Part shown: one piece after another, positions 1 through 64,000 of the stretch
Layout: every line of letters begins with the position of its first letter
Numbering within the stretch: position 1 is the stretch's first letter
Assembly (NCBI GenBank): GCA_965198125.1
Contig: CBDAOQ010000003.1
Span: 3,407,953 to 3,471,952, forward strand
Source: Candidatus Versatilivorator sp.
GTDB lineage: Bacteria > Acidobacteriota > Terriglobia > Versatilivoradales > Versatilivoraceae
Length of the DNA stretch: 64,000 nt
Direction: 5' to 3'
The notes under the pieces: generated by a model
What the model was told of the DNA's origin: nothing
The model's input: the letters and a program-made list of their open reading frames with translations, nothing else
The model's database searches: none
Program-made: the position numbers and the translations under genes

Positions 1-468
1 GTCCCCCGCGGATTTCATTCCAAGGTTCTTGTCACAAAGCACGTAGAGAATTTGACCCAGGATCTCGGCCGGGTTGAGATTGCGCCTGAATCCCAGCATG
101 GCCGTCAAACAGAAACGGCAATCGAGAGGGCAGCCCGCCTGAGTCGAAATACACAGGGTATTGCGTTTCCGCTCGGGGATCAGGACGCACTCGATCTTCT
201 CCCCGTCCCGGAGTTCGAGCAGGTATTTCTCGGTACCGTCGGTGGCTCGCTGACGCCTTTGGAGCCGGGGCAGGGAAATGGTGCAGCTCGCAAGCTTCCG
301 CCTCAGGGATTTGGAGAGTTCGGTCATCGATCCCGGGTTCAGTTGGCGCCGGCGGTAGAGGGCCTCAAAGAGCTGGCGCCCGTGATAGGGATTCTCACCC
401 CAATCGACCATCAGGCCAGCCAGTTCAGCGGCGGTCAACCCCAATAGTTCGCCCCTGGAAGCATCCAT
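1..468 (-). CDS. rlmN: 23S rRNA (adenine2503-C2)-methyltransferase RlmN, N-terminal part (radical SAM); 3' end lies beyond window start
   Basis: Minus-strand translation from ATG at 468: MDASRGELLGLTAAELAGLMVDWGENPYHGRQLFEALYRRRQL...IECVLIPERKRNTLCISTQAGCPLDCRFCLTAM. This is the typical RlmN N-terminus with the CxxxCxxC radical-SAM cluster. It is absent from the ORF track because it runs off the edge. Confidence 0.85.
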   Translation of the reverse strand, partial: MDASRGELLGLTAAELAGLMVDWGENPYHGRQLFEALYRRRQLNPGSMTELSKSLRRKLASCTISLPRLQRRQRATDGTEKYLLELRDGEKIECVLIPERKRNTLCISTQAGCPLDCRFCLTAMLGFRRNLNPAEILGQILYVLCDKNLGMKSAGD

Positions 469-703
469 TGGCAGAAGTCTCCTGTTTTCAACCGGTTCAA
501 GCCGGGATTGTGATCATAGCAGAGGGATTGGAGACCGCGCAATCGCCGCCGGAGGCTCAGAGCCGCCATTTGGCGCCGGTGGTGTTCGGTGCTATATTTC
601 CACCTGATTTCAAAAGTTTGGCCCACAGCGTGAAGTGCTCAGGTTTTTGGGCGGGGGGCGAGGCAACCTGACCTGAAGGTGGGCCCGGTGCGTCAGAGGT
701 ATC

Positions 704-1855
704 ATGATCGGGAAGCTGCATTTTCGGCGTCTACGGTTGCGGAATTGGAGAAACTTCACCGGCGTGGAGGTCGCCATCCAGGACCGTCTGTTTCTCATAG
801 GCCCTAACGCGTCGGGAAAATCCAACTTCCTGGATGTTTTCCGCTTTCTGCGGGATCTGGCTGCGTCAGGCGGCGGCTTTCAAGAGGCGGTCGCCCGACG
901 GGGCGGGGTGAGCACCATCCGCTGCCTGGCGGCCCGCAGGCAGTCCGATGTCGAAATTGGGGTTGAATTGACCGAGGGAAAGGGAGGGAGTCAGTGGAAC
1001 TACGAGTTGGGCTTCCACCAGGACCAACAAAGACGGCCTCTGGTCTGCAAGGAGCGTGTCTTGCGCGATTGCGTGGAACTGGTCAAACGTCCCAATGAGG
1101 AAGACTACGCCGATCCCGAGCGTCTCACCCAAACCTGCCTGGAGCAGGTGAGCGTCAACCGGCCCTTCCGCGAGTTGGCTGCCTTCTTCGCATCCATTCG
1201 CTACCTGCACATCGTGCCCCAACTCATCCGCGACCCCGACCGTTCGGGGGGAGCCTTGAACGATCCGTTCGGCGGCGATTTCCTGGAGCAGGTCGCCGGG
1301 GCCCGGGAGCGCACCCGCAATGCGCGTCTCCGACGGATCGGGAAGGTCCTTCAGATGGCCGTACCCCAACTGGAAGCCATCGATCTATGGCACGATTCCA
1401 GGGGGATGCCTCATCTTCGCGGCAAATACCGGCACTGGCGCCCCCAGGGGGCCTGGCAAACCGAAGAGCAGTTCTCCGACGGCACCCTGAGGCTCATCGG
1501 CCTGCTCTGGTCTGCCATGGAGAAGGAGGGGCCGCTGTTGCTTGAGGAACCCGAACTCTCACTCCACCCCGGCATTGTCCGGGCGCTGCCGCGGATGCTG
1601 GCCCGGGTCCAGCGCGGAACCGGGAGACAGACCCTTCTGAGCACCCACTCTCCGGAGTTGCTGCGCGACAAGGAAATTGGTCCCCAGCAGACGCTGGTCG
1701 TCGTTCCAGGGGCCGAAGGCTCCCAGGCGATTCCCCTGGAGTCGAACGGCAAAGCCCGCGAGTTGCTGGAAAGCGGGTTCTCCCTTCTCGATGGCCTGAT
1801 TTCCAGGGACCGGTTTGAGCACTCGGGTCAACGCCCTTTGTTCGGGGAGGGGTGA
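704..1855 (+). CDS. ABC/AAA-family ATPase (AAA_21/AAA_15-like, AriA-like), no nuclease domain
   Basis: Walker A GPNASGKSN near the N-terminus. Signature-like SDGTLRLIGLL, Walker B LLLEEPELSLHP and H-loop LLSTHSPELL near the C-terminus. Sits immediately upstream of a second ATPase gene. Confidence 0.7.
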   Translation: MIGKLHFRRLRLRNWRNFTGVEVAIQDRLFLIGPNASGKSNFLDVFRFLRDLAASGGGFQEAVARRGGVSTIRCLAARRQSDVEIGVELTEGKGGSQWNYELGFHQDQQRRPLVCKERVLRDCVELVKRPNEEDYADPERLTQTCLEQVSVNRPFRELAAFFASIRYLHIVPQLIRDPDRSGGALNDPFGGDFLEQVAGARERTRNARLRRIGKVLQMAVPQLEAIDLWHDSRGMPHLRGKYRHWRPQGAWQTEEQFSDGTLRLIGLLWSAMEKEGPLLLEEPELSLHPGIVRALPRMLARVQRGTGRQTLLSTHSPELLRDKEIGPQQTLVVVPGAEGSQAIPLESNGKARELLESGFSLLDGLISRDRFEHSGQRPLFGEG

Positions 1856-1959
1856 AGGGGGTTGACGGGGCTTGCCGACCTGCATTCCGTCCAATATCCG
1901 CTTACCAATGAATCATGGCGGATGCAAGATGTTATGCTGATGGCCAAACCGAGGTGGCC

Positions 1960-3651
1960 ATGATCCGACGCCTAACCATCAAGAATTTCAAGCGGTTTCC
2001 AGAGCACCGATTCGAGTTGGCTGATTCCGTCGTGCTTGCCGGTCCCAACAACTCGGGGAAGTCCACACTACTACAGGCCATCGCCACCTGGAAGCTGGGA
2101 CTCGACCGATGGATCGCCCAACGTAAGGGAAACAAGAAGAGCAGGGCGGTCAGGCGGTCAGGGGTCTCTATCACCCGCGCTGACTTCACCCCGGTCCCAC
2201 TCCGCGAGATGAACCTCCTGTGGGAAGATCGCCGCGTTTCGGGCGGATCGGGAGAACCTCGTTTAATCGAGATAATCGTTGAAGGACACAACGATGGGAA
2301 ACCTTGGGAATGTGGACTGGAGTTTCAATACGCCAATCCCGAATTAGTCTATGTGCGGCCGCGTAATGCGAAAAAGCTTGACCAGTCTGCCATGGTTGCC
2401 TTCCCTCCACAGGCTGCCGAGAACCTTGGCGTCGTCTATGTGCCGCCACTATCGGGTATCGAGCGCGATGAGCCTCGCCGCGACAGGGGCATGCAGGATT
2501 TGCTTGTCGGTCAAGGCCGTCCCGGCGAAATACTGCGCAATCTCCTTTGGGAAATTGAGAAAAACGGGGAGAAGGAGGAGTGGAAGGAATTAGGCGCACA
2601 TATTCGTGACCTGTTCGAACTTGAACTGCAGAGACCTTCCTATTCGCCGGCTCAACCCTACATCGTGTGCGAATACCTGGAACCGGGACACTCACGACAG
2701 CTTGATCTGTCCAATGTCGGCAGTGGAACCCTTCAAGTGCTTCTCCTATTGGCGTTTTTGTATGCGCGTCCGGCAACCGTAATCCTCCTTGATGAACCCG
2801 ACGCCCACCAGCACGTCATTCTGCAAAAGCAGGTTTATGACCTGATTCGCAAGGTCGCTCACGAGCGCCGCGGACAAATGATTGTCGCTACTCATTCCGA
2901 AGTGGTCCTCGACGCAACCGAGCCGACCCGAGTGCTCGGGTTTTTCGGTGCGGCCCCGCGACCTCTGGCCAGCCAGACTGAGCGCGACCGAGTGCGTGAA
3001 GCGCTCAAGCGTGTCACCACCACGGATCTCCTTCTGGGTCGGGTGGCAGAGGCGGTGCTATATATCGAGGGTGAGACGGACGAGAGAATCTTGGCTGAGT
3101 GGGCACGGAAACTCAATCATCCAGTGCAGGAAGTTCTCAAACAGGCCGTGGTGCACTGGCTTGGTGGGCGAAGCCTTCGCGAGGCAAAGGAACACTTCTT
3201 TGCCATGAGGGCGGCGTTCCCCAATTTGCGTGCGCTTTGCCTTCTTGATGGAGACAATCGTGACCAACCGGATACGGAGACAACAGTCGCGGGTCTGGTC
3301 GTCCTGCGATGGACGCGCTACGAGATTGAGAACTATCTCTTACAGCCGGGAGCCATAAAGCGATTCGTGGAATTGCCGCCGTTAATGGAGCCACAAGTCG
3401 ATGAGGCCTTTTGGAAACAGGTACCACCGGGCACTGATCTTTTCGGAAAACATGTCTCGTTGGTGCGGGTCAAGGCCAGCACCGAGTTTCTGGTTCCTCT
3501 ACTTGACGATGTCGGTAGAAATACTCCCAAAAAAGACCTGTACCTGCTGGCAAACCTGATGACTAAAGAGGAAATTCATCCGGAGGTGCATCAAAAGCTC
3601 GATCGCATCGCGGTGATACTTAAACCGACGCAAGGAGAATCGTTGCCTTGA
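1960..3651 (+). CDS. OLD-family-like ATP-dependent endonuclease: N-terminal ABC ATPase plus C-terminal TOPRIM/DUF4435-like domain
   Basis: Start at MIRRLTIKNF with RBS GAGGTGG upstream. Walker A GPNNSGKST and Walker B ILLDEPDAHQH. C-terminal YIEGETDERIL (EGxxD TOPRIM-like), LLDGDNRDQPD (DxD) and RYEIENYL. Lower GC than the flanks. Confidence 0.65.
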   Translation: MIRRLTIKNFKRFPEHRFELADSVVLAGPNNSGKSTLLQAIATWKLGLDRWIAQRKGNKKSRAVRRSGVSITRADFTPVPLREMNLLWEDRRVSGGSGEPRLIEIIVEGHNDGKPWECGLEFQYANPELVYVRPRNAKKLDQSAMVAFPPQAAENLGVVYVPPLSGIERDEPRRDRGMQDLLVGQGRPGEILRNLLWEIEKNGEKEEWKELGAHIRDLFELELQRPSYSPAQPYIVCEYLEPGHSRQLDLSNVGSGTLQVLLLLAFLYARPATVILLDEPDAHQHVILQKQVYDLIRKVAHERRGQMIVATHSEVVLDATEPTRVLGFFGAAPRPLASQTERDRVREALKRVTTTDLLLGRVAEAVLYIEGETDERILAEWARKLNHPVQEVLKQAVVHWLGGRSLREAKEHFFAMRAAFPNLRALCLLDGDNRDQPDTETTVAGLVVLRWTRYEIENYLLQPGAIKRFVELPPLMEPQVDEAFWKQVPPGTDLFGKHVSLVRVKASTEFLVPLLDDVGRNTPKKDLYLLANLMTKEEIHPEVHQKLDRIAVILKPTQGESLP

Positions 3652-4283
3652 AGCCTTGTACCGGATCGTCAACGCGTATACCAACGCTACGAAAATCCCC
3701 TGGATTCGCTCGACCCATTTGACAATCGATCGTAAGACGGTTGTGAAAAGTCTAGGGCTCTTTGTTGGCTGAACGCTCTGATAGCGACCGACAGATCGTG
3801 TTCGTCAGCGGTCCGCGAACAGTGGCGGAACCCACTAGTGACGTCGTCACCCCCACACCTACCTCAACTCGTCTCCGGCGAGCTTGCAAAGGAGGTTCGC
3901 CTATCGCTGGATACGATTCGAGGTTGGATTGGTATTCTGTGCTCTTTCCATCTAGGTTTTCCGGTCAGGCCCTGGTTGAAGGATTTGGGTTTACCTTTCT
4001 GTCGCAACTCCAGGGAAGGTCCCGACTCCGAGTTCTGGCCGGACTTGACGGAGGTTCGCCAACGCCCCTTGGGGTCTGGACGGGAACAAGATATAAGGTA
4101 CTGATTATTAAACGTTTAATCCTCAGGGCCCGCTAAGATATGATCGCAGTTTTCCGTTGAAACCCCACCGGGCTTATGTTAGCTTGAGCCTGCACCTACG
4201 CGGCCCCACGGATTCTCTCACTGCCGCAGCCACAGTCGAGTCTTCCGGAACAATCCAACTCGCACCTCCAGGACACGGACCCC

Positions 4284-5552
4284 ATGGAGAATGTCAAAAA
4301 GGACGTGTTGGACAATGGGCTCACGGTTCTCACCGAGCGCATGCCTCACGTCCGTTCCGTTTCCATGGGGGTCTGGGTGAAGACGGGCTCCCGCAGCGAA
4401 ACCCCTGAGTTGAACGGTGTGGCTCATTTCGTCGAGCACCTGCTGTTCAAGGGTACCCGGCGGCGCACGGCCGAAGAGATTGCCAAGGAGGTGGACTCCA
4501 TCGGCGGCCACCTGGATGCCTTTACGGGCAAGGAAACCGTCTGTTACAGCGCCAAAGTCCTGGATGACCACCTTCCCCTGGCCTTCGATATTCTGTCCGA
4601 TCTCGTGCTCAATCCCCGGTTCGATCCCGACGAGATGGAGCGGGAACGCTCGGTGGTTCTGGAGGAGATCAAGATGGAGGAGGACATTCCGGACGATCTG
4701 GTTTGCGAGATCTTCACTCAGAACTTCTGGAAGAATCAACCTCTGGGACGGCCGATCCTGGGAACCAGCCAGACAGTCAGCCGCCTGGACCGAGACAGGG
4801 TGGCCGATTTTTTCCGCGAGCACTACACTCCGGACCAACTGGTGATCTCGGCCGCGGGCCACCTGGACCACCGCAACATCCTGGACCTGGCCTTGCGGCA
4901 TTTCGGCCACCTGGAACGCCGGTCGAACGGACGAGCCCTGGCTCCGGCCAAACCTTGCAATCCCATCTCATTGCGCACCAAGAAAGAGCTGGAACAAGCC
5001 CACGTTTGCCTGGGTGTTCCCGGCTGCGCCCTCGCCGACCAAAACCGGTTCGCGTTCTACCTCTTGAGCACGATCCTGGGTGCCGGCATGAGTTCCCGGC
5101 TCTTTCAGAACATCAGGGAAAAACAGGGCTTGGCCTATGCCATCTTCTCGGGGTTGAGTTCATTCCGGGACACCGGCTGTCTGTTGGTCTATGCGGGAAC
5201 CTCTCTGAAAAACGTCGGAAGGGTGGTGAGTTCCATTGTGCGGGAGTTGCGTGATCTTAAAGAGCGTCAAGTGGGAACCGAGGAACTGCGGCGAGCCAAG
5301 GATCACATGAAGGGGAGCCTTTTGCTGAGCCTGGAATCCAGTTCCAGCCGCATGTCCAACCTGGCGCGGCAGGAACTCTGTTTCGGGGATTACAAACCGC
5401 TGCAGGAGACGATACTGGATATCGATCGAGTTTCCGCAGATGAAATTCAGGCCTTGGCCCATTCGGTTTTTGACACTCCTCAGGTGGCTCTCACCGTGCT
5501 GGGCAACCTGGATGGAGTCCGGTTTACCCGTGCCGACCTGGATTGCGGATGA
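4284..5552 (+). CDS. M16 family zinc peptidase (insulinase/pitrilysin-like)
   Basis: Inverted zinc motif HFVEHLLFKG (HxxEH) near the N-terminus; 422 aa; coding-like composition. Confidence 0.85.
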   Translation: MENVKKDVLDNGLTVLTERMPHVRSVSMGVWVKTGSRSETPELNGVAHFVEHLLFKGTRRRTAEEIAKEVDSIGGHLDAFTGKETVCYSAKVLDDHLPLAFDILSDLVLNPRFDPDEMERERSVVLEEIKMEEDIPDDLVCEIFTQNFWKNQPLGRPILGTSQTVSRLDRDRVADFFREHYTPDQLVISAAGHLDHRNILDLALRHFGHLERRSNGRALAPAKPCNPISLRTKKELEQAHVCLGVPGCALADQNRFAFYLLSTILGAGMSSRLFQNIREKQGLAYAIFSGLSSFRDTGCLLVYAGTSLKNVGRVVSSIVRELRDLKERQVGTEELRRAKDHMKGSLLLSLESSSSRMSNLARQELCFGDYKPLQETILDIDRVSADEIQALAHSVFDTPQVALTVLGNLDGVRFTRADLDCG

Positions 5553-5679
5553 GCGGTCAGCCGAGGCAAGGTCAAGGCCGGTCAGGGATTTCAGGTAACG
5601 TTGAAGGAAAGGCCGCGGCGCTGGCGGACGGTCCTCAGGCGATGCATGCAAGTTTTCCGCGGTGAAGCCGGACGGGGCA

Positions 5680-6459
5680 ATGGTGGCGGTTACCGTTTCA
5701 ATACTGGGCAGCGGGAGTTCCGGCAACTGTACCTTCATTGCCACCGGAAGAGTCAAGCTGCTTCTGGATGCCGGATTCAGTCGGGCCCAGACGGCCAGGA
5801 GGCTGTTGGCCATCGGAGAATCGCTGGAAGACATCGATGCCCTGGTCATTTCACACGAGCACTCCGACCACGTCAAGGGCTTGGCGGGGCTCCTGAAGAC
5901 CTGTGATATTCTCACCTTCGTCGGAGAGGCGACTTACGAGGCGCTTTCACTCAAGCCTGTGCTGAAGAGGAGGGAATGCCTCAGGGCCGGAGAGTCGTTT
6001 CAGCTTGGCGACGTGACGATTTCCCCGTTTTCCGTTCCCCACGACGCTGCCGACCCCCTGGCATTCAACCTGGAAGCCGAGGGAATCAAAATCTCTCATG
6101 TGATGGACCTGGGCGTCCTCACCGAATTGGTGCGCCGCCGAATGGCGGGAAGTGACCTGCTGGTCCTGGAATCCAACCACGACCTGGAAATGTTGCGTCT
6201 CAGTCCCTACCCCTGGGCGGTGAAGCAACGAATCATGAGTCGTCATGGCCATCTTTCCAACGAAAGCGTCGGGAAATTCTTTGAGGAGGACTTTGACGGC
6301 AAAGCCGCATACATCCTGCTGGCTCACCTGAGCGAGAACAACAACCACCCCGATATCGCACGCATGGTCGCCCGCAAAGCCTTGGAAAAGAGAGGGTTTG
6401 ACTTGGATAATCTGCTCTTGGCCTCTCGGTCCGGTCCGAGCCGGGTCATCCACCTTTAG
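5680..6459 (+). CDS. MBL-fold metallo-hydrolase (YycJ/PhnP-like)
   Basis: HEHSDHVKG (HxHxDH) metallo-beta-lactamase motif; about 260 aa. Confidence 0.8.
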   Translation: MVAVTVSILGSGSSGNCTFIATGRVKLLLDAGFSRAQTARRLLAIGESLEDIDALVISHEHSDHVKGLAGLLKTCDILTFVGEATYEALSLKPVLKRRECLRAGESFQLGDVTISPFSVPHDAADPLAFNLEAEGIKISHVMDLGVLTELVRRRMAGSDLLVLESNHDLEMLRLSPYPWAVKQRIMSRHGHLSNESVGKFFEEDFDGKAAYILLAHLSENNNHPDIARMVARKALEKRGFDLDNLLLASRSGPSRVIHL

Positions 6460-6541
6460 GTCTCTCGAAGGCTGGATTGCCTGCAGGTCAGCCTGGCCGG
6501 GCCTCCGGGGCCGTGGTCGCTTTTCAGGAGGATCCTCCACC

Positions 6542-7837
6542 GTGATTGAGCGTTACACCCGTCCCCGCATGGGGCAGATCTGGACTCCGGAAAACAAGTT
6601 CCGGAAATGGTTGGAAGTGGAGCTGGCCTGTGTGGAGGTCCTGGCTCAGCGGGGCGTGATCCCCGGGGATGCGGCTCGGGTGATTCGGGAAAAGGCCGAC
6701 TTCGACGTGTCCAGGATCGATGAAATTGAGCGCGAGGTCAAACATGACGTGGTTGCCTTCACCACCTCGGTGGCCGAGCACGTGGGGCCGGAGTCCCGCT
6801 ATGTTCACTACGGTCTGACCTCCTCCGACGTGGTGGATACGGCCCTGGCTCTGCAACTCAAGGAAGCTTCGGAGATTCTGACCGAAGGGCTGGCCGAGTT
6901 CCTGAAGGTACTGGGAAGGCGTGCCCATGAGTTCAAGAGAACGGTCATGGTGGGCCGGACTCACGGCATTCATGCCGAACCGACCACGCTGGGCCTCAAG
7001 CTGGCCGTGTGGTACGAAGAAGCCCGCCGCAATCAGAGGCGGCTCCAGGCCGCGGCTGAATGCGTTCGTGTGGGAAAGTTGTCCGGAGCCGTCGGGACCT
7101 TTGCCCACCTCGATCCCACGGTGGAGGAATCCGTTTGCCGCATCCTGGGACTGCAGCCCGACCCGGTTTCAACCCAGATCGTGCAGCGCGACCGGCATGC
7201 CGAATATCTGTCGGCGCTGGCTCTGATTGCGGCCAGCCTGGAGAAGATCGCTACCGAGGTCCGGGGGCTGCAGCGCACCGAGGTTCGTGAGGTCGAGGAG
7301 TACTTCTCAGCCGGGCAGAAGGGCTCTTCGGCGATGCCGCACAAAAGGAATCCCGTAACCTCCGAACAGATATCCGGCCTGGCCCGGGTGGTGCGCTCCA
7401 ATCTGCTGGCAGGCCTGGAAAACATCACGCTTTGGCACGAGCGGGATATTTCCCACTCGTCGGTGGAGCGTGTGATTCTGCCGGATTCAACCATTCTGGT
7501 CGACTATCTGTTGGCCAAGACCACGCGACTGCTGGAAAGACTGCTGGTCTATCCGGAGCGCATGGTGGAGAACCTGAATCTGATGAAGGGATTGATCTTT
7601 TCCGGCCAGCTTCTCCTCGACCTCACTCGCAAGGGCGTCAGTCGAGAGGAGGCCTATCGATGGGTGCAGCGAGACGCCATGCGCGTCTGGTCGGAGAGGG
7701 CGGAATTCAAGAGCCTGGTCCTGCAGGACGAGGAGATTCTCCAACATCTGTCTCCCTCCGAGATCGAAACCAGCTTCGATCTGGAGCACCAGTTGCGCCA
7801 CGTGGATGCCGTATTCGAGCGTGTTTTCGGTGGGTGA
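6542..7837 (+). CDS. purB: adenylosuccinate lyase
   Basis: GTG start giving (M)IERYTRPRMGQIWTPENKF, the canonical PurB N-terminus; fumarate-lyase family length. Confidence 0.9.
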   Translation: MIERYTRPRMGQIWTPENKFRKWLEVELACVEVLAQRGVIPGDAARVIREKADFDVSRIDEIEREVKHDVVAFTTSVAEHVGPESRYVHYGLTSSDVVDTALALQLKEASEILTEGLAEFLKVLGRRAHEFKRTVMVGRTHGIHAEPTTLGLKLAVWYEEARRNQRRLQAAAECVRVGKLSGAVGTFAHLDPTVEESVCRILGLQPDPVSTQIVQRDRHAEYLSALALIAASLEKIATEVRGLQRTEVREVEEYFSAGQKGSSAMPHKRNPVTSEQISGLARVVRSNLLAGLENITLWHERDISHSSVERVILPDSTILVDYLLAKTTRLLERLLVYPERMVENLNLMKGLIFSGQLLLDLTRKGVSREEAYRWVQRDAMRVWSERAEFKSLVLQDEEILQHLSPSEIETSFDLEHQLRHVDAVFERVFGG

Positions 7838-7949
7838 GAAATGCGGGCGAGCCCAGCACCATCTGTACCTGCAAGCCTTTTTAAACAGTGCCAATAGGGT
7901 GTTGAAGATCAACTGCCTTTACAGGAAGTACTTAGCGACCCGGTGAGAA

Positions 7950-8192
7950 ATGCGGGCTAGAGTTTACGTCAGTCTCAAGAAAAGCGTTCTGGACCCCCAG
8001 GGCAAGACCATTCACCACAGTCTGCAGAATATCGGCTTTCGAAAGATTACCGAGGTGCGACAGGGGAAATTTTTCGAAATCGACTTTGCCTCCGAGCTGA
8101 CTCGGGAAGAAGTTCGGACTGAAGTCGAAAAAATAGCCAAGGACGTTTTGACCAACCCGGTCATTGAGGAATTCAGCTACCAGATCGAGTAG
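7950..8192 (+). CDS. purS: phosphoribosylformylglycinamidine synthase subunit PurS
   Basis: 80 aa, MRARVYVSLKKSVLDPQG..., PurS family; sits between purB and purQ. Confidence 0.85.
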   Translation: MRARVYVSLKKSVLDPQGKTIHHSLQNIGFRKITEVRQGKFFEIDFASELTREEVRTEVEKIAKDVLTNPVIEEFSYQIE

Positions 8193-8285
8193 TTACGTCC
8201 GGCATGGAGGGAGGCGGTCGTGGCAAAAGGAAGTCCCATCGGCCATGGCCACCCCTTGCGGCCGGTTTCCAGCGGATGGTTGAAG

Positions 8286-8990
8286 ATGAAATTCGGGGTC
8301 CTGATCTTCCCTGGCAGCAATTGCGAGCACGATGCCTATCACGCCGTTCGCAAGGTGCTGCAGCAGCCGGCGGAGTTCATCTGGCATCAGTCCACCGACC
8401 TCAAGGATTGCCAGGCCATCATCGTTCCCGGGGGATTCTCCTACGGAGATTACCTGCGCACCGGGGCCATTGCCCGCTTCTCTCCGGTGATGGGGGCGGT
8501 TCGGCGTTTCGCCGACGGGGGCGGATTGGTCCTGGGCATCTGCAACGGCTTCCAGATTCTGCTGGAGTCGGGGCTGCTGCCGGGAGCCATGCTGAGAAAC
8601 CGGGGGTTGAAGTATGTGTGTCAACAGGTCTCGATTCGGGTGGAGAACGCGCGGACTCCCTTTACCGGCCTGGCCAGGGAAGGCGATGTCTGGACCATCC
8701 CCATCGGGCACATGGAGGGCAACTACACCCTTGACTCCGAAGCTCTCCAGAGCCTGGAGAAAAACCGGCAGGTGGTATTTCGCTACTGCTCCCCGGACGG
8801 TGAGATTGCCCCTGGCTCCAATCCCAACGGCTCGGTGGCCAATGTGGCCGGGATCTGCAATCCCCGTGGCAATGTGCTGGGAATGATGCCTCACCCCGAA
8901 AGAGCCAGCGAACCGCTGCTGGGAAGCGAGGACGGGGTGCTGCTTTTTCAGTCGATGATCCATGCGAGCCAATCCGTCGATGACACCTGA
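8286..8990 (+). CDS. purQ: phosphoribosylformylglycinamidine synthase glutaminase subunit PurQ
   Basis: [17 protein letters not shown]-terminus; glutamine amidotransferase class I. Confidence 0.9.
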
Positions 8991-11244
8991 GGTCCTGGAA
9001 CAGCACAACCTGACCGAAGCCGAATACGACCGCATTCTGTCGATCCTGGGCCGGCCGCCCAACCTGACGGAACTGGGGATCTTCAGTGTCATGTGGAGCG
9101 AACACTGCAGTTACAAGAGTTCCAAGCTCCATTTGAAGCGGTTGCCGACTCAGGGCCCCCAGGTGCTGCAGGGACCCGGCGAGAACGCCGGCATCGTCGA
9201 TATCGGGGACGGCTACGCGGTGGCCTTCAAGATAGAGTCCCACAACCACCCCAGCTTCGTAGAACCCTACCAGGGAGCGGCCACTGGCGTCGGGGGGATT
9301 TTGCGCGACATTTTTACCATGGGCGCCCGTCCCATTGCCGCCATGAACTCCTTGCGCTTCGGGCCGCCCGACCAGCCCCGAAACCGGCGCATCATGGAGG
9401 GCGTCGTGGCCGGAATCGCCGGATACGGCAACTGTTTCGGGGTGCCTACCGTGGGTGGGGAAGTGGTGTTCGGGGAGTGTTATTCCCAGAACCCCCTGGT
9501 CAATGCCTTCGCCCTGGGGCTGTTCCGGAAGGACCGGATCTTTTACGGGAAAGCCGCGGGAATCGGGAATCCGGTGATCTACGTCGGTTCCAAGACCGGT
9601 AGGGACGGGATTCATGGGGCCACCATGGCTTCGGCCGAGTTCGATGAAGCCTCGGAGAGCAAGCGCCCCAACGTGCAGGTCGGCGATCCCTTCCTGGAGA
9701 AACTGTTGTTGGAAGCCTGTCTGGAGTCCATGAGGACGGGCGCCGTGGTGGGTATCCAGGACATGGGGGCCGCCGGACTGACCTGTTCCACCTGTGAGAT
9801 GGGGGGGCGGGCGGACACCGGGATCGAGATCGATCTGGCGAAGGTGCCTCAGCGCGAGCAGGGAATGACTCCCTATGAGATCATGCTGAGCGAATCCCAG
9901 GAGAGAATGCTTCTGGTGGCGGAACGGGGTAGGGAAGAGGAGATTCTCCGGATCTTCCGAAAGTGGGAGATCGACGCCGTCACGATTGGAAAGGTCACCC
10001 GGGACGGGATGCTCCGAATCCTGGACCGGGGAAAGAAAGTGGCCGAGATACCCAATCGAGCCTTGACCGATGAGGCCCCCGTTTACCGGCGACCGGTGGC
10101 GGCCCCCGCAAAGCCCTCGCCGGAGCCAGCGCCGCCGCCCGGGTCTCTGTCCCTGGATTGGGGCAAGGTCCTGGAATGCTTTCTGGCTTCTCCCAACCTG
10201 AGCTCGCGGGAGTGGGTCTATCGCCAATACGACCACATGGTTCGGACCAACACGGTTCAGGCTCCCGGCGCCGACGCGGCCGTGGTTCGGGTCAAGAACA
10301 CCGGGAAGGCCCTGGCCATGAGCCTGGATGGCAACGGCCGTTACTGCCGTCAGGACCCTCGGGTGGGAGCCCAGTTGTCGGTGGCCGAGAGCTGCCGCAA
10401 CCTCGTCTGTGCCGGAGCCCGTCCCCTGGCGGCCACCAACTGCCTGAATCTGGGCAATCCGGAAAAGCCCGAAATCATGTGGCAGGTGACCCAGGTGGTT
10501 GAAGGGATCGCCGAAGCCTGCCGCGCCCTGGAAACTCCCATCACCGGCGGAAACGTCAGCTTGTACAACGAGACGCTGGGGGAGGGCATCGACCCCACTC
10601 CCGTCATTGGAATGGTGGGGTTGATCGAACCGCTTTCTCGCCTTCGGGGCTCCTGGTTTGTCGAGGAGGGCCATCGGATCGTCTTGCTGGGTCCGCTGGT
10701 TGGCCAGCCGACGAGCTATTCGAGCGCTGTCCGCCGTAACCTGGCGAAGCTGCGGCGCTTGCAGGAAACGGGCGGAGATGTCTATACCCGGTGGGTCGGT
10801 GCGCTTCCCTGTCCGCCCCTGGACCTGGACCTGGAGGTTCGCGTTCAAAGGACCTGCCGGGAGGGCATCGAGAGCGGCGTGATTCTCTCCGCTCACGACT
10901 GTTCGGAGGGGGGATTGGCCGTGGCCCTGGCGGAGATGGGCTTTTCCCGCTTTGGCGGCAGGACTCTGGGGGCCGAGATCCGGTTGCCTCCGGCCGAAGA
11001 GGTGGGAGAGGTGTTGTTCGCAGAATATCCCTCCAGGATTCTGGTCACTGTTGAGGCGGAAAACCTGGCAGCCCTGCAGAGGATTGCGGCGCTCCAGGGC
11101 GTGCCGGTGACTTCTTTGGGACAGGTGGTTCCGGAAGTGTTGAGCCTGCGCAGCCCGGATTCGGCCGTGATCGAGAAATCGATGGTCTCCCTGGAGGAGA
11201 CCTGGAGGAATTGTCTGGGAGGTTTGTTCGCCGATCCATTATAA
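8980..11244 (+). CDS. purL: phosphoribosylformylglycinamidine synthase subunit PurL
   Basis: [19 protein letters not shown]...[12 protein letters not shown]; about 750 aa FGAM synthase II. Start could be 8962 or 8980. Confidence 0.9.
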
Positions 11245-11336
11245 TTTTACGGTCGCGCCGCCCGTCATCCTTGTGATCAGTCCCTCCCATAGCACAGGCT
11301 GCGTTCCGGACAAAATGAGGTGTCCCCGGGGAACCG

Positions 11337-12728
11337 ATGCTTGACAAGTTTCGGGAAGAGTGCGGAGTCTTTGGGGTATTTGGACATCGAGAGGCGTCCC
11401 GGATCACCTATCTGGGCCTGTACGCCCTTCAGCATCGGGGCCAGGAGAGCGCGGGAATCGTCTCGACCGATGCCAACGAACTCCACAGCGAGACGGGGAT
11501 GGGCCACGTGGCCGATATCTTTACCCAGTCTCGCCTGGAGAATCTGAAGGGGGAGGCGGCCATTGGCCATACCCGCTACTCGACGGCGGGTGAGAGCGCG
11601 GCGAAAAATGCCCAGCCCCTGGTGGTTTCCTGCAGCCAGGGCGAGTTGGCGCTCTGTCATAATGGGAACCTTATCAATGCCTTGCAGGTGAGGAGCCAGC
11701 TCGAGAAGGCCGGCTCGATCTTTCAGTCCACCACCGATAGCGAGGTCATTCTTCACCTCATTGCCCGATCCCGCCAGGGGACCATCGAGGAGGCCATCCA
11801 GGAAGCGCTGTCGCAAATGACAGGGGCCTACTCTCTGATTTTCCTGACCCACGAAAAAGTCATTGCCGCTCGGGATCCGCGGGGGTTTCGTCCCCTGAGC
11901 CTGGGCTGGCTGGACGGCTCTCCGGTGCTGGCGTCGGAGACCTGTGCCTTTGACCTCATCGAGGCCCGGTATGACCGGGAAGTCGCCCCCGGGGAGATGC
12001 TGACGCTTTTCAAGGGCGGGATCCGGTCTCGCCAGATCTCGCCACCGCTGTCTCCCTCCTTTTGCGTCTTCGAGCACGTCTACTTTTCCAGGCCCGACAG
12101 CCGGATCTTTGGCCGGTCCGTTTACGAGAGCCGCCACCTCCTGGGGCGATACTTGGCGCAGGAGCAGCCGGTGGAGGCCGACATCGTCGTACCTGTGCCG
12201 GATTCCGGAGTGGCTGCGGCCATCGGCTTCTCCCATGAATCGGGGATCCAGTTCGAATTCGGACTCATCCGCAACCACTATGTCGGCAGGACCTTTATCG
12301 AGCCCAAGCAGTCCATTCGCCATTTCGGGGTCAAGATCAAGTTGAATCCGGTGGCGGAGTTGATCCGGGGGAAGCGAGTCGTTCTGGTGGACGATTCCAT
12401 CGTGAGGGGCACAACCAGCCGCAAGATTGTCAAGATGGTCCGGGATGTCGGCGCCGAGGAAGTCCATGTGCGGGTCAGTTGCCCGCCGACGATCTCCCCC
12501 TGCTTTTACGGGGTGGACACGCCTACCAAGAGGGAGTTGATAGCTTCCAGCCATTCGGTGGACGAAATTCGCAAGCACATCAAGGCGGACACCTTGGGAT
12601 ATTTGAGCCACGAAGGCATGCTCCGCGCCTGTGGTGTGGACCAGGGCCAAGGCCACTTCTGCTCGGCTTGCTATACCGGCAACTATCCGGTGCCTTTTCC
12701 TCAGATGCCTGCGGTCGGGACTGCCTGA
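11337..12728 (+). CDS. purF: amidophosphoribosyltransferase
   Basis: MLDKFREECGVFGVFGH N-terminal nucleophile Cys motif, PRTase domain, C-terminal Cys cluster. Confidence 0.9.
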   Translation: MLDKFREECGVFGVFGHREASRITYLGLYALQHRGQESAGIVSTDANELHSETGMGHVADIFTQSRLENLKGEAAIGHTRYSTAGESAAKNAQPLVVSCSQGELALCHNGNLINALQVRSQLEKAGSIFQSTTDSEVILHLIARSRQGTIEEAIQEALSQMTGAYSLIFLTHEKVIAARDPRGFRPLSLGWLDGSPVLASETCAFDLIEARYDREVAPGEMLTLFKGGIRSRQISPPLSPSFCVFEHVYFSRPDSRIFGRSVYESRHLLGRYLAQEQPVEADIVVPVPDSGVAAAIGFSHESGIQFEFGLIRNHYVGRTFIEPKQSIRHFGVKIKLNPVAELIRGKRVVLVDDSIVRGTTSRKIVKMVRDVGAEEVHVRVSCPPTISPCFYGVDTPTKRELIASSHSVDEIRKHIKADTLGYLSHEGMLRACGVDQGQGHFCSACYTGNYPVPFPQMPAVGTA

Positions 12729-12801
12729 GCCTGTCCAGGCAACAAGGCTGCCGCCGGTGGGCACCGCCCCTTGTCCGCGGGAGCGAAGCTTTTTCTAACC
12801 C

Positions 12802-13845
12802 ATGACTGCCAAGACCGTCTTTGCCTACCGGGACGCCGGTGTGGATATCGACCGGGCCGATGCCGCCAAGAAACGCATCAAGGCCCTGGCCCGCCAGACC
12901 TTTACGCCTGAGGTGGTCAGCGAGATCGGCGCCTTTGGCGGACTCTTTCGTCTGGAGAGAGGGCGTTCGACCCGGCCCATCCTGGTGTCCAGTGTGGATG
13001 GTGTCGGGACCAAGCTCAAGATTGCCTTTGCCACCGGGATCCATCACACCGTGGGCAGGGATCTGGTGGCTCACTGTGTCAACGACATCCTGGTTCAGGG
13101 AGCGGTGCCTCTCTTCTTCATGGACTACATCGCAACCGATCGGATGGAACCGGAGATCATCGCCAAGGTGGTGGAGGGGATAGCCGCCGGCTGCCGGGAG
13201 GCGGGATGTGCTCTGCTGGGCGGAGAAACGGCCCAGATGCCGGGGTTCTACTCCAGCGGGGAGTACGATCTGGCCGGTTTCATCGTGGGACTGGTCGATC
13301 AGTCGCACCTGCTGGACGGACAACGCATCCGGCCGGGAGATGCCATCCTGGGACTGGCATCGACGGGGTTGCACACCAACGGTTACTCCCTGGCACGGAA
13401 GTTGTTGTTCGAGGTCGGCGGTTATGAGGTGAGTACACGGCTTCCCCGGTTGACGCTTCCCCTGGGAGAAGCACTGCTGCAGCCCCATCGAAGCTATCTG
13501 TCCTTGCTGAAGCCGCTGCTGGACCGGGGATGGCTCAGCGGGCTGGCCCACATCACCGGTGGCGGATTGACTGACAATCTCCCGCGCATTCTCCCCGGCG
13601 GCTGCTCGGCTCACATTCAACTGGAATCCTGGCCCGAGCCACCCATTTTTGGCGTGCTTCAGAAGCTGGGGCAGATCGATGAGGCCGAGATGCTGCGTAC
13701 CTTCAATATGGGTATCGGCATGGCGCTGATCGTTCCGCCCGCGGAAGTGGCCAATGTGGAAGAACATCTTGCTGGGAGCCGGGAGCCGTTATACCGAATC
13801 GGTGAGATCCGCTCGGGGAAACATCGGGTTTGCTACAGCCGGTAG
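12802..13845 (+). CDS. purM: phosphoribosylformylglycinamidine cyclo-ligase
   Basis: AIR synthase family; 347 aa; sits in the pur operon. Confidence 0.9.
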   Translation: MTAKTVFAYRDAGVDIDRADAAKKRIKALARQTFTPEVVSEIGAFGGLFRLERGRSTRPILVSSVDGVGTKLKIAFATGIHHTVGRDLVAHCVNDILVQGAVPLFFMDYIATDRMEPEIIAKVVEGIAAGCREAGCALLGGETAQMPGFYSSGEYDLAGFIVGLVDQSHLLDGQRIRPGDAILGLASTGLHTNGYSLARKLLFEVGGYEVSTRLPRLTLPLGEALLQPHRSYLSLLKPLLDRGWLSGLAHITGGGLTDNLPRILPGGCSAHIQLESWPEPPIFGVLQKLGQIDEAEMLRTFNMGIGMALIVPPAEVANVEEHLAGSREPLYRIGEIRSGKHRVCYSR

Positions 13846-13893
13846 GGGCAGCGGCGGGTCGCGGTGTTGGTTGCCGGGAGGTGGGCCTGCCGG

Positions 13894-14511
13894 ATGGGTG
13901 GGCATCAGGTGAAACGTCTTGCGATCTTGTTGTCCGGGCGCGGCTCCAACTTCGAGGCCATCGCCGACAGTGTCCAGGAGGGCCGTTTGCCGGCCCGCAT
14001 CGAGTTGGTGGTCAGCAACCTGGCCTCGGCCGCCGGACTGGAAAAAGCGCGGCGGCGGGGTTTGAAAACGGTCGTCATCCCCTCCGCAGGTGTGGCTCGG
14101 GAGGACTATGACCGGCGCCTGGTCGAGGAGTTGAAGCGGCACCGGGTGGAGCTGGTTTGCCTGGCTGGCTTCATGCGGATCCTCAGTCCCTTCTTCGTCC
14201 GGTCCTTTCCCAACCGAATCCTGAACATCCATCCCTCCCTGCTTCCGGCCTTTCCCGGACTGCATCCCCAGCGTCAGGCGCTGGAGTCCGGGGTCCGATT
14301 CGCGGGCTGCACCGTCCACTTCGTGGATGAAGGGGTGGATTCGGGTCCCATTCTGTTGCAGGCCGTGGTGCCGGTGCTGGAGAGCGATGACGAAGAGTCC
14401 CTGGCCGCGAGGATTCTTGCAGAAGAGCACCGGCTTTATCCCCGGGCAATTGGGATGGTGGTTCGGGATGAAGTGCGTCTGAAAGGGCGCAGGGTGGTCC
14501 GCAGGTCCTGA
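13894..14511 (+). CDS. purN: phosphoribosylglycinamide formyltransferase
   Basis: KRLAILLSGRGSNFEAI and the formyltransferase core HPSLLPAFPG. Start may be an earlier GTG/ATG (13864). Confidence 0.85.
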   Translation: MGGHQVKRLAILLSGRGSNFEAIADSVQEGRLPARIELVVSNLASAAGLEKARRRGLKTVVIPSAGVAREDYDRRLVEELKRHRVELVCLAGFMRILSPFFVRSFPNRILNIHPSLLPAFPGLHPQRQALESGVRFAGCTVHFVDEGVDSGPILLQAVVPVLESDDEESLAARILAEEHRLYPRAIGMVVRDEVRLKGRRVVRRS

Positions 14512-14788
14512 CTGCCGGATCGCGGAGCGCTATTCAGATCGAGGGTTTTTCCTCCCGAGTCCGTCAAGGATCAGGTGACACTGAACCCGTTTGCCGTCTG
14601 AAGCTCAATGGCCACAAAAGGCACAAAAACACAAAAAGAACCATCGGATCGGCAAGACTCGAAATCAAGAAACTCGTTTTGTGACTTTTATGCTTTTTGT
14701 GGTGAATGTCGGAGCCTGTAGCACATCACCTTTGCCGCCTCAATGTCGTTCCCGATTGCGAACTTTGCAAAAGGCTCTGGAATATGAA

Positions 14789-14994
14789 CATGGATGCACA
14801 GGATGCACAGGATAAAACGGGACGAGATGACGCGGCACAGGAAGTGGACTCGCTCGATGATCGGGTACGTATTCCGATTGACCCATGAGCGTGGGAGCGG
14901 GTTTTGGGTAATCCATGTAGGAACATAGGCGATGGTTGAATTCAAGACGGTGCAACCGCCCGCCAATTAATCCTGTATATCCTGTCCATCCATG
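14789..14994. repeat. MITE-like unit with about 25-bp terminal inverted repeats (CATGGATGCACAGGATGCACAGGAT ... ATCCTGTATATCCTGTCCATCCATG), copy 1
   Basis: The two termini are reverse complements of each other. Related units occur at 21557-21811, 47106-47238, 47261-47408, 47439-47489 and 54439-54505. The internal segment CTCGATGATCGGGT...GATCCATGAGCKTGGGAGCGGGTTTTTGG is shared with the 21.6-kb copy. Confidence 0.7.
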
Positions 14995-15071
14995 TAAATA
15001 AACCAAATACTCATACTTGACTGTGAACCGGTTTCGCGCCATCCGGCGCGGGGCGTTGTTTCGGACAAGTT

Positions 15072-15117
15072 GGGCCCCCGCCCCCACGACGGGGCGGATC
15101 ATCCGAGAGTGAAACAA
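15072..15117. repeat. GC-rich hairpin (GGGCCCCCGCC..GGGGCGG) followed by conserved ATCATCCGAGAGTGAAACAA motif, copy 1
   Basis: Near-identical motifs at 21371-21416 and 21449-21490. Confidence 0.6.
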
Positions 15118-15173
15118 TCGGAAATCGACAATCCTTTCGTGACCTTGGTATCCCGTCGCGGTTAACCTCAACG

Positions 15174-15250
15174 CCTTAGTGGCCCTTCGTCGTTCTTCGT
15201 GGCCCTTCGTGGATAACTCTTTTTTCTTTTGTTTCGGACAAGTAGAGAGG
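15174..15250. repeat. 9-bp tandem CTTCGTGGN array ending in GGATAACTCTTTTTTC...GTTTCGGACAAGT (short copy of the about 280-bp arm repeat)
   Basis: CCTTAGTGGCCCTTCGTCGTTCTTCGTGGCCCTTCGTGGATAACTC; homologous to 21870-22170, 33964-34240 and 47556-47700. Confidence 0.65.
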
Positions 15251-15263
15251 GAATCGCGTAACC

Positions 15264-16481
15264 GTGACTGTTGAGGAACAACTGGCCTTCCTGCAACAGG
15301 GAGTCGCCGAGCTGATTCGACCGGAGGAGCTTCGAGCCCGGCTGGCCCGCTCGGCTGAAACCGGAAGGCGGTTGCGGATCAAAGCCGGTTTCGATCCGAC
15401 GGCGCCGGACCTGCATCTGGGCCACACGGTCATGCTGCGCAGCATGAGGCGTTTTCAGGACCTGGGCCACACGGTCATCTTCCTGATCGGCGACTTCACC
15501 GGTTTGATCGGGGACCCCTCCGGGCGCAGCGCCACCCGCAAGCCTTTGAGCCGGGAGCAGGTGGCGGAGAATGCCGAGACCTACAAGCAGCAAGTGTTCA
15601 AGATCCTGGATCCGGAAAAAACTACCATCGACTTCAACAGTCGTTGGATGACGCCCTTTAGCAGCGAGCAATTTCTCAAGTTGGCCTCCCGCTACACCGT
15701 GGCCCGCATGCTGGAGAGAGACGACTTCAGCAAGCGATTGAAGAAGTCACAGCCTGTCGCCATTCACGAGCTCATTTATCCCCTGGTTCAAGGGTACGAT
15801 TCGGTGGTGTTGGAAGCCGACGTGGAAATGGGCGGCACCGATCAAAAGTTCAATCTGCTGGTGGGGCGGGAGCTGCAGAGGGAATATGGACAGGAACCCC
15901 AAGTGCTGCTGATGCTGCCGCTACTGGAGGGATTGGACGGGGTGCAGAAGATGTCCAAGTCCTTGGGAAACGCCATTGGGATCCAGGAACCGGCTTCGGA
16001 GATCTTCGGGAAGGTGATGTCGATTTCGGATGCCCTCATGTATCGCTACTACGAACTCTGTACCGACCTGAGCTCGTCCGAGATCGACCGAATCCGAAAA
16101 CAGGTGGCAGAAGGCAGCCTGCATCCCAAGGCTGCCAAGGTGGACCTGGCCAAGAGCATCGTGCGAGAGTTTCATTCGCGCCAGGCCGCCGACCGGGCCG
16201 AGGAGGAGTTCCATCGCATCCATTCTCAGAGGCTGCTCCCCAATCGAATGGAGGAGAAAAGGCTGCCGGTTTCTACGGAAGGGCTGCGGCTTTCGAAATT
16301 GATGGTACGGGTGGGGCTGGCCCCCTCGGTGGGCCAGGCCGTTCGCTTGATCACCCAGCAGGCGGTATCCCTGAACCATCAGAAGGTCACCGACGTCAAG
16401 GCGGAGATGGATTGTTCCCGGCCCTCCTCCTGGGTCCTGAAGGTGGGGAAGCGCGGCTTCGTGAAGGTGATTGTCGGGTGA
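15264..16481 (+). CDS. tyrS: tyrosine--tRNA ligase
   Basis: Class I HIGH motif DLHLGH and KMSKS motif QKMSKSLGN; C-terminal S4-like domain; GTG start. Confidence 0.9.
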
Positions 16482-16743
16482 GCCTGCCGGGAGCGGAACC
16501 GTGGGAATCACGGGATCTTCCTTATGATTTTTGAGGTAGGCGGGGATCACAGTCTACCGGAACAATCCTTTGGATGCTGGTGCCGGACTGGGACCCAGCG
16601 TTCCGCTTCGCCCATGCAGTCCTTTTTCGAAGTTATGTGAATCATTCTCGCGGTGTTCCTTGGTTGACAGGGAACAGTGGTTGGAGTAGCCTTGCCTCTG
16701 CAGTCTCAGGAGCAATGACAATTCTCGGGAAGCGGGAGGAATT

Positions 16744-17064
16744 ATGAGAAACGGAGTCCTGATTTTCTTGCTGGCGGTTGCGCTGACAGGCGGCCATCTC
16801 ATGGCGGGTGAGGCCTTGACGGGACACATCTCCGATGCCAAGTGCGGCGCTGCCCACGCCGACCATTCCGCCAAGTCGATCGGTTGCGTCACGGGGTGTG
16901 TAAATGGCGGTGAGAAGCCCGTGTTCGTCACGGGAGACAAGAAAGTCCTCCAGATCGCCAATGCCGACAAGGTGATGGCCCATCTCGGCCACAAGGTGGA
17001 GGTCACCGGCAAGGTGATGGACGGAACCCTGACCATCAAGTCGGTGAAGCACCTGGCCCCTTAA
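16744..17064 (+). CDS. small secreted Cys/His-containing protein, function unknown
   Basis: N-terminal signal peptide MRNGVLIFLLAVALTGGHLMA; coding-like codon usage; 106 aa. Confidence 0.5.
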   Translation: MRNGVLIFLLAVALTGGHLMAGEALTGHISDAKCGAAHADHSAKSIGCVTGCVNGGEKPVFVTGDKKVLQIANADKVMAHLGHKVEVTGKVMDGTLTIKSVKHLAP

Positions 17065-17289
17065 GGGTTGCACCCGACGGCAATCTTCCGGGGTAGGCGA
17101 TTCGGCCTTGCCCCCTTTCACTTCTGCAGGTCGCTGACCGGCTGAGTCCCCGTTGCGCCAGGGGTGCGACGGGGGCCGTAGTTTCCTCCAAGGCAGTTCC
17201 TTGCCCCCCCCCTGTCTCATTTTGTGGAACTGCATCCTCCGGCCCGGGGAGTTGGAGCCCAGCCCCTCAGCTTGTGACATAATGGTTTC

Positions 17290-17682
17290 ATGTTCAAAAT
17301 TCTCGCCCTCTTCCTCCTCCTTCCCTTGATAGAGTTGGCCCTGCTGATCGAGATCGGCAGCCACATCGGCACACTGGCCACCGTGGGGCTGATCCTCGCC
17401 ACCGGGGCCTTGGGCGCCTTTCTCGCACGCAGCCAGGGGCTGGAGGTTCTGCGACAGTTGCGGGTGGAAACGGCAGCCGGACGACTCCCGGCGGACCCGC
17501 TGGTTGACGGGGTGATCATCCTGCTGGCGGGCACCGTTCTGCTGACTCCGGGAGTCCTGACCGACATCCTGGGCTTTTTGTGCCTGATTCCGGCGTTCCG
17601 GCAATTTCTGAAAGCGATGCTTTGGCGAAAGTTGAGGCATTGGGTGGAACAGAATCGGGTTCAGGTCTCAGTCAACCTTTAG
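17290..17682 (+). CDS. fxsA: FxsA family inner-membrane protein
   Basis: Two N-terminal TM helices and the conserved GVLTDILGFLCLIPAFR motif typical of FxsA; 130 aa. Confidence 0.75.
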   Translation: MFKILALFLLLPLIELALLIEIGSHIGTLATVGLILATGALGAFLARSQGLEVLRQLRVETAAGRLPADPLVDGVIILLAGTVLLTPGVLTDILGFLCLIPAFRQFLKAMLWRKLRHWVEQNRVQVSVNL

Positions 17683-17719
17683 CATTTCAGCGGACACCCC
17701 GCATCGGGCGCGACAGGCC

Positions 17720-18079
17720 ATGAAATCCTCAGGGGCTTCAACCGATGTGGTCGTCGACAGCCGGACCGGCCTGGTCTGGAGCCGGCGAGACAATGGAAGG
17801 CGCCTCAACTGGCATGATGCCGCCGGCTGCGCGCAGAATCTGGATTTGGGTGGCTTTCACGATTGGCGCTTGCCCACTCTCGAGGAGCTCCATGGGCTGT
17901 GGGATCCGCCCCGCCGCACCATTCGAAAGCCCTTTGAATTGACAGGAGCCTGGGTTTGGAGCGGCACCCGGGCCGGGGCCGACCATGCCTGGTGTTTCTA
18001 CTACGCCATTGGGATGCGGGTGCGCTATCCGCTCAACGTGTCCTATGATTTGAGGACCCTGTTTGTGAGAGACCCCTAG
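17720..18079 (+). CDS. DUF1566 (Lcl C-terminal domain-like) protein
   Basis: WRLPTLEEL motif characteristic of DUF1566; 119 aa. Confidence 0.55.
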   Translation: MKSSGASTDVVVDSRTGLVWSRRDNGRRLNWHDAAGCAQNLDLGGFHDWRLPTLEELHGLWDPPRRTIRKPFELTGAWVWSGTRAGADHAWCFYYAIGMRVRYPLNVSYDLRTLFVRDP

Positions 18080-18163
18080 ATGGGATTCCTCACCGGGTTC
18101 CAGATTAGCCGGGAGTGCCGTGCGAACCGGCTGGGCGGGATTTGCCCGCGGGAAGGAGAAAAA

Positions 18164-19804
18164 ATGCTGGGCAGCCAGGTGATCGCCCAACTCTTGAAAC
18201 GGGAAGGAGTGGAGCAGGTGTTCTGCTTTCCACTGACTCCGATCCTCGACGCCTTGACCGAGGCCGGCATCCGGCTGATCGTGGCCCGTCAGGAACGGGT
18301 GGCGGGCAACATGGCGGACGGTTTCTCGCGAACCACTTGCGGGGACCGAATCGGGGTGGTGACAGTGCAGCAGGGTCCGGGAGCCGAGAACGCCTTCGCC
18401 GGGATCGCCCACGCCTATACCGATTCGAGCCCCATCCTCTTCCTTCCGGGTCATCCCGGGCGAAACCAGGTTGGGGTCCCACCCACCTTCGGCGCACTGG
18501 AGAACTACCGGGCCACCACCAAGTGGGCCGACCGGGTGCCGGCGGCAGCAGCCATCCCCGGACGGATGGCTCGGGCTTTTACCGCCTTGCGTTCGGGGCG
18601 CCCCGGACCGGTCCTGCTGGAGATTCCGGTGGACGTGGCCGAGGAGGAGTTTCCGGGTCCCCTGGAGTACCAGCCGGTGCCGAAAATAAGGACCGGTGGA
18701 GACCCCGCGGCTGTCAGGGAGGCCGTTCGGTTGCTGCTGGCCGCCAAGCGGCCGCTCATCTGGGCAGGGCAGGGGGTTTTCTATGCCAAGGCCTCCAGTG
18801 AGCTGGAGCAGGTGGCGGAGCAGTTGGCGGCGCCGGTGATGACCTCGCTCCAGGGTAAGAGCGCCTTCAACGAGACGCACCCCCTGGCCCTGGGGACGAC
18901 CGGATACAGCCAAACCGCCATGGTGGGCGAGCATCTGGCGGCCAGCGATGCCCTGTTGGTCGTCGGGGCCAGCCTGACCCGTTCCCTGTTCGCCCCCACC
19001 ATTCCCAACGACGGAAGGGTTCTGATTCACGCCACCCTGGACTGGAAGGATCTGAACAAGGGCTATCGGGCCGATGTGCCCATCCTGGGGGATGCCAAAC
19101 TGGTGCTGCAACAGGTGCTGGAGGAGATTGGCCGCCATTCGGGGAATGGGGAAAGGGAGGCTCGGCGCCAATCGGTCCAGGCCGGCATAGCGAGCCTACG
19201 GAAGGCTTGGCGGGCCCGCTGGGCTGGCAAGCTCCGATCCTCCCAGGTCCCCATCAACCCCTATCGAGTCATCGGGGAGCTGATGAAAGCGGTGGACCCG
19301 GCCTCAGCCATGGTCACCCACGATTCCGGCTCCCCCCGAGATCAAATCGCTCCATTTTATGAGGCGGTCACTCCGCGCGGTTACCTGGGGTGGGGAAATT
19401 CGACCCAATTGGGATTTTCCCTGGGCGCCGCCATGGGGGCCAAGCTGGCGGCTCCGGACAAGTTGGTGGTGACCTTCATGGGAGATGCGGCCTTTGGGAT
19501 GGTCGGCATGGATCTGGAGACCGCGGTGCGGGAACACATCCCCATCCTGATTCTTCTGGTAAACAATTCGGCCATGGGCGGCTACGAGCAGTACATCCCC
19601 AAGGCTGCCATTGAGGGTCGCGTTAAATTCCTGTCCGGGAACTACAGCCAGGTGGCTCGGGGGCTGGGGGCCTACGCCGAGCGGATAGACCGTCCGGAGG
19701 CGGTACAGGCCGCCTTGCAACGGGGAATAGCCGCAACTCGGGAGGGACAACCGGCCCTGCTGGAGTTCATCACCTGTGAGGAAAGGGATATCGCCAAGCG
19801 GTAG
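18164..19804 (+). CDS. thiamine pyrophosphate-dependent enzyme (acetolactate synthase / benzoylformate decarboxylase-like)
   Basis: Three-domain TPP enzyme organization with a C-terminal GDAAFGM-type TPP-binding motif. Strong RBS GGAAGGAGAAAAAATG at the chosen start. Confidence 0.8.
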   Translation: MLGSQVIAQLLKREGVEQVFCFPLTPILDALTEAGIRLIVARQERVAGNMADGFSRTTCGDRIGVVTVQQGPGAENAFAGIAHAYTDSSPILFLPGHPGRNQVGVPPTFGALENYRATTKWADRVPAAAAIPGRMARAFTALRSGRPGPVLLEIPVDVAEEEFPGPLEYQPVPKIRTGGDPAAVREAVRLLLAAKRPLIWAGQGVFYAKASSELEQVAEQLAAPVMTSLQGKSAFNETHPLALGTTGYSQTAMVGEHLAASDALLVVGASLTRSLFAPTIPNDGRVLIHATLDWKDLNKGYRADVPILGDAKLVLQQVLEEIGRHSGNGEREARRQSVQAGIASLRKAWRARWAGKLRSSQVPINPYRVIGELMKAVDPASAMVTHDSGSPRDQIAPFYEAVTPRGYLGWGNSTQLGFSLGAAMGAKLAAPDKLVVTFMGDAAFGMVGMDLETAVREHIPILILLVNNSAMGGYEQYIPKAAIEGRVKFLSGNYSQVARGLGAYAERIDRPEAVQAALQRGIAATREGQPALLEFITCEERDIAKR

Positions 19805-19906
19805 AAACCGGTGGGCTGAGATCGAACCTGCCGCTGGCGGCGACCTGCCGGACCTGCCCTCCCGATCGACGCCACGGGTCCGATCGGGCTTGCCGCCCTG
19901 CCCTGC

Positions 19907-20935
19907 CTACTCGCCACTTCCCAAACTATAGCTGACCACCGTATACAGGGCGTACATTGCCAGCATGGCCACTCCCTGAGAGCGGCTCAGCCGCTCTCTG
20001 CCCGGGAGGAGGCCGATCCTCAAGGTCAGCAGCAGCAGCAGCATGGTTGGGAAAAGGAGGGTAAAGAAGTGGGGATCGGCGATCAGTCCTCCGCGCGTGA
20101 CCGCCCCCGAAGCGCCGACCACGAACAGGACGTTGAGGATATTGGCGCCGATCACGTTGCCCAGCGCTAACTCCCCGTGACTCCGCAGGGCCGCTGTGAC
20201 GGCGATGAACAGCTCTGGCAGGGAAGTGCCGAAAGCCACCAGAGTTGCCGCGATCACGCTTTCCGGAACCTGCAGTCGGACGGCGCACTCGGTGACTGCC
20301 GGGAGGAGAATGCGGGCAGAGACGACCACCAGGGCAATGGCTCCCACCAACTTGGCGGCAATCACCCCGGTCGAGTCCGTTTCGCTCTCCTGTCCCTCTG
20401 ACGACGCCGGGTTTCTTTCCCGGGCCCAGCGGATCGATTGCCAGACATAACCGGCAAGGGCCAGCAGAAAGGCGACGGCCACGAATTGGGTGACTCGACC
20501 GCCGCCGGTGAGGGCATCCCCCGCCGATGGCCAGGGGATACAGGCCAGAACCAGCAGAATGACCGCGGCCAACTGGATGGCATTCTGCCGCATGACGATC
20601 TTCCGGTTGATCCTGGGCGGATCCAGGATACAGGCCAGTCCCAGAATCAGACCGGTGTTGCAGATGATGGAGCCGACTGCGTTTCCCAAAGCCAGACCCG
20701 ATTGGCCTCGGAAAGCGGCCAGAACCGAGACGGCCACCTCCGGCGTAGTGGTCCCCAGGCTCACAATGGTGGCGCCGATCACCACCTCGGGAATGTTCGA
20801 GCGTTGCGACAGGCTGATGGCTGCAGAGATCAGCCAGTCGGCCGCCTTTCCCAAAATGAGCAGGCTGCCCAGGATGACTCCTGCCAGCAGGCTCCAATGG
20901 ATCTCGGACAAAAGGGATTGAAAGGCTTGTTCCAA
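19907..20935 (-). CDS. calcium/sodium antiporter (CaCA/YrbG family)
   Basis: Two alpha-repeat regions (GNAVGSIICNTGLILG, GNVIGANILNVLFVVG) and about 10 TM segments; 342 aa. Confidence 0.8.
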   Translation of the reverse strand: MEQAFQSLLSEIHWSLLAGVILGSLLILGKAADWLISAAISLSQRSNIPEVVIGATIVSLGTTTPEVAVSVLAAFRGQSGLALGNAVGSIICNTGLILGLACILDPPRINRKIVMRQNAIQLAAVILLVLACIPWPSAGDALTGGGRVTQFVAVAFLLALAGYVWQSIRWARERNPASSEGQESETDSTGVIAAKLVGAIALVVVSARILLPAVTECAVRLQVPESVIAATLVAFGTSLPELFIAVTAALRSHGELALGNVIGANILNVLFVVGASGAVTRGGLIADPHFFTLLFPTMLLLLLTLRIGLLPGRERLSRSQGVAMLAMYALYTVVSYSLGSGE

Positions 20936-21122
20936 GGGGTCGAGCGCAGGTTGCAGGGTAGCGGCCGCTTGAGCTGCGAGTGGCTGATGGCGAGGACCGC
21001 TTTGGCGTTGGAGGGTCTCGCAGGCAGGATGCTATTCGTTTCTTTCCAGGATGGCAATCAAATCCCGGTAATTGCTATCGGGAGGGCCGCCCCATGAGAA
21101 CCGGGATTCAGGGGAGAAACCA

Positions 21123-21292
21123 GCGAGGCCGTGCCTCAGACCGACAAGCAAGGGAAAAGAGATATCCACGAAGTAACACGAAGGGACAAAAAAAGATATC
21201 CACGAAGGACCACGAAGGGGCACGAAGAACCACAAATGGACACAAATGGACACGAAGGAGCACGAAGAGACTGATTGATGAATGGTTAATTG
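21123..21292. repeat. conserved unit GCGAGGCCGTGCCTCAGACCGACAAGCAAGGGAAAAGAG followed by 9-bp CACGAAGGN tandem array and CTGATTGATGAATGGTTAATTG
   Basis: About 11 imperfect 9-mers at 21164-21268. The same unit plus a shorter array occurs at 54279-54367 and a truncated one at 54518-54562. Confidence 0.7.
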
Positions 21293-21370
21293 GGGGGGGT
21301 GTAAAAACCGATTTTGCCTAAAATCCGCAATCTACAATCCAAAACAGCCGTACGAGAAATTGGTTAGCCA

Positions 21371-21490
21371 CGCCCCCGCCCGGCATGACGGGGCGGCTCA
21401 TACGGGGTGAAACAGGGGTGTTTCAGAACGAGTGATTAGTGATTAGCCGGGCCCCCGCCGTGCCGGGCGGATCATTCGAGAGTGAAACAA
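21371..21490. repeat. two tandem copies of the GC hairpin + ATCATNCGAGAGTGAAACA motif (copies 2 and 3), separated by a GTGATTAGTGATTAG direct repeat
   Basis: CGCCCCCGCCCGGCATGACGGGGCGGCTCATACGGGGTGAAACAGG and GGGCCCCCGCCGTGCCGGGCGGATCATTCGAGAGTGAAACAA. The perfect palindrome GGGACATGTCCC lies at about 21511. Confidence 0.6.
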
Positions 21491-21556
21491 CGGACCCTTA
21501 TGGCTTTTTGGGAGTAGGGACATGTCCCGTTAAACCGGTTTGTTGTATTAGGGAAC

Positions 21557-21811
21557 ATCGATAGACAGGATAGACAGGATAAACAGGACGAGAAGCTGCT
21601 GCACAGGAAGGTGACTGGCTCGATGATCGGGTGTGGTTTGAAGTGATCCATGAGCTTGGGAGCGGGTTTTTGGAATCGGTATTAGGAGAAGGCGATGATG
21701 ATGGCCGTCTCTAAGGCAGGACTTGCCATTCAGTCTCACAAGCCCGCCAAGGTCTGCTTTCGGGAGAAGCCGGTTGGCGACAACACATCCTGTTTATCCT
21801 GTCCATCCATG
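21557..21811. repeat. MITE-like unit with ACAGGATA-repeat terminal inverted repeats, copy 2
   Basis: CATCGATAGACAGGATAGACAGGATAAACAGGAC ... ATCCTGTTTATCCTGTCCATCCATG; internal sequence homologous to copy 1. Confidence 0.7.
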
Positions 21812-21869
21812 TAAATCAGGGATCTGCTCATGCCCGACGCCGAGACGAAGGGCCGGGAACTTAATTTCG

Positions 21870-22170
21870 TGATCTTGGCGTCACTTCGTGCCCTTGGTGG
21901 ATAACTTTTTCCCCTTCGTGTCTTTCTTCTTGGCCCTTCACGGACCCCTTTCGACTATTTTCCAACCCCTTAGAGTCCCTTCGCGGATTAATCTCTTGCC
22001 CCCTGTACAGATACTTTGGCGCCCTTCGTGGAAATCTATTCCCCCTTCCCGACCTTTGGCGGAACCCTCTTGAGCCTTCTCCAACCCCTTAGTGGCCCTT
22101 CGTGGTCCTTCGTGCCCCTTCGTGGATATCTTTTTTTGTCCTTTGCGGATAACGCTCAAGTGTTTCAGGC
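21870..22170. repeat. about 280-bp arm repeat with CTTCGTG 9-mers, ending GGATAACGCTCAAGTGTTTCAGGCAAGC, abutting the stop of the minus-strand gene at 22175
   Basis: About 85% identical to 33964-34240; partial copies at 47556-47700 and 15174-15250. It is the inverted-orientation counterpart of the CACGAAG array at 21164-21268. Confidence 0.7.
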
Positions 22171-22174
22171 AAGC

Positions 22175-22813
22175 TCAATCAGTAGAATCCGATGCGCCTG
22201 CAGTTGATGAGTCCCCGTCGGAGCCTCGACCGGCGCTCTCGCCTTCGAGGTCCGGCTCCAGATGCACCGCATAGCTCTGGGCTACCGGAATGCAGAAGGT
22301 GTCGGCGTCATCGCAGGCGAAGTAGCGAACAGTAAGATGCAGAGGCCGGCTGTGGCCGGTGACGGCGATGTCCAGCAGGAACTCCCGGGGATCCTTGTCG
22401 GCGGGTTGCTCGACCTTGGGGCCGGTCCCGCGGTTGGGGGTGACCCGGACTCCCTCGGGAGTCTCCAGCCTGAATTCCAGTGGCTTGACCCGGTTGTTCC
22501 AGTGGACGGCGTAAAGTGGGTCCAGATGAAACCCGATATAGAGCTTGCCCTCTCCCCGGGTCAGGAAGGGTGGGTCCACCGCGGCCCGAAGCGTGGCGTA
22601 GAAGGGGATGGGTCTTTTCTGCTTGCCCGGCACGATTTTCAGCGGGACCATTGCGGAGGGCCGCCGGATCCCGGGAACGATGCCGGAGGGAATGTTTGGG
22701 TTGGGCCGGCCGAGCTTCAGCTCCGTCTGCAGCTCGGCCGCCTGAGCCCGTTCCATTGTCATGGGCGTCAAGGCAAGCAGGCCCAATCCAAACCATGCGG
22801 TTGCTCTCATCAC
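22175..22813 (-). CDS. secreted hypothetical protein
   Basis: Signal peptide MMRATAWFGLGLLALTPMTMERAQA. ATGA start/stop overlap with the upstream MATE gene suggests an operon. Confidence 0.5.
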   Translation of the reverse strand: MMRATAWFGLGLLALTPMTMERAQAAELQTELKLGRPNPNIPSGIVPGIRRPSAMVPLKIVPGKQKRPIPFYATLRAAVDPPFLTRGEGKLYIGFHLDPLYAVHWNNRVKPLEFRLETPEGVRVTPNRGTGPKVEQPADKDPREFLLDIAVTGHSRPLHLTVRYFACDDADTFCIPVAQSYAVHLEPDLEGESAGRGSDGDSSTAGASDSTD

Positions 22814-24288
22814 CGGTCTTCCTCTTCTTGTAGTGTACAGCCTGCCGAACGGCGGCCGCTACCGGGTTTGAAGACGCTGCCCGTAGCGTCGCGGTTCCCC
22901 TGAAGTGCAGCCGCCCGGCCCTCACTGAGCTCTCTGGACTTGCGGATCCAGACCGCCAGCAGCACCGTGCCGATGGCGATCAGCCCGGCCGACAGTCCGA
23001 CCCACAGGCCTTGAACCCCCCAATTGAAATGAAAACAGAGAAAATAGCCCAGCACCATCCCGACCGGCCAATGTCCGATCAGGTTGACCACCATGGGCGT
23101 CCTGGTATCGGCGGCGCCTCTCAGGTTGCCGGTGGCCACCACCTGAACACCGTCGAAAAACATGAAAGCCGCGGCGATCAGCAGCAGGGGCGTTCCGATG
23201 CCGATCACCCGCGGGTCTCCGGTAAACAAGCGCATGATCCCCTGAGGCAGCAGGACAAAAAGCAGGCCCGACACCAGCATGAATCCGCTTCCCAGCAGCA
23301 GGGCCATCCACCCGGAGTCCGCCGCCCGCTGGGGCTCTCCTCGGCCGATTTCCCGACCCACCCGCACCGCTCCGGCCGAGGAGATGCCCAGCGGAACCAT
23401 GAACACGAAGCCGGCCGCGTTCAGGGCGATCTGGTGGGCGGCCACCGCCGCAGGCTCCAGCTTGCCCGCCAGCGAGGTCACGGCGGCGAAGACGCCCACC
23501 TCCAGGGTGGTCTGCAGGGATGCCGGAAGGCCCAGGTTCACCATCCGGCGCATTCTGTCCAGGTCAGGCTTGAAAGAGATCCTCAGCAGGGGTGTCCGCT
23601 GGCGGCGGTGGTATCGGAAGATGAGCATCCCCAGGCCGAGAGCCATGTACAGGCGCGAGATGCAGGTCGCCCAGCCCGCGCCCTCGACTCCCATGGCGGG
23701 GAACCCCAGTTTGCCGAATATGAAGACCCAGTTGGCGCAGACATTCACCAGGTTGGCGGTGACCAGCACGACCATGATCCCCTTGACTCGCCCGATTCCT
23801 TGCAGATAGCGGCGAAAGGTGTTGTAGAGCATCAGCGGGAATATGCTCCAACTCACCGCTTTCAGGTAAGGTGGCGTGAGCGCCAGCACCTCCGGGTGGA
23901 AGCCCCAGAACTGCAGGTAGGGCAAGCTGCCCCAGAGGATGAACATCATAAAGGGGCTGAGCAGAAGGCTGAGATGAATGCCGTGCACCAGCCATCCCTG
24001 GCAGTCCTCCCATTGATTGGCTCCGTGGGCTTGCGACACCAGGGTGTCCAAGCCCAAAGACAAGCCCATCCCCAGGATAGTTGCCGCCAGAAATACCGCC
24101 GTTCCGATGCTCACGGCCCCGATGGCTTCGGCACTCAGGCGTCCCACCATCATGGTATCCACCAGGCTCATGGTCATCCAGCCCAGCTCGGTCATGACCA
24201 CCGGGACCGACAGGGATACCATCGGTTTCAGTTCTCGAAGCAATCTCGCCGGGCAGTCCTTTGGGACAGGAGTCGGAATGTGGGGCAT
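22810..24288 (-). CDS. MATE family efflux transporter
   Basis: 12-TM protein with MATE-like N-terminus MVSLSVPVVMTELGWMTMSLVDTMMVGRL. Start set at MPHIPTP; the ORF-track N-terminal extension is probably not translated. Confidence 0.8.
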   Translation of the reverse strand: MPHIPTPVPKDCPARLLRELKPMVSLSVPVVMTELGWMTMSLVDTMMVGRLSAEAIGAVSIGTAVFLAATILGMGLSLGLDTLVSQAHGANQWEDCQGWLVHGIHLSLLLSPFMMFILWGSLPYLQFWGFHPEVLALTPPYLKAVSWSIFPLMLYNTFRRYLQGIGRVKGIMVVLVTANLVNVCANWVFIFGKLGFPAMGVEGAGWATCISRLYMALGLGMLIFRYHRRQRTPLLRISFKPDLDRMRRMVNLGLPASLQTTLEVGVFAAVTSLAGKLEPAAVAAHQIALNAAGFVFMVPLGISSAGAVRVGREIGRGEPQRAADSGWMALLLGSGFMLVSGLLFVLLPQGIMRLFTGDPRVIGIGTPLLLIAAAFMFFDGVQVVATGNLRGAADTRTPMVVNLIGHWPVGMVLGYFLCFHFNWGVQGLWVGLSAGLIAIGTVLLAVWIRKSRELSEGRAAALQGNRDATGSVFKPGSGRRSAGCTLQEEEDR

Positions 24289-24462
24289 TCTTTTTGTTTT
24301 GTGGTTTGGGAAGTTACTCCGTAAACTCTCGGCACGATTCAGGCCGGTGCTGCAGTCGGGCCGGCGAGCTTCAGGAAGCGGGAGCCGGACGGCTGGATAA
24401 TCCCCCGGCGGGAGCGAGCCGGCGGCGGAAGCCGGTTCACTCAACGGGCAAAGGAGGTCCCC

Positions 24463-25572
24463 TTGGTCATGCAACAGGAATCCAATGTAGCAAAAAACAG
24501 GCCCATGGAGCGCCGGGAATTTTTGCGGGCGGCAGGAAAGATCGCCGCGGTCACCGCCATGACCTCCGAGGCCTTCGGCCGCAATTTCGGCCCTGAGGCG
24601 GAGCCGGTGCGCTATCCGGAGCCGGACGTGATTGCCCTCGACAAGCGCTTCAAGTACAAGCTGGGCAACTCACCCATCCTGCGCCTGCACCGCGGGACCC
24701 TGTGGGCTGAAGGACCGGCCTGGAGCGGCGTCGGCCGCTACCTGTTGTGGAGCGATATCCCCAACAACGAGCAGCTTCGCTGGCTGGAGGAAGACGGCCA
24801 CGTGGCACGGCGATTTCGCTTTCCCTCCGGGAACTCCAACGGGAACACCTTTGACTTTCAGGGCCGGCAGATCGCTTGTGAGCACGGCAACCGCAGGGTG
24901 GTGCGCTACGAGTTCAACGGTGGAGTCACGGTGCTGGCAGACTCCCACGGGGGCAAGCCGCTCAATGCTCCCAACGACGCCGTGGTCCATCCCGATGACG
25001 GTGCCGTCTGGTTTACCGATCCCGGCTACGGCAGCCTGATGAACTACGAGGGGCACCGGGCCGACACGGGATCGCTCCAGCCCTTTCAGAAGGAAGCCAT
25101 CTATCGGATCGACCTCCGGCAGGGTACCATTGAAAAAGTGGCGGACGACATCTACAAGCCCAACGGGCTCTGTTTTTCTCCCGACTACAAGAAACTCTAC
25201 GTGGCCGACACCGGCGCCTCACACTATCCGGAAGCACCCAGAAACATCAAAGTCTGGGACCTGGTGGACCAGAGGCACCTGCGAAACGGGAGAGAGTTCG
25301 CTTCGATGGAGCTCGAGGGCAAGACCGGTTTCGCCGACGGGATCCGGGCCGATACCGACGGCAATATCTGGGCCAGCGCCGGTTGGGTGGGGGACGGTTA
25401 CGACGGGGTACACATCTTTGCCCCCAACGGCGACCGCATCGGCTTGATCAGGCTTCCGGAGATCTGCTCCAACGTCTGCTTTGGGGGAACCAAGCGCAAC
25501 CGGCTGTTCATGACCGGGAGTCAGTCCCTGTACGCGGTCTACGTGGAGACCCAGGGAGCCCACCTGACCTGA
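24463..25572 (+). CDS. SMP-30/gluconolactonase/LRE family protein with Tat-type signal
   Basis: RREFLRAAG twin-arginine motif; six-bladed beta-propeller lactonase family features. Confidence 0.8.
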   Translation: MVMQQESNVAKNRPMERREFLRAAGKIAAVTAMTSEAFGRNFGPEAEPVRYPEPDVIALDKRFKYKLGNSPILRLHRGTLWAEGPAWSGVGRYLLWSDIPNNEQLRWLEEDGHVARRFRFPSGNSNGNTFDFQGRQIACEHGNRRVVRYEFNGGVTVLADSHGGKPLNAPNDAVVHPDDGAVWFTDPGYGSLMNYEGHRADTGSLQPFQKEAIYRIDLRQGTIEKVADDIYKPNGLCFSPDYKKLYVADTGASHYPEAPRNIKVWDLVDQRHLRNGREFASMELEGKTGFADGIRADTDGNIWASAGWVGDGYDGVHIFAPNGDRIGLIRLPEICSNVCFGGTKRNRLFMTGSQSLYAVYVETQGAHLT

Positions 25573-25638
25573 AGGTGATGGCCTTTCCCACCAGCGCAGC
25601 TTTCGCGACCCACACACCGGGGGGCACCCGCGGCCTTA

Positions 25639-26121
25639 TCAGCTTGAATCCGCGCCCGCGGTCTTGTTTCCGCGGCCACTGATGAGGAGCAGGATGGAGC
25701 CCAGGGCCAGGCCGATGACCATGGCCATCACGATCCAGACCACCGCGTTGCGCCCCGGAATCACCAGGTAGCCTTGCAGGGGGCCGATACCCTCGCCCAC
25801 GTTGCCTCCCTGAGTGACGAGGAAGCGGGGGGACTGCCACTGCCACAGGTAGGCCAGCCAGTAGGTCACCATGACCATCAATCGGGTGCAGAGGGTATAG
25901 AGGAAAAGCTCCTTGAATAGTGCTCTGTAGGGCCGGTCGCTCTGAGACTCCTGGATCCGGTAAGCAAGGTAGAAGGGTACCAGAAAGTGCAGCCAGGCGA
26001 CCCCCAGCAGATTGTTGATCGAATCGGGCGCACCCAGTTGTTCCAGGATGATTCGCAGCACGACCAGGGTTGCGGCGACGATCAGCGGCCATTTCAGCCT
26101 GTCTCCGGTATCCGGTGCCAT
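25639..26121 (-). CDS. hypothetical integral membrane protein
   Basis: Four predicted hydrophobic helices. Chosen over the overlapping Arg/Pro-rich alternate-frame ORF 25508-26167. Confidence 0.45.
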   Translation of the reverse strand: MAPDTGDRLKWPLIVAATLVVLRIILEQLGAPDSINNLLGVAWLHFLVPFYLAYRIQESQSDRPYRALFKELFLYTLCTRLMVMVTYWLAYLWQWQSPRFLVTQGGNVGEGIGPLQGYLVIPGRNAVVWIVMAMVIGLALGSILLLISGRGNKTAGADSS

Positions 26122-26293
26122 GGGTTGTCTCCTTGGGGAATCGGTCGACGTTGGTGGCTTGTAGCATATCATGGGCTGGAACTCGGAGTGATTCCTCCCG
26201 GCTGGGGTTGGGAATCGAAACGGGGCGTGCGGGCTCGGGAAGGAGACGAGTGATACATGGTTAGGTTCGGTCCCGCTGATCGGATGTCTCTTT

Positions 26294-27748
26294 GTGGCCG
26301 CGAGCGGTGGCTCGGCTCGAGCCCTGGATTTCGTGCAGCAGATCGCTCCCGGTGTCCACCTGGCCGGCTTCGCCGACCGTTACGGCTCCGCCAACTGCGG
26401 TTGGATCGAGTTGGAGGATCGGACGGTGCTGATTGACCTGCCGCCGGGGATCGGGGCCGAGGCCTTCCTGGCGGCGGTTGCCCGAACCAGCTCGAAGCCG
26501 GTCCGCTCGTTGTTGCTCACCAGTGAACCGGACCCGGAAAACGAGACGCTGCGGGCGCTCAAGGCGAGGGGCGTTGAGGTGGTGGAGGTTTCCGGGGCGG
26601 GAAGAAAAATCCCGGTGGGGAAGGGGCCAAGATCCATTGAAACGATCCCCTGCGATGACGGCCTGGAGACCGGGGCGACAGCCATCTACCTGCCGCGGGA
26701 GCGGATCCTGTTTGCGGGCCGGATGGTCATCCACGGTCCGCGGGCGGAGCTGTCGGGCCGGGACACCCTGGCCTGGATGGCTACGCTTCGAAAACTGAAG
26801 CGGCTTGGGGCCAAGCGGGTGGTTCCGGGCTACGGAAGCTGGGAGGGGGAAGATCTTCTGGGCCGCCAGATGCGTTATCTGGCCGAGTTGCGCCGCCAGG
26901 TGGCTTACGGGATCTGCCTGGGCCTCCCGCTGGAAGAGATCCGCAAAGGGATCCTGCTGCCCGCTTCCTACTATGCCTGGACGGCTTACGGAGAGCCCAC
27001 CGCCGAAGACATCGAGCACCTGTTCCGGGAACAGACGGTCCCCGCGGCTCCCTTCGGGCGAGAGGAGCCCTCTGGACAGGACAAGGGTCCTCAGGCCCTG
27101 GTCCTGATCGGTGACCGGTTTCATGAGCCGGAGCACATCCGGGAGGGCTTGAAACCGGTCTTCGAGGCGACCGGGGTGACCCCCCACTTTGCCGTAGACG
27201 TCCGAGCGCTGTCAGCCGGAAACCTGGCCCAGGTGCAACTGTTGGTGGTCCTGAAGGACGGCATGCTGTGGCCGGAGGGGAATGAACGTCCCTACCGCCA
27301 GTGGATGACCATGGAGCAGCAGAAGGCGGTGGTTGAATTTGTGGAAGCCGGAGGGGGATTTCTGAACCTGCACAACTCCATGGGACTCTACCCCGAGGGC
27401 CCTTATCTCGACCTGGTGGGAGGGCGTTACAAGGGGCACGGACCTCTGGAGAGATTTGGGGTGGAGGTCGTGGATGGGGACCATCCCGTTACCCGGGGCG
27501 TGAGCAACTTCTTCGTGGCCGACGAGCAGCACACGCCTTCCTACGACTCGCAGAAGGTGGAGTTGCTGCTGAGGAATCGCTCCGATCAAGGCACGGTGGG
27601 TGCCGCCGGTTGGGCGTATCAGGCCGGCAAGGGACGCCTTTGTCACCTGGCCAACGGCCATACTCGAGAATCCCTGGACCACCCGATGTTCCAGCGCCTG
27701 ATGCGGAACGCCGTCAAGTGGTGTCTGGCTGCGCCGGACCCCCGATAG
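26294..27748 (+). CDS. fusion protein: N-terminal MBL-fold domain plus C-terminal ThuA-like (class I glutamine amidotransferase-like) domain
   Basis: N-terminal half resembles metallo-beta-lactamase fold proteins. C-terminal half has ThuA hallmarks: GGGFLNLHNS, GGRYKGHGP, DGDHPVTRGV. GTG start. Confidence 0.65.
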   Translation: MAASGGSARALDFVQQIAPGVHLAGFADRYGSANCGWIELEDRTVLIDLPPGIGAEAFLAAVARTSSKPVRSLLLTSEPDPENETLRALKARGVEVVEVSGAGRKIPVGKGPRSIETIPCDDGLETGATAIYLPRERILFAGRMVIHGPRAELSGRDTLAWMATLRKLKRLGAKRVVPGYGSWEGEDLLGRQMRYLAELRRQVAYGICLGLPLEEIRKGILLPASYYAWTAYGEPTAEDIEHLFREQTVPAAPFGREEPSGQDKGPQALVLIGDRFHEPEHIREGLKPVFEATGVTPHFAVDVRALSAGNLAQVQLLVVLKDGMLWPEGNERPYRQWMTMEQQKAVVEFVEAGGGFLNLHNSMGLYPEGPYLDLVGGRYKGHGPLERFGVEVVDGDHPVTRGVSNFFVADEQHTPSYDSQKVELLLRNRSDQGTVGAAGWAYQAGKGRLCHLANGHTRESLDHPMFQRLMRNAVKWCLAAPDPR

Positions 27749-27792
27749 GGATCGGCGCCGATCCGGCTCCCCGCCTGGTCTGGCCGGGCGGG

Positions 27793-28857
27793 CTAGTTCT
27801 TCTTTTTCTCCTCTTGTGCCGAGAAGGTGGTTTTCACTTTGCTGGAGAGGGCCGTGATCATGGTCTTGGCCTCTGCAGCGTGCGACCCCATGGGCTCGAT
27901 CTCCAGATATCTCTGATAGGCCTCGACGGTGCCCGGAGCGGGGATGGTCTGACCATCGTCGGTCACCGTGGCCATGCTGACCAGGGTGACAGCCAACTGG
28001 TACTGGGACTCGGCGTTCTGGGGATCGGCCTTGAGGGATTTCCTGAAGGCCTCTACCGCCTCTTTTAGTCTGCCCGTTTGCACGTACGCCGCCGCAATTC
28101 TGAAATAGGTCCGGGATAGCTGTTTGGGCGCCACTTCGGAGATTTTCTCGACAGCGGCGTAGGCTTCCTTTTCCTTTCCTCCCATGGCAAGAGCTACGGC
28201 CAGGCTGGTTCTGTAAGCGACTTCCGAGTTGGGGTTGGGCTTCTTCTTTGCCAGAGCGGTGAGAGCCATCTGGTAGCTGCCGGCAGCCTGGTCATATTTT
28301 CTCATCTGCCGGTAGGTGTCGCCCAGAAAAGCGTGGATCACATGCTGATCGGGGTCCATCGCGGCAGCCTTCTGGAAGGCCTGGGCGGCCATGGTGAAGT
28401 TCTTTTTCTTGAACATGTCCCGGCCCCGCTGAAACTCCTGATTCAGCTTGGCGTAGGCGGCCTGATTGCCCCCTCCCTCTCCTCCTTTGGAGGTGCGCAG
28501 AGCGATGGGGGGCAGGATGCGGGATTCCTTTCCACCCAGGCAATCGGACTTTGGACTGCAGACGTCGATCGTGTTTTCCCAAACTTTCCTGTCATCGATG
28601 AGCACCGAGACCTTGTATCGTCCGATCGGAATAAAGTAGCGATTGAAACGCCCCTTCTTGTTCGTTTTGGCCTCAATGGGTTTTCCGGCCCTCGTTAAGT
28701 TCTCGAATCTGATGACGGCCTTGTGAACGGGTTTGCCGTCCAGAGAGACGGCCCCTTCAACGGTGCCTCTTTGAGCCAGGGCTTCCGGCGGCTCAGCCAG
28801 AGCGGCAAAGGTCAGTACCAGGCCACAGGCCAGAAAATATTTCCAATGTTTCCTCAT
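27793..28857 (-). CDS. secreted carboxypeptidase-regulatory-like + TPR repeat protein
   Basis: Signal peptide MRKHWKYFLACGLVLTFAALA. Multiple TPR-like repeats (AYAKLNQEF, AFQKAAAMDP, YRTSLAVAL...). Start trimmed from the ORF-track 488-aa call. Confidence 0.7.
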   Translation of the reverse strand: MRKHWKYFLACGLVLTFAALAEPPEALAQRGTVEGAVSLDGKPVHKAVIRFENLTRAGKPIEAKTNKKGRFNRYFIPIGRYKVSVLIDDRKVWENTIDVCSPKSDCLGGKESRILPPIALRTSKGGEGGGNQAAYAKLNQEFQRGRDMFKKKNFTMAAQAFQKAAAMDPDQHVIHAFLGDTYRQMRKYDQAAGSYQMALTALAKKKPNPNSEVAYRTSLAVALAMGGKEKEAYAAVEKISEVAPKQLSRTYFRIAAAYVQTGRLKEAVEAFRKSLKADPQNAESQYQLAVTLVSMATVTDDGQTIPAPGTVEAYQRYLEIEPMGSHAAEAKTMITALSSKVKTTFSAQEEKKKN

Positions 28858-29098
28858 GGGAACCTCCAGGGTCATCTCCTCAGGGGATGGGGCGCGGTTG
28901 CCGTTACGGAACCGGGACGTCGGTCTGGAAAATTGCGCCAACGATAGGAGTTCAAGCACCTTTGAATTATACGCCAGGGGGCCTGGTGCTGCCACCCTTT
29001 CTTCAGCGGCCGCGGGTTGGCGCTCGCTTGCATTGACGAAGAAACCGGTCCCTGGGTTTCGGAAAGGAGGGAATGAATGAGGAGGCGGTTTCAGCCAA

Positions 29099-30220
29099 CT
29101 AGCTGCTGGCCGCTGGCTTTGGAGAGAACTGGCGGTGAAGGGCGGGCATGACCTCCGAGGCGAACAACTCCAGGCTGTGGAGGTGCCGCGCTTTGTCGTC
29201 CCAATCGTGAGCCACCAGCACCAGCGTGCCGAAGGGTCCCACCTCCTGGCGCAGCTCAACGATCTGACGGGTCACCTCTTCGGGATCGCCGGCAATGACG
29301 ACCTCGTTCATGAAGTAGTCGAGGTTGCAATCGGCGTCGTCCATCTCCGGGTTTCGCCGAAACAGCTTCAGTTCGCCCGCGAACTTCCGGGTAAAGGTCA
29401 GGATGTATTCGATGGTCCAGCCCAGCGTATTTGCGCGCGCCAGGCGTCGGGCTTCCGACGTCGAGTCGGCCACGAAGATGTTGGCCGCAACCTTCCAGTT
29501 CTGAGGTTGGGGTTCCCGCCCGGCCTGTTGAGCCGCTTGGCTGTAGGTGATCCAGTGATCCTTCAGCACCTCGCGATGGAGCATATGGTGGCTGAAGGGC
29601 TGAAAGCCCCGGGCGCCGGCCATTTTGACCGTTCCCGAACCGCGGCTCATGCAGGGCACCGCGATGGGGGGATGGGGGAGCTGGAAGGGCCGGTGAACCA
29701 CTCCGGTACCCAGCTCTGCCGAAACACTCTCCTTCAGACTGTAGTCCCAGAATGCCCCCGTCATCTCCCGAGGCGGCCTCTCCCCCCAGAGTTTCAGGAT
29801 CATGTCGATGGATTCGGCGACCATGGCCCCGCTGCGCTTGGGGTCGACGTTGTGGACTTCCAGGTCGGAGGGAACCGCACCCGGCCCGAAGCAGAGGTTG
29901 AGCCGTCCCTTGCAGAGGTGGTCCAGGAAAGCCAGACGCCCGGCAACCTGGGCCGGGTGGTGGTACTGAAGGCAAATGGGCGCCGGTCCCAAGCGGATCC
30001 TTTCGGTCAGGGTAAAGGCTTTGGCCAGAAAGATCTCCGGCATGACGATGTTTTCGTAGCTGGATGTGTGGTGCTCGCCCACCCAGAACTCCTCGAATCC
30101 CCACTCCTCGCAGCGGCCGATCAGCTCCAGATCCTCGTCGTAGCACTGGGCCTTGGGCTTGGCCGGGTTGTGGATGGGCATCAGGAACATGCCGTATTTC
30201 AGGGATTGATCGGGACTCAT
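29099..30220 (-). CDS. LLM class flavin-dependent oxidoreductase (luciferase-like monooxygenase)
   Basis: MFLMPIHNPAKP...FEEFWVGEHH N-terminus typical of LLM family; 373 aa. Confidence 0.8.
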   Translation of the reverse strand: MSPDQSLKYGMFLMPIHNPAKPKAQCYDEDLELIGRCEEWGFEEFWVGEHHTSSYENIVMPEIFLAKAFTLTERIRLGPAPICLQYHHPAQVAGRLAFLDHLCKGRLNLCFGPGAVPSDLEVHNVDPKRSGAMVAESIDMILKLWGERPPREMTGAFWDYSLKESVSAELGTGVVHRPFQLPHPPIAVPCMSRGSGTVKMAGARGFQPFSHHMLHREVLKDHWITYSQAAQQAGREPQPQNWKVAANIFVADSTSEARRLARANTLGWTIEYILTFTRKFAGELKLFRRNPEMDDADCNLDYFMNEVVIAGDPEEVTRQIVELRQEVGPFGTLVLVAHDWDDKARHLHSLELFASEVMPALHRQFSPKPAASS

Positions 30221-30782
30221 GGTGGATTCCTCACTGGATGGAAACGGTCGCGGCCCCCGGCGTCACAGGCTCCGCCGGGCCCTCCGGAACGTCACCCGGG
30301 CAGGGTGTTCACGATCGTGGCAACCGGAGTGATGGTGATTGAAAGGATGCTGAAACTCCAGGTCCGAGAATGGCTGCAAAGGCGTTCGAACCCCTGCGAC
30401 ATCCGCGCTCCGATTGGACTGAGGAGGTTCCCGAAGGCGTGCTTGCGGGGTGCTTGCCGTATGTCAAAGGCCGTTGGTGAAGGGGACTCGGATTCCCCTG
30501 CTGCAAGACCGGAAACATATATTCAACCCCGGATAGAGTCAATCTCAAAAAGGGATGTCGATTGGCATGATTCTTGGGGACAGGCTGTGTTTACGGACCG
30601 GACACAATCGCGTCGTTCGGTCGAATCCCGGGAATCACCGGTCCGGACAGTTCTCCCAGCGCCGCGGTTTTCTCTTGGTGTTGTCCTGAGACTTCGACTA
30701 AATTAGGTGGCTGATCCGCATCCATGAGGCCGGGCCTCCGCCAGACCCGGGAACGCCGACATCGAAGGGAGAAGAATCGAAG

Positions 30783-32057
30783 ATGCCCAACGGGAACTGC
30801 TACACCGACGACTGGAAACGGACCAACCCCGACTATGCGGTCTATCTGCAGGAGGCTCCGGGGGAACGCGACGAGTATTCCGACCACATTCACGTCTTTT
30901 ACACGCCTGGGGGCGATCTCATGTGCATGTGGACTCAGGGCTCCCATGAGAGTTCCCCCGACCTGCGGGTGGTTTGTTCGCGCAGCCGGGATGGTGGGAA
31001 GACCTGGTCCCCGATTCTTGCCATTGACGAGCCCAAGTACAAGAACATGGTGCCGGCCCTGGGATTCCCCCTGATCAGCCGCACGGGCCGGATGTACTGT
31101 CTCTACAACCAGCACCTGGGTTACGGCGACGGGGGACTTTACTCCGGGCCCCTGCGGGTGAAATATTCCGATGACGACGGTCACACCTGGGTCGCCAGTG
31201 GGGTGGATCTCCCCTGGCGGCGGACCCGTTTCGACCACCCCGACCCCAAGGTCCATCCCAGTGGGATCATCTGGCAGCAGCCCATCCGGGACGCCAAGGA
31301 CCGGGTGATGGTGGGATTCACCCGCTGGAGCAGTCGGATGGCTTATCCCCGTCCCATTGGGGGGAATCGAAACCATTCTGACAGCGGCATCGAGTTCATG
31401 CGTTTCGAAAACGTGGATGAGGGCCCCCACCCCAGGGACCTGAAAATCACCTGGCTGCCGGACGAGGCAGGAACCGTTCGGGTCTCGCCCAACATCGAGC
31501 CCGAGCACTCCCGCGGCTACAGCCTGGCTCAGGAGCCGGGGCTGGTGCTTCTGCCGGACGGGCGATTGTTTACCACCATGAGGACCGTGACCGGCTACAT
31601 CTGGTACACCGTTTCCGATGACCACGGCCACAGCTGGCGCCCCACCCAACCCATGCGCTTTCGAGACAACGGCGCCAAGGTCGAGCACCCCAAGTCGCCC
31701 GAGCCCCTCTACCGCCTGGCAGACGGCCGTTACCTGTTCTTCTTCCACAACCACTCCGGCTACCGGGACGGGGCCACCGGTCCCTGGGACATGGACGCCC
31801 GCCGGCCTGTCTACATCACGGTGGGAGAATTTCGCCCCCAGGCGGAACAGCCTCTGTGGTTCAGCGAGCCCAAGTTTCTCTTCGACACCCAGAAGGTCAC
31901 TTGCGGAGTAACCCGGCTCTGGTGGCTGGCCATGTATGCCAGCCTGACCGAGCGGGGCGGCCAGCGCACCTTCTGGTACGCCGACCGCAAGCAGTTTGTC
32001 CTTGGAAAGAACATCACCGACGAAATGCTGGCCGGAATGAAGGCCCCGGAGGCTTAA
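30783..32057 (+). CDS. BNR-repeat glycoside hydrolase (exo-alpha-sialidase-like)
   Basis: BNR/Asp-box motifs SRSRDGGKTW, SDDDGHTW and SDDHGHSW. Confidence 0.7.
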   Translation: MPNGNCYTDDWKRTNPDYAVYLQEAPGERDEYSDHIHVFYTPGGDLMCMWTQGSHESSPDLRVVCSRSRDGGKTWSPILAIDEPKYKNMVPALGFPLISRTGRMYCLYNQHLGYGDGGLYSGPLRVKYSDDDGHTWVASGVDLPWRRTRFDHPDPKVHPSGIIWQQPIRDAKDRVMVGFTRWSSRMAYPRPIGGNRNHSDSGIEFMRFENVDEGPHPRDLKITWLPDEAGTVRVSPNIEPEHSRGYSLAQEPGLVLLPDGRLFTTMRTVTGYIWYTVSDDHGHSWRPTQPMRFRDNGAKVEHPKSPEPLYRLADGRYLFFFHNHSGYRDGATGPWDMDARRPVYITVGEFRPQAEQPLWFSEPKFLFDTQKVTCGVTRLWWLAMYASLTERGGQRTFWYADRKQFVLGKNITDEMLAGMKAPEA

Positions 32058-32062
32058 GGTTC

Positions 32063-33931
32063 ATGAACATGAAGAAGATACGGATGAGAAATCAGGTGCC
32101 GTTCGGGTGGCTGGCAGTACTGCTCCTTTCAGCCGCCATTCTCTGGAGCGGTTGTTCAGTGGCGCCTCCTCCCGGAGAGCAACCCGCGGCCGGTATTTCC
32201 GACGCGGATTCGGAGGCCAACGCCATCTATCTGACCGACCTGGAGAAGTGCCAGCCGGCTTCCGCCCTGGCCAGTGAATGGAAACATGGCACCTGGCGGC
32301 TGCTCTCCTACGCCACCGATTCCTTCAGTGGCAACCTGCTGTTGGCCGCCGAGGACAACCAGCCACCTGAAATCACCTATCCGCTGCAGCGGGAAGGATG
32401 GCACCGGATCTACATCGGCATCTACCGCGAACCGTTCACCGGCCCCAGACGGGTTCGGGTCCGCCTGAGCCACGACCAGGCCTTCGCCACCCTGACGGGG
32501 CTCGAGGGGGCCAAGGACCATCAGGAGCATTTTATCGATGATATCTTCTGGAAGGAAGCCGACCTCACCGGTAGGGACATCGTTTTTAAGCAGATCATCG
32601 AGCCCATGGCGGTGCACGCCTGGGTAGCTTACATCAAGCTAGTGCCCCTCACTGAGAAGCAGGTGCGATCCATCCAGACTGACCGTCGTCGTAAGGACAC
32701 TAAGAGACTGTTCATCCATAACGACGCCGGAGTGATCAATCGCAGCGGAACCGAGCAGGAAATCCGGGATCAACTGGAACCGTTGCGCCATTCCGACGTG
32801 GCCCGGGTCTACTGGGAGTTCGGTACCGGCGACCGCGCCAAGCGTTTCTCCAAGATCGCCCGGGACCACTCGCTGGATTTGACCCGAGCGGCAGGGGGCC
32901 GTCCCTTCTTTACCAGCCCCGGCGGCCGCTGGTGGGCCGAGAGCTGGAAGGCCTACCACCAGAACGGGGTGGACCCCTTTCTGGTGGCTGCCGAGTACGC
33001 CCGCCAGTTGGGAGTAGAGTTCCATGCCTCCTACCGTCCCGGGGGCTTCATCTACCCGGCTAACTATGGTCCGGCGCTTCCTGGCGTCAGCTTTTATGAA
33101 CAGCACCCGGAATTGGTTTGTATGACTCGCGAGGGCAAACCCATGCCCCGTATCTCCTATGCCTTCCCCGAGACTCGGCGCTATGTGTTGTCGCTCTATC
33201 GTGAAGTGGCCACAGAAAATCCTATCGACGGAGTGGCGGTTCTCTACAATCGCCGCCCACCGCTGGTGGCCTACGAGGCGCCGGTGGTTGAAGGGTTTCA
33301 GAAAGAGTACGGCCTGGACCCGCGCCAGCTTCCGGAGAATGATCCTCGCTTCATGCGCCACCGTTCACAGTTCCTGACCCAGTTCATGAGAGAGCTGCGG
33401 GCCGAGCTGGACCAGATAGCTCGAGAGCTGAAGAGGGAGACGCCCTTCGAGATCACAGCTGTTGTTTCCAATGGCGAAGAAAACCTGTTGTTAGGGATGG
33501 ACCTGGCCACCTGGGTTGAGGAAGGTCTGGTGGATTTGATCATCCCCTATTCCTCGGTCGAGCGGATAGGAGCCTATGGAAATAAAGTTGGCCCAAACAC
33601 ATGGGACGGCGAACCCAGCTGGGAGGACCCCGAGGATGTGGAGTGGTTTGTCTCTCTGGTCAAGGGCACCCGAACCCGGGTGGCCCTGAACATGATGCCG
33701 CGGTTCCTGACGAAGGAGGCTCAATACCGCAAGGCACACCAGCTCTACGAGGCCGGGGTGGAGAACCTCTTCTTCTGGGACGGGACCCACAGAGTGCGCA
33801 ATGTTCTGCGGTTGGGACACCGGGAAGAGGTGTCTGACTGGATGGCTTCGGGTCAGCCTCCCTTCCGACCCACCGCCCTAAGGGTTTGGGAGCTGGGGGG
33901 ATGGGATCTGCACACGGAAACCCCCGGGTAA
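32063..33931 (+). CDS. hypothetical lipoprotein (possibly glycan-active, co-located with the sialidase-like gene)
   Basis: Signal peptide plus lipobox LWSGCS; 622 aa. In-frame with ORF-track 31856 but starts at MNMKK. Confidence 0.55.
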   Translation: MNMKKIRMRNQVPFGWLAVLLLSAAILWSGCSVAPPPGEQPAAGISDADSEANAIYLTDLEKCQPASALASEWKHGTWRLLSYATDSFSGNLLLAAEDNQPPEITYPLQREGWHRIYIGIYREPFTGPRRVRVRLSHDQAFATLTGLEGAKDHQEHFIDDIFWKEADLTGRDIVFKQIIEPMAVHAWVAYIKLVPLTEKQVRSIQTDRRRKDTKRLFIHNDAGVINRSGTEQEIRDQLEPLRHSDVARVYWEFGTGDRAKRFSKIARDHSLDLTRAAGGRPFFTSPGGRWWAESWKAYHQNGVDPFLVAAEYARQLGVEFHASYRPGGFIYPANYGPALPGVSFYEQHPELVCMTREGKPMPRISYAFPETRRYVLSLYREVATENPIDGVAVLYNRRPPLVAYEAPVVEGFQKEYGLDPRQLPENDPRFMRHRSQFLTQFMRELRAELDQIARELKRETPFEITAVVSNGEENLLLGMDLATWVEEGLVDLIIPYSSVERIGAYGNKVGPNTWDGEPSWEDPEDVEWFVSLVKGTRTRVALNMMPRFLTKEAQYRKAHQLYEAGVENLFFWDGTHRVRNVLRLGHREEVSDWMASGQPPFRPTALRVWELGGWDLHTETPG

Positions 33932-33963
33932 GGACCGGCTCCGCCCGGGCCTAAACCGGTAAC

Positions 33964-34240
33964 GTCTTCGTTTCGTGTCCCTTGGTGGATTTCTTTTCCC
34001 CCTAGTGTCTTTCTTCGTGGCCCTTTACGGATCCCTTTCGAGTCTTTTCCAACCCCTTGGAGTCCCTTGGCGGATTCATCTTTTTGTCCCCTTGACAGAT
34101 CCTTTGGCGCCCTTGATGGAAATCTTTTCCCTTCCCGACCATTGGCGGATCCCTTTGAGTCTTCTCCAACCCCTTAGTGGCCCTTCGTCGTCCTTCGTGG
34201 CCCTTCGTGGATAACTCTTTTTTCCGTTGTTTCAGGCACG
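33964..34240. repeat. about 280-bp arm repeat (copy 3), abutting the stop of the minus-strand gene at 34266
   Basis: CCCTTGGTGGATTTCTTTTCC...CCTTAGTGGCCCTTCGTCGTCCTTCGTGGCCCTTCGTGGATAACTCTTTTTTCCGTTGTTTCAGGCACG. Confidence 0.7.
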
Positions 34241-34265
34241 ATTTGGGAAAGGTTCCCTCGGCCGG

Positions 34266-35648
34266 TCAGGGCTTCGCCTGCCGGTCCAGCCGGATCAGCG
34301 TCTGCAGCAGCAGGTTGGCTCCGTTGGCGACGTCCCGCGGGCGGGTGTATTCTTGCGGCGAGTGGCTGATTCCTCCCACGCTGGGAACGAAGATCAGGGC
34401 CGAAGGAGCGATGCGGGCCATATTCTGGGCGTCGTGGGCGGCCCCGCTGGGCAGCCGGGCGTAGCTCAGCCCCATGGCTTCGGCCGCTTCCCGGATCACC
34501 TCCTGCAACTTCGGGTCGGTCAGGGTCGGCTCCACCCCGATGTCGATTTCCTTGAACTCGATCCCGGTGTTTGTTTCCTGTTCGATGAGTCGCGCCTGGC
34601 GCCGAATTTCCTCGAAGACCTGATCCAGCTTGGGTCCTGCGAGATCGCGCAGCTCCAGGCTCAGCTCCACCCGTCCGGGGATGACGTTGGGAGCTCCCGG
34701 CTCGGCCGTGATGCGCCCCACCGTGGCCACCTGCCTTCCGGGCAGGCTTGTGGCGGCCTGGTTCACCCCGATCACCAGCTTGGCCGCCGCCAGCAGGGCA
34801 TCCCGGCGGGCGTTCATGGGTGTGGTTCCCGCGTGGTTGGCAAAACCCTTAACGGTCACGTCCCACCAGCGGATGCCCACGAATCCCTCCGCAATGCCGA
34901 TGTCGGTCCCCTCCGACTCCAGGCTGCCGCCCTGCTCGATGTGCAGCTCCAGGTAGGCCTTCACCTCTCCAGGGCGGCGGACGGCCCGGGAGACTCGGTC
35001 GGCATTCCCTCCCAGGGCTGCAATCCCCTGCCGTATGGACATTCCGCTGCGGCTGGATTCGTCCAGGGCCTGGGCGTTGAGCCGGCCCGACAGGGCGCGG
35101 CTGCCGGTCATTCCTCCTTCTTCGTTGGCAAAGACAATGACTTCCAGCGGATGTCGGGTCCGGATTCCATGCCCCTCCAGCACCTGGACACACTCGATGG
35201 CCGCCATCACTCCCAGCACTCCGTCATAGTGGCCGGCCAGAGGCACGGTGTCGATGTGGGACCCCAGCACTATGGCGGGGCGCACGGGTTGGCGTCCCGG
35301 CCGGCGGCCCGACAGGTTGCCGGCGTGGTCGACCCGAACTTGCAAGCCAGCCTCCTGCATTATCCGGGTCACATACTCCCGGCCGCGGAGGTCGGCCTCG
35401 GTGAAAGCCAGCCGGGTCACTCCCTGGGGAGTCCCTCCGATGCGGGCCAGCCGGTCGATGCGTTCCTGGAGGCGTTCCGCATTGACCCGGAGGGTCGGCG
35501 GCTCTCCGGATTCGGCCCCGTACAGAGGCCATGCGAGCAGCAGCAAGCCGAGGGTCAGGCAGCAGAGGTCGGGCAACCTGTTGATTTCGGATGGCTGCAC
35601 GGGCTTCTCCCGGATTGGGCTGATTCCGCTGGCTGTCGAATTTCCCAC
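34266..35648 (-). CDS. M20-family Zn-dependent amidohydrolase (allantoate amidohydrolase / N-carbamoyl-amino-acid hydrolase-like) with signal peptide
   Basis: N-terminal TM/signal helix. Conserved M20/AllC-type regions HIDTV, ANEEGG and the dimerization domain; 460 aa. Confidence 0.8.
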   Translation of the reverse strand: MGNSTASGISPIREKPVQPSEINRLPDLCCLTLGLLLLAWPLYGAESGEPPTLRVNAERLQERIDRLARIGGTPQGVTRLAFTEADLRGREYVTRIMQEAGLQVRVDHAGNLSGRRPGRQPVRPAIVLGSHIDTVPLAGHYDGVLGVMAAIECVQVLEGHGIRTRHPLEVIVFANEEGGMTGSRALSGRLNAQALDESSRSGMSIRQGIAALGGNADRVSRAVRRPGEVKAYLELHIEQGGSLESEGTDIGIAEGFVGIRWWDVTVKGFANHAGTTPMNARRDALLAAAKLVIGVNQAATSLPGRQVATVGRITAEPGAPNVIPGRVELSLELRDLAGPKLDQVFEEIRRQARLIEQETNTGIEFKEIDIGVEPTLTDPKLQEVIREAAEAMGLSYARLPSGAAHDAQNMARIAPSALIFVPSVGGISHSPQEYTRPRDVANGANLLLQTLIRLDRQAKP

Positions 35649-35943
35649 AGGAGCCGTGGACTCCTGTGGCAGCCATCATACCCGATGCGGGGAGATCGGG
35701 ATCACCAACAGGCGTTTTGCCGGCCTCGGGAGGAGCGTCGGGAGGGCGGTAAGCCTTGCAACAACCGGATCACGCAATTATACTGGCTCCGTCCTCGAAG
35801 ACTCCCTCTCCACATGGACCGTTTGTGGGCTGCTCCTTTCCCTGCGACCGTTGCAAGCCCTGCAGACAATTGGGGACCGGCGCTCCGCTTCCAACCGGCA
35901 GCAGGATTGAACGGTGAGCAGCTGGAACACCAAGTGAGATCCG

Positions 35944-36354
35944 TTGGAGCCAAAGAAAGGAGAGGGAACTCCCATGAGCATCATGGTCACGGAGGTTTAT
36001 CAGGCGCTTGTCGATGCGGGAGCGTCAGAGGAAAAAGCCCGAGCGGCGGCAGAAGCGATTCCCGACATGTCGGATCTAGCGAAAAAAAATGACGTAGCCG
36101 AACTTCGGTCCGAGTTGAAGCAGGATATCGCTGATCTTCGGGCCGAGCTGAATCAGGACATCGCCGAACTTCGGTCCGAGCTGAAGCAGGACATTGCCGA
36201 ACTTCGGTCCGAGCTGAAGCAGGACATTGCCGAACTTCGGTCCGAGCTGAAGCAGGACATTGTTGGGCTGAAGGCCGATCTGTACAAGCACATGTGGCTC
36301 ATGCAGGGGGCAACCATCCTTGCCATCGTCGGAATCTTGAAACTCCTGCCTTGA
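35944..36354 (+). CDS. DUF1640-like coiled-coil protein with C-terminal TM helix and expanded 11-aa tandem repeat
   Basis: VYQALVDAGASEEKARAAAEAI...; (DIAELRSELKQ)x4; C-terminal LMQGATILAIVGILKLLP. Confidence 0.55.
   Translation: MEPKKGEGTPMSIMVTEVYQALVDAGASEEKARAAAEAIPDMSDLAKKNDVAELRSELKQDIADLRAELNQDIAELRSELKQDIAELRSELKQDIAELRSELKQDIVGLKADLYKHMWLMQGATILAIVGILKLLP
36105..36270 (+). repeat. 33-bp in-frame tandem repeat (GCCGAACTTCGGTCCGAGCTGAAGCAGGACATT), about 5 copies with 3 perfect
   Basis: Direct inspection. The repeat encodes AELRSELKQDI units inside the DUF1640-like CDS. Confidence 0.85.
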
Positions 36355-36477
36355 TTGCAACGGCTCCGTTACGTGAACTCGTACGGGCCAAGCCCTCAGA
36401 CGCGCATCATCCGGCAACGACCTGCGATACCGGGTCCCGAGTCCCGGCACGTTCCTTCCCCGGAATCATGGCAACCG

Positions 36478-38559
36478 CAGTCCCCAGGGCCATTTCATGC
36501 TGAGTTCTAAGTGACGCAGGTACAAGGTTAGAAAAAAGGGCTGGCTTTTTCGAGGAGAGTTCTGTATATATGGAGGCATGGCGAAAGAGTGTGGAGAGTT
36601 CCGACCGGTGGTGAAAGAAGTAAAGGTACGGTTGGCGTGGCCGAAGGAGCGGCGGCGCTGGGACGCACTGATGGAGGAGCATCATTATCTGGGGTTCAAG
36701 CAATTCGCAGGGCGGGGACTGCGCTACGTAGCGGAGTGGGACGGCCGGTGGGTGGCGCTGGTGGGCTGGCAGGGGGGAGCCTTCAAGTGCGGTCCGCGGG
36801 ACCGGTGGCTGGGTTGGCACAAGGGGGTGCAGTTTCGCCGGCTGCACTTAATCGGAAACAACACGCGTTTTCTGATTCTACCGGAGGGGCAGGGAGTCAA
36901 GAACCTGGGCTCGCACGTATTGGGCCGCAATCTACGGCGGCTGAGCGAGGACTGGGAGCAGACCTGGGGGCACCGGTTGGAGCTGGCCGAGACCTTCGTG
37001 GATCCGAAGCGGTACCAAGGGACGGTGTACCTGGCCTCGAACTGGAAGCGGGTGGGACGGACGCGGGGGTATGGGCGCTCGAACGGGAGCTGGACCGAGC
37101 GGCACGGGGAGCGGAAGGAAATGCTGCTGTATCCGTTGCGGGAGGATGCGCGAGAGCGGTTGCGGGATCCGGAGGACCGGCGGGAGTGGGGCTGCCGGGG
37201 GGTGGCAGTGGACTACGGGAAGGGGGAGTTGCAGTCGTTGCGGAGGCAGTTGGAAGGGGTAGAGGACTTCCGGCGGGCGCAGGGGCGCAAGCACCGGATG
37301 GCGGCGGTGGTGTCGATCTGCGTGCTGGCGCGGCTGGCCGGGAAGGTGGGACCGACGGAGACGGCACGGTTTGCGAAGTCATTGACGCAAGAAGAGTTGC
37401 GGGTACTGGGCACATGGTTCGACCCCAAGGCGAACTGCTGGGTTCCGCCATCGCTGGCGACCATCCACCGGGTCCTGGCACACACGGGCCCGGATTCTCT
37501 GGCGCGGCAGGTGCAGCGCTGGACGGCTCCACGCTGCCGGGAGGGGACGGCCTTTGCCGGGGACGGCAAGCGGATTTGCGGGGCGAACCGTCACGCGCAG
37601 GGGAAGCGGCGCTGGGAGACGGTGACGCTGGTGGAACACGGTTCGGGGCTTCCGGTAGCGAGCCACAGTTTCGGCGAGGAGGGCGGGGAGGTTGCCGCGG
37701 TGCGGGCGCTGCTGGAGGAGGTCGACCTGCGCGGGCGCACGGTCACCCTCGACGCCCTGCACACCTGCCGCGACACCGAGCGGGCCCTGGTCGAGCAGCA
37801 TGGAGCCCACTACCTGCTGACGGTGAAGAACAACTGCCCGGAGACCTGCCGGATGCTGGAGACGGTGGACTGGGAGAGTCGCTCACGGCCTCAGGCGACC
37901 CAAGGCCCGGAGAAGGGGCACGGACGAATCGAGACGCGCAGGATCGACACCTTCTGTCCGCCGCCGGGCCTGTTGCCCTTCTCCCATGCGAAACAAGCCT
38001 TCCGAGTGACCCGGAAACGCTACCTCATCAAGGAGGGCGTCGAGACCGTCAGCTTCGCCTACGGCATCACCTCGGCAGGCCCGCAGCAGGCCGACGCCGC
38101 CCAGTTGCTGGAGTGGAACCGCGGCCACTGGAGCATCGAGAACCGCAACCACTACCGCCGCGACACGGTTTACGGAGAAGACCAGAGCCGGATTCATACC
38201 CATCATGGGCCGGCCAACAACGCCACCATCTCCAACGCCGCGCTGGCGATCGTCCTCCACGCCGGATTCGCCAACGTGCCGGAATCGATCGACCACTATC
38301 AGCAGCACCGGGAGGCCGCGCTGGCGACGATCCTCGCCGACTGAGCCCGGCGAGAGGGACCGAGCCGGGCCGGCAGGCCCGATGCCCGCGCTCCACTGGG
38401 CCTGCAAGGCCCGGACCTGGGTCCAGGCACCTCCAAACCACTCCAATCAGCCTGTCATCCCCCCGAAACTCTACCAGTCTCACCCATTCTTGGCCCAATA
38501 CGGTCTCATAAGGGAGTCGACGTTAGAAGAACAGCATGAAAGGACCCTGCCGCAGTCCC
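36478..38559 (+). mobile_element. IS element (ISAs1-like family) with about 35-bp imperfect terminal inverted repeats
   Basis: Left end GCAGTCCCCAGGGCCATTTCATGCTGAGTTCTAAGTGACG. Right end CGACGTTAGAAGAACAGCATGAAAGGACCCTGCCGCAGTCCC is its imperfect reverse complement. The pair brackets a single transposase gene. Confidence 0.7.
36578..38344 (+). CDS. ISAs1-like DDE transposase with a long N-terminal extension
   Basis: C-terminal HWSIENRNHYRRDTVYGEDQSRIHTHHGPANNATISNAALAIV matches the ISAs1/H-repeat transposase C-terminal signature; 588 aa. Confidence 0.8.
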   Translation: MAKECGEFRPVVKEVKVRLAWPKERRRWDALMEEHHYLGFKQFAGRGLRYVAEWDGRWVALVGWQGGAFKCGPRDRWLGWHKGVQFRRLHLIGNNTRFLILPEGQGVKNLGSHVLGRNLRRLSEDWEQTWGHRLELAETFVDPKRYQGTVYLASNWKRVGRTRGYGRSNGSWTERHGERKEMLLYPLREDARERLRDPEDRREWGCRGVAVDYGKGELQSLRRQLEGVEDFRRAQGRKHRMAAVVSICVLARLAGKVGPTETARFAKSLTQEELRVLGTWFDPKANCWVPPSLATIHRVLAHTGPDSLARQVQRWTAPRCREGTAFAGDGKRICGANRHAQGKRRWETVTLVEHGSGLPVASHSFGEEGGEVAAVRALLEEVDLRGRTVTLDALHTCRDTERALVEQHGAHYLLTVKNNCPETCRMLETVDWESRSRPQATQGPEKGHGRIETRRIDTFCPPPGLLPFSHAKQAFRVTRKRYLIKEGVETVSFAYGITSAGPQQADAAQLLEWNRGHWSIENRNHYRRDTVYGEDQSRIHTHHGPANNATISNAALAIVLHAGFANVPESIDHYQQHREAALATILAD

Positions 38560-38642
38560 GGCACGGCATTGTGCGCCTCGCCCCGCGGTGGTAACATTCG
38601 GTCGACCACAGAGTTGATCTGAAAGATGGAGGAAACCTGACG

Positions 38643-39686
38643 ATGCCCGGCTCCAGCCGCAGAGCACTTCTCAGAAAGATGGGCCTGATGGCCGGGGCCG
38701 CCGCGTTGAATGCCCCGGTCGCCGGATTGGCCGGACCAGGGTCCCCGAGCCGCCCCGACATGGACCGCTTGCGGGAGCGTATCCAGGGCGTTCACTGCTT
38801 CATGGTGACTCCCTTTCATCCCGACGGCAGCCTTAACGCCGAGGGCCTTCGCCGCAACATCGCCCGCCATGCCGATGCCGGTATCCAGGACATGACCATC
38901 GTGGTCGGGGGCGGCATGGGGGAGATCTTCTCCCTGGACCTGCAGGAGCACCGGGCCATGGCGGAAGCCGCGGCCAGGGGCGCCCAGGGCAAGCTGCCGG
39001 TGGTGGTGGGGGCCTGCGGCGGCTACCGCATGGCCGGGATCATGGCCCGTACCGCCCAGGAAGCCGGAGCCGACGCCATCCTCCTGTTCGCCCCTCCATA
39101 CTGGAACTGGATTCCCGGATACGACGAGGGCACCATTCGGTACTTCACCGAGGTGGCCCGATCGATCGACATCGGGGTGGTTCTGGCCACGGTGTCGGGC
39201 CACAATTTTCCCACCGGCAAGGAGAAGTATTGGCCCAAGGTCTTGAGACGTCTCTCCGAGCTTCCCAATGTCCTCGGGTTCGAGGATTCCAGCGGCGACA
39301 TCGCCATGGGACAGGAGCTGGGAACTTTGGTCTCCGACCGGCTGGTCTGGATCGCCCGCGGTGAAGGGCACGCCGTCAAGGCCTTGCCGGCCGGAGCCCG
39401 TGGCAATACCTCGGCGGTGGCCACCTTTGTTCCCAAAGCCTGCCGCGAGTTTTGCCGTCAGGGGCGCATGGGAAAGGTTGAGAGCATGCAGGAGGTCCTT
39501 CGGACGCGGATCCAGCCCATAGCTCGGGTGAGATCCCTCAGTCCCGGGTACCACGTAAGCGGGATCAAGGTGGCCCTGGAGGCCTTGGGTCGGGCCGGCG
39601 GTCCGGTCAGGCCCCCGGGGAGGGCCGTGCTTCCCGAGGACCGGCCCAGGATCGCCGCCATCGCCCGCGAGCATGCCGAGGATTGA
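38643..39686 (+). CDS. dihydrodipicolinate synthase (DapA/NAL) family lyase with Tat-like signal
   Basis: SRRALLRKMGLMAGAAAL twin-arginine-like N-terminus; DapA-family TIM barrel region with the GACGG stretch. Confidence 0.75.
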   Translation: MPGSSRRALLRKMGLMAGAAALNAPVAGLAGPGSPSRPDMDRLRERIQGVHCFMVTPFHPDGSLNAEGLRRNIARHADAGIQDMTIVVGGGMGEIFSLDLQEHRAMAEAAARGAQGKLPVVVGACGGYRMAGIMARTAQEAGADAILLFAPPYWNWIPGYDEGTIRYFTEVARSIDIGVVLATVSGHNFPTGKEKYWPKVLRRLSELPNVLGFEDSSGDIAMGQELGTLVSDRLVWIARGEGHAVKALPAGARGNTSAVATFVPKACREFCRQGRMGKVESMQEVLRTRIQPIARVRSLSPGYHVSGIKVALEALGRAGGPVRPPGRAVLPEDRPRIAAIAREHAED

Positions 39687-39801
39687 ACGCCGGCGGTTGC
39701 TCCGGGAGTGGAGGCCATCCCCACCTGATCCGGAAATCATGCAAGGGACGAGATTCGTGAACCGGCACTACCTTAACTCCGGAAAAAGGATCGGGAGCGG
39801 C

Positions 39802-41727
39802 ATGCGGGCGGTCTGCTCGGGACCGGCGCTGCTGGTCCTGCTACTGGTATCCCATGCCGTGGCCCAGGAAATGCCGGCTCCAATGCCCACCGAGCCGGAG
39901 GCCCACTGGATCTATCCTCTGGGAGGCCGCCAGGGCGCCCGCGTCGAGGCCGAGGTCGATGGCCGGTTGCTGCAAGAAGTGCACGCCGTCTGGTCGCCGG
40001 AGCCGGGCCTGAGGGGCGCCATCCTGGAAGTCCGCCCGGTTTCGGGACAGACGAAGGAAGCCGAGAAAAGCGGTTATGGAGACAAGGGCAAGGCGCCCAC
40101 TCAACGGGTGACCCTCGAGCTGGAGATAGGTCCCGATGTCCCGAGCGGGGTCCACTCCCTCCACCTGGTTTCCGGACGGGGGATGTCCAATCCTCTGAGC
40201 TTCCTGGTCAGTTCCGATCCCGTGGTGGAGGAGTCCGGGGATGGCGGTCGGGGTGCCTCCGAGCCCCAGGCGGTCCGTCCCCCGGTGATCCTCAACGGCA
40301 GGATTTCCCGTAACGCGGAAGTGGACACCTACGCGGTCGAGGTCGCCGCCGGGGAGGACCTCTCTTTCCAGCTCTTCAGCCCGGCTGAGACCTATCGGCC
40401 GATCCTCCAGCTGTACAGGGAAGAGGGAAGCTGGTTGCAGGAAGACAAACCGGCGGAGCTGGAGTTCAGCTACAAGGGAAGTTACAGGGCCTCGCAGGCC
40501 AAGCGCTGGCGCCATCGCTTCAACCGTGCCGGCCGCTACCTGGTCGGAGTGGGGTCGGTCTACGGCAGGGCCGAACCCGAGTTTGTCTATCAGTTTCGCA
40601 TCGTACCGGCTGCCCAGGGGCCGGGATACGACGAATGGCCCGGTTCCGAAGGGCCGGCCAAGTGGAGCGAGCGCCAATACCTCAGGGAGTTGACCCCGAA
40701 CAGGCTGCGCCAGCTCTGGGCGCGTACCGTCAAGGATGCCGGCATTCCAATCCGGTCCGAGGGCGACCCGGGGACGGAGAAGCCGTCGCGGGGGCGCACG
40801 GGCAAATCAGGCTCGCCCGATCCCTCCTCGGAGGGGACAAACCCGGACCCCACGGTCTTCGAGGAAAAAGAGCCCAACGGAGGCCGCGACCAAGCCCTGG
40901 CGGTTTCGCTGCCGGCTCTGATCAGCGGCAGCATCGAAGCCCCTGGGGACGTGGATTTCTTTCGATTTCAACTTTCGGCCGGGCAGACGCTGGTCTTTGA
41001 GGTGGAAACCCCGCGGGTGTCTCCGCCGGCCTTCAGTCCCAGCCTCAAGGTGTTGGATTCCGCCGGCCACCAGTTGTTCGACAACAAGCACCGCAAGATT
41101 GCCCTGACCCGGCAGGACCCCATTTTTCTGGTGGAGCTGCTCAAGCTCCATCTCCCTGACCGGGGAAGCTGCAGCATCGGATCTCTTGCCTTTTTCGAGT
41201 CGCTGGAGGCCAAGATGGTGGCCGAGTTCGGCGTTGCCGGAGAGTACACGCTGCAGATTGGCGATCTGACCTCCGAGCAGGGCCATTCGGTCCATGCCTA
41301 CCGGGTTCTGATTCGCCCCGCCATTCCGCACGTGGGGGAGCTTGAGCTCGAAGGGGATCGAATCAATCTCACACGGGGCCAGGTCAGAACGCTGAAAGTG
41401 ACCACCGGCCTGGAAGAGGGTTATTCGGGCCAGGTGGCCCTGAGCCTGGAAGGCCTGCCTCCCGGGGTGGCGCCCTTGACCGGCACGGAAGTGGAGCTCC
41501 CCAGCCCCATCGGGCCCACCACCGAGAGCCGAAAAAGCTTTCTGGGGTTCAGCGAGAAGGCCGTCATCCTGTTGCGGGCCGATGAGCAGGCGCCGTTGAC
41601 GGACATACCGGTGCGGGTCAAGGTGTGGGCGCGGCCGGCTCTCGACAATGAGCTGGGAGCCCGGCTGCCGGTGGGCGAGTTTCCACTCATGGTGATTGAT
41701 GCGCGGGAACAGGCGTCCGGTTCGTGA
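39802..41727 (+). CDS. secreted hypothetical protein (beta-rich, pre-peptidase C-terminal-like segments)
   Basis: Signal peptide MRAVCSGPALLVLLLVSHAVAQ; long ORF with coding-like composition; no catalytic motif recognised. Confidence 0.5.
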   Translation: MRAVCSGPALLVLLLVSHAVAQEMPAPMPTEPEAHWIYPLGGRQGARVEAEVDGRLLQEVHAVWSPEPGLRGAILEVRPVSGQTKEAEKSGYGDKGKAPTQRVTLELEIGPDVPSGVHSLHLVSGRGMSNPLSFLVSSDPVVEESGDGGRGASEPQAVRPPVILNGRISRNAEVDTYAVEVAAGEDLSFQLFSPAETYRPILQLYREEGSWLQEDKPAELEFSYKGSYRASQAKRWRHRFNRAGRYLVGVGSVYGRAEPEFVYQFRIVPAAQGPGYDEWPGSEGPAKWSERQYLRELTPNRLRQLWARTVKDAGIPIRSEGDPGTEKPSRGRTGKSGSPDPSSEGTNPDPTVFEEKEPNGGRDQALAVSLPALISGSIEAPGDVDFFRFQLSAGQTLVFEVETPRVSPPAFSPSLKVLDSAGHQLFDNKHRKIALTRQDPIFLVELLKLHLPDRGSCSIGSLAFFESLEAKMVAEFGVAGEYTLQIGDLTSEQGHSVHAYRVLIRPAIPHVGELELEGDRINLTRGQVRTLKVTTGLEEGYSGQVALSLEGLPPGVAPLTGTEVELPSPIGPTTESRKSFLGFSEKAVILLRADEQAPLTDIPVRVKVWARPALDNELGARLPVGEFPLMVIDAREQASGS

Positions 41728-41770
41728 GCCAGAGGGACCCTCGGGTGGAATCGGCAGGGTCCGGAGGTGT

Positions 41771-44359
41771 TTCATGGGGAAACCTGATTGGAAGAGACTT
41801 GTCCGGGGGTTGGTGCTGAGCCTCCTGCCGATCCTGGCGCCCGTACAGCTGGAAGCGGAGAAAGATAGCCGACCCCAGTCCGCAGAAGCGGCAGCGAGCC
41901 CGAACGGCTCGGCAGGCTCCGGCCAATTCCGTTCCCCCGAGAGTCTGCGGGACGTTCGCCTGGTTCCCTCTCAGGTGAGGCTGCAAGGGGAAGGGGCCTC
42001 GCAATCCTTCCTGGTGGTGGCCACCGACGCTCGGGGGCTGGAAGTCGATCTTACCTCCGAGTCGCGGTTCAGCCTGTCGGATGACCGGTTGGCAGAGGTC
42101 GGACCCGAGGGGCTGCTGAGAGCGCGCCGGGACGGAGAGGTCAGACTGCGGGCCGAGGTCGCCGGGCGGAGACTGGAGGCAGCGGTTCATATCGAAGGGA
42201 CCGCACGGGCCAGACCCTTCGGCTTCGCTCGCGATGTGGTCGGGGTCTTTACCCGCAACGGTTGCAACGGGAGTGAATGCCACGGCGGAGTGAAAGGCCG
42301 CGGCGGCTTCAAGCTGTCCCTGCATGGTATCAATCCCCGGGAGGACTACCGCTGGACCGTCACGGGCGGGGTCTATCAGGTGTTGTCGCCCAAAGCTGCC
42401 GAGCCCTTTGCCCCCCGGGTCGACCTGAAGGATCCGGAACAGAGCCGATTGCTGCTGAAGCCCACAATGGGGTTGCCCCACGGGGGAGGGCAGCGCTTCG
42501 AGCGGGACTCGGCCGACTACCGGAGGCTGCTGGAATGGATTCTCCAGGGAGCTCCCTACGGTGCCGGCAGCCAGGCGGGGGCGCGGATCGAGCGGCTGGA
42601 GGCCTCTCCGCGTGAAGCGATCATGGAGCCCGGGGCTCGGCGGCGACTGCTGGTGACCGCTTTTCTTGAGGACGGCCGCAGTGAAGACCTGAGTCCCGAG
42701 GTGCTTTACGAGAGCAGCGATCCGGCTGTGGTCGAGGTCAGCCCGGCGGGTGTGGTGCGCGCCCTCAAGCCGGGGCAGGCCAGAGTCTCGGTACGGGCGG
42801 CCGGGAAGCTGGTTCAGGTCCGCTGCGGGGTGATTCGACAACCTCTGGACCACTATCCGGAAGTGGCCAGACGCAATGTCATCGATGACCAGGTCTTCGA
42901 TCGGCTGCGAGAGCTGCACATCCTTCCGGCGGGTCTGTCAAGCGACTCCGCCTTCCTGCGGCGGGTTTGTCTGGACCTGACGGGGACCCTGCCGCCCCCG
43001 GAGCGCGTGCGCGAATTCCTGTCCGACCGGGATCCTCGGAAGCGGGAGCGTCTGATCGAGCGGCTGCTGAACTCGCCCGAATTTGTCGACTACTGGACGT
43101 TCCGCTTCGCCGACTTCTTCCGGGTGGTCTATCGCAATGCCTACAGCTACAAGAGCTGGATCCGGGAAAGCCTGGCCCGCAACAAACCCTACGACCAGAT
43201 GGCCCGGGAACGGGTGGCGTCCCAGGGCAACGGCGGGCCCACCCGGCATTTCATCAAGTCGGTCAGCGGGGAGGTCATGCGTCCCCACGAGAAGATGGGA
43301 GAGGACGTGCGGGTGTTCCTGGGCATACGCCTGGACTGTGCTCAGTGCCACGACCACCCCTATGAGACCTGGACCCAGGATCAGTTCTGGGGAATTACGG
43401 CCTTCTATGGTCAGCTGACCCGAATCCGCACCCCCTCGGTCTTCATGGACGACATTTCCGGGAACGAGGAGCAGCCCGAGGGACCCAAGGTGATTCACCC
43501 TCGCCGCCGGCAGGAAGTGGTGCCCAGCTTCCTGGACGGTTCGCCGGCATCCGCCACGGGCGTTAACCCGCGGGAGCTGTTGGCCGACTGGATGACGGCG
43601 CCGGAGAACCCCTATTTCAGCCGGGCCATCGTCAACCGGGTGTGGGCCAACTTTTTCGGAAAAGGACTGGTCGAGCCGGTGGACGATTTCAGGCCCGGCA
43701 ACCCTCCCAGCCACCCCGAGCTGCTGGAGGCCCTGGCCGAGGATTTTCGGCGCAGCGGCTTCGATCTCAAGCATCTGATGCGCACCATCGCCCGATCCGG
43801 AACCTATCAGCTTTCCGGAGACTTCAACCCGACCAACCGGGAGGATGAGATCAACCACTCCCGGGCCCTGCCTCGCCGATTGGACGCCGAGATCCTGCTG
43901 GATGCCATTTCACAAGTGACCGGCATCGAGGAGGCCTTTGCCGTCCACAATTATGTGCGTGGGGGCACCGAGCCCAAGGGGACGCGAGCCATTGAGCTGG
44001 TACCCGAAGTCACTCCCTCCCAGTTTCTGGAAGTCTACGGGAGACCCGTCAGCCGGGACAGCATGCCCTGGCGCGACTACCGTTCCACGCTCAGGCAGGC
44101 CCTCCACCTGCTGGTTGGCTCCACCTACACCACCAAGATCGGGGCCGAGGGAGGCCGGGTCGATCGACTCCTGTCGGACGGCGCCTCCGACCGGGAGATC
44201 GTTCGGGAACTCTATCTGGCCGCCCTGTCCCGCTATCCCACGGCGGAAGAGGAAGCCCGGCTCCAAGCCCTGATCGAGGGATCTCCATCGCGCCGGAAGG
44301 GTGTCGAAAACCTGGCCTGGGGGTTGCTCGCCTCGCGGCAGTTCACCTATAATCACTGA
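41771..44359 (+). CDS. PSCyt1/PSCyt2 (DUF1549)/PSD1 (DUF1553) domain protein
   Basis: CNGSECHGG (PSCyt1-type heme-like motif), LDCAQCHDHPYE (DUF1549 CxxCHDH motif), C-terminal DUF1553-like region, signal peptide. Confidence 0.8.
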   Translation, partial: FMGKPDWKRLVRGLVLSLLPILAPVQLEAEKDSRPQSAEAAASPNGSAGSGQFRSPESLRDVRLVPSQVRLQGEGASQSFLVVATDARGLEVDLTSESRFSLSDDRLAEVGPEGLLRARRDGEVRLRAEVAGRRLEAAVHIEGTARARPFGFARDVVGVFTRNGCNGSECHGGVKGRGGFKLSLHGINPREDYRWTVTGGVYQVLSPKAAEPFAPRVDLKDPEQSRLLLKPTMGLPHGGGQRFERDSADYRRLLEWILQGAPYGAGSQAGARIERLEASPREAIMEPGARRRLLVTAFLEDGRSEDLSPEVLYESSDPAVVEVSPAGVVRALKPGQARVSVRAAGKLVQVRCGVIRQPLDHYPEVARRNVIDDQVFDRLRELHILPAGLSSDSAFLRRVCLDLTGTLPPPERVREFLSDRDPRKRERLIERLLNSPEFVDYWTFRFADFFRVVYRNAYSYKSWIRESLARNKPYDQMARERVASQGNGGPTRHFIKSVSGEVMRPHEKMGEDVRVFLGIRLDCAQCHDHPYETWTQDQFWGITAFYGQLTRIRTPSVFMDDISGNEEQPEGPKVIHPRRRQEVVPSFLDGSPASATGVNPRELLADWMTAPENPYFSRAIVNRVWANFFGKGLVEPVDDFRPGNPPSHPELLEALAEDFRRSGFDLKHLMRTIARSGTYQLSGDFNPTNREDEINHSRALPRRLDAEILLDAISQVTGIEEAFAVHNYVRGGTEPKGTRAIELVPEVTPSQFLEVYGRPVSRDSMPWRDYRSTLRQALHLLVGSTYTTKIGAEGGRVDRLLSDGASDREIVRELYLAALSRYPTAEEEARLQALIEGSPSRRKGVENLAWGLLASRQFTYNH

Positions 44360-44370
44360 GGGATGCGCCT

Positions 44371-45705
44371 ATGGACCTGTCAATCGATCAGCTTGGCTGC
44401 TGCCGGCCCCGCCGGGAATTCCTCAGAGTCGGCGCTCTCAGCCTGCTGGGTCTGAGCCTGCGGCAGTACTTGGCCCTGGAAGCTGCCACCTCGCCTGCTG
44501 CCCGTTCGCGGAAAAAAGCCCAGGCCTGCATACTGCTGTGGCTGGAGGGTGGGCCCTCCCAGATCGACACCTGGGACCCCAAGCCCCACAGCCCATTCAA
44601 AGCCATTTCCACCCGGGCCGACGGCGTTCAGATCTCGGAGCTCTTTCCCCGGGTCGCCGGCCACATGGACAAGTTGGCCATTGTCCGCTCCATGCACACC
44701 GAGGAGAACAACCACCCTCAGGGCACCCACTACGCCCTGACCGGCCACCGGCCCAATCCGGCCTTGAAGTTTCCCAGCCTGGGTTCGATCATCTCCAAGG
44801 AGTTGGGGCCGAGGAACAACCTTCCGCCCTACATGATGGTCCCGGAGCACCAGGAGACCGATTTCTTTTCCTACATGGATGCCTACACCTCGGCCTTTTT
44901 GGGCTCGGAATACGATCCCATCATTCTGCCCGATCCCAGCAAGGAGTCCTTTCAGATTCCGGACCTGTCCTTGCCCGATACGCTGACGGCTGCCGATATT
45001 GCCGACCGCCGGTCGTTTCTGCAGGCGGTGGACCTTGGGTTCCGCCGGAAGGAGAAACATGCCGAATTCGGCAAGATGGACCGCTTCACCAACCAGGCCC
45101 TGACCATGCTGCTGTCGCCCAGCGTCAAGCAGGCCTTCGATCTGTCCCAGGAGTCGGACCGGACCAAGGAGGCCTACGGACGCACCCGAGTCGGTCAAAG
45201 CGTGCTGCTGGCTCGCCGCCTGGTGGAAGCCGGCTGTCGCTTTGTGACCACCTCCGGATACGCTCACGGGGCCTGGGACACCCACAAGGACAACGACCAG
45301 AGGCTGCGGGACAATCTGGCTCCCACCCTGGACCAGACCCTTTCCGCCTTGCTGGAGGACCTGCAGCAGCGCGGGCTGCTGGACTCCACCGTGGTGCTGG
45401 CCATGGGCGAGTTCGGCCGCACCCCCCACCTGAATGCCAACAATGGGCGGGATCACTATCCGGACTGCTGGTCGTTGATATTGGGGGGTGGAGGCATTCA
45501 GGGCGGGCGAGTGGTGGGCGCCAGCGACGAGCAGGGCGCCCAGGTGGCTGAACGGAGGGTCACCATGGGCGACCTCTTTGCCACCATCTACAAGGCCATG
45601 GGCATCGATTGGACCAAGGAGTACGTCAACCCCGGGGGCCGTCCTCTCTATATCGCCAACTCCATCGACGACGTCATGGGGCAGCCGCTCCACGAACTGG
45701 TGTAA
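44371..45705 (+). CDS. DUF1501 domain protein (sulfatase-like) with Tat signal
   Basis: RREFLRVGALSLLGL Tat motif; typical partner of DUF1549/DUF1553 proteins. Confidence 0.85.
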   Translation: MDLSIDQLGCCRPRREFLRVGALSLLGLSLRQYLALEAATSPAARSRKKAQACILLWLEGGPSQIDTWDPKPHSPFKAISTRADGVQISELFPRVAGHMDKLAIVRSMHTEENNHPQGTHYALTGHRPNPALKFPSLGSIISKELGPRNNLPPYMMVPEHQETDFFSYMDAYTSAFLGSEYDPIILPDPSKESFQIPDLSLPDTLTAADIADRRSFLQAVDLGFRRKEKHAEFGKMDRFTNQALTMLLSPSVKQAFDLSQESDRTKEAYGRTRVGQSVLLARRLVEAGCRFVTTSGYAHGAWDTHKDNDQRLRDNLAPTLDQTLSALLEDLQQRGLLDSTVVLAMGEFGRTPHLNANNGRDHYPDCWSLILGGGGIQGGRVVGASDEQGAQVAERRVTMGDLFATIYKAMGIDWTKEYVNPGGRPLYIANSIDDVMGQPLHELV

Positions 45706-45731
45706 CTGGCCGGTAGTTCCTTCCTTTTCCC

Positions 45732-46937
45732 CTAAAAGGCAGCCTGCAGGATTCGCTCCAGGTCATCCACCGTGGCCGGCCGTGGATTGCTGCGCATGAG
45801 CCGCTTGATCCCGAAGGCCATCTCGGCGAACGACCGGAGCTGGTGTTCCTGCACTCCGATTTCCCGGAGCCTGTCGGGGATGCCGATTTCCTTTCTCAAG
45901 GTCCGCACCCGGTCGATGGCGGCGTCGGCGGCAGCCTCGGAGGACAGGCCCTCCACCTGGAGGCCCATCAGTTCGGCCAGGCGGGCCAGAGGCTCCACCC
46001 GGGCCGGCTTGTTGAATTCCATCACATAGGGCAGCAGCAGGCCGTTGCCGCAGCCGTGGGAGCAGTGAACCGCTCCGCCGATGGGATACTCGAGCGCGTG
46101 GACCGCTCCCACGCCCACGTTGCTGAAGCCCATTCCCGCGATGAGCGCCGCCAGATGCATGCCCTCCCGGGCGTCCAGGTTCTGGCCGTCCCTGACGGCG
46201 TCCGCGAGGTGGCGCGCGATCAACCCGACGGCCGGCTCCACCAGGGCGTTCCCCAGGGGATTGCGGCCCTGATAGATGGAAACCTCGCCTTCCGGGATTT
46301 CAAGATGGGAGCTGTCGGTGGCCATGAAGGCTTCCACGGCGTGGGTGAGGGCGTCGATCCCGCTGTCCGCCGTGGCCTTGGGAGGGCAGGTTACGGTCAT
46401 GAGCGGGTCCACCACCGCCGCCCGGGGTCTCAGGTAGTTGCTGGCGATGGCCACCTTGATGTTGTTCTCGGTGTCGGTCAGGATTCCCGCATGGGTGACC
46501 TCGGAACCTGTCCCGGCCGTCGTGGGCACGGCGATCAGCGGCAGGATGGGGCCCGGAACCCTGCCTTCACCCATGTAGTCCCGGGGCTCGCCTCCGTGGG
46601 TGAGCAGGACACCGGCGGTCTTGGCCAGGTCCATGTTGCTGCCGCCTCCCAGGCCCACCAGCAGGTCCGGTTTTTGCCGGGAGGCGAAGTCGTGGCAGCG
46701 GAGCAGGACGGCAATGGACGGCTCCGGCTCGCCGCCGTCAAAGAGGGTGACCCGCACACCTCCGGAAGCCAGCCGGGATTGCACCTGGTCGGCCAAACCG
46801 GCTTTCACCAGAGCCTTGTCGGTCACCACCAGGGCGTGGCCGGCTCCCAGCTCCCGAGCAATCTCACCCAGTTGATCGGTGGCCCCCCGGCCAAAGTGAA
46901 TGGCCCCGGCAGTATGAAAACTCCATGTGGTCCGCAT
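45732..46937 (-). CDS. iron-containing alcohol dehydrogenase
   Basis: Fe-ADH family motifs: GGGSNMDLAK-type glycine-rich NAD site and a His cluster; 401 aa. Confidence 0.85.
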   Translation of the reverse strand: MRTTWSFHTAGAIHFGRGATDQLGEIARELGAGHALVVTDKALVKAGLADQVQSRLASGGVRVTLFDGGEPEPSIAVLLRCHDFASRQKPDLLVGLGGGSNMDLAKTAGVLLTHGGEPRDYMGEGRVPGPILPLIAVPTTAGTGSEVTHAGILTDTENNIKVAIASNYLRPRAAVVDPLMTVTCPPKATADSGIDALTHAVEAFMATDSSHLEIPEGEVSIYQGRNPLGNALVEPAVGLIARHLADAVRDGQNLDAREGMHLAALIAGMGFSNVGVGAVHALEYPIGGAVHCSHGCGNGLLLPYVMEFNKPARVEPLARLAELMGLQVEGLSSEAAADAAIDRVRTLRKEIGIPDRLREIGVQEHQLRSFAEMAFGIKRLMRSNPRPATVDDLERILQAAF

Positions 46938-47105
46938 GCTGGCCTCCCTCCCCGTGAGCTGAGGAACATAGATGAAAAACAGGGCAAAGTATAAAGATTC
47001 CTTTTCCGCTTGTCACCGTCCCGGAAGGTTCGGGCAGGAGGCGAAGGCTGATGCGGTGGGGGGGAACCGGCCCGGCGTCGAGGATTGATTTTTTTTCACA
47101 AATAA

Positions 47106-47489
47106 CATCGATGCACAGGATAAGCAGGAGGTCAGGTTGCTGGAGGGGAAAGCGGCTCGCGCGATACGACAGGCTCGATGCCCGCTATTGGGGCAAGGCG
47201 GTCGATGACAGTAATCCTGTGCATCCTGTGCATCCATGTTAATTAAAAAAATAAACAAACATGGATTAACAGGATAGACAGGATAACCGGGACGAGACGC
47301 TGCTGAAGGGAATGCTGACTCCAGTGATGATCGGTTGCGGGATTGCGGATGCTCAGGATTGCAAGCGAGCCGTTTCCTGAAAAATCCTGTGCATCCTGTG
47401 CATCGATGTTAATTATTCATTCCAATGTTGCACAGGATTACGGGGCTCCGGACTGGCAAAGGCAATCCTGTATGTGGTGTGCATCGATG
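47106..47489. repeat. three adjacent MITE-like units with ACAGGAT-type terminal inverted repeats (47106-47238, 47261-47408, 47439-47489)
   Basis: CATCGATGCACAGGATAAGCAGGAG...ATCCTGTGCATCCTGTGCATCCATG; CATGGATTAACAGGATAGACAGGATAAC...ATCCTGTGCATCCTGTGCATCGATG; TTGCACAGGAT...GGCAATCCTGTATGTGGTGTGCATCGATG. Confidence 0.65.
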
Positions 47490-47555
47490 CCAATAATCCC
47501 CATAAGTCAGTGCGCCGATCGACTGAAACCCCGCGGGTCAGGGACCTCCTCGTCC

Positions 47556-47700
47556 TTCCCAAACTTTGGCAGACCCCCCTTGCGCTTCCTCCAACCCCTT
47601 AGTGGCCCTTGGTCATTCTTCGTGTCCCTTCGTGGATAACTCTTTTTCCTTTCGTCGATCTATTTTTGGCCTTGGCGGATAACGCTCACGTGTCTCAGCG
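47556..47700. repeat. arm repeat partial copy ending GGATAACGCTCACGTGTCTCAGCGG, abutting the stop of the minus-strand spermidine synthase gene
   Basis: CCTCCAACCCCTTAGTGGCCCTTGGTCATTCTTCGTGTCCCTTCGTGGATAACTCTTTTTCC. Confidence 0.65.
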
Positions 47701-47704
47701 GATC

Positions 47705-49354
47705 TCAATTCCTCCAGGACTGCCGGTGGTACTGGAGAATGGTGGGCCGAAACTTGGTGTTGATTTCGATGTGAGCGTCATCGAGCCAGCGCTTGCCGAA
47801 GGCGGTGGCGTTGGACACCAGGGCTGCGGTGAGATAGCCGGTAGGGACCCCGATGGACTTCAGTCCTTCCAGCCTGGCCTTCATGGCTGTTTCACTGAGG
47901 CCGTCCAGCCAGGCCAGGTGCCATCCCCACTCCCCAAAGCTGGGGACGTTCTGGCGGTAGGGCAGGGCGCGGAAGCCGGCGGACCGCAGCGTTTTCCCAA
48001 TGCACAGAAACATCTCCCTGGAGTGGTAGGGCGAAGTGGATTGCACCGCCACCAGGCCGGTGGGACCGAGCTGGCGGGCCAGCCTGCGATAGAAATCCAG
48101 GGAATAGAGCTTGGCGGTGCCCACCGATCGCGGATCGGGAAAGTCGATGACCACCAGATCGTAGGGGCCCCGCAAGCTTTGGACGAACAGGTCGGCATCC
48201 AGGTTGAAGACCCGGACCCTGGCCTGGGGGTAAAGGGTGTCGCTCAGGAAGGAGGAGGCCAGCTTGCTGGGTCGGGAGATGGTCTGAGCTTCCCCGTCGG
48301 AGACGCCCTCCGCCTGCCGCAGGGTGACACGTCCGTCCAGCAGGGCTCCCCGGTTGAGTCGAACCAGGTCGGGATGGGTGGCGGCCAGATCGGTCATGGC
48401 GGGATCGATGTCCACCAGGTCCACTCGCCGCACCTCATCGTATTTCAGCACTTCCCGGACGGCCAGGCCGTCGCCTCCCCCGAGAATCAGGACTCTGGAG
48501 CGGGAGGAAGCCACCGAAAAGGGAACGTGGACCAGCATCTCGTGGTAGATCCGCTCATCCTGGGAATTGAACTGAAGTTGGCCGTTGATGAAGAGGCTGA
48601 GCCGGTCGTTCCTGCGGGTCATGACGATGTGCTGGTACCTGGAGCTGTGGCTGTAGATGATGGGGTCGCCGTAGGTTCTCTGTTCCAGCGAAACTCGCCA
48701 ATCCTCCGACAGCACCAGCAGGCAGCCCAGGATTGCCATTCCGGCGCAGGAGAGCAGCAGAAGCTTCCTGAAGTGTCGCAGCAGGGGACGGAAATAGGCC
48801 AGTCCCAGCAAGGCCAGCAGGAGGTTGGCGCATCCCAGGGCCACGGCGATCTGGTTGATGGAGAGGTTGGCGAAGAGGACGAAGGTGAACAGCAGGGCAC
48901 CCGCCAGCGAACCCACGTAATCCATGCTCAGGATCTCGGAGAGGTTGGTCTTGAGGCTGGCGGAATACTCGCGGTTGATGCGGATCAGCAGGGGGATTTC
49001 GAGCCCGATGAGGATGCCGATCCCCAGGGAGAATCCCCACAGCAGCAGCATGTAGCTGGAGGAATAGACGTAGGCCAGGTAGATGGCCAGGGCGCTGACT
49101 CCTCCCGTCAGCCCCAGCAGGATCTCGACCAGCAGGAACTTGTCGACCAGATCGCCGCTGATGTTCTTCTGCAGGGTGGCCCCCAGGCCCATGGCGAACA
49201 TCATCAACCCGATGACCACGAAGATCTGCTCGTGGGAGGACCCCATCAGGTTGTTGCCCAGAGCCCCCAGGGTGTACTCGTAGGCAATCCCGCAAGCTCC
49301 CATGACGAACATGGACGCCGCCAGCACCTTTCGGGCATGTCCGAATCGATTCAT
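47705..49354 (-). CDS. speE: membrane-anchored polyamine aminopropyltransferase (spermidine synthase-like) with N-terminal multi-TM domain
   Basis: About 7 N-terminal TM helices, then the spermidine synthase core VLILGGGDGLAVREVLKY...VDLVDIDP...YDLVVIDFPDP. Confidence 0.8.
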   Translation of the reverse strand: MNRFGHARKVLAASMFVMGACGIAYEYTLGALGNNLMGSSHEQIFVVIGLMMFAMGLGATLQKNISGDLVDKFLLVEILLGLTGGVSALAIYLAYVYSSSYMLLLWGFSLGIGILIGLEIPLLIRINREYSASLKTNLSEILSMDYVGSLAGALLFTFVLFANLSINQIAVALGCANLLLALLGLAYFRPLLRHFRKLLLLSCAGMAILGCLLVLSEDWRVSLEQRTYGDPIIYSHSSRYQHIVMTRRNDRLSLFINGQLQFNSQDERIYHEMLVHVPFSVASSRSRVLILGGGDGLAVREVLKYDEVRRVDLVDIDPAMTDLAATHPDLVRLNRGALLDGRVTLRQAEGVSDGEAQTISRPSKLASSFLSDTLYPQARVRVFNLDADLFVQSLRGPYDLVVIDFPDPRSVGTAKLYSLDFYRRLARQLGPTGLVAVQSTSPYHSREMFLCIGKTLRSAGFRALPYRQNVPSFGEWGWHLAWLDGLSETAMKARLEGLKSIGVPTGYLTAALVSNATAFGKRWLDDAHIEINTKFRPTILQYHRQSWRN

Positions 49355-49369
49355 GGGGAGAAATGCGGG

Positions 49370-50260
49370 TTAAATCATGAAAAATAGGATGGACGCCATG
49401 CCGATGGCCACCACCGACTCGATCCAGGCGGCTCCCAGGTTTCTGTCGACCGCAATTTCGTGGGCGATGCGGGTCCGGGGCAGCAGCGCGTGATCGACCA
49501 GTTCACGCAACAGGAAGAGGGCCACAAAGCCGACGACCGCCAGGCTGGCATATTCGGTGAGGCTGGCCCTGAAGGATTCGAAGTGGTGGGCGCTTGCCTT
49601 CAGCAACAGAATGCCCAGGGCGACCATGTTGCCGCCGAATGCCACCCCTGCCGCCGGGTTGTCCTTCTCAATCTCGGCGTGGATGTCGTAGCGGGTGATC
49701 CACTGATAGAAGATGGAAAAGAGGACCAGCGTCACTTGGCCCGCAAGGAAATAGCACACGGCGGTGATGGGGCCGGTCCAGGCTCCGGCGAAGGCGGATT
49801 CGGGGGGGATTTCGCCGTAAATCCCCCCCGCCAGGATGAGAGCCGTGGCGATATAGGCTCCGCACAGCACGGCTCCGGTCCCCACGTTTCTGTCCTGGAC
49901 CAGTTCCTTGTAGATGCTGAATTGGCGCAGCACCAGCTTGTCCAGGAGTTTTCTGCCCAGATTGAGCAGGATGATTCCGCCGAGGGCGTAGGCGGCCACC
50001 ACCCCCAGTTCCGGCAGAAGCCGGTCGAGGTTCAGCAGGTCGCCCTCGGTTCCGGTGGAGGCGCCCAGGAAGACAATCATGACGCCGGCGTAATAGCCGC
50101 TCAAGCTCAGACCGATGGCCGGGTTGTCCCGGACCGTCAACTCCTCGTCGAGGGAATAGGGCGTGAGCAGGTCGTTGACGAACTTGGCAATCATCAGCAT
50201 GACTGCGCCAAGGACCACATAGCACAAGCTGACTCCGAGATCGATCCATTCCATGGTCAC
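49370..50260 (-). CDS. DUF350 domain membrane protein (two DUF350-like repeats)
   Basis: Repeated 4-TM modules typical of DUF350/YjfL; tightly linked to the spermidine synthase gene (overlap with the next gene at 50257-50260). Confidence 0.65.
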   Translation of the reverse strand: MTMEWIDLGVSLCYVVLGAVMLMIAKFVNDLLTPYSLDEELTVRDNPAIGLSLSGYYAGVMIVFLGASTGTEGDLLNLDRLLPELGVVAAYALGGIILLNLGRKLLDKLVLRQFSIYKELVQDRNVGTGAVLCGAYIATALILAGGIYGEIPPESAFAGAWTGPITAVCYFLAGQVTLVLFSIFYQWITRYDIHAEIEKDNPAAGVAFGGNMVALGILLLKASAHHFESFRASLTEYASLAVVGFVALFLLRELVDHALLPRTRIAHEIAVDRNLGAAWIESVVAIGMASILFFMI

Positions 50261-51693
50261 TTGCCTCCAAAGGAGCGGCTCCCGCGAGAACGATAGGATC
50301 CGCCTCGTCCGCTGGCGCCGGCGGTTCGGTATCGAGAGGATCGATACCCCCTGAGGTTGCCGCCGCTCTGCTTGTAATAGGAGTTTCGATAGCCGCCGCT
50401 TCGGACGTAGCGGGAGGATCGATATCTGGAGGCGGCCATCCGGCTGTTGGTGCCGTAGCGAGGCCGGCCGGCGGCGGTCCGGCCGTAGTAGGTTCTGCCC
50501 GAGGTGTGGGATCGGCGATAGCCGCTGTAGTCATTGGGAAGGATAGGCCGGTAAGCGGATCCCCAGAACATGGAGCGCATGAACATGTACTGGCCGTAAA
50601 AGGCCCAGAAGGAACCGCCGTGGCTGTCCCGGCGCCAATGCCCGTACTGGTTGCTCTGCCCGGGGGGGGCCAGGTAGGAATAGCCGGCCGGCTGGACCAG
50701 GGTTTCGGCTTCTTCCTCGTATTTCCCCGCCGGCTTGCGGGCCACCGACATCCCCAGCTTGCCTTCCAGGGCATCGAAGGTGGCTTTGGAAACCTGAACC
50801 CAGGCCTCCCTTTCGGAGTGGGCGCCCTGTTTCTTCTGGGGATCCTGGATTTGTACGGTCACCGTCTTGTACTTGTGGTAGAGGGTCAGGGCCTCCCCCT
50901 CCCTGATTTCCATGTCCACCAGGACCCTGTCCCAGGAGAGGTAGAGCTCACCCACCCGCTGGCCGAGCTGACTGTCGAGCCGCGCCAGTTGCAGCCCGTC
51001 GGCCTGCAGGCTCTGGTGAGTCTCCAGAATCAGCAGGGCATCGGCGTCGGGGGCGGCGATGGCCCGGGAGCGCTCCTTCCACAGGGATGCTGACCGGGCC
51101 TTGACTTCAGCCATTCGCTGGATGGCCTGACTCAAGTCGGCTTTTTTCTCGGGCCAGTCGATCATGGCTCTCTGAGCGCCGGCAACGCTGGCAGGGCGAT
51201 AGGCGGAGAGTTGGCGAACGCTGGCTTGCACCTCCCCGATGTACCGGCTGCGATTCTTGTCCACCTCGCTGACGGTCCTGGCCAGATCCAGTATCTCGCT
51301 GGCCGCCTGCAAGGTCTGGGTCCGCTTCTGCCTGGCCTGGCCGATGCGGCTTTCGATCTCCACCCGCAGTTTGTCATCGTCTTGCGCGGCCAGTTCCTGG
51401 GCCTGGTCCAGTTCGCTGGAGGCCGAGTCCAGGTCCTTTTCGGAACGGGACAGTCGGGACAGCCACTGCTCCCGCCTGGGCTGAGGCAGCCCGGTCATGG
51501 AGTCGATCAGGGATCGGGCCTCCCGGCTCAGCTCGCGGAAATTGGCCCGTGACGAGTTGAGGAGCTGCTCGGCGGTAGCCAGGCCGGCTTGGGTCTGCGG
51601 ATTCAACCCCCCGCCCGAGTAGGTGAGAACCCCCACCAGGAGAGCCAAGACGGCTACTCCGGCCGAGGCGTAGATCAAGGATTTTCTGTCCAT
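50257..51693 (-). CDS. membrane-anchored coiled-coil protein with Gly/Tyr/Arg/Ser-rich C-terminal tail, function unknown
   Basis: N-terminal TM helix, long helical region, C-terminal low-complexity GYRSSRYR tail; 478 aa. Confidence 0.5.
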   Translation of the reverse strand: MDRKSLIYASAGVAVLALLVGVLTYSGGGLNPQTQAGLATAEQLLNSSRANFRELSREARSLIDSMTGLPQPRREQWLSRLSRSEKDLDSASSELDQAQELAAQDDDKLRVEIESRIGQARQKRTQTLQAASEILDLARTVSEVDKNRSRYIGEVQASVRQLSAYRPASVAGAQRAMIDWPEKKADLSQAIQRMAEVKARSASLWKERSRAIAAPDADALLILETHQSLQADGLQLARLDSQLGQRVGELYLSWDRVLVDMEIREGEALTLYHKYKTVTVQIQDPQKKQGAHSEREAWVQVSKATFDALEGKLGMSVARKPAGKYEEEAETLVQPAGYSYLAPPGQSNQYGHWRRDSHGGSFWAFYGQYMFMRSMFWGSAYRPILPNDYSGYRRSHTSGRTYYGRTAAGRPRYGTNSRMAASRYRSSRYVRSGGYRNSYYKQSGGNLRGYRSSRYRTAGASGRGGSYRSRGSRSFGGK

Positions 51694-51703
51694 CGTTCTC
51701 CTC

Positions 51704-52105
51704 CTACTGAACCACCGTCACCGATCGGCTCAAAACCGCCGTGGACTCCTGGGGATAGTAGTGCAGGGAACTCACCTCCAGCCCACGCTCCAGGGGGTCC
51801 ACTCCCAGGCAGGTCATCGGCGGGCAGTGGCCGACCTTCCCGGGGGCAAACTCCGAAGCCAGGTGGACCGGATAGCGGGCAATCCGGGTTCGCGCTCGAT
51901 CCAGCCATTCCAGTCCCGAGGCTCCTCCGGTTGAGATCCGCCGGATCTCGAACTCGAAGCGGAGGTCCCCGTCCCGGTACTGGAAGGGTTGCCGGCCGGA
52001 GAAGTCCGACCCCAGGCAGAAGACCGGCGCCATCTCGCTGCCGCCGGCGCAGGAGAGCAGTTCCGACCAACGCCTGCACCGTATCAGGTGACTGGCTGCG
52101 ATCAC
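51704..52105 (-). CDS. hypothetical protein (GTG start); could be an AdoMetDC-like or YjfI-like partner of the polyamine/PspA cluster
   Basis: Only positional evidence plus an open frame. No motif confidently recognised. The frame is open upstream to 52372 but has no alternative start. Confidence 0.3.
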   Translation of the reverse strand: MIAASHLIRCRRWSELLSCAGGSEMAPVFCLGSDFSGRQPFQYRDGDLRFEFEIRRISTGGASGLEWLDRARTRIARYPVHLASEFAPGKVGHCPPMTCLGVDPLERGLEVSSLHYYPQESTAVLSRSVTVVQ

Positions 52106-52374
52106 GTGAACCTGGAAGTCCAGGTCGAGGTGACGCAGGCCGGCCGAGGTTACGACCTTGAACCGGGAGGGGTCGATGGCTTCCCGGAAAAGGCGGAGTC
52201 GCAGGTTCCGGTGTGAGGTGTCCTGGTATTGTATGGCGAACCTCGGCCGGCAGTTCTCAGCCAGTGGCTGGGTGCATGGTGAAGATGATTCTTGCCGCGG
52301 CGTCTTTCCGGCCCCGCGGTGAATGCTGCCGGACAGAGACCGCGCCAGGCGCTCCCCCGAGCGAGCATTGCGGG

Positions 52375-52989
52375 CTAAGCTGGAAAGATCCTGACCCGGC
52401 TGGGGCTGATCTTTTCCGAGATGCCGACCTCGAAGGGGTCGCCCTCATATTTCTCGATGAAGAGCTGAAGGTCGTCGCATTCGAACTTCCAATAATAGAA
52501 CCCCTCGCCCTGCGGGCCGTCGTCCTTGAAATAGTCGGCCTCGGCGCTTTCCCGGTAGACCCATCGCTTCCCCTGATACTCGATGAAGCGGGACCGCGAT
52601 TTCTCCTCATCCATGCGGGCCAGATCCTCTTCGCTGGCGCCGATGGCTTCCAGGTGCAGCCCGCCCTGCCTCTGAATGGTGACTTCCAATTCGTCGTCTT
52701 CGGACCACTCCAGGAAGACCCTCTTGCCGGCACTGAGGCCGCTCAACTCGAACCACTCCTCGCCGTTGGACTCGTAGCGGTTCAGTCGGTCCACGGTAAA
52801 GGACAGGTCTTCGTAGGATTGGCCGGCTCCGGAAAGGATGAGGTTGTCCCCCCGGGACGCATCCTTGATGGTGAGGTTGGCCAGATCGGTTCTCTGGGGC
52901 AAGGCCTGCGCCTTGGGCTTTTTGCGAAGCGCTTTGTAGAGGAGGTAACCTGCCAGGCCCAGAAGGATCAGGATGAGGACTTCGGTCAT
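52375..52989 (-). CDS. DUF4178-like protein with N-terminal TM helix
   Basis: N-terminal TM MTEVLILILLGLAGYLLY. Immediately downstream of pspA, a known PspA-partner architecture. Confidence 0.55.
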   Translation of the reverse strand: MTEVLILILLGLAGYLLYKALRKKPKAQALPQRTDLANLTIKDASRGDNLILSGAGQSYEDLSFTVDRLNRYESNGEEWFELSGLSAGKRVFLEWSEDDELEVTIQRQGGLHLEAIGASEEDLARMDEEKSRSRFIEYQGKRWVYRESAEADYFKDDGPQGEGFYYWKFECDDLQLFIEKYEGDPFEVGISEKISPSRVRIFPA

Positions 52990-53012
52990 GGTGAGGTGCC
53001 GTCGCCGCCGGC

Positions 53013-53699
53013 TTAGGGAGCCTTGGAGGACTTCACCTCGGCCTTCAGCCTGTCCAGCTCGCTGTCGGTGGTGGAGACGTCCAGGGCGGCAAACTCCTTC
53101 TCCAGATCGGGGTCGGCGCCGGCCGACATGTTCTCATAGGCCTTGGCGGTGGCTTCTTCCCGGTTGACGGCCTCCTCGAAGCGCGCAATGGACGCAAAGG
53201 CGTTGTCGTCGGTCCCCAGACCGCTCATCACCTGGGCCATCTTCTTCTGGGCGTTGGCGGCGTTCTTCCTGGCAATGAGAGTGCTGGCCTTGCGCTTGGA
53301 CTCGTCGATCTTGCGGCGGAGCTGCTCCACCTGGTTCTTGAGCTTGTCACGAGCGGCCACGCCTTGATCCACCGCATCCTTGAGGGTTGCCGCCTGCTGT
53401 TCGCATTCGGTCTTTTTGGCCAGAGCCTTCCGCGCCAGATCCTCGTTGCCGGCCAGCAGGGCTTTCCTGGCCTTGCCTTCCCAGTCCTTGGACTGTTCCA
53501 GAAATTTGCCGTACTCGGCTTCGAGGCGATTGCAGTTGCTCATGGCATCGGCGGCGGACCGGATCACCCGGTGAAGCTGGTCCTCCATGTCCCGAATGCT
53601 CTGCCGCAGGGTCGACTCGAAAGTGGCATCCTCCAATTTGTCGACGCCTTGGTTGAGCTTGCCCTTGCTGACTCGAAACAATCTGTCCAGGATCCCCAT
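53013..53699 (-). CDS. pspA: PspA/IM30 family protein (phage shock protein A-like)
   Basis: MGILDRLFRVSKGKLNQGVDKLED... coiled-coil; about 228 aa typical of PspA/IM30/Vipp1. The ORF-track 278-aa N-terminal extension is rejected. Confidence 0.85.
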   Translation of the reverse strand: MGILDRLFRVSKGKLNQGVDKLEDATFESTLRQSIRDMEDQLHRVIRSAADAMSNCNRLEAEYGKFLEQSKDWEGKARKALLAGNEDLARKALAKKTECEQQAATLKDAVDQGVAARDKLKNQVEQLRRKIDESKRKASTLIARKNAANAQKKMAQVMSGLGTDDNAFASIARFEEAVNREEATAKAYENMSAGADPDLEKEFAALDVSTTDSELDRLKAEVKSSKAP

Positions 53700-53730
53700 G
53701 GTTATCGACTCCTTCGCTAAGAAATGCGGG

Positions 53731-54144
53731 TCAGGTGCTCTGAGGCTCTTCCAGCAGGTCCCTGGCCTCGCAGACATCTCCGACCAGGAAGCTGATGCAG
53801 GAGAGGATGTCGTCCCGATCATCCTCGCCCAGGCTCTGCAGCTTGGCAAAGTTGTTCAGGGTGATGGCCGTCTTGCCGTTCCCCAGGTCGTAAAGCTGGA
53901 AGCTGGAGGTGGAGATGCCGTTTTGGGCATCCAGCATCCTGGCCATCAAGGCCCCGCTGACCGAACCGGAATCCACCACCTGGCAAGAGACTGCGTTGTA
54001 GAGAATCTCCTGCTCCAGCACGCACGAGACCGAAATACCGCTCTCCAGGTCTCTGATCCGTAGCGTGTCGCCTTCAACCTCGACCACCTCGTAACCGGCG
54101 TTGGCAACGATTTCCTCCACCACATCGATCGACGGACCCGCCAT
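53731..54144 (-). CDS. YbjN-like small cytoplasmic protein (putative chaperone-like), co-operonic with pspA
   Basis: 31-bp gap to pspA. 137 aa from MAGPSIDVV; weak resemblance to YbjN-domain proteins. Confidence 0.4.
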   Translation of the reverse strand: MAGPSIDVVEEIVANAGYEVVEVEGDTLRIRDLESGISVSCVLEQEILYNAVSCQVVDSGSVSGALMARMLDAQNGISTSSFQLYDLGNGKTAITLNNFAKLQSLGEDDRDDILSCISFLVGDVCEARDLLEEPQST

Positions 54145-54278
54145 TGCGAAACCTCCCTGAGCAACTATCCAAAGCACATTTGCAACGGCGCCATTATGGC
54201 AGTAATGGCCGCGATTATCAATGCCGGTGGGAATGAGCGGCCGGAAGCCTTCGAACTCCAAGGGATTCCTGTTACAGT

Positions 54279-54562
54279 CTGGCGAGGCCGTGCCTCAGAC
54301 CGATAAGCCAGGGAAAAAAGATATCCACGAAGGGAGACGAAGAGACTGATTGATGAATGGTTGATTGCCGATCGATGTCTCCGGAAGGACCCTGCGCTTG
54401 CCGCTTGACCCTTGGAAGATCATGGATGGATGAAATGGAACATGGATGAACAGGATGGACAGGACAATGGAGACGGAAAACCATCCGGTTCATCCTGTCT
54501 ATCGATGTAAATCAAAGATCTGGCGAGGCCGTGCCTCAGACCGACAAGCAGGGAGGGGGAAA
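54279..54562. repeat. repeat locus 5: conserved unit CTGGCGAGGCCGTGCCTCAGACCGAYAAGC (x2, direct) flanking a short CACGAAG array and a MITE-like unit (54439-54505)
   Basis: 54279-54367 matches 21121-21292. 54439-54463 (CATGGATGAACAGGATGGACAGGAC) and 54488-54505 (TCATCCTGTCTATCGATG) are inverted. 54518-54562 repeats the unit. Confidence 0.65.
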
Positions 54563-54706
54563 AGAACCACAAATTCACACCAACGGACTCCAATGATGTC
54601 ATAGAACCGGCCACTCCCATTCAAGCTGGGGACGCTTGAAATCAAGGATCAATCCGACTCTCAAAAAACTATTGAATCAGTCTGCTATGTTTGTTATAAA
54701 GTATAT

Positions 54707-56539
54707 ATGGACAGTTCACACGCCAATTCGACCACGCTGCGCACCATCCGCGCCAACCTTGATCTCACCCAGGAGCAGCTCGCCGAGCGGCTCGGTGTCT
54801 CTTTCGCCACCGTCAATCGCTGGGAAGGCGGATTGGTAACGCCCCAAAAGGCAGCTCGGGAGGCCATCGCCGCGCTGGCTGCCGAAGCCGGAGTCGACGC
54901 CCAGGAATCCGTTGCGGAACCCACCGAAGCGGCGGCGCGCGTGACCCGCCGGCGGTCCCGCCGGCGCCGGACGGCTGCTCCTTCCACCAAACCCATGGAG
55001 CAGATGCTGTGGGACGCGGCCTGCTCCATCCGCGGGGAGAAAGACGCGCCCAAGTTCAAGGACTACCTGTTGCCGCTTCTTTTCCTCAAACGCCTTTCGG
55101 ACGTCTTCGACGACGAGATCGATCGCCTGGCCGAGGAATTTGGAGACCACGAGGTCGCGCAAGAGATCGCGGAGAATGACCACGATCTGCTGCGCTTCTA
55201 CCTGCCGCCGGAAGCCCGCTGGGGAGTCATCAGCGGACGCGAAACTCACCAGTGGCCCCTCGACGACCACGGGCGAAGCACGCGGCCGCACGACATCGGC
55301 GAGCATCTGACCCGGGCGGTGCGGGTGGTCGTGCGGCAGAATCCCTCGCTTTCGGGCGTCATTGACCTCGTCGATTTCGCCTCCGAGCGCAACGGCGAGC
55401 GCGACCTCAACCCGGCCAAGCTCGCCGACGTGGTCGAGACCTTCTCCGATTCCCGATACCGGCTCGGCCTGGCCGACGTGCAGCCCGACTTCCTGGGACG
55501 CGCCTACGAGTACCTGCTCCGCAAATTTGCCGAAGGTTCCGGCCAGAGCGCGGGCGAGTTCTTCACCCCCACCGAGGTCGGCTTCCTCATGGCCCACCTC
55601 ATGCGCCCCAGGCCCGGCGAGGACTGCCACGACTATGCCTGCGGCTCGGCCGGTCTGCTGGTCAAGCTCGAACTGGTCGCGCGCGAACTCGACCCCACCA
55701 GCCGCGTGCCGCTCAAGCTCTGCGGCCAGGAACTGCAGGCCGAAAGCTACGCCGTCGCCCACATGAACGCCGTCATCCACGACATGGAGGTGGAAATCGC
55801 CCGCGGCGACACCATGATCAACCCCAAGTTCAAGACCCCATCGGGCCAAATCGCCGACCACGACATCGTGGTCGCCAATCCCATGTGGAACCAGCCCTTC
55901 AGCCCGGACCTCTTCGCCAATGACCCCTTCGACCGCTTCCGCACCCGGGGCGGCGTCACCACCGGCAAAGGCGACTGGGCCTGGCTCCAGCACACCCTGG
56001 CCTGCCTCAACCAGCGCGGGCGGGCGGCGGTGGTGCTCGACACCGGCGCAATGACCCGCGGCTCCGGCAGCAAGCATGAGGACCGGGAGCGCAACATCCG
56101 CAAGTGGTTCGTCGAGCGCGACCTCATCGACGGCGTCATCCTGCTGCCGGACAACCTCTTCTACAACACCAGCGCCGCCGGCGTCATCGTGGTGCTGTCC
56201 AAGCGCAAACCGGCCGCGCGGAAGGACAGGATCGTGCTCCTCAACGCCAGCCGGCGCGTGCGCAAGGGCCGCCCCAAGAACTACATCCCGGAGGAGGACA
56301 TCCGTCCCCTGGCGGCGGCCTTTGCGAAAGGCGAGCCGTTGCAGGGCGAGGTCGCCGTCATCACGCGCGAGCAGGCGGAACAGGCGGACTACAACCTCAG
56401 CCCGAGCCGCTGGGTGGGGCAGGCCGAGGCCGTCGCTCAGCGACCGATTAGGGAGATCATTGCCGAAATGCAGCGCCTCGATGATGAGGCCCGAGAGGTC
56501 GATGCGCGCCTGGCGGAAATGTTAGCACGACTGCAATAG
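54707..56539 (+). CDS. hsdM: Type I restriction-modification N6-adenine DNA methyltransferase subunit M with N-terminal HTH (XRE-like) domain
   Basis: N-terminus [21 protein letters not shown] is an HTH. HsdM N-terminal domain. AdoMet site FFTPTEV. Catalytic NPMWNQPF region; 610 aa. Confidence 0.85.
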
Positions 56540-56574
56540 TCGTGGATACTCAGGACCAAAGGAGGTAGGAGAGC

Positions 56575-56946
56575 ATGGGAGCGACGCAGGTAACGGTCAG
56601 AATCACCAACCCCGCGGAGCCGGACAGGTTTTGGGAGGGGTTGTTTCTGGTGGATATCGGGGCCACCGATTCCCTTGTCCCCAGACAGCATCTTGAGGCT
56701 ATCGGCCTCCAGCCCAGGGGCCGAAGGACTTACGAGCTTGCCGACGGCAGTGAACTCGCCGTCGACGTCACGGTGGCGGAGATAGAGTTCATGGGCGAGG
56801 TCATCGGCGGGACGGTGATATATGGCGAGTCCAACGCGGAGCCGCTGCTGGGCTTAACGGCGCTGGAATCCGTGGGCATTGAGGTGGACCCGGTGAGCCA
56901 GCGGTTGAAGAGGCTGCCGGCCGTGCGGCTCAAGGGGCTGGTGTGA
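56575..56946 (+). CDS. retropepsin-like (clan AA) aspartic protease
   Basis: FLVDIGATDSLVP matches the D(T/S)G(A/S) active-site context of retroviral-type aspartyl proteases. 123 aa; stop overlaps the hsdS start (ATGA). Confidence 0.55.
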   Translation: MGATQVTVRITNPAEPDRFWEGLFLVDIGATDSLVPRQHLEAIGLQPRGRRTYELADGSELAVDVTVAEIEFMGEVIGGTVIYGESNAEPLLGLTALESVGIEVDPVSQRLKRLPAVRLKGLV

Positions 56947-58205
56947 CGACAAGGGAGACAACCCGCCTTGCGGACATGTGCGACCTGACAGCGGAGCCGG
57001 TAAGGCCCGGCACTCGGCCGGAGGCACTCTATCTCGGTCTGGAGCATCTTGCTTCCGGGCGGCTTGTTCGAATTGGCGGCGGTCGGGCGTCAGAGATGCG
57101 AAGCACCACATCCGCGTTTCAAGCCGATGACGTGCTGTACGGAAAACTCCGTCCGTATCTCGACAAGGCCATATTGGCTGACGAGCCGGGTGTCTGCACG
57201 ACGGAACTGCTCGTACTCCGGGCCAAGGCCAACGTAGACCCTCGATTCCTCGCTGTATTTCTTCATTCTCGTGGATTCCTCGAGTATGCGGTTGCGGGAA
57301 CAACGGGTGTCCAGCATCCAAGGACGTCATGGGCACACATTCGAGAGTACGTGCTCCCTGCCCTCACGTTAACTGAACAGCAACGAATTGCCGACCTACT
57401 TTGGCTTGTGCATGGGGCAATCAGCCGGTCAGAGAAGCTGGTCGACGAAGGCCAAGCCCTCAAGCGCGCCGCCATGCAAACACTGTTCACGCGCTGCCTG
57501 CGCGGCGAGGCTCAGAAAGAAACCGAGATCGGCCCGGTGCCGGAGAGTTGGGATATTGCGCCAATAGCCTCAGTCGCTAGGGTGAAGGGTGGAAAACGAA
57601 TGCCCAAAGGCGTTGCTTTGACAAATGAAGATACCGGAAAGCCCTACATCCGCGTAACGGATTTCAGGGACCATGGAGTGGATGTTAATCAGTTGCTGTT
57701 TGTACCAAGGGGTTACGAGTCGACGATATCACGCTACATCATCTCCATCGACGACGTGTACATCTCGATTGCCGGGACCATTGGCCTAGTCGGACAAGTT
57801 CCACAGGTTCTTGATGGTGCGAATCTGACCGAGAACGCTGCGAAAATCTCGTTGATCGATCAAAGCGTAAACACACGTTTCTTGATGTACGCACTTGCCT
57901 CAGATACCTGCCAATCGCAGATCGCACAATCTACAGCTACGAACGCACAGCCGAAGCTCGCACTGGTTCGTATAGAACAGATCCAGTTACCAATTCCTCC
58001 GACATTGGACGAACAGAACGAGATCGTCGCCATTCTCGACGCCATCGACCGCAAGATCGACCTGCACCGCAGGAAACGTGCCGTCCTCGACGATCTGTTC
58101 AAGGCACTCCTTCACAAGCTGATGACGGGTGAAATCCGTGTCGCAGATCTGGGTCTGTCAGCGCTAAGGGAAACGGCCTTATCTTCACAAACTTTTAGCG
58201 GCTAA
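56943..58205 (+). CDS. hsdS: Type I restriction-modification specificity subunit S
   Basis: Two target-recognition domains with conserved spacers (YLGLEHL, DVLYGKLRPYLDK, second TRD and LFKALLHKLMTGEIRV). Confidence 0.8.
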   Translation: MTTRETTRLADMCDLTAEPVRPGTRPEALYLGLEHLASGRLVRIGGGRASEMRSTTSAFQADDVLYGKLRPYLDKAILADEPGVCTTELLVLRAKANVDPRFLAVFLHSRGFLEYAVAGTTGVQHPRTSWAHIREYVLPALTLTEQQRIADLLWLVHGAISRSEKLVDEGQALKRAAMQTLFTRCLRGEAQKETEIGPVPESWDIAPIASVARVKGGKRMPKGVALTNEDTGKPYIRVTDFRDHGVDVNQLLFVPRGYESTISRYIISIDDVYISIAGTIGLVGQVPQVLDGANLTENAAKISLIDQSVNTRFLMYALASDTCQSQIAQSTATNAQPKLALVRIEQIQLPIPPTLDEQNEIVAILDAIDRKIDLHRRKRAVLDDLFKALLHKLMTGEIRVADLGLSALRETALSSQTFSG

Positions 58206-58244
58206 GCTCGTCTTCACGATTTGAGTTTACAGGAAGAATAGCTC

Positions 58245-61200
58245 ATGGATTTTCCCGATCTCCCACATCTGCGACAGCTTCAGAAAGACTTATGGCAATG
58301 GCCCAGTTCTCGTGCCACGGTCATGGTCGGAGCCGGGTTTAGCCGAAATTCAGTGCCTTTGCCTGGCGTGAGCACGAGCTTCCCAACTTGGCCTGAATTG
58401 GCCCAGGCCATGTTCGATGAGATTTACCCCGCATCGCCGAACGAGACAGCGGAACAAAAGCGAAGCAGAGAAAAACAATTCGACCGCAGTAACGCGCTCA
58501 GACTTGCCAGTGAATACGCGGCGACATTTGATCGCCAGAGACTTAAGTCCTTAATCCGCACAAGGATCCCTGATATCGATCACCAGCCGGGCAAAATTCA
58601 CAACCTGCTTCTCCAACTCCCATGGAAAGACGTCTTTACAACAAATTACGACACGCTTCTTGAGCGAACGGAGGTGCCGGGAAGGGTATATCAACCGGTG
58701 ACAACGGTACCCGAACTGACAACCGCGATTTCTCCAAGGATCATAAAACTACATGGCTCGTTTCCTTCCCTGACGCAATTCATCCTCACCGAAGAGGACT
58801 ACCGGTCTTACCCGAAAGACTTTGTGCTGTTTATCAACACCGTTCGCCAGTCACTGATCGAAAACACCTTCGTTTTAGTCGGCTTTTCGGGCGATGATCC
58901 GAATTTTTTGCAATGGACCGGTTGGATTCGGGATGAGCTTGGTAGTAACCATGCCCCTATCTATTTGGTCAGTCCTTTGTCATTAAGCAACGTGCAACGT
59001 TCGCTTCTCGCAAAACGGGGAGTAAAACCCATTGATCTCTCTCCCGTATTTTCGAGCAAAAATCGACCAGAAAGAATTCATGCATCCGCTGTCGAATGGT
59101 TTCTTCGCACTTTACTGGCAGCAAAGCCCCAACGACCGGATGCGTGGCTTAAAACCAAGAGGAGTGCCGCGGGAAACGCTGAGTTTGAACCTCCGATTCT
59201 TGTCAGCGGCTTCACCGAACCGGAAAAAGTTGATTTATCCGGCAGTTCTCAGAGTCCTCTGGACGAAGCTACCGTAATAAAGGTCATCAAGCGATGGCGT
59301 TTTGAGAGGAATCGTTATCCGGGATGGTTGATTCCAACGAACGAGATAAGATCTTTGCTTTGGCACGAAACGGGAGACTGGATAACGCCCCTTATCAAAT
59401 TTGCCGAAAACTGGCCGCCGGCCGATCGTCTTTTACTTTTTCGTGAGATTAACTGGCGGCTTGAAGTATCAATGATCCCGCTTTTTTCTGACTGGATAAC
59501 TCCGTTTGAGTCAGCAGTTGATGATCTATTTCCCAGCCTTAAAGATGGGATACCCATAAAGCCATCGGTCAAGGCAGTGAGGCCCATAAATGTTTCGAAT
59601 ACGGAAGTGCCTGAAGCGTGGCTGGAAATCGCCTTTGCGCTACTCCGCGAATCACGAGAAGACTATCACTCGGAGCGTTGGAACGCGTTCAATAACAAGA
59701 TTGGTCAAGTTGTAGGCAATTACCCGCAATTCACCGACAAGAATTATTACGAGCAGGCTTTATGGAGGATATGGAACATAGAGAGAAACCAAGCCAACGA
59801 TGTGCTTGCAAAATGGTCGCCTTCACCACATTCGCCCCTCGCCGTAATGTGGAAGGCAGGGCTTCTGGCCGAACTCGACGATTTAAACGAGGCGCGCTCT
59901 CTTCTACGAACCGCACTGCGAGAAATCAGAAAATCTCTCCATAACTCTCAAGGACGCAATATTGATCTGCTCTCGCTTGAAGGATGGTGTGCGTACTTAT
60001 TATTTACAAGCACGCTTTCGCTGGAAGGATCTGAAGGGCGGCAGCTCCAGGAAGAGTTCTCAGAGCGATGGCAGGAATTGGAAGCATGGGACTGTAGCCC
60101 TTGGCCGCTTAAGCAGTACTTCGACGCAATACTGTCGAAAACTCCACCCATCCCCCAAAAGCCAAAACAAATCGTCCGCAGCTTCGATCCCGGGCGTAGG
60201 ACTATCACTCACCATATTGGAAGTACCATAGGACCGTGGCTGCCCGCATTTGCTTGCATCCGGTTATACGAACAGGTTGGCATCCCCTTACACTTGCGCT
60301 GCTTCAACCTTTCAGGAAGCGCGCTGAGAAACGCGTGTAAATGGGTAGCTCCCTTCACCGGCTTCTGGAGCCCGGCACTTCTTATTCGTGCCGGTAAAAG
60401 AGACGATCTGACAAAGCATGACATTATGAATCGTGTGCAAGTTGCCGCGATGAAACCGGATCTTGCGAGAAGCCTGAACAAATGGGCGATGCGCGCATTG
60501 AAACGCGAGATTTCGTCTCTGAGCGGAAACGTTACACGGACATCCGGTCAAGAATCATTACTGGAAGTACTGCCTGAAGTCTTGTCAAGACTGGCGTTCA
60601 AGTTGGAATCGTCTGATCTCCAAGAGGCGTTTTCCGTGGCCTTGGGGCTTCATGCGCAACCTGGTATCGCCAGTAATATCAGCCTTCATCGATCGTGTAA
60701 ACCTTGGTTTGAGCGATTGTTTGAAGCCGCTGATGACAGACAACTTCTCGTATGGCTTCCCGAATTGATTCAGTTTCCGCTAAGTGTTGGAGGTGTTGGA
60801 AGTGATCGACTCTCGAATCCGTATCCTCACCCTTGGCCTGACCCGATGACACATTTTCCAATAGAACGATTACGTATTGCCGATGACTTGTCTTCCGAAC
60901 TTGAAGCTGAAATTAATGAGTCAACTGAGTGGCTCTTGGAGCGTGCCAAGAGCGAACTGGGCGAAGAACGTTGCAGAGCAATGATGCGTCTCATTGACCT
61001 TTTCGACACCAAACTAATGACGGAGGAACAAAGAAATCGTCTAGGTGCATTGCTATGGGAGAAAACCAGCGAATACGGTTTGCCTGATTTGCCGGATCTT
61101 AACTGTTTCAGCTACTTGCATTTACCCTCGCCTGAAAAAGTTGATGTCGTCTCGAAAGTTAATGCACACATACTTAACATCGCGCCAATTCGGTCCGTAT

Positions 61201-62129
61201 CAATTGACACCAAGGGAACGATCTCCATATCAAGACAAGCAACGGCAGATCCGATGATTTTTAATGCGGCATTTGCTTCAAAGGCCGCCGTTAATATTCC
61301 CTACGAACCGACGGGGATCATTGAATGGAGTTGGGACGAGGCGAAGAAACTGTGGGAAAGATCGAAAGAATGGTGGGATAACGAAAAAATCGCGTTGTCC
61401 ATCGAGAAGTCTTCACCCTTTCTTGGGACCGAGCATATATCAGACAATCTTGAGAGGGTGGGTACGTTTTTGGCACGAGCCGTATTGCCAAAAATGGACT
61501 CGGCAAGTGAGGATGAATGGAACAGTGTGCTTGCGTTTTTTTCCGAGACTCGGAAACGCGGAGTGTATCTGACCACGGTATTACCGTACGTCCTTCTCCA
61601 TCGTTCCAGCGAAAGAGAGAAAGTTATTGAAACGGTTCTCGATGACCTGTCTTCAGATGATGAGAAGGCTGTACAAGCGAGTGCAAGAGCTATTCGGCAT
61701 TGGGTTCATTTAGCCGTCGCGGGGTTTTTGGACATTCCACCGAAAACAGTGATTGACGAATTGATACGGCGGGTCGTATTCAGGCGACCTGAAGGGACCC
61801 AGACTTGCTTGCATCAATTGGCAGTTCTCCTAATCGAAAAACCCGATTTCGTCAATTCTGGACAAGTGAATCTCGTTGTTGCGAGTATAACACCATGGAG
61901 TCAGGCAACCTGTCTTCCGCTCTCCGAAGAAAGGAATGGCGATTTTCCTGAAGAGGAAAGACCCGAAATTCGCGCTCTTCTCGGAAGGTTGGCCTCTGCG
62001 CTCAGCATCTGGCTGAAGAAGAGAATTCCCAATCAACCAGAACCCCCGGGAATTTCTCGTTTGAGGCAATCGTACAAATCAGACCCTCTCCCAGAGGTTC
62101 GACGAGCTTTTGACACATGGAAGCAATGA
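58245..62129 (+). CDS. SIR2-domain (DSR2-like defense-associated sirtuin) large protein: N-terminal SIR2 NADase-like domain plus about 1000-aa helical C-terminal region
   Basis: VMVGAGFS (Gly-rich NAD loop), TTNYDTLLE with Asn134, IIKLHGS with His170, VGFSGDDPNF. The Asn/His positions match the catalytic N133/H171 spacing of DSR2. GC about 50%, below the flanks. Confidence 0.75.
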   Translation: MDFPDLPHLRQLQKDLWQWPSSRATVMVGAGFSRNSVPLPGVSTSFPTWPELAQAMFDEIYPASPNETAEQKRSREKQFDRSNALRLASEYAATFDRQRLKSLIRTRIPDIDHQPGKIHNLLLQLPWKDVFTTNYDTLLERTEVPGRVYQPVTTVPELTTAISPRIIKLHGSFPSLTQFILTEEDYRSYPKDFVLFINTVRQSLIENTFVLVGFSGDDPNFLQWTGWIRDELGSNHAPIYLVSPLSLSNVQRSLLAKRGVKPIDLSPVFSSKNRPERIHASAVEWFLRTLLAAKPQRPDAWLKTKRSAAGNAEFEPPILVSGFTEPEKVDLSGSSQSPLDEATVIKVIKRWRFERNRYPGWLIPTNEIRSLLWHETGDWITPLIKFAENWPPADRLLLFREINWRLEVSMIPLFSDWITPFESAVDDLFPSLKDGIPIKPSVKAVRPINVSNTEVPEAWLEIAFALLRESREDYHSERWNAFNNKIGQVVGNYPQFTDKNYYEQALWRIWNIERNQANDVLAKWSPSPHSPLAVMWKAGLLAELDDLNEARSLLRTALREIRKSLHNSQGRNIDLLSLEGWCAYLLFTSTLSLEGSEGRQLQEEFSERWQELEAWDCSPWPLKQYFDAILSKTPPIPQKPKQIVRSFDPGRRTITHHIGSTIGPWLPAFACIRLYEQVGIPLHLRCFNLSGSALRNACKWVAPFTGFWSPALLIRAGKRDDLTKHDIMNRVQVAAMKPDLARSLNKWAMRALKREISSLSGNVTRTSGQESLLEVLPEVLSRLAFKLESSDLQEAFSVALGLHAQPGIASNISLHRSCKPWFERLFEAADDRQLLVWLPELIQFPLSVGGVGSDRLSNPYPHPWPDPMTHFPIERLRIADDLSSELEAEINESTEWLLERAKSELGEERCRAMMRLIDLFDTKLMTEEQRNRLGALLWEKTSEYGLPDLPDLNCFSYLHLPSPEKVDVVSKVNAHILNIAPIRSVSIDTKGTISISRQATADPMIFNAAFASKAAVNIPYEPTGIIEWSWDEAKKLWERSKEWWDNEKIALSIEKSSPFLGTEHISDNLERVGTFLARAVLPKMDSASEDEWNSVLAFFSETRKRGVYLTTVLPYVLLHRSSEREKVIETVLDDLSSDDEKAVQASARAIRHWVHLAVAGFLDIPPKTVIDELIRRVVFRRPEGTQTCLHQLAVLLIEKPDFVNSGQVNLVVASITPWSQATCLPLSEERNGDFPEEERPEIRALLGRLASALSIWLKKRIPNQPEPPGISRLRQSYKSDPLPEVRRAFDTWKQ

Positions 62130-62457
62130 GGGTAGAGGGTATCCATGAACCTTGATGCAATCTGAGCGTTGGCCCGAACCGGCGAATCTGACACGCCGGA
62201 GTTCAAGGCGACGACCCAGACGAGTCGAGAGGCAGCCACGATGGGTTTCCCCTTCTTGAACAATCACGGCGGGCAGGCGCTGTTCGGTGTGACGCCGCAC
62301 GGTTGTGGTTAGCTGTTGGGTCAGCGGGCGGACCATCAAGGAATTGAGCGCCGAGCGTCGGCGAAGCACCCCCCCGGACTTCCCGACGGACGAACGGGTC
62401 CGCGTGGACGGCGACCGCGAAGTCATTGTCGAAGCGAACGCGACCCCAAGAGAATAA

Positions 62458-62790
62458 ATGATGATTCCGGACGTTGCCGAGCGGGCTGCTGAACTGGAAC
62501 AACTCTGCCGGGACCACCATGTCTGGCGGCTCGACCTGTTCGGTTCGGCCGCAGCCGGACGGTTTCAATCTGAAAGGAGCGACCTCGACTTCCTTGTCGA
62601 TTTCCACCCGCTTCCTTTCAGCGACTACGCCGACGCTTACTTCGGCCTGCTAGCCGCGCTGCGACAACTTTTTGAACGGCCTGTGGACCTTGTCGTTCGC
62701 GCTGCCATTAAAAATCCTTACTTCTTGCAATCAGTGGAGCAGACGAGGACATGCGTTTATGAAGCTCGAAGCCAAGAAATATCTGTATGA
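62458..62790 (+). CDS. nucleotidyltransferase (MNT/MntA-type antitoxin-like, Pol-beta superfamily)
   Basis: LFGSAAAGRFQSERSDLDFLVDF (GSxxxGxxxxxSDxD NTase motif); 110 aa. Confidence 0.7.
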   Translation: MMIPDVAERAAELEQLCRDHHVWRLDLFGSAAAGRFQSERSDLDFLVDFHPLPFSDYADAYFGLLAALRQLFERPVDLVVRAAIKNPYFLQSVEQTRTCVYEARSQEISV

Positions 62791-62878
62791 CAACCTGGGA
62801 CAGGCCACCACGAATTCACGGGGGCAGTTGCGGCGCGGGGTCTGCCGGAGGGAACAAGGTGGGAATGCTCAAGGATGA
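62759..62878 (+). pseudogene. truncated HepT (DUF86)-like toxin remnant overlapping the MNT stop
   Basis: Begins MKLEAKKYLYDNL like HepT N-termini but terminates after 39 aa; probably degraded. Confidence 0.3.
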
Positions 62879-62917
62879 TGTAATTCGAGTGCCCGCCCGC
62901 TGCTTTGGAGGGCATTG

Positions 62918-64000
62918 ATGCCGCCCGTTTATTATCACGAGGGCAGATTCCCGCCCGAGGAGCGCCTCGACTGGTCCAAGCTGATCCCGCTCATCGGCCG
63001 TGCCAGTGCTGCGGTGGCTCGCTACGACGGGATGCTCGGCGCCACCCCTGACCCCGATGTTCTGCTCTCCCCGCTGACCACCCGCGAAGCTGTACTTTCC
63101 TCACGCATCGAAGGCACCCAGGCCACCATGGGTGAAGTACTCGAGTACGAGGCCGGACAAGAACCCGATTCTCCCGCACGTCGGGAAGACATCCACGAGG
63201 TTATTAACTATCGCTCGGCCATGCGGCAAGCGGAAAAAATGCTGAAAGATCTGCCACTGTCCCTGCGGGTTATTCGCGAGGCCCACAAGGTACTAATGAG
63301 CGGCGTGCGGGGCGAGGGAAAGTCGCCAGGTGAGTTTCGCCGGGTCCCCAACTGGATCGGACCGCCCGGCTGCACGGTCAGTCAAGCCACGTTTGTGCCG
63401 ATCCGGGCAGACAAACTTCCCGAGGCAATGGGTGCGTGGGAGCGCGATATCCACCGCGCTGCGCCCGACCCCTTGGTACAACTCGCAATCCTCCACGCTG
63501 AATTCGAGGCGCTGCATCCGTTCCTGGATGGCAATGGCCGCCTCGGGCGCATGCTGGTGCCTCTTTTCCTGTGGCATGCCGGCCTCATCAGGGCCCCCCG
63601 GTTCTACATCAGCGCCTACTTCGAAACCCGCCGCGATGCCTATTACGACGGTTTGCTTGCCGTCTCCCGAGACGACGACTGGACAGGGTGGTGCCAGTTT
63701 TTCCTTGAGGCGGTATGGGTCCAGGCTGAGGAGAACCTGGCCAAGGCCCAAGGCATTATTGATCTCTTCGGCCGTATGAAGCAGCGGGTGGCGGAGTTGA
63801 CCCGCTCGCAGTACGCCTTTCGTGCTCTGGATTGGATTTTCGCGTATCCGATTTTCACCAGCACCCACTTTGTGCAGGGTGCAGGCATCCCGGAGCCCAC
63901 GGCTCGCCGGTTTCTTCGAGTGCTGCGAGACGGGGAGATTCTCAAACTGGCTAAACCTGGCGTTGGCCGACGGGCCAGCATGTTCCTTTTTCCGGCTCTC
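62918..64000 (+). CDS. Fic family protein (AMPylase-like), 3' end beyond window
   Basis: Fic motif HPFLDGNGRLGRML (HPFx[DE]GNGR) at about residue 170. Open to the window edge, so it is absent from the ORF track. Confidence 0.85.
   Translation, partial: MPPVYYHEGRFPPEERLDWSKLIPLIGRASAAVARYDGMLGATPDPDVLLSPLTTREAVLSSRIEGTQATMGEVLEYEAGQEPDSPARREDIHEVINYRSAMRQAEKMLKDLPLSLRVIREAHKVLMSGVRGEGKSPGEFRRVPNWIGPPGCTVSQATFVPIRADKLPEAMGAWERDIHRAAPDPLVQLAILHAEFEALHPFLDGNGRLGRMLVPLFLWHAGLIRAPRFYISAYFETRRDAYYDGLLAVSRDDDWTGWCQFFLEAVWVQAEENLAKAQGIIDLFGRMKQRVAELTRSQYAFRALDWIFAYPIFTSTHFVQGAGIPEPTARRFLRVLRDGEILKLAKPGVGRRASMFLFPAL

What the first reader, a model, noticed from the sequence alone, without database searches (positions are those of the whole stretch)
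704..3651. Tandem ABC-ATPase pair with a C-terminal OLD/TOPRIM-like nuclease: a PARIS/OLD-like defense module of unusual architecture
Two adjacent genes both encode AAA_21/AAA_15-type ABC ATPases with Walker A, signature and Walker B motifs. Only the second (578 aa) continues into a TOPRIM-like domain (YIEGETDERIL, DGDNRDQPD, RYEIENYL), reminiscent of OLD nucleases, GajA and AriB/DUF4435. Known OLD-family systems are single-gene (class 1), OLD+UvrD (class 2), GajA+GajB (Gabija) or AriA+AriB (PARIS, sometimes fused). An extra stand-alone AriA-like ATPase upstream of an ATPase-TOPRIM fusion is not a configuration I recognise. The second gene has lower GC than the genome, and the pair sits between core genes (rlmN and an M16 peptidase), consistent with an acquired island.
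Basis: partly seen in the sequence, partly recalled or inferred. Interest (0 to 1): 0.7.

Follow-up and report, generated by a model that had tools for sequence, protein, structure and literature searches.

The report
Lone HEC-01A ATPase beside OLD/PARIS-like nuclease
The two neighbouring ATPase genes are real and the second does end in an OLD/PARIS-type TOPRIM nuclease domain, but they are most likely two separate anti-phage-type genes left side by side, not a new two-ATPase system.

Summary

The pair is not a conserved module. Of 63 P2-family loci, only the closest relative has an intact P1-type gene next to P2. One third have P2 near Hma components, usually as a single gene between DUF1156 and DUF499. 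Outside this lineage, all 7 P1-type genes with enough downstream sequence are followed by a HEC-01B TOPRIM gene. Here that partner is missing.

Sister genomes carry P1 alone at the same rlmN-M16 site, under purifying selection (dN/dS about 0.15). P2 lies in a roughly 2.3-kb presence/absence block with GC3 0.60 against about 0.73-0.75.

Best reading: a partnerless HEC-01A beside an autonomous, uncharacterised OLD/PARIS-like ATPase-nuclease. A functional P1-P2 partnership is not excluded (about 0.1). Interest is moderate to low.

The parts
704..1855 (+). P1: HEC-01A-type ABC ATPase (383 aa) without its HEC-01B partner
   Evidence: PADLOC HEC-01A PDLC04180 E=6.3e-147, residues 6-368 against profile 2-369/382. 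Pfam AAA_21 1.3e-35. dN/dS 0.135-0.172, with dS equal to the flanking core genes.
800..823 (+). P1 Walker A (GPNASGKS, aa 33-40)
   Evidence: Invariant in the alignment of lone and partnered homologues; coordinates.
1535..1555 (+). P1 Walker B (LLLEEPE, aa 278-284). The signature FSDGTLRL is at 1472-1495 and the H-loop STHSP at 1640-1654.
   Evidence: Invariant across the 8 aligned homologues; coordinates.
1856..1959 (+). P1-P2 spacer (104 nt) with a GAGGTG Shine-Dalgarno-like element just upstream of ATG 1960. The left edge of the P2 presence/absence block lies within about 10 nt after the P1 stop.
   Evidence: Alignment with L001, L067 and L068; sequence shown. No terminator-like site was found between the genes.
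1960..3651 (+). P2: single-polypeptide ABC ATPase plus DUF4435/OLD-type TOPRIM nuclease (563 aa; the mechanical ORF starts at 1915)
   Evidence: The family is 68-77% identical across phyla and all members start at MIRR. The full-length model's best matches are Thermus OLD 6p74 (E=1.3e-8) and GajA 8u7i (8.7e-8).
1960..2964 (+). P2 ABC ATPase domain (aa 1 to about 335): Walker A GPNNSGKST 2041-2067, signature SNVGSGTLQ 2710-2736, Walker B ILLDEPD 2782-2802, H-loop ATHSE 2887-2901
   Evidence: Pfam AAA_21 1e-21, AAA_15 1e-20, SMC_N 5.7e-10. Motifs are invariant in 49 homologues. Coordinates.
3049..3369 (+). P2 TOPRIM core (aa about 364-470) with acidic residues E370 (3067-3069), D374 (3079-3081), D430 (3247-3249), D432 (3253-3255), E455 (3322-3324) and E457 (3328-3330), plus invariant W451
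3370..3624 (+). P2 C-terminal helical region that follows the TOPRIM core
   Evidence: Helices 474-554 in the models. Foldseek aligns the whole 220-aa region with class 2 OLD C-terminal catalytic regions (6njv, 6nk8; E about 1e-4, TM about 0.5).
3652..4150 (.). Non-coding tail of the P2 block (GC about 0.55), absent from sister genomes that lack P2. It contains a palindrome at 4101-4126. In another sample of the same species, two transposase genes are inserted in this spacer.
   Evidence: Alignment. L065 carries two DDE transposases between P2 and M16. Palindrome. No Rfam family matched.

Best explanation
The locus holds two separate genetic units, not one system.

(1) P2 is an autonomous single-gene ABC ATPase-TOPRIM nuclease of the OLD/PARIS superfamily. 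It has the class 1 OLD / merged AriAB / HEC-04 type of architecture, and its TOPRIM domain is closest in sequence to AriB (DUF4435). Inferred mechanism: the ATPase domain senses a phage-derived cue and uses ATP binding or hydrolysis to switch on the fused two-metal TOPRIM nuclease. The nuclease then cuts host or phage nucleic acid and aborts the infection. The most likely target is tRNA/RNA, as for AriB. DNA nicking, as for OLD and GajA, is the main alternative.

(2) P1 is a HEC-01A ABC ATPase that has lost its usual HEC-01B TOPRIM partner. It has been kept under purifying selection at the rlmN-M16 site in this Versatilivoraceae-like acidobacterial lineage, with or without P2.

Both gene families are typical cargo embedded in Hma (helicase-methylase-ATPase) defence islands. 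Their adjacency here is best explained as what remains of such an island, or as successive insertions at one site.

Shown here: domain identities, fold, conserved catalytic residues, gene-neighbourhood statistics, selection and the indel. Inferred: defence function, activation logic, substrate and the island-decay origin.
For: P1 identity: HEC-01A E=6e-147.

Usual context of P1-type genes: Hma helicase, then HEC-01A, then HEC-01B, with Hma components alongside, in L070-L073, L076, L077 and L007. The partners in L070 and L071 match HEC-01B PDLC04194 at E about 5e-66. There is no HEC-01B ORF or remnant in the window, and no Hma component anywhere in the 64 kb.

P1 alone at the same locus: L067, L068 and L069, with ATPase motifs intact and dN/dS 0.135-0.172.

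P2 autonomy: 59 of 63 loci have no intact P1-type gene within about 6 kb. In L066, P2 is a single gene between DUF1156 and DUF499. 21 of 63 loci carry Hma components.

P2 block: a roughly 2.3-kb indel relative to sister genomes, with GC3 0.60 against 0.72-0.755.

Decayed-island precedent: L074 has a NOV_C fragment, then a HEC-01A fragment, then an intact P2.

TOPRIM evidence. Nearest in sequence to AriB: AriAB matched by 18 of 36 domain-only members and AriB by 7 of 36, none matching Old or GajA; Pfam DUF4435 matched by 4 of 81 relatives, best E=7e-6.

Literature: merged ariAB genes exist and AriB is a two-metal TOPRIM tRNA nuclease (PMC11464382, PMC9122126, PMC12409363). A single-gene ATPase-TOPRIM embedded in Hma (HEC-04) defends, and needs both active sites (10.1101/2024.01.29.577857).
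Against: No experiment links P2's family to defence. It has no dedicated PADLOC model: the best full-length hits are partial (NsnB 3e-24, AriA 7e-23, AriAB 1e-19).

P2 itself fails the Pfam DUF4435 and OLD-like_TOPRIM cut-offs, and a domain-only sequence profile finds nothing in the PDB.

The pair has co-resided since before the split between the window's genome and L001: same site, alignable spacer, and P2 dS about 1.0 against flank dS of 0.76-0.88. So a functional link in this lineage is not excluded.

HEC-01-type ATPases neighbour P2 homologues in 17 of 63 loci, including a compact cassette of P2, a HEC-01A-like ATPase and a DUF4276 protein away from any Hma (L075). That could reflect more than shared island residence.

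The substrate (RNA or DNA) is undetermined.

P1's role without a nuclease partner is unexplained, and a HEC-01B gene elsewhere in the genome cannot be ruled out from a 64-kb window.
Confidence: 0.68

Rival explanations
1. P1 and P2 form one functional two-ATPase system. Having lost HEC-01B, the HEC-01A ATPase now regulates or co-assembles with P2 and uses P2's fused TOPRIM domain as its nuclease.
For: The genes are on the same strand with a 104-nt spacer and no terminator-like site. The intact pair is conserved in L001 at about 80% protein identity, apparently by vertical descent. HEC-01B and P2's C-terminal domain share the same motif trio, EGxxD, DxD and ExExxL. HEC-01A-like ATPases lie next to P2 homologues in 17 of 63 loci, 5 of them without Hma components nearby, including the three-gene cassette in L075.
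Against: P1 is retained under equal purifying selection in sister genomes that lack P2. P2 has no intact P1-type neighbour within about 6 kb in 59 of 63 loci and is a lone embedded gene in Hma. In 7 loci where P2 has a HEC-01A-like neighbour, that ATPase has its own HEC-01B. P1 and P2 have different GC3 (0.755 against 0.603). The two ATPase domains are only distantly related: BLASTP finds just the Walker A and Walker B regions.
Confidence: 0.12
2. P2 is autonomous, as in the main reading, but acts on DNA like classical OLD, GajA or HEC-04 nucleases, nicking or cleaving phage or host DNA, and does not act on tRNA.
For: Foldseek's five best matches for the C-terminal region are all class 2 OLD catalytic regions (E about 1e-4, TM about 0.5). 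The best full-length structural and sequence-profile match is Thermus class 1 OLD 6p74. P2 homologues are embedded in DNA-modification-based Hma systems.
Confidence: 0.3
3. The genes are not immune genes. They are housekeeping SMC/RecF-like ATPases involved in DNA repair or chromosome maintenance that happen to lie next to rlmN.
For: P1 is vertically inherited with host-like GC3 and the same dS as core genes. Weak SMC_N and RecF hits occur at the Walker A region. HEC-01 gave no phage protection when tested (10.1101/2024.01.29.577857).
Against: The SMC and RecF hits cover only about 45 N-terminal residues. P2 is absent from close relatives. P2 has a patchy cross-phylum distribution at 68-77% identity. 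P2 sits inside Hma islands beside SIR2-HerA, HEC-01 and other AAA_21-ATPase genes. This is the pattern expected of mobile defence cargo.
Confidence: 0.07

Closest known systems
PARIS, merged ariAB form (ABC ATPase AriA fused to DUF4435 TOPRIM nuclease AriB)
   Different: P2 is 563 aa against a 694-position AriAB profile and matches only parts of it (68.8 bits). Pfam DUF4435 gives 11 bits against a 27-bit cut-off. The ATPase region, about 335 aa, is much shorter than AriA (464 aa in 8ux9). AriA's helical insertions and hexamer were not examined. In a fused protein the nuclease cannot be released as AriB is.
Class 1 OLD nucleases (phage P2 Old, Thermus scotoductus OLD, PDB 6p74)
   Same: Stand-alone gene of about 530-590 aa with an ABC ATPase followed by a TOPRIM plus helical catalytic region. 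It is the best full-length structural match (E=1.3e-8) and the best PDB sequence-profile match (7.6e-7).
   Different: Pfam OLD-like_TOPRIM is not reached (12.5-14.1 bits against 23.2). The PADLOC Old model matches only the ATPase ends. No member of the domain family matches Old models.
HEC-04 (Payne et al. 2024, bioRxiv 10.1101/2024.01.29.577857)
   Same: Single-gene ABC ATPase-TOPRIM fusion found embedded in Hma systems. It is experimentally protective, and both the ATPase and nuclease sites are required. P2 homologues occupy the same kind of embedded position.
   Different: It is a different sequence family. The HEC-04 model is absent from P2's 25 best full-length PADLOC hits and matches the C-terminal domain only weakly (E=0.0015-0.0016).
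HEC-01 (HEC-01A ABC ATPase plus HEC-01B TOPRIM protein)
   Same: P1 is a full-length HEC-01A (E=6e-147). Its relatives at 57-70% identity are standard HEC-01 pairs, most of them inside or beside Hma components.
   Different: In the window there is no HEC-01B and no Hma. The gene sits in a core-genome context and is inherited vertically. The tested HEC-01 representative showed no defence.
Gabija (GajA ATPase-TOPRIM plus GajB UvrD-like helicase)
   Different: There is no GajB or UvrD helicase next to P2 in the window. GajA HMM matches are weak and partial.

Membership tests
HEC-01 (PADLOC candidate system) | HEC-01A ABC ATPase | tested here: met
   P1 against PDLC04180: E=6.3e-147, full length.
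HEC-01 (PADLOC candidate system) | Adjacent HEC-01B TOPRIM gene | tested here: not met
   There is no room for it: P1 stop at 1855, P2 start at 1960. tblastn with two HEC-01B proteins finds no remnant in window 1-6000. Loci outside this lineage do have it.
HEC-01 (PADLOC candidate system) | Embedded within an Hma (helicase / DUF1156 methylase / DUF499 ATPase) system | tested here: not met
   No Hma helicase, DUF1156 or DUF499 match anywhere in the 64-kb window. The flanks are rlmN and an M16 peptidase.
PARIS (AriA/AriB or merged AriAB) | AAA_15 or AAA_21 ABC ATPase at the Pfam cut-offs (32 / 27 bits; rule from PMC9122126) | tested here: met
   P2 scores AAA_21 78.8 bits and AAA_15 75.2 bits.
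PARIS (AriA/AriB or merged AriAB) | DUF4435 (PF14491) at 27 bits or more | tested here: not met
   The P2 C-terminal domain scores 11 bits, E=0.35. Only 4 of 81 relatives match at E<=0.01, best 7e-6.
PARIS (AriA/AriB or merged AriAB) | Match to a merged AriAB profile | tested here: inconclusive
   PADLOC AriAB PDLC02981 gives 68.8 bits, E=1e-19, in two partial stretches, the best covering P2 261-483 against profile 303-529/694. The published cut-offs are 80 bits (AAA_15+DUF4435) or 20 bits (AAA_21+DUF4435), and which profile this PADLOC model corresponds to is unknown.
PARIS (AriA/AriB or merged AriAB) | AriB-like TOPRIM fold with two-metal acidic residues (E26, D30, D88, E90, E122 in AriB) | tested here: met
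PARIS (AriA/AriB or merged AriAB) | Trigger-dependent activation and tRNA cleavage | not testable with these tools
   This needs biochemistry and phage assays.
OLD family, class 1 | Single polypeptide with an N-terminal ABC ATPase and a C-terminal TOPRIM catalytic region, with no obligate partner gene | tested here: met
   Architecture. P2 is a lone gene in most of the 63 loci. The best full-length structural match is 6p74.
OLD family, class 1 | OLD-like_TOPRIM (PF20469) at 23.2 bits or more | tested here: not met
   12.5-14.1 bits, E=0.07-0.22. No relative matched it at E<=0.01.
OLD family, class 1 | Structural match of the TOPRIM plus helical catalytic region to solved OLD nucleases | tested here: met
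Gabija | GajB (UvrD-like helicase) encoded next to the ATPase-TOPRIM gene | tested here: not met
   No helicase gene flanks P2 in the window's genome.
HEC-04 | Strong match to the HEC-04 profile (PDLC04149) | tested here: not met
   E=0.0015-0.0016 on the C-terminal domain only. HEC-04 is not among P2's 25 best full-length hits.

The most novel reading that the evidence does not exclude
P2-type ATPase-TOPRIM proteins may cooperate with HEC-01A-type ATPases in a heteromeric two-ATPase OLD-like system. In this lineage the fused TOPRIM of P2 would have replaced HEC-01B. More broadly, a P2-like gene could be the missing component that explains why HEC-01 (A+B alone) showed no defence when tested. 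The recurrent proximity (17 of 63 loci), the cassette of P2, a HEC-01A-like ATPase and a DUF4276 protein away from Hma (L075), and the long co-residence of P1 and P2 in the window's genome and L001 leave this open.
Probability: 0.1. Interest if true: 0.65.

Novelty: new member of a known kind. Interest (0 to 1): 0.33.

Why it matters
P2 belongs to a large, strongly conserved family that is almost entirely known from uncultured bacteria. Its C-terminal domain alone defines 504 clusters at 50% identity. The family has the OLD/PARIS architecture and often sits at the embedding sites of Hma defence islands. Yet it has no dedicated PADLOC model, falls below the Pfam TOPRIM and DUF4435 cut-offs, and has never been tested. 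That makes it a reasonable candidate for a new clade of single-gene ATPase-nuclease defences, and a compact test case for how a fused sensor ATPase controls an AriB-like nuclease without releasing it. P1, a HEC-01A kept under purifying selection without any nuclease partner, is a small puzzle about what such sensor ATPases do alone. The headline claim of a new two-ATPase architecture does not hold up as a conserved system, so the finding is of moderate to low interest.

Tried and rejected
- Single-sequence HMM scans of the P2 C-terminal domain gave only sub-threshold hits (Pfam and PADLOC).
- A domain-only sequence profile (36 sequences) against all PDB sequences found nothing relevant.
- The promoter/terminator scan of 400-4400 gave counts at or below shuffled expectation and was uninformative.
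- Rfam at gathering thresholds on the whole window gave 0 matches.
- tblastn of P2 against the phage collection gave no match. Against plasmids it gave only 9 distant relatives at 22-27% identity, annotated 'AAA family ATPase', so there is no named relative.
- The search for direct or inverted repeats bounding the P2 block found only short, chance-level matches. A shared 'GTTGA' at both edges is too short to interpret.
- The search for a HEC-01B remnant and for Hma remnants in the window found none.
- The metagenome scan with P1 returned only 4 loci, so the partnered-versus-lone tally rests on 7 outside loci and 5 lineage loci.
- The idea that P1 is a decaying pseudogene was rejected: motifs are intact and dN/dS is about 0.15.
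- Gabija was rejected because there is no GajB.
- Two independent insertions of P2 at the same site are less parsimonious than one loss, but are not excluded. P2 identity between the window and L001 (81%) is only slightly above the best cross-phylum identities (76-77%).
Full report
OBSERVATION. The window carries two same-strand ORFs at 704-1855 (383 aa, P1) and 1915-3651. Homologues and database annotation start the second gene at ATG 1960 (563 aa, P2), with a GAGGTG element just upstream. Both pass the Pfam AAA_21 and AAA_15 cut-offs, and Walker A, signature, Walker B and H-loop motifs are intact. The flanking genes are rlmN (minus strand) and an M16 peptidase. P2 is GC-poor: GC 0.556 and GC3 0.603, against GC3 of 0.72-0.755 for P1 and the core neighbours.

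WHAT P1 IS. P1 matches PADLOC model HEC-01A (PDLC04180) end to end at E=6e-147. HEC-01 is a candidate system described by Payne et al. (bioRxiv 10.1101/2024.01.29.577857). It consists of an ABC ATPase (A) and a separate TOPRIM protein (B), was found embedded in Hma (helicase-methylase-ATPase) systems, and gave no protection against the phages tested. P1's relatives at 57-71% identity follow that description. In L070, L071, L072 and L073 the order is Hma SNF2/NOV_C helicase, HEC-01A (383 aa), a 201-207-aa ORF, then DUF1156 methylase; a UvrD-like helicase gene intervenes before DUF1156 in L073. L076, L077 and L007 also have HEC-01B directly downstream. The ORFs in L070 and L071 match HEC-01B PDLC04194 at E about 5e-66. 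So 7 of 7 loci outside this lineage with enough downstream sequence have the partner. In the window there is no room for it and no remnant, and no Hma component occurs anywhere in the 64 kb.

P1 IN ITS OWN LINEAGE. Other samples of the same species (L064, L065), three sister genomes (L067, L068, L069) and a more distant relative named Candidatus Versatilivoraceae (L001; Acidobacteriota) share the synteny glycosyltransferase, rlmN, P1, (P2), M16 peptidase, MBL hydrolase. P1 is present in all of them and never has HEC-01B. Its ATPase motifs are identical to those of partnered homologues, and divergence is concentrated in the last 45 or so residues. dN/dS is 0.135-0.172, and dS (0.53-0.77) equals that of the flanking core genes. 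P1 is therefore a vertically inherited, selected, partnerless HEC-01A, not a pseudogene.

WHAT P2 IS. P2 belongs to a family that stays 68-77% identical across Acidobacteriota, Latescibacterota, Chloroflexota, Proteobacteria, Planctomycetota, Gemmatimonadota and others. The N-terminal 335 or so residues form the ABC ATPase. On its own, the C-terminal 243 residues give only sub-threshold hits: OLD-like_TOPRIM E=0.07, DUF4435 0.35, HEC-04 0.0016, AriAB 0.0019, AriB 0.014 and Old 0.049. An exhaustive search with this domain found 504 representative clusters, mostly at the C-terminus of 540-600-aa proteins. Among 81 relatives, 4 match Pfam DUF4435 (best E=7e-6) and none matches OLD-like_TOPRIM. 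Among 36 domain-only sequences, 18 match PADLOC AriAB and 7 match AriB, and none matches Old or GajA.

IS THE PAIR A SYSTEM? In 63 genome loci that encode P2 homologues, an intact adjacent P1-type gene occurs only in L001. L022 has a frame-shifted HEC-01A-like remnant upstream. L002 and L007 have P1-type genes about 5.5 kb away, on the other side of a DUF1156 methylase. Hma components lie within 6 kb in 21 loci, and P2 is typically wedged between DUF1156 and DUF499, as in L066. About 36 loci show none of these markers. Sister genomes keep P1 alone. Relative to them, P2 lies in a discrete block of about 2.3 kb, roughly window 1860-4150: P1's stop is followed within about 10 nt by the conserved M16 upstream sequence. 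L001 is the outgroup by core-gene identity and carries P2 at the same site, with dS about 1.0 against 0.76-0.88 for the flanks. The parsimonious history is that the pair is ancestral here and P2 was lost once. P1 and P2 also differ in GC3, and their ATPase domains are only remotely similar. These facts argue for two independent units.

WHY THE TWO ARE NEIGHBOURS. HEC-01A-like or other AAA_21 ATPases lie near P2 homologues in 17 of 63 loci, 12 of them with Hma components nearby. Seven of the 17 also have a HEC-01B. Hma embedding sites carry arrays of such cargo, including SIR2-HerA in L066 and another AAA_21 ATPase with a small PIN-like ORF upstream of P2 in several loci. L074 shows a decayed island in the same gene order as the window: NOV_C fragment, HEC-01A fragment, intact P2, ATPase fragment. 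L007 shows the intact order HEC-01A, HEC-01B, DUF1156, another ATPase, P2. A deletion in such an island, or serial insertion at one site, would produce the window's arrangement. This step is inference. L075 is a caution: there P2, a HEC-01A-like ATPase and a DUF4276 protein form a compact cassette between two Lipocalin_5 ORFs with no Hma in sight. Some linkage beyond shared island residence therefore cannot be excluded.

MECHANISM (INFERRED). In PARIS, the AriA ATPase assembly holds AriB inactive. Binding of a phage trigger such as Ocr, together with ATP, releases AriB, which dimerises and cleaves tRNA, stopping translation (PMC11464382, PMC12409363). Merged ariAB genes exist (PMC9122126, PMC11464382). 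HEC-04, a single-gene ATPase-TOPRIM embedded in Hma, protects E. coli and needs both active sites. By analogy, P2 most likely acts as a self-contained sensor and effector: ATP-dependent sensing by the ABC domain switches on the fused two-metal TOPRIM nuclease. Sequence affinity favours an AriB-like RNA target, and structural affinity to OLD keeps DNA as a serious alternative. P1's role without a nuclease is unknown. Its retention without P2 argues against an obligate partnership.

COMPARISON AND NOVELTY. P2 has the architecture of class 1 OLD, merged PARIS and HEC-04, but it fails the family-specific sequence thresholds for each. It is a new, untested clade within a known kind. P1 is a known candidate family in an unusual partnerless, core-genome state. 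The proposed new two-ATPase architecture is not supported as a conserved system.

CAVEATS. The locus sample is dominated by metagenome-assembled genomes, many from a few projects. Flanks were limited to 6-10 kb. Neighbour detection used tblastn with a handful of marker proteins. The structures are predictions. No functional data exist for either family in this form.

SIDE OBSERVATIONS. A full-length DSR2 homologue (E=1.8e-218) follows a type I R-M specificity gene at 56.9-62.1 kb, in the lowest-GC stretch of the window. The P2-M16 spacer is an insertion site for two transposases in another sample of the same species.

Noticed in passing
window 58245-62129 (+), with 56943-58205 (+) upstream: A 1294-aa protein with an N-terminal SIR2_2 domain matches PADLOC Dsr2 at full length (E=1.8e-218). 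It directly follows a type I R-M specificity subunit (Methylase_S, 8e-25) and lies in the lowest-GC stretch of the window (about 0.49 against a mean of 0.608). This is a second, unrelated and already known defence gene.
   Followed up: partly
L065 10059-12776 (equivalent to the window spacer 3652-4283): In another sample of the same species, two DDE transposase genes (DDE_Tnp_1 and DDE_3) are inserted between P2 and the M16 peptidase gene. The spacer downstream of P2 is therefore an active insertion site.
   Followed up: no
L075 10001-13641: A P2 homologue, a HEC-01A-like ATPase (374 aa) and a DUF4276 protein (221 aa) form a compact three-gene cassette between two Lipocalin_5 ORFs in an alphaproteobacterial genome, with no Hma genes within 10 kb. 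A P2 to HEC-01A-like order also appears in L004, L006, L012, L015, L018 and L051, with a HEC-01B detected in L004, L012, L015 and L018.
   Followed up: partly
L074 8248-11961: A decayed island in a Bryobacterales genome: a NOV_C fragment (the end of an Hma helicase), a 131-aa AAA_21 fragment, an intact P2 homologue, then a 79-aa AAA_15 fragment. P2 outlives its island neighbours.
   Followed up: partly
window 5662-6459 (+): An MBL-fold hydrolase conserved in all relatives carries a precomputed Pfam Anti-Pycsar_Apyc1 hit alongside Lactamase_B hits. It sits in a core-gene context next to purB and purS and is probably a housekeeping phosphodiesterase, not an anti-defence gene.
   Followed up: no
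L066 1361-7654: In a Latescibacterota Hma island, a SIR2_2 plus HerA-like (DUF87) gene pair lies between a short DUF1156 fragment and the full DUF1156 methylase gene, upstream of the P2 homologue. This illustrates multiple embedded cargo in a single Hma island.
   Followed up: no
window 4101-4126: A 26-nt AT-rich palindrome (CTGATTATTAAACGTTTAATCCTCAG) lies near the right edge of the P2 block, just before the conserved M16 upstream sequence. Its function is unknown and there is no Rfam match.
   Followed up: no

Follow-up and report, generated by a model that had tools for sequence, protein, structure and literature searches.

The intergenic tandem arrays of the 8-mer CACGAAGG in the 64-kb stretch of DNA analyzed here (the window) are best read as decayed, gene-less derivatives of a nuclease cassette, similar in kind to MITEs or REPINs. 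The arrays would be the non-coding arms of these derivatives and the 8-mers candidate cis-acting recognition sites; we put the probability of this reading at roughly 0.6. The cassette family appears to be built around a gene for a PD-(D/E)XK nuclease of about 125 aa (Pfam PDDEXK_3, NCBIfam GxxExxY). An intact cassette would carry two to four 8-mers, phased at 9-10 bp, directly 5' of the start codon and an inverted array just past the stop codon, or at some loci a direct copy followed by a hairpin; CACGAAGG+NN would be one of several unit variants. Gene-less versions (array, short loop, inverted array) appear to be scattered through many genomes. The window would hold only decayed forms: arms that stand alone, a single pair separated by about 600 bp, and nested remnants that have internal deletions and 9-bp arms of their own. 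Mixed with other repeat modules, these would make up the mosaic in five intergenic gaps.

The 8-mer CACGAAGG occurs 16 times in the 64-kb window (2.9 +/- 1.6 expected), and none of 100 dinucleotide shuffles reached 16. Fourteen of the 16 matches fall within five array-bearing intergenic gaps (14512-15263, 20936-22174, 33932-34265, 46938-47704, and 54262-54706), which make up about 5.5% of the window on a gene map drawn by GC3. All arrays in the window lie between genes, outside open reading frames (ORFs) with high GC3, and they occupy tandem, convergent, and divergent gaps alike. The features concerned are as follows.

21120..21166 (+): outer module, CAGCGAGGCCGTGCCTCAGACCGACAAGC, then an A-rich stretch, then GATATC; also at 54280-54325 and 54521-54556
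21167..21268 (+): main CACGAAGGNN array, nine 10-bp units, two of them CACAAATG variants; its 24-bp interruption is part of a 34-bp duplication
21269..21293 (+): inner flank AGACTGATTGATGAATGGTTAATTG, common to 54346-54370
21375..21505 (+): two copies of a CCCCGCC-loop-GGCGGGG hairpin, then GAGAGTGAAACA; the hairpin module is a separate repeat nested between the locus-2 arms, with a further copy at 15055-15118
21552..21590 (+): 9-bp array GATAGACAG, 3.2 copies, left arm of a nested cassette remnant
21593..21780 (+): GxxExxY/PDDEXK_3 pseudogene, truncated and with frameshifts, which spans positions 2-59 of the 117 in the profile
21783..21815 (-): inverted 9-bp array TCCTGTTTATCCTGTCCATCCATG, right arm of the nested cassette remnant
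21865..22125 (-): CTTCGTG composite arm, homologous to 33960-34210; a regular 10-bp array at 22086-22125 only
22126..22172 (-): outer module of GATATC followed by a T-run and GTGTTTCAGGCAAGC; on the right it closes the composite shared with a second genome (L023, below)
15135..15212 (-): CTTCGTG array, regular part 15174-15212
33960..34241 (-): CTTCGTG composite arm, regular at 34171-34210, with an outer GATAACTC/T-run/GTTTCAGGCA module
47540..47700 (-): CTTCGTG composite arm and outer module, units at 47598-47634; a solo arm
54318..54345 (+): GATATC, then two units (CACGAAGG and GACGAAGA)
14603..14705 (no strand): hairpin of a G-to-A unit variant, CCACAAAAGGCACAAAAACACAAAAAGA ... CTTTTATGCTTTTTGTGG

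Arrays were found at all six places where the original prediction had listed arrays of 9-mers, but the unit is not a 9-mer. It consists of the 8-mer CACGAAGG and a variable, purine-rich spacer of 2 nt, which gives a period of 10 bp. Tandem Repeats Finder reported period 10 at 21200-21267 (6.8 copies), 22086-22125, 34171-34210, and 15174-15212. Units of the main array start at 21167, 21177, 21201, 21211, 21221, 21231, 21241, 21251, and 21261, that is, in 10-bp steps except for one 24-bp gap (21177 to 21201), and a scan of the window that allowed one mismatch gave 10-bp steps inside every cluster. The predicted period of 9 bp must therefore be replaced. Among 103 sequences, neighboring units are spaced by 10 bp in 437 of 504 cases, a count that the 10-bp search pattern biases in part towards 10 bp, and by 9 bp in 54 of 504. 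True 9-bp arrays are present in the same gaps, built from another unit (ACAGGAT type). The region 21160-21270 begins GATATC-CACGAAGT-AA-CACGAAGG-(GACAAAAAAAGATATC)-CACGAAGG-AC-CACGAAGG-GG-CACGAAGA and continues after this first CACGAAGA as -AC-CACAAATG-GA-CACAAATG-GA-CACGAAGG-AG-CACGAAGA.

Two of the listed arrays, 21880-22125 and 33975-34215, are regular tandem repeats only in their last 40 bp. The remainder is irregular: 21880-22085 and 33975-34170 are two copies of a composite of about 270 bp with irregularly spaced CCCTT-N-G-N-GG motifs. At 54330-54345 units are present, but there are only two of them, fewer than the claimed minimum of four. The opposed orientations proposed for locus 2 were confirmed, with the plus-strand array 21167-21268 facing the minus-strand arm 21865-22125 at a distance of about 597 bp, and the large imperfect inverted structure described there exists. 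Locus 2 has a second, inverted array copy; solo arms lie at 15135-15212, 33960-34210, and 47540-47635. The first of these sits in a unit of about 190 bp (15045-15245) that is tandemly repeated in sister genomes, and the arm 33960..34241 has convergent genes on either side. Every window copy continues on the outer side of the array with GATAWC, a T-run, and GTYTSAGRCA. The T-run begins 6-8 nt past GATAWC, and GATATC or GATAAC stands at the outer end directly before CACGAAGG.

Peptides on the ORF track that run through the arrays had been considered artefacts, and the analysis agrees: the 10-bp period rotates the frame (TKG / HEG / xRR), the arrays are intergenic, and all six frames are free of stops. 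Over 181 arrays, the spacers are purine-rich (GG, GA, AA, AC, GC), and the purine strand is nearly free of T. No stop occurs in any of the six frames because the purine strand of the units is nearly T-free, and this absence of stops accounts for spurious ORFs and for over-extended gene calls in databases. Since the reading frame shifts with every unit, the arrays cannot encode a repeat peptide. It is very improbable that they are coding repeats for a real Thr-Lys-Gly-His-Glu-Gly peptide, for example as an N-terminal extension of GxxExxY proteins. The original prediction had named homologous arrays translated within annotated conserved proteins as evidence against it, and the resemblance to that case is superficial. 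Some GxxExxY proteins do start with array residues; a few longer database entries begin MNHEGHEGARRM... or MIHEGHEGTRRM... (P0037, P0104), which is the array read through. The 120 best-scoring homologues, however, are mostly 125 aa long, and eight homologues of 125-126 aa that were inspected start at the conserved M(T)ELILKDEV, 3' of the array, so the longer forms are over-extended calls. What characterizes a coding tandem repeat is absent, since a period of 10 is not divisible by three and the arrays lie between genes, in the window without exception outside high-GC3 ORFs. Arrays also occur in both orientations and 3' of stop codons.

The 64-kb window contains no intact PDDEXK_3 gene, and neither the window nor the Versatilivorator loci examined yielded an intact nuclease gene with CACGAAGG arms; intact genes with CACGAAGG arms were found in other organisms. 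The pseudogene at 21593-21780 matches Pfam PF13366 (E=5e-9, 36.9 bits) and TIGR04256 (37.2 bits) when its translation is corrected by hand for frameshifts, and tblastn gives E=6e-5 without frameshift correction. It lies between the CACGAAGG arms of locus 2, yet its own brackets are inverted 9-bp arrays of the ACAGGAT type, and it is tied to the CACGAAGG arms by nesting only. Further remnants with 9-bp arms lie at 14791-14996, 47105-47240, 47262-47410, and 54432-54512. The 9-bp-armed remnants of the window measure 81-264 bp, and all have both arms and differ in how much of the interior is lost, a pattern that fits non-autonomous derivatives with internal deletions. The pseudogene fragment, used as a query for intact relatives, returned only fragments of 39-72 aa, which belong to the same decayed elements in related genomes.

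Comparison with related genomes points to rapid turnover of the gaps. The flanking genes are 94.5-97% identical to those of Ca. Versatilivorator sp. OZ253547.1 (L031; Acidobacteriota, class Terriglobia). The contents of the gap 21185-22171 are wholly different between the two genomes past the first array units, and the next convergent gap, 124 bp in the window, holds a repeat element of about 630 bp in OZ253547.1. These gaps therefore turn over much faster than the surrounding genes. A 740-bp composite of pseudogene and CTTCGTG arm is present again, at a site that is not orthologous, in Ca. Versatilivoraceae OZ240232.1 (L023), a different genus-level genome, to which 21440-22172 (hairpin module, pseudogene, CTTCGTG arm) aligns with 93% identity. 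The figure rises to nearly 100% in roughly the last 170 bp, which hold the regular 10-bp array of the arm and the outer module. Its flanks are unrelated, a toxin-antitoxin-like neighborhood in OZ240232.1 and the 3' end of the gene 22175-22813 in the window; the composite was therefore copied or transferred as a unit after the gene had decayed. These alignments suggest that the element moved or was exchanged and that the arrays may be mobile. No target-site duplication or clean empty site was definable, the comparison with OZ253547.1 being a messy one of two differing gaps without clean boundaries.

The arrays are not confined to this lineage. An exact scan for a three-unit 10-bp array in a collection of one genome per species (596 Gb) found at least 102 loci, where about 0.004 would be expected by chance by our own arithmetic under uniform base composition. 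Phyla among the matches listed are Chloroflexota, Acidobacteriota, Planctomycetota, Armatimonadota, Lentisphaerota, Latescibacterota, Pseudomonadota, Desulfobacterota, and Bacteroidota, and they include Dehalococcoidia, Anaerolineae/Caldilineaceae, several classes of Acidobacteriota, Burkholderiales, and Alphaproteobacteria. Three matches in Streptomyces may be unrelated. Viral contigs gave one match to the three-unit array in 2.9 million, so the arrays are essentially chromosomal, and viral carriage was rejected. The commonest form is a hairpin, which consists of an A-rich tract, TWRTC, (CACGAAGGNN)n, a loop of 8-150 nt, (NNCCTTCGTG)n, and GAYWA. Of 37 convergent array pairs, 32 are hairpins with a loop of at most 150 nt. 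Their spacers are complementary between the arms, the arms are often unequal in copy number, and the outer-flank consensus is A-rich, then TWRTC, then CACGAAGG. A multicopy ORF of 131 aa found 3' of a hairpin in one Dehalococcoidia genome has no Pfam family.

Hairpins of this kind raise the question of a function in RNA. The arrays could be host-useful RNA-level structures like REP, in which an array and its inverted partner pair as a long stem (a terminator, a 3'-end stabilizer, or an RNase III site of the kind in 23S rRNA intervening sequences), with the nuclease link secondary, and we consider this unlikely. Outside the window, the majority of copies form near-perfect hairpins, for which energies of -30 to -105 kcal/mol are predicted. 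Many hairpins begin at or just past a stop codon, and A-rich outer flanks on the 5' side, with a T-run after the inverted arm in the window, form the layout of a bidirectional terminator. The positions that vary within an arm are also still about 75-80% complementary between arms. In contrast, the arm mismatches in 45 cassettes (48 G.U on the sense strand, 44 on the antisense strand, and 104 transversions) have no bias towards sense-strand wobble. Terminator-like sites between 14400 and 34390 number 21 against 18.1 +/- 4.5 in shuffles, and none is an array; intrinsic terminators and promoters were accordingly rejected, as their number in a consensus scan did not exceed that in shuffles. At three of the five window sites the arm stands alone and has no pairing partner. 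Array sites are convergent in 18 of 73 cases and divergent in 10 of 73, against 100 and 96 of 469 in the background, which is no clear convergent excess and depends on crude gene calls; these calls put 39 of 154 arrays "inside genes," probably as a result of the stop-free arrays. Rfam gave no matches over the whole window at the gathering threshold, and no tRNA or tmRNA was found.

Comparison of the two arms also bears on RNA pairing. Mismatch between arms is 1.5-6% at core positions and 21-26% at positions that vary among the units within an arm. The variable positions are mostly complementary, so the arms are true inverted copies, and the lower mismatch in the core means that the 8-mer is constrained more tightly than pairing alone requires. 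A stem would have no need to conserve an 8-mer across phyla while the spacer varies.

Several of the arrays directly adjoin PDDEXK_3 genes (L025, L077, L073, L104, and L105). In Trichlorobacter thiogenes (L025) and in L077 the array runs into the gene, and the Pfam PDDEXK_3 matches have E = 2e-21 and 3e-39, respectively; the L025 gene copy, from the cultured strain ATCC BAA-34, ends early. A protein search found at least 7,800 homologues named "GxxExxY protein," typically of 125 aa. At P0104 and P0109, the stop of the host gene, (TGA)TCC, is followed by two or three copies of CACGAAGGNN, the ATG, the gene, and its stop, past which come a second, direct array copy, a loop, and an inverted array. 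In L073 an intact gene lies between two complete hairpins, and a direct repeat of about 18 bp spans the ribosome-binding site and first codons; in both L104 and L073 the gene has direct repeats of 15-18 bp on either side.

An independent sample was drawn by a metagenome scan with a PDDEXK_3 protein alignment, which gave 80 loci with 71 usable genes. The upstream array is repeated past the stop in 49 of the 71 PDDEXK_3 genes (36 inverted, 13 direct only), whereas shifted control windows gave 1/75 inverted and 1/75 direct. With a stricter score (inverted repeat >=14), the result was 40 of 72 loci against 0 of 80 controls. The gap sizes of inverted array pairs defined by Tandem Repeats Finder are most frequent at 368-463 bp, a length that matches the gene. 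Cassette units vary by locus (CACGAAGG/A, CACGAATG, CACGAATT, CGCGAATG, CGCTAAT, CGCAGATT, CACAGATT, and CACGGAA), with arm periods of 9 or 10, and arms of the CACGAAG type go with the proteins closest to the query. We defined the cassette-arm family operationally as head-to-tail 8-mers with a period of 9-10 bp and (A/G)TCC(A/G)C at the outer end, together with a second array copy in inverted orientation and a PDDEXK_3 gene beside the arrays or between them; the arrays of the window are likewise head-to-tail 8-mers, with period 10. Among the 102 loci listed, four have a PDDEXK_3 match beside the array (L025, L073, and L077, with a partial match in L065). Most arrays are thus orphans, and we infer that these depend on the nuclease. 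In several cases intact cassettes are found at one and the same intergenic site of the host in contigs that have diverged, and many cassettes are therefore long-term residents and not active transposons.

In the alignment of GxxExxY proteins, D70...E80-x-K82 is invariant; read as the catalytic motif of PD-(D/E)XK nucleases, it makes the protein look like an active nuclease. An AlphaFold model based on 21 close sequences (pLDDT 65, pTM 0.59) was too weak for inference on the substrate. Foldseek against PDB returned nothing below E = 0.2 (the top entry, Cas4-type SSO0001, was not significant), a PDB sequence search with the GxxExxY protein gave no match, and none of the PADLOC defense-system models matches. 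Our literature search, whose coverage left out much subscription literature, found no account of the genomic architecture of GxxExxY/PDDEXK_3 genes. For the 8-mer CACGAAGG it returned primers only, and the array-nuclease architecture was not described in the literature on intervening-sequence proteins with repeats or on PDDEXK with REPIN or MITE. The pairing of repeat and nuclease is apparently widespread and undescribed, its novelty being provisional.

The original prediction had found the periodicity more typical of iterated protein-binding sites than of coding sequence. It seems to us quite unlikely that the arrays are phased sites bound by a protein of the host that marks operon boundaries, be it a regulator, a nucleoid protein, or DnaA. 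The 10-bp phasing, the conserved 8-mer, and the variable spacer would suit such a protein, and the outermost unit with its flank is TTATCCACG in 38 of 210 arrays, one mismatch from the DnaA box TTATCCACA. Within two mismatches of this box are 107 of 210 arrays. However, the likeness does not extend beyond the outermost unit, whose last position is G in every case, and inner units are 4-7 mismatches away; iterons or a cluster of DnaA boxes were rejected, as the five intergenic sites are dispersed and only the outermost unit resembles TTATCCACA. This likeness and a similarity to the parS half-site (GTGAAACA) are leads only. The contents of the same gap differ despite flanking genes that are about 96% identical, which is unexpected for a regulatory site. 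Occurrence is also patchy across phyla, the arrays are tied to one selfish-looking gene family, and they are found in tandem, convergent, and divergent gaps alike. A CRISPR array was rejected, the units being contiguous. A role of the arrays as iterated protein-binding sites, as a candidate function, is plausible, and as the protein concerned the evidence favors a nuclease carried by the element over a host regulator at operon boundaries.

Under the preferred reading, in which the window arrays are gene-less remains of nuclease cassettes, the 8-mers, placed once per helical turn, would be candidate recognition sites of the element's nuclease. Spread or exchange may proceed by nuclease-initiated recombination or by homologous recombination between arrays, and gene-less derivatives could be propagated in trans, like MITEs and REPINs. 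Direct array copies could allow gene gain or loss by recombination, [A+ loop A-] + [gene-A+] <-> [A+ gene A+ loop A-]. The arrays of the window have no coding role and probably no dedicated host function; they are ordinary selfish or junk DNA. A broader reading, which we regard as possible and put forward tentatively, is that GxxExxY/PDDEXK_3 genes and phased-8-mer arms form an unrecognized cross-phylum class of autonomous and non-autonomous elements, a PD-(D/E)XK analogue of RAYT-REPIN in which the nuclease mobilizes or recombines gene-less arrays. The minimal nuclease would recognize the 8-mers that are iterated, at a spacing of one helical turn, in the inverted arms of its own element. It would mobilize or recombine the hundreds of gene-less hairpins and solo arrays that occupy intergenic space in genomes like the present one.

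If true, this analogy would explain why a very large family (at least 7,800 members) has stayed functionally unassigned, and the phased 8-mers of the inverted arms provide a concrete hypothesis for the target of GxxExxY/PDDEXK_3. For annotation, stop-free arrays account for spurious HEG/TKG/RR "proteins" and over-extended GxxExxY N-termini. The arrays also account for fast-changing intergenic content in Acidobacteriota, Chloroflexota, and other environmental lineages. Should mobilization in trans be real, REPIN-RAYT would have a counterpart, a second system of repeat and nuclease with a different enzyme fold.

Several known systems share parts of this architecture. Tn7 TnsB sites, Mu ends, CACTA elements, and plasmid iterons contain several direct copies of short protein-binding motifs at close to helical-turn spacing, and in Tn7/Mu/CACTA-type ends the motif copies stand at each end, inverted between ends. 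The array units differ from these in being only 8 bp long and strictly head-to-tail, with no replication origin context, and their binding role is a candidate only. In the 23S rRNA intervening sequences of Leptospira and Salmonella, a small ORF lies in the loop of a long inverted repeat; the present cassettes, however, lie between protein-coding genes, their protein family differs, and they have no sign of RNA pairing. Cyanobacterial STRR heptamers are short, intergenic, non-coding tandem repeats shared across a lineage. The STRR unit is 7 bp, unlike the 8-mer here, and we know of no STRR that forms inverted arms around a nuclease gene.

MITEs are closer, as small elements with terminal inverted repeats and no coding capacity (PMC3184786). 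Like them, the window elements vary in internal length with both ends kept, and they are multicopy, intergenic, and mutually nested. Unlike MITEs, they have no identified target-site duplication, the parent element encodes no recognized transposase, and some copies are solo arms. The closest analogue of the array-nuclease pairing is REP/REPIN-RAYT (PMC3116915, PMC3337134, PMC3733652). In both systems short palindromic intergenic repeats exist in many dispersed copies and flank a small nuclease-type gene in inverted orientation, and many gene copies are long-term vertical residents. Gene-less REPIN copies are thought to be mobilized in trans, a step that we only infer for the arrays. The gene is a 125-aa PD-(D/E)XK (GxxExxY) here and an HUH/Y1 transposase in RAYT, and the GTAG or CGTC tag is absent from the outer-flank consensus of the arrays. 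The arm is a phased 8-mer tandem array with a period of 9-10 bp, whereas in REP it is a single imperfect palindrome of 20-40 nt, and, unlike in REPIN-RAYT, one 8-mer is common across phyla.

The window holds a second array family besides the 10-bp-period CACGAAGG arrays. Its period is a true 9 bp (units include GGATGCACA, GATAGACAG, and ATCCTGTGC), and its members form inverted pairs enclosing decayed fragments of the PDDEXK_3 (GxxExxY) nuclease gene, 81-264 bp in length. The left arm of these pairs includes the ATG, with translations MDAQDAQDK... and MDRQDRQDK.... These arrays, a hairpin module, and a conserved 30-mer are located in the window as follows.

14792-14813, 9-bp-period array
14970-14996, 9-bp-period array
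21560-21588, 9-bp-period array
21786-21808, 9-bp-period array
47214-47235, 9-bp-period array
47384-47404, 9-bp-period array
54438-54464, 9-bp-period array
15055-15118, CCCCGCC-loop-GGCGGGG hairpin followed by GAGAGTGAAACA
21375-21420, same hairpin module
21445-21505, same hairpin module
21120-21150, conserved 30-mer (C)TGGCGAGGCCGTGCCTCAGACCGAYAAGC
54280-54309, conserved 30-mer
54521-54550, conserved 30-mer

The hairpin module also occurs at loci L068, L051, L085, and L039. Together with an array in the CTTCGTG orientation it forms a unit of about 190 bp bounded by GTTTCRGACAAG, and tandem copies of this unit are present in Versatilivorator genomes. The module had no match in Rfam, and it may be a structured RNA. 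Window copies of the 30-mer, which includes a small hairpin (GAGGCCGTGCCTC), always lie immediately outside an CACGAAGG-type array.

Other observations in the window concern genes. A 33-bp tandem repeat (five copies, 36097-36262, 91% match, TRF score 276) lies in frame within an ORF at 35944-36354 (+), where it encodes AELRSELKQDI repeats in a 136-aa product with a hydrophobic C-terminus; it is an ordinary coding repeat of coiled-coil type, unrelated to the intergenic arrays. Adjoining this gene is a 588-aa ORF (36578-38344, +) that by eye resembles a transposase. The 1294-aa ORF at 58245-62129 (+) has a GC3 of 0.49, compared to 0.75-0.86 in neighboring genes, and may have been acquired horizontally.

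Arrays adjoin other payloads elsewhere. In the sister genome OZ253547.1 (L031), a different repeat element at 3240-3885, also found at L010, L019, and L102, has terminal inverted repeats AACCCGCATTTCTCACC / GGTGAGAAATGCGGGTT. Because it abuts an CACGAAGG array where the window carries a different payload, the arrays are suggested to be junction or insertion hot spots. Among the loci compared from the Dehalococcoidia chromosome OY761558.1, five (L002, L004, L054, L078, and L088) carry copies of a 131-aa ORF (MRTLSEIRREIRALQRKYHRQLTIYRMRRVTE...) that belongs to no Pfam family. Upstream of every copy stand the same hairpin and then a Shine-Dalgarno sequence; the hairpin's second arm differs by a G-to-A change (GGCACAAAATGGCACAAAACGGCACAC ... 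CCTTCGTGCCCCTTCGTGTCCCTTCGTGGATAA).

Other observations concern GxxExxY genes outside the window. At L073, where an intact gene lies between two complete hairpins, an approximately 18-bp direct repeat (GAGGT.TCT.ATGGCCACT, at 2935-2965 and 3465-3495) spans the ribosome-binding site and first three codons; it stands 5' of both the inserted gene and the next host gene, and may be a footprint of cassette entry. At the loci encoding the GxxExxY protein P0109 (L105-L114), the gene and its CACGAAGG arrays are tightly flanked by genes for an N6_N4 methyltransferase and an SNF2/helicase, leaving gaps of 10-20 bp. Since all ten of these contigs share this arrangement, gene order places the P0109 gene inside a predicted restriction- or defense-like operon.

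Follow-up and report, generated by a model that had tools for sequence, protein, structure and literature searches.

An intergenic repeat in a Versatilivoraceae genome is probably the expanded terminal arm of a small inverted-repeat cassette with a PD-(D/E)XK nuclease gene

The intergenic repeat described here, which recurs in the window (the whole stretch of 64,000 nucleotides that was analyzed), is probably the expanded terminal inverted arm of a small cassette carrying a gene for a PD-(D/E)XK nuclease of about 125 residues. Alignments and gene maps showed that the repeat shares both sequence homology and arrangement with the inverted arms of cassettes that contain a PDDEXK_3 gene, and that its GGATAAC end is the terminus of the cassette. 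In its intact form, the cassette would consist of the PDDEXK_3 gene, inverted runs of tandem boxes of about 10 bp on both sides of the gene, and an outer GGATAA(C) terminus. As judged from its sequence, one 1.18-kb interval of the window is a dead cassette, in which two arms enclose a decayed nuclease gene, and the remaining copies in the window are apparently solo or partial arms. Table 1 lists the features.

Using positions 21860 to 22185 as the query, we found by blastn within the window that positions 21885 to 22145 are 86.7% identical to positions 33972 to 34229 over 263 nt (E = 7.5e-83). An earlier note on this DNA, made from the letters alone, had put the identity of these two long copies at about 85%. 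The partial copies that it had placed near 47556 to 47700 and 15174 to 15250 were recovered at 47554 to 47709 (73% over 156 nt) and 15169 to 15231 (87.5% over 64 nt), together with two reverse-strand pieces absent from that note, at 21181 to 21239 (84.7% over 59 nt) and 54314 to 54342 (93% over 29 nt). Of the shared ending that had been described, GGATAAC(G/T)CT was present in all four forward copies, in which it continues with a T-rich run or CAAGT/CACGT and then GTTTCAGG, GTTTCGG, or GTCTCAG. The positions of the neighboring genes were also confirmed. The minus-strand stop codons at 22175 (an ORF without a Pfam match), 34266 (M20 peptidase), and 47705 (spermidine-synthase-like gene) lie 1 to 30 nt past the arm end, and the GTG start of tyrS (tyrosyl-tRNA synthetase), at 15264, lies about 20 nt past GTTTCGGACAAG.

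Table 1. Arms, gene remnants, and composite features of the window, as interpreted from the sequence
Positions	Strand	Feature	Details
14779..15120	+	Decayed ACAGGAT-type PDDEXK_3 remnant (14779-15000) and G+C-rich hairpin module (15056-15120)	Head side of the arm at 15131
15131..15243	+	Minimal arm	Three boxes, GGATAACTC, T-run, and GTTTCGGACAAG; tyrS GTG start (15264) about 20 nt downstream
21067..22249	.	Entire 1.18-kb insertion: arm, hairpin modules, gene remnant, arm	34-35 bp in the orthologous spacers of L038 and L025
21103..21300	-	Left arm, same cassette as the arm at 21870	CACGAAGG boxes on the plus strand; outer module GCGAGGCCGTGCCTCAGACCGACAAGC precedes
21554..21840	+	Decayed, frameshifted PDDEXK_3 (GxxExxY) remnant	Reads ...EKLLHRKVTGSMIGCGLK / VIHELGSGFLESV / EKAMMMAVSKAGLAIQSHKPAKV
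21870..22173	+	Right arm of the dead cassette	About 2.5 copies of a higher-order unit of about 118 bp made of 10-bp CCTTCGTGG boxes
33964..34240	+	Solo arm	Fills the convergent spacer between a GHL10-like gene (stop 33931) and the M20 peptidase gene (stop 34266)
47089..47470	.	Two or three decayed ACAGGAT-type cassette remnants	Head side of the arm at 47554
47554..47709	+	Partial arm	Terminal box toward the stop codon at 47705 of the spermidine-synthase-like gene
54262..54590	.	Short reverse-orientation arm (54262-54367), mini remnant with inverted ACAGGAT repeats (54400-54520), and second outer module	

In the 1.18-kb insertion, the decayed nuclease gene is enclosed by a minus-strand arm on its left and a plus-strand arm on its right, and it is this arrangement that identifies the insertion as a probable dead cassette. 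Positions 21181 to 21239 and 22086 to 22144, which are 85% complementary over 59 nt, form the inverted pair of the cassette. In the right arm, the terminal box GGATATC/GGATAACGCT and GTTTCAGGCAAG face outward, toward the stop codon at 22175, and the last codons of the gene at 22175 to 22813 have been replaced by the insertion. The gene remnant, read as ...TGSMIGCGLK / VIHELGSGFLESV / EKAMMMAVSKAGLAIQSHKPAKV, is bounded by inner inverted ACAGGAT repeats at 21554 to 21585 and 21787 to 21815. Its nearest database relatives are ORFs of 39 to 77 residues, two of which (P0129 and P0130) have a precomputed PF13366 match.

We found by tblastn that the window contains frameshifted remnants and no intact PDDEXK_3 ORF, so the copies in the window would be dead or solo derivatives. 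Composites of a remnant and an arm recur at non-orthologous sites, one of 711 bp at 88% identity in locus L018 and one of 458 bp in L077, where the composite at 14779 to 15232 reappears as a single unit (80% over 458 nt). The composite feature at 54262 lies upstream of an HsdM-like methylase gene. The remnants beside the window arms belong to the clade with ACAGGAT boxes, whereas the gene that carries CACGAAGG arms belongs to a different clade, and this difference counts against the cassette reading.

The arm is not palindromic, and the pyrimidine content of one strand is 66 to 69% (68% in summary). Its self-similarity peaks at lags of 10, 20 to 21, 42 to 43, and 117 to 119 bp. The arm is hierarchical, with the 10-bp boxes nested in the unit of about 118 bp and a terminal GGATAAC box at the end. 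In Versatilivoraceae arms the boxes can be written (T)GATCCACGAAGG. In all fetched DNA, 294 successive pairs of CACGAAG boxes are exactly 10 bp apart, and the next commonest spacing, 85 bp, was found for 33 pairs. Alignment of the copies, a check that the earlier note had proposed for defining the ends of the element, revealed a shared outer end and discrete inner starts, which give forms of about 260, 215, 95, and 70 nt. Tandem arrays with periods of about 115, 182, and 220 bp were also present. The tail of the arm has stop codons in all three frames. In Versatilivoraceae this tail consists of a T-run and GTTTCAG, followed by RCAAG and a hairpin module; it is no part of the cassettes elsewhere, which again counts against the cassette reading.

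When both strands of the arm were folded, the result was no better than that of shuffled sequence (z = -0.55 and -0.47). No Rfam family matched the arm, either at the gathering threshold or with E ≤ 1, the tRNA scan was empty, and a structured RNA was rejected. A coding repeat was also rejected, since the copies differ by 1- and 2-nt indels and the arm therefore does not encode protein. Likewise, a CRISPR array was rejected, as the units of 115 to 182 bp are conserved throughout and have no unique spacers between them.

An intact PDDEXK_3 gene was found at positions 4558 to 4935 of locus L068. The ORF of 125 residues matched PDDEXK_3 in Pfam (E = 2.7e-40) and TIGR04256, "GxxExxY protein," in NCBIfam. 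On its 5' side the gene is preceded by six modules in reverse orientation, and on its 3' side it is followed by seven in forward orientation; the window arm aligned with these arrays over 123 to 250 nt at 70.8 to 84.6% identity. In ten further contigs (L109 to L118), the orthologous gene has a PMT_2/TPR gene and a cyclase gene as its neighbors. At all 11 of these Versatilivoraceae loci, a 92-nt profile of the terminal module matched both sides of the gene, and the matches were always inverted. In L109 to L118 the arrays reach the stop codons of the neighboring genes, for example as TAG followed directly by GAGTTATCCACGAAGG, and among the contigs that encode an identical protein the number of units ranges from 3 to 9 per side. 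At the orthologous PMT_2/TPR-cyclase locus, the cassette is flipped relative to its neighbors between two species groups. Relatives with 66 to 73% identity were found in two defense-gene contexts, between hsdR and hsdM and between a methylase gene and an SNF2 helicase gene; these cassettes have the same boxes, inverted, and end in ...CCCTTCGTGGATAACTCTTT.

The same polarity was seen where the gene has decayed. A gene remnant within 600 nt was found at the head of 45 modules but at the tail of only 4. There were seven candidate loci at which opposite-strand modules share one spacer, and five of them (the window, L061, L068, L079, and L082) hold in the gene map. In pairs that share a spacer, the order was always reverse-then-forward, with the tails pointing outward, whereas in each of the four forward-then-reverse pairs more than 4 kb separates the modules.

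Other observations at these loci count against the cassette reading. The gene in L068 is the only intact PDDEXK_3 gene in the 90 fetched loci and the window (about 0.78 Mb), and each identical protein that was looked up (P0022, P0028, P0066, P0089, and P0314) proved to be at one locus in all contigs. There is thus no sign of recent multilocus jumps of gene-bearing cassettes, and we rejected the idea of autonomous copies that have jumped recently. Near-identical copies at several loci of one genome were not found either, the two long arms of the window being 87% identical, and the pairs of filled and empty sites revealed no consistent target-site duplication or target motif.

Relatives of the nuclease were also examined in three other phyla, where they lie between unrelated housekeeping genes. 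Proteins about 46 to 49% identical were found in Nitrospirae, Deltaproteobacteria, and SAR202 MAGs, in one context each; the sites lie between yebC and ruvC, between GH3 and GATase, and between an alanine-racemase-like (AlaR-like) gene and the isocitrate dehydrogenase (IDH) gene. ATTWATCCGCAGATTACGCAGATT ... AATCTGCGTAATCTGCGGATAAAT encloses the cassettes at these sites; their boxes differ from those of Versatilivoraceae, but the GGATAA terminus is shared. The flanking inverted repeats were significant in seven of the eight gene-bearing contexts (z = 4.6 to 24; 0 to 1 of 300 shuffles were as good). In the eighth context the inverted repeat is visible by eye, and the test missed it because the right repeat lies inside a called ORF. 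Clade-specific tandem tripeptides occur in the read-through peptides at the N and C termini of diverse family members (HEGHEG, TKDTKVHEG, HERHEIHER, HGFHGLHGF, PQITQITQI, and AKYAKHAKK, and the C-terminal SAKSAKSAD), which is what translated box arrays would give. The PDDEXK_3 family comprises 17,334 clusters at 50% identity (E ≤ 1e-3).

Tentatively, and with less confidence than we have in the reading of the window repeat itself, the PDDEXK_3/GxxExxY cassettes might form an unrecognized class of prokaryotic mobile elements. Such an element would be about 0.5 kb long, with a minimal Cas4/RecB-like PD-(D/E)XK nuclease as its sole gene and with GGATAA at the ends of inverted arms made of clade-specific tandem 9- to 10-bp boxes. 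In many phyla it would insert into the DNA between genes, and the arrays and solo arms of Versatilivoraceae would be its nonautonomous, minisatellite-like offspring. In kind, the cassette and its arms belong with selfish DNA bounded by inverted repeats and with the gene-less derivatives of such DNA, and the observations partly support a mobile-element reading of the repeat.

We also analyzed the nuclease itself. The residues E30, D70, E80, and K82, which correspond to the PD-(D/E)XK catalytic set, are invariant in 73 sequences from two clades. An AlphaFold2 model built from the 73-sequence alignment had a pLDDT of 94.9 and a pTM of 0.88, compared with a pLDDT of 49.7 when only 15 close sequences were used. 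The top match of the model among solved structures was SSO0001 (4ic1; E = 1.9e-4, TM 0.57), a Cas4 nuclease of the RecB/Cas4 type, followed by lambda exonuclease, RecE, and LHK-Exo. For the PDDEXK_3 protein, there was no sequence relative in the PDB and no PADLOC match. The function of PDDEXK_3 was given as "Unknown" in a 2012 survey (PMC3424549), and searches of the literature by genus name, family names, and architecture found no description of the cassette design in the papers covered.

In the species-representative genome collection, at least 90 stretches matched the 28-nt core pattern of the arm. All of them were MAGs of Candidatus Versatilivorator or Versatilivoraceae (Acidobacteriota, Terriglobia) or were labelled only Terriglobia or Acidobacteria bacterium. 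Among the core-pattern matches listed, the genome of the window was absent, and its nearest relatives had about 88% DNA identity in genes. The core alone occurs at least 20 to 35 times per genome.

The copies vary in presence between relatives. The repeat-rich insertion at 21067 to 22249 corresponds to short orthologous spacers in two related species (Table 1), and these two species have repeats and insertion sequences in other spacers, which are short in the window. The arm at 33964 to 34240 is absent from the orthologous spacer of about 100 bp in metagenome contig L091, whose peptidase is 85% identical; this contig was the one close relative that the metagenome scan gave for the M20 peptidase locus, and an exact-protein look-up of the M20 peptidase gave no match. 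In L009, a 125-nt unit (3268 to 3394) occupies what in L027 is a 14-nt stop-to-start operon spacer, and in this one clean pair of filled and empty sites a possible imperfect CG(G)AGG duplication flanks the unit. In the remaining pairs, the spacer sequence has been replaced or the boundaries are ambiguous between hairpin modules.

Many of the indels fall between repeated G+C-rich hairpin modules. This counts against the cassette reading, since it suggests unequal recombination, so that turnover would come mainly from recombination and not from transposition. It was also considered that the arm could be one of the generic mosaic repeats of intergenic DNA, like REP/BIME, MIRU, or minisatellites, spread and resized by recombination and slippage, and that it lies near PDDEXK_3 genes only because both share permissive spacers. 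The modular, nested structure with a common end would fit such a repeat, as would the tandem arrays whose copy number differs between strains, the position of the indels, and the insertion sequence, MITE, and group II intron that gather in the same spacers. On the other hand, chance co-residence fails to explain the strict polarity of the remnants (45 versus 4), the inversion around the gene at each of the 11 Versatilivoraceae loci, the same boxes around related genes in tight operons without other repeats, or the analogous box-plus-GGATAA design in other phyla. We consider a mosaic repeat of this kind unlikely.

We infer that the cassette is or was mobile and that its nuclease acts on the boxes. 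It would land in short intergenic spacers, often at a stop codon. The boxes would be putative binding or recognition sites of the nuclease of the cassette, because different protein clades have different boxes. Slippage or unequal recombination may have expanded the arms in Versatilivoraceae into arrays of 118-bp units, and loss of the gene from most copies would have left dead cassettes and solo arms like those of the window.

The earlier note had held that the repeat consistently abuts gene ends and had called for a map of the copies relative to genes. Such a map was made for 88 terminal modules from the 90 loci and the window, on gene positions from a rough codon-usage gene caller. The 92-nt profile of the terminal module gave 174 matches. 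In 68 of the 88 modules (binomial p = 3e-7), the GGATAAC/GTTTCAG end was the one closer to a gene, in a sample biased by the selection of loci through a pattern inside the arm. The median distance to the gene was 89.5 nt for the outer end and 474 nt for the inner end, the latter being inflated because the profile spans only the terminal 92 nt of the element. The outer end faces a stop codon in 54 modules, in 31 of them at no more than 36 nt, and in several cases the TCA within GTTTCAG is the stop codon itself. In the other 34 modules it faces a gene start, usually 70 to 1,200 nt distant. Abutment of gene ends is thus a strong tendency and not a rule. Copies of the element were found in convergent (26), co-directional (25 + 11), and divergent (21) spacers.

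From this placement, the earlier note had proposed a functional boundary element, either a terminator or insulator for the opposite strand or a promoter/UP element. As a terminator or insulator, it would keep transcription from entering the 3' end of the neighboring gene, and one candidate form would be a Rho-loading site, C-rich and unstructured, on the pyrimidine strand. The closeness of the terminal end to stop codons is in line with such a function, as are the C/G ratio of the pyrimidine strand (about 1.7) and its lack of stable structure. The sense strand of co-directional spacers is the purine-rich one in 30 of 40 cases (p = 0.002), as expected if the other orientation is polar; this bias is explained equally well by selection against polar insertions. 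However, hairpins with a U-run and matches to sigma-70 promoters were not above chance. An intrinsic (Rho-independent) terminator was rejected, as the sites were at chance level, the T-run has no stable hairpin before it, and the fold equals that of shuffles; a sigma-70 promoter was rejected because consensus-like sites in the arm were at chance level. The arms lie in every type of spacer, including the 21 divergent ones, the array length is free to vary between strains, and the arm is missing at orthologous sites in relatives, which means that the flanking genes do not need it. With the folding and Rfam results also negative, a boundary function is very unlikely. The alternative in the same note, a mobile element with an insertion-site preference, fared better in its first part, since the repeat appears to be the end of a cassette bounded by inverted repeats; the preference itself was not borne out by a consistent target-site duplication or target motif. 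Under the cassette reading, the arms would sit against gene ends because the fixed outer terminus marks the boundary of the insertion, and the close fit probably reflects that boundary and not a service to the neighboring gene. Such a fit could arise if the cassette inserts into very short spacers and its tail supplies stop codons in all three frames. For the genes that flank the repeat in the window, it is most likely neutral baggage and not a regulator.

The boxes might instead be cis-regulatory or act at the RNA level on the nuclease gene or the upstream mRNA, as operators, as Shine-Dalgarno-like GAAGGG repeats, or as a purine-rich 3' untranslated region, with the downstream inverted copy as a by-product. 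Boxes do stand immediately before the start codon in several contexts, the purine-sense orientation is favored, and a group II intron lies in the purine-sense strand, which implies that this strand is transcribed. In distant clades, however, the mirrored copy beyond the gene has the same GGATAA terminus, a mark of element ends and not of a promoter or operator. Solo arms also persist without the gene, and no RNA structure was predicted for either strand. We regard this explanation as highly improbable.

A cluster of DnaA boxes, or of sites that titrate another host DNA-binding protein or serve to organize the nucleoid, can hardly be correct: although GTTATCCACG agrees with the DnaA box consensus TTATCCACA at 8 of 9 positions and the boxes are phased at 10 bp, no conserved TTATNCACA 9-mers were found, the TTAT part is the least conserved and varies freely (GGATAAC, GGATCAC, GGATTCC, GGATTTC, and GGATAGC are all present), the boxes in other clades are unrelated, and a core with at least 20 to 35 occurrences per genome is dispensable at orthologous sites.

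Several known kinds of repeat were compared with the arms. Like MITEs and the solo terminal inverted repeats of insertion sequences, the arms are gene-less derivatives of an element bounded by inverted repeats, are dispersed in spacers, and are present in some relatives and absent from others. The same genomes also contain a true MITE, whose inverted terminal repeats are those of an IS5-like element. In contrast to these elements, the only gene between the arms encodes the 125-residue PD-(D/E)XK nuclease in place of a transposase of the DDE, HUH, or serine type, the arms consist of tandem 10-bp boxes that expand to hundreds of base pairs, many copies are single arms, and there is no clear target-site duplication. 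The arm was rejected as a MITE of the resident IS5-like element, because the ends of the insertion sequence differ (GAGCCTTTTGCAAAATTCG) and the insertion sequence was inserted into the arm and is not its parent. Transposition through a single strand, of the IS200/IS605 or REP/RAYT type, was also rejected, since the arm orientation did not switch between chromosome halves in three complete chromosomes and no RAYT-like ORF was found in the 0.78 Mb, which was a weak test.

REP/BIME elements with their RAYT are also mosaics of short modules in intergenic DNA, enriched after the 3' ends of genes and targeted by insertion sequences, and G+C-rich hairpin modules are interleaved with the arms here. 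REP/BIME was nevertheless rejected, as that system has an imperfect palindromic unit of 20 to 40 bp and a RAYT, whereas the arm is made of direct repeats, is strand-asymmetric (one strand 68% pyrimidine) and nonpalindromic (fold z of about -0.5), and is associated with a PD-(D/E)XK gene. Mycobacterial MIRU/VNTR loci resemble the arms in that they are intergenic tandem direct repeats of 50 to 120 bp with copy-number variation at the strain level, overlap the stop and start codons of genes, and follow their orientation, but MIRUs do not enclose a nuclease gene as inverted arms. Long inverted arms with hierarchical tandem subrepeats, very variable lengths, and a short or absent center are also a feature of foldback (FB) transposons in Drosophila and other eukaryotes. 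The likeness to them is one of architecture only, as FB transposons are eukaryotic and unrelated in sequence and protein.

Free-standing homing endonuclease genes, including that of the PD-(D/E)XK enzyme I-Ssp6803I, are likewise tiny nuclease genes between conserved genes, as the PDDEXK_3 gene is between yebC and ruvC in L137. Homing genes differ in having no inverted terminal arms. In addition, one PDDEXK_3 clade occupies many unrelated sites and not a single cognate site, and the predicted structure is most like Cas4 and lambda exonuclease and not like a known homing enzyme.

If the cassette reading is correct, it would give the PDDEXK_3 family a testable role, that of a nuclease that acts on its own flanking boxes as part of a selfish cassette; members of the family lie between unrelated genes in four phyla. 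It would also account for a common class of odd intergenic repeats in genome annotation and for such spurious peptides as HEGHEG and PQITQITQI, added to these genes by gene callers. The arrays themselves are hypervariable loci that could be used as strain markers. An insertion sequence, a MITE, and a group II intron also accumulate in the spacers that bear the arms, and the arrays are landing pads for the insertion sequence and the group II intron.

Group II introns were found inside the arm repeat at two loci of the same genome (L055 and L002), and the copies are 99.2% identical to each other. In both, the intron is inserted within a CACGAAGG box of the arm, with the junctions reading ...TTATCCACGAAGGGGCA / GTGCG...CTCTAC / CGAAGAACG..., and the ORF it carries encodes 452 residues. 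Since the intron copies lie inside arm boxes, the arm repeat is the homing site of this group II intron. The coordinates of these and other features are listed in the table.

Features in the window and in fetched loci (L numbers)
Feature	Location	Remarks
Group II intron	L055 1322-3322	purine-sense strand; Rfam group-II-D1D4-4, Intron_gpII; RVT_1+GIIM ORF
Group II intron	L002 ~3340-5335	purine-sense strand; Rfam group-II-D1D4-4, Intron_gpII; RVT_1+GIIM ORF
~1.49-kb IS	L038 1789-3282; L071 6341-7836; L081 5534-7020	genome OZ242296; 99.8-100% identity among the three copies
Second, different IS	L025 1620-3590	DDE_Tnp_1 transposase, 581 residues
MITE, 230-260 bp	L003 416-677; L053 2191-2453; L069 2997-3257; L089 1124-1363	copies
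MITE fragment	window 14600-14705	
PDDEXK_3 cassette	L137 801-1223	Nitrospirae contig, between yebC and ruvC
G+C-rich hairpin module	window 15056-15120, 21370-21490	also at many other loci
Third short module, GCGAGGCCGTGCCTCAGACCGA(C/T)AAGC	window 21123-21144, 54282-54303, 54523-54544	
HsdM-like N6 methylase	window 54707-56539	N-terminal HTH domain
1294-residue ORF	window 58245-62129	downstream of HsdM-like methylase

Insertion sequences also occur at the arms. The ~1.49-kb element has inverted terminal repeats of GAGCCTTTTGCAAAATTCG and encodes a transposase of 391 residues (DDE_Tnp_1+DUF772); two of its three copies are inserted into the arm's T-rich tail, both at the identical point, and the L038 copy is accompanied by a 4-bp duplication, AGGA. 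A reverse-oriented arm adjoins the second IS, and the spacer bearing that IS is only 108 bp long in the window (19804-19912). The MITE, which shares its inverted terminal repeats with the IS5-like element and has inverted tandem boxes of the CACAAAAGG type in its interior, has clean empty sites at four loci (L039, L057, L064 and L088).

At the orthologous loci with an intact nuclease gene between inverted arms, the orientation of the gene relative to the neighboring PMT_2/TPR and cyclase genes is opposite in two species groups (L109-L112 versus L113-L118), an outcome that recombination between the arms would produce. Because arm lengths are unequal between contigs encoding an identical nuclease protein, the L109-L118 locus is VNTR-like. 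In the Nitrospirae cassette, the PDDEXK_3 ORF continues through the right arm, giving ...SVQSAKSADII, and only 8 nt separate the right terminus from the ruvC ATG.

In the window, the C terminus and stop codon of gene 22175-22813 were replaced through insertion of the repeat cluster, and its last ~20 codons (window 22175-22249) are unlike those of the orthologues in two related species (L038 and L025). A decayed cassette remnant lies immediately upstream of the HsdM-like methylase, the position occupied elsewhere by intact PDDEXK_3 genes between hsdR and hsdM (L127-L134, from other organisms).

Two modules accompany the arms. The G+C-rich hairpin module (RCAAG-YCSGGCCCCCGCCC...GGGCGGATCATYCGAGAGTGAAACAA) is distinct from the arms and alternates with them, with pairing possible between TTGTTTCAG and GTGAAACAA. 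The T-run precedes the hairpin, and neither strand is therefore terminator-like. The third short module contains a 5-bp stem and borders the outer end of reverse-oriented arms.

A 33-bp tandem repeat in perfect phase (six overlapping copies, window 36058-36321) was also observed within ORF 35944-36354, where it encodes an 11-residue protein repeat, roughly DIAELRSELKQ; the product is probably a coiled-coil protein.

Follow-up and report, generated by a model that had tools for sequence, protein, structure and literature searches.

The hsdM and hsdS genes found in the 64-kb window (the whole stretch of DNA analysed) would belong, with a probability of about 0.85, to a complete Type I restriction-modification (RM) operon, the 5′ two-thirds of which lies in the window and which appears to carry an autonomous, horizontally acquired DSR2 gene as cargo in a slot with exchangeable content immediately 3′ of hsdS. 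From 5′ to 3′, the operon is predicted to consist of HTH-hsdM, a protease gene as passenger, hsdS, a cargo tract of several kb, hsdR and a YgjP-like gene. As judged by synteny with close relatives, the hsdR gene of the source genome almost certainly lies ~3.8 kb beyond the right edge of the window, ~5.7 kb 3′ of the DSR2 gene.

Analysis of open reading frames and Pfam domains confirmed the coordinates and domain content that an earlier note on this DNA had given for four genes on the + strand. The first, hsdM (54707..56539, + strand), encodes a 610-aa Type I methyltransferase subunit that carries an XRE-type HTH at its N terminus as well as an Arg-rich linker. It matches Pfam N6_Mtase (8.4e-73), HsdM_N (4.3e-23), HTH_3 (3.9e-08) and also HTH_31, as well as PADLOC MTase_I (2.5e-148) and PDB entry 7vru (2.7e-67). 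Motif IV of this HsdM is NPMW, not NPPF/Y, and is kept in the orthologues from contigs L001, L004, L085, L005 and L006. The hsdS gene (56943..58205, + strand) has a GTG start and encodes a 420-aa specificity subunit, which matches Pfam Methylase_S (8.3e-25) and PADLOC Specificity_I (4.8e-71), with the models spanning residues 7-412. One target-recognition domain, encoded by 57552-58019, is unique to this genome, and blastn comparison of hsdS with sister contigs gave a mosaic. The genes are tightly spaced: 35 nt separate hsdM from the protease gene and 39 nt separate hsdS from the DSR2 gene, while the protease stop overlaps hsdS by 4 nt. A promoter and terminator scan was uninformative, giving fewer matches than in shuffled sequence. 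The RM genes and DSR2 probably share transcription without depending on one another.

The passenger gene between hsdM and hsdS (56575..56946, + strand) encodes a 123-aa homologue of clan AA (retropepsin-like) aspartic proteases, which scored 75.3 bits against NCBIfam TIGR03698 (cutoff 57.35) and matches Pfam gag-asp_proteas/Asp_protease_2. Its motif is D-I-G, as compared with D-T-G in the family, and this change is confined to the genome studied here. A role of the protease as a dedicated partner of HTH-fused HsdM, for example in CapP/CapH-like removal of the HTH, was rejected as a general rule, because hsdM was found upstream in just 4 of 80 metagenome loci (with hsdS directly downstream in three of the four) and there was no conserved neighbour. 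HTH-HsdM occurs without the protease gene in L005 and L096. The idea of a partner had been prompted by locus L012, where the protease gene comes after an HTH-SNF2-NOV_C gene. Literature searches for an aspartic protease with hsdM gave nothing relevant.

The DSR2 (defence-associated sirtuin 2) family reportedly goes back to Gao et al. 2020, and the DSR2 of B. subtilis 29R was reportedly studied by Garb et al. and in cryo-EM papers of 2024. In the window, the fourth gene (58245..62129, + strand), which has a ribosome-binding site (AGGAAG) 8 nt 5′ of the ATG, encodes a DSR2-family defence-associated sirtuin of 1294 aa, in which a SIR2 NADase domain (N134, H170) at the N terminus precedes a long C-terminal region of all-alpha structure. 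The earlier assignment of this large gene to the DSR2 family of sirtuins is borne out by a match to PADLOC Dsr2 (PDLC02184, E=1.8e-218) that covers nearly the entire profile (positions 11-1190 of 1222). Matches were also obtained to NCBIfam NF041819 (734 bits, positions 6-1193 of 1215, below the equivalog cutoff of 1400) and to Pfam SIR2_2 (5.5e-20, residues 130-263). As judged by these profiles, the protein is a clear Dsr2 homologue of a divergent branch. N134 and H170 are invariant across 19 homologues, and in a phmmer alignment to 8wkt the TTNYD and KxHG motifs coincide with those of the B. subtilis DSR2, which is active as a single gene and in which N133 and H171 are essential (bioRxiv 10.1101/2021.12.14.472415). 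An AF2 model of residues 95-1294, for which the alignment was built from database proteins only, had a mean pLDDT of 76.5 and is essentially all-helical beyond the SIR2 domain. The best Foldseek match in the PDB was a DSR2 chain (8wye_A, E=7e-6), and seven further DSR2 chains were among the top 23, with TM-scores of 0.12-0.31 and generic HEAT-repeat karyopherins scoring similarly. No sequence similarity to the B. subtilis DSR2 in the PDB was detectable outside the SIR2 domain, the C-terminal region being divergent.

A search with an HsdR profile detected no HsdR-like ORF across the 64-kb window, even at E<=10. The absence of hsdR reported in the earlier note is therefore correct for the window but almost certainly does not extend beyond it. 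Nine contigs of close relatives are collinear with the window, with shared flanks 82-99% identical; these are L001-L004, L085-L087 and L095, which represent the same chromosomal site, and L096, which represents another. All nine encode a 983-aa HsdR on the same strand, 3′ of hsdS; in L002-L004 and L085-L087 it has HSDR_N, ResIII, SWI2_SNF2 and T1R_D3-like domains, and the L001 copy matches PADLOC REase_I (5.9e-87). Since the window stops within the Fic gene, upstream of hsdR in all syntenic relatives, the absence of hsdR is most likely an edge effect. The match to the window extends up to base 64000 in six of the nine contigs, and in four of these six (L002, L085, L086 and L087) hsdR starts 3.80-3.87 kb past the base aligned to window position 64000. 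Identity to the window is 99.2-99.6% up to base 64000 for L002-L004 and 95-96.6% for L087; for L085 and L086, blastn gave 97.4% in the flank, 93.5% in the DSR2 region and 99.7% in Fic. The RM backbone with hsdR is also present at the same chromosomal site in L095 (DSR2 81% identical), at a different one in L096 (76%), and further in L005 (73%), in L006 (64%; order hsdS-DSR2-hsdR, with a 28-nt gap) and in L090 and L091, which have no DSR2.

These findings bear on the suggestion in the earlier note that the methylase is an orphan next to an independent DSR2-like gene. On this reading, hsdR would have been lost or inactivated in this genome, leaving HsdM2S as a methyltransferase only, with an epigenetic or anti-restriction role. 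Besides the absence of hsdR from the window, decay of the cargo tract (the deletion of hepT and the frameshift in the AlbA_2 gene described below), the DTG-to-DIG change exclusive to this genome and the split hsdR of L087 and L004 could be taken in its favour. However, the window stops 3.8 kb before the hsdR site of four collinear contigs with 95-99.8% identity, HsdR is found downstream in 9/9 syntenic contigs as well as in L005, L006, L090 and L091, and the gene is intact (983 aa) in L001-L003, L085, L086, L095 and L096. The frameshifts that split hsdR in L087 and L004 are suggested to be assembly errors, given the low coverage of these assemblies (6-14x) and the fact that hsdM is also split there, though loss of hsdR in some strains is conceivable. 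In addition, dN/dS values of 0.09-0.19 against sister contigs indicate that hsdM is under purifying selection, and the target-recognition domains of hsdS have been exchanged between strains, as expected of an active restriction system. An orphan methylase is accordingly an unlikely reading of the locus.

The earlier note had also raised a three-component HsdM-HsdS-SIR2 system, in which the SIR2 protein replaces HsdR as the effector of MS-guided self/non-self recognition. The same-strand arrangement with short gaps and the lack of hsdR in the window would fit such a system, but HsdR was found beside DSR2 wherever a same-strand hsdMS operon had sufficient contig (L085-L087, L095, L096, L005, L006, L038, L039 and L079). 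Moreover, the protein has no domain resembling the HsdM-docking part of HsdR, SIR2_2 being its only Pfam match, and hsdMS is absent near most DSR2 homologues. Replacement of HsdR by the SIR2 protein can thus be practically dismissed.

The best-supported reading, an option that the earlier note had included, takes DSR2 as an abortive-infection gene that is independent of the RM genes beside it. At the DSR2 position, L001-L004 carry a 189-aa gene together with TIR_2, LD_cluster2 and ThsB_TIR genes (a TIR/SLOG cassette); the junctions of the swapped cassette relative to the window are at ~58147 and ~62423, where similarity resumes. In L089, the same slot is occupied by a gene for a Cap4-nuclease/NACHT protein. 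Sister strains hence exchange DSR2 for unrelated cassettes with the RM genes unchanged. The DSR2 gene is also compositionally foreign, with a GC content of 49% versus 62-67%. Its GC and GC3 are 49.3% and 0.50, as compared with 66.6% and 0.86 for hsdM, while the protease gene has 63.4% GC and hsdS 55.5%; further right, values are 62.2% for 62130-62457, 55.0% for the MNT gene and 61.5% for the part of Fic in the window. Among the genes between 54.7 and 64 kb, low GC is limited to DSR2 and one target-recognition domain of hsdS, and the GC content of 50-55% previously attributed to this entire segment is wrong for hsdM and the protease gene. DSR2 is best explained as self-contained cargo, acquired horizontally, in the exchangeable slot that immediately follows hsdS.

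The remainder of the cargo begins with a frameshifted remnant of a Schlafen/AlbA_2-like gene (62169..62457, + strand; ORF fragments of 47 and 50 aa), the counterpart of which in L001-L004 is a 97-aa gene with a weak SLFN_AlbA_2 match. It is followed by a gene (62458..62790, + strand) for an MntA-type nucleotidyltransferase antitoxin of 110 aa, identical in L001-L004, with weak similarity to NCBIfam MntA (6.8e-09, 35.6 bits, under the 60-bit cutoff). The hepT partner is deleted in the window, ~330 bp being absent relative to L085 as judged by blastn and the L085 gene list. A Fic-family gene (62918..64000, + strand), 371 aa in relatives, is truncated by the end of the window, which falls ~33 nt short of the stop codon; it is similar to NCBIfam SoFic (4.6e-43, 147.5 bits, under the 550-bit equivalog cutoff), and L002-L004, L085 and L086 share 99.2-99.8% identity with the window here. 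The cargo tract amounts to ~9.6 kb in this lineage.

Upstream of hsdM lies a 439-bp low-GC (~49.5%) insertion (54226..54664), in which a dispersed repeat occurs twice (54278-54308 and 54519-54549). The repeat locus that the earlier note placed on the left is not an array and consists of just these two 31-nt direct repeats, 241 bp apart, which are part of a dispersed ~85-nt element also present at 21103-21186. No Rfam match was obtained for the repeat region. The insertion is absent from L001-L004, and L085-L087 and L095 have a PH_gly_zipper gene at this position. It marks a second variable spot, separate from the defence genes.

The neighbourhoods of 80 DSR2-family loci were surveyed by clustering of neighbour families, with hsdM counted within 10 kb. 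HsdM is the commonest neighbour family, yet it is present in only 7 of the 80 loci, and no family exceeds seven. The loci with hsdM are mostly within complete hsdMSR operons. The earlier note had held that co-location in a defence island would be seen as a normal hsdR nearby and SIR2 homologues that never adjoin hsdMS; the former was found in relatives, whereas DSR2 homologues do recur beside hsdM (7/80). The insertion point of DSR2 varies, being between hsdS and hsdR in L005, L006 and L079, between hsdM and hsdS in L039, and upstream of hsdM in L038. The order hsdS-DSR2-...-hsdR on the same strand is shared by L085-L087, L095, L096, L005, L006 and L079. No RM genes were found within 10 kb of DSR2 in L007 and L019 (60% identical), and in L097 (66%) DSR2 is kept with only an hsdS remnant, without hsdM or hsdR. 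There is no obligate partner gene among these neighbours, and DSR2 would therefore act as a single gene, as far as can be judged computationally from neighbour clustering at the 80 loci. Literature searches for DSR2 with hsdR gave nothing relevant.

DSR2 proteins at least 64% identical to that of the window are encoded in eight contigs (L085, L086, L087, L095, L096, L005, L006 and L097, two near-duplicates included) directly behind hsdS of one RM family or, in L097, behind its remnant. The association of this subclade with one RM family is tighter than random island co-location. It could mean that the subclade is a guardian resembling PrrC, kept inactive by HsdMSR or set off once a phage anti-restriction protein has put HsdMSR out of action. 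The rank of HsdM as the most frequent neighbour family points in this direction, as do the tight intergenic gaps without terminators. Furthermore, L097 apart, all seven sampled loci of at least 64% identity, which represent two chromosomal sites and three taxa, have DSR2 immediately 3′ of an hsdS that belongs to one NPMW-type RM family; the coupling of PrrC to EcoprrI is a precedent (PMC12707154). Against it, hsdM is near so few DSR2-family loci, the insertion position is variable, L007, L019 and most other loci lack RM genes, L097 retains DSR2 without hsdM or hsdR, sister strains replace DSR2 by unrelated cassettes with the RM genes unaltered, and the B. subtilis DSR2 is autonomous and triggered by a tail tube protein (bioRxiv 10.1101/2021.12.14.472415). 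A guardian role is therefore improbable. It is similarly doubtful that the subclade of at least 64% identity forms a lasting fourth component of a single Type I RM family (HTH-HsdM/NPMW), with its gene invariably next to the end of hsdS, acting as an NAD+-depleting PrrC-like guardian whose divergent C-terminal solenoid would respond to the condition of HsdMSR, or to an anti-restriction protein, and not to a tail tube protein.

With DSR2 as autonomous cargo of a complete RM operon, two lines of defence would be encoded. In the first, HsdM2S would methylate host sites and HsdR2M2S would cleave unmethylated incoming DNA. Should a phage get past this barrier, DSR2 may bind one of its proteins through the all-alpha C-terminal region and thereby release the N-terminal SIR2 NADase (N134/H170), and the ensuing NAD+ depletion would abort infection as the second line. 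Both the NADase activity and the trigger are predictions.

The locus calls for caution, as a subunit that is missing at the edge of a window requires a synteny check before a new architecture is proposed. It also provides a clear natural example of cassette exchange, with one post-hsdS slot taken by DSR2, by a TIR/SLOG cassette or by a Cap4-NACHT protein depending on the genome, and adds DSR2, in several phyla, to the defence genes already known from within Type I RM operons. The guardian reading, if true, would link NAD+-depletion immunity to restriction-enzyme surveillance.

Like the B. subtilis DSR2, for which cryo-EM papers appeared in 2024 (PMC10981675, PMC11850899), the window protein is a single large polypeptide with an N-terminal SIR2 domain, catalytic Asn and His and a long all-alpha, solenoid-like remainder; it aligns with the Dsr2 profiles of PADLOC and NCBIfam along their full length, though below the equivalog cutoff of the latter, and the B. 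subtilis protein is its top Foldseek match in the PDB. It differs in its size, 1294 aa as compared with 1005 aa, and in that sequence similarity is detectable in the SIR2 domain only (E ~1e-10 to 1e-11), with a global TM of 0.2-0.3. The location of an abortive-infection effector gene inside a Type I RM operon is shared with PrrC/EcoprrI, but PrrC is almost confined to that setting and under the physical control of the RM enzyme, whereas relatives of DSR2 are mostly found elsewhere, with no coupling indicated. Defence cargo within a Type I RM operon is an arrangement already in the literature (bioRxiv 10.1101/2024.01.29.577857; PMC11411939), precedents being the 'guilt-by-embedding' of Payne et al. 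2024, TgvAB in V. cholerae VPI-2 and the Rlo genes of Campylobacter. Unlike in the published cases, the embedded gene here is DSR2, which is absent from the main text of Payne et al. 2024, and the cargo tract is long (~9.6 kb). As in those cases, the interval from hsdS to hsdR in the relatives is filled by defence and toxin-antitoxin genes that are unrelated to the RM genes but share their strand, and the content differs between strains while the RM backbone is conserved.

The four genes described in the earlier note are real, and all of them lie on the forward strand exactly where it had placed them. HTH-hsdM (54707-56539) encodes a 610 aa methylase subunit with Pfam HTH_3/HTH_31, HsdM_N and N6_Mtase domains (PADLOC MTase_I, 2.5e-148), and is separated by 35 nt from a gene for a 123 aa clan AA aspartic protease-like protein (56575-56946; Pfam gag-asp_proteas/Asp_protease_2, no PADLOC match). 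The latter overlaps by 4 nt with hsdS (56943-58205; 420 aa, GTG start; Pfam Methylase_S; PADLOC Specificity_I, 4.8e-71), and 39 nt further on lies the gene for the 1294 aa SIR2 protein (58245-62129), designated DSR2, with Pfam SIR2_2 at residues 130-263 and a PADLOC Dsr2 match (1.8e-218) over profile positions 11-1190 of 1222. Shine-Dalgarno-like sequences precede the protease gene and DSR2. The catalytic motif IV of HsdM is NPMW (residues 391-394; window 55877-55888), not the canonical NPPF/Y/W. As the Nitrospirales (L005) and Binatia (L006) orthologues also have NPMW, the variant is a subfamily trait and not a defect.

The statement that no hsdR is present was correct within the 64 kb, as a profile constructed from the HsdR proteins of related loci matched none of the window ORFs of at least 60 aa, even at E<=10. 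By blastn, the window is collinear with contigs of close relatives that lack DSR2 (L001-L004) or carry it at the same chromosomal site (L085-L087; L085 and L086, of 2.2-2.4 Mb, and L087 were reached via the DSR2 proteins P0002 and P0001, 91-92% identical). Identity is 95-99.5% in the left flank, 93-97% in hsdM and the protease gene and, in L085-L087 only, 93.5-95% in DSR2. An MntA-like protein (62458-62790) is identical in the four metagenome contigs L001-L004, and L002-L004, L085 and L086 share 99.2-99.8% identity with the window over its final 1.2-1.6 kb, ending at base 64000. The window ends ~33 nt short of the stop codon of a 371 aa Fic gene, beyond which the collinear contigs have genes for DUF3800, a small ORF, a second Fic, PIN/Phd (opposite strand), HsdR and a YgjP-like protein, then core genes. 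This HsdR (983 aa) includes HSDR_N, ResIII, SWI2_SNF2 and T1R_D3-like domains, the copy in L001 is recognised by PADLOC as REase_I (5.9e-87), and hsdR starts 3.80-3.87 kb beyond the base aligned to window position 64000 in L002, L085, L086 and L087. In L095 (DSR2 81% identical, same site), hsdR is just 2.3 kb downstream of DSR2, and L096 (DSR2 76% identical), at a different site beside an IS element, has the order hsdM-hsdS-DSR2-DUF4926-PIN-hsdR. Judged by synteny, hsdR is predicted to be present in the source genome with a probability of about 0.9, and its apparent absence is very probably an artefact of the window edge. The proposal that the SIR2 protein stands in for HsdR is not supported, given that synteny places an HsdR downstream in the collinear relatives.

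Genes within 4 kb of DSR2 homologues were surveyed by profile searches and unbiased clustering in 80 loci from GTDB species representatives (26-73% identity to the DSR2 of the window; 47 of them flanked on each side by 5 kb or more). Recurrent adjacency to hsdMS, raised in the earlier note, held in so far as HsdM was the commonest neighbour family, yet it was found in just 7 of the 80 loci (L005, L006, L038, L039, L072, L079 and L081). HsdR is present in six of these seven, and also in L068; L072, with hsdM and hsdS upstream of DSR2, had no HsdR in the available flanks. The DSR2 insertion point varies (between hsdS and hsdR, between hsdM and hsdS, or upstream of hsdM), as does the adjoining restriction-modification (RM) family, with motif IV either NPMW or NPPF. 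A system in which SIR2 replaces HsdR does not fit the variable insertion point and the HsdR in six of the seven loci. Seven related contigs of the close subclade (64% identity or more), among them two near-duplicates, carry DSR2 after the hsdS of the same RM family, while no RM genes accompany the 60% identical DSR2 of L007 and L019. In L097 (9220-13879), a 66% identical DSR2 adjoins smpB, and neither hsdM nor hsdR occurs within 10 kb; a 220 aa ORF upstream combines a phage-integrase fragment with an HsdS C-terminal remnant, which suggests that the DSR2 cassette and the hsdS 3' end moved together. The neighbour pattern is consistent with an autonomous gene that has been embedded and co-transferred repeatedly. 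A PrrC-like coupling between DSR2 and the RM enzyme has nothing specific in its favour and is considered improbable. Among other contexts, distant DSR2 relatives in L041, L048 and L058 (about 5.9-9.9 kb) directly follow genes for Type IIG (Eco57I/MmeI-like) enzymes. In L012 (5963-9975), an HTH-SNF2-NOV_C gene, with an HTH ~50% identical to that fused to HsdM, is followed by the same small protease gene and DSR2.

The position after hsdS is variable. L001-L004, which share 98.7-99.5% identity with the window in their flanks, carry in place of window positions 58148-62422 four genes (L001:6391-9694, likewise in L002-L004) for proteins of 189 aa, 342 aa (TIR_2), 282 aa (LD_cluster2/SLOG) and 199 aa (ThsB-like TIR). 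The left junction falls where hsdS is conserved, at its 3' end, and the right one in a degraded AlbA_2-like gene. PADLOC gave only weak ThsB matches in this cassette and named no system; it may be an undescribed TIR/SLOG defence system. The same HTH-hsdM/protease/hsdS backbone is followed in L089 by a 946 aa Cap4-nuclease and NACHT protein (Avs-like STAND; L089:7661-10501), a third occupant of the slot, and in L090 and L091 by small unknown genes, with hsdR after them. The Binatia locus has an AAA_21 (AbiEii/OLD-type ABC ATPase) gene between hsdM and hsdS (L006:6500-7891) and DSR2 between hsdS and hsdR, hence two embedded genes in one RM operon.

Low GC content, claimed for the whole 54.7-64 kb segment, applies to hsdS (55.5% overall, 49.8% in one target-recognition domain) and DSR2 (49.3%) but not to hsdM (66.6%) or the protease gene (63.4%); GC3 is 0.50 in DSR2 versus 0.86 in hsdM. 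Together with the variability of the slot, this foreign composition shows that DSR2 is exchangeable cargo acquired horizontally. The window genome shows decay in the cargo tract. Of the MntA/HepT pair, only the antitoxin-type gene is left, the hepT toxin gene having been lost at 62786-62795 (a deletion of ~330 bp relative to L085), and the AlbA_2/Schlafen-like gene upstream (62169-62457) survives only as two frameshifted fragments. In hsdS, the target-recognition domain at 57552-58019 has no match in any sister contig and the remainder matches one strain group or the other, a mosaic that indicates domain exchange and hence differing specificities among closely related strains.

The 'repeat locus' reported on the left amounts to two 31-nt repeat copies within an insertion of 439 bp (54226-54664) upstream of hsdM; the copies are part of a dispersed element of at least 85 nt (core GCGAGGCCGTGCCTCAGACCGA, common tail ACGAAGAGACTGATTGATGAATGGTT) without a match in Rfam. 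The insertion contains two element copies, is absent in L001-L004 and is replaced by a PH_gly_zipper gene in L085-L087 and L095; a third copy occupies another low-GC intergenic region (21103-21290).

The protease gene matches the NCBIfam clan AA model TIGR03698 (75 bits, cutoff 57) and belongs to a very conserved family, with more than 120 database clusters at least 80% identical. Across 80 JGI metagenome loci (identity 65-84%) it is mostly solitary, with no conserved neighbour and hsdM alongside in just four, and in L088 it accompanies a DUF3800 gene outside an RM context. This makes it a passenger gene rather than part of the Type I RM system. Codon 28 (56656-56658, ATC) gives D-I-G, whereas all sister contigs and 104 of 120 family members have the catalytic D-T-G; the substitution looks strain-specific, and it may leave the window copy inactive.

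DSR2 is classed as a divergent member of its family. Its N134 and H170, the catalytic Asn and His, are invariant in the homologues and correspond in alignment to N133 and H171 of the B. subtilis protein, where mutating these residues abolishes defence (bioRxiv 10.1101/2021.12.14.472415). The NCBIfam Dsr2 match is full-length (734 bits), under the equivalog cutoff of 1400, and sequence similarity to solved structures is confined to the SIR2 domain. An AF2 model of residues 95-1294 (pLDDT 76.5) is all-helical past this domain; in the PDB it matches DSR2 8wye_A best (E=7e-6), with TM-scores of just 0.2-0.3 and generic HEAT-repeat proteins scoring nearby. At least eight related contigs carry the ORF intact, and dN/dS is 0.32-0.54 for DSR2 versus 0.09-0.19 for hsdM, the higher value being what an immune sensor would be expected to show. 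By analogy, DSR2 would deplete NAD+ when triggered by a phage protein.

The locus is thus a Type I RM operon, its hsdR placed by synteny, with embedded, swappable, autonomous defence cargo. Embedding of defence genes in such operons is an established pattern: PrrC is located within EcoprrI (PMC12707154), the Type I RM operon of VPI-2 contains TgvAB, the Rlo genes being a further example (PMC11411939), and Payne et al. surveyed such genes systematically (bioRxiv 10.1101/2024.01.29.577857). Single-gene NADase defence by DSR2 is likewise well characterised (bioRxiv 10.1101/2021.12.14.472415), and the present locus is a fresh instance that joins these two known things, DSR2 and embedding in a Type I RM operon.
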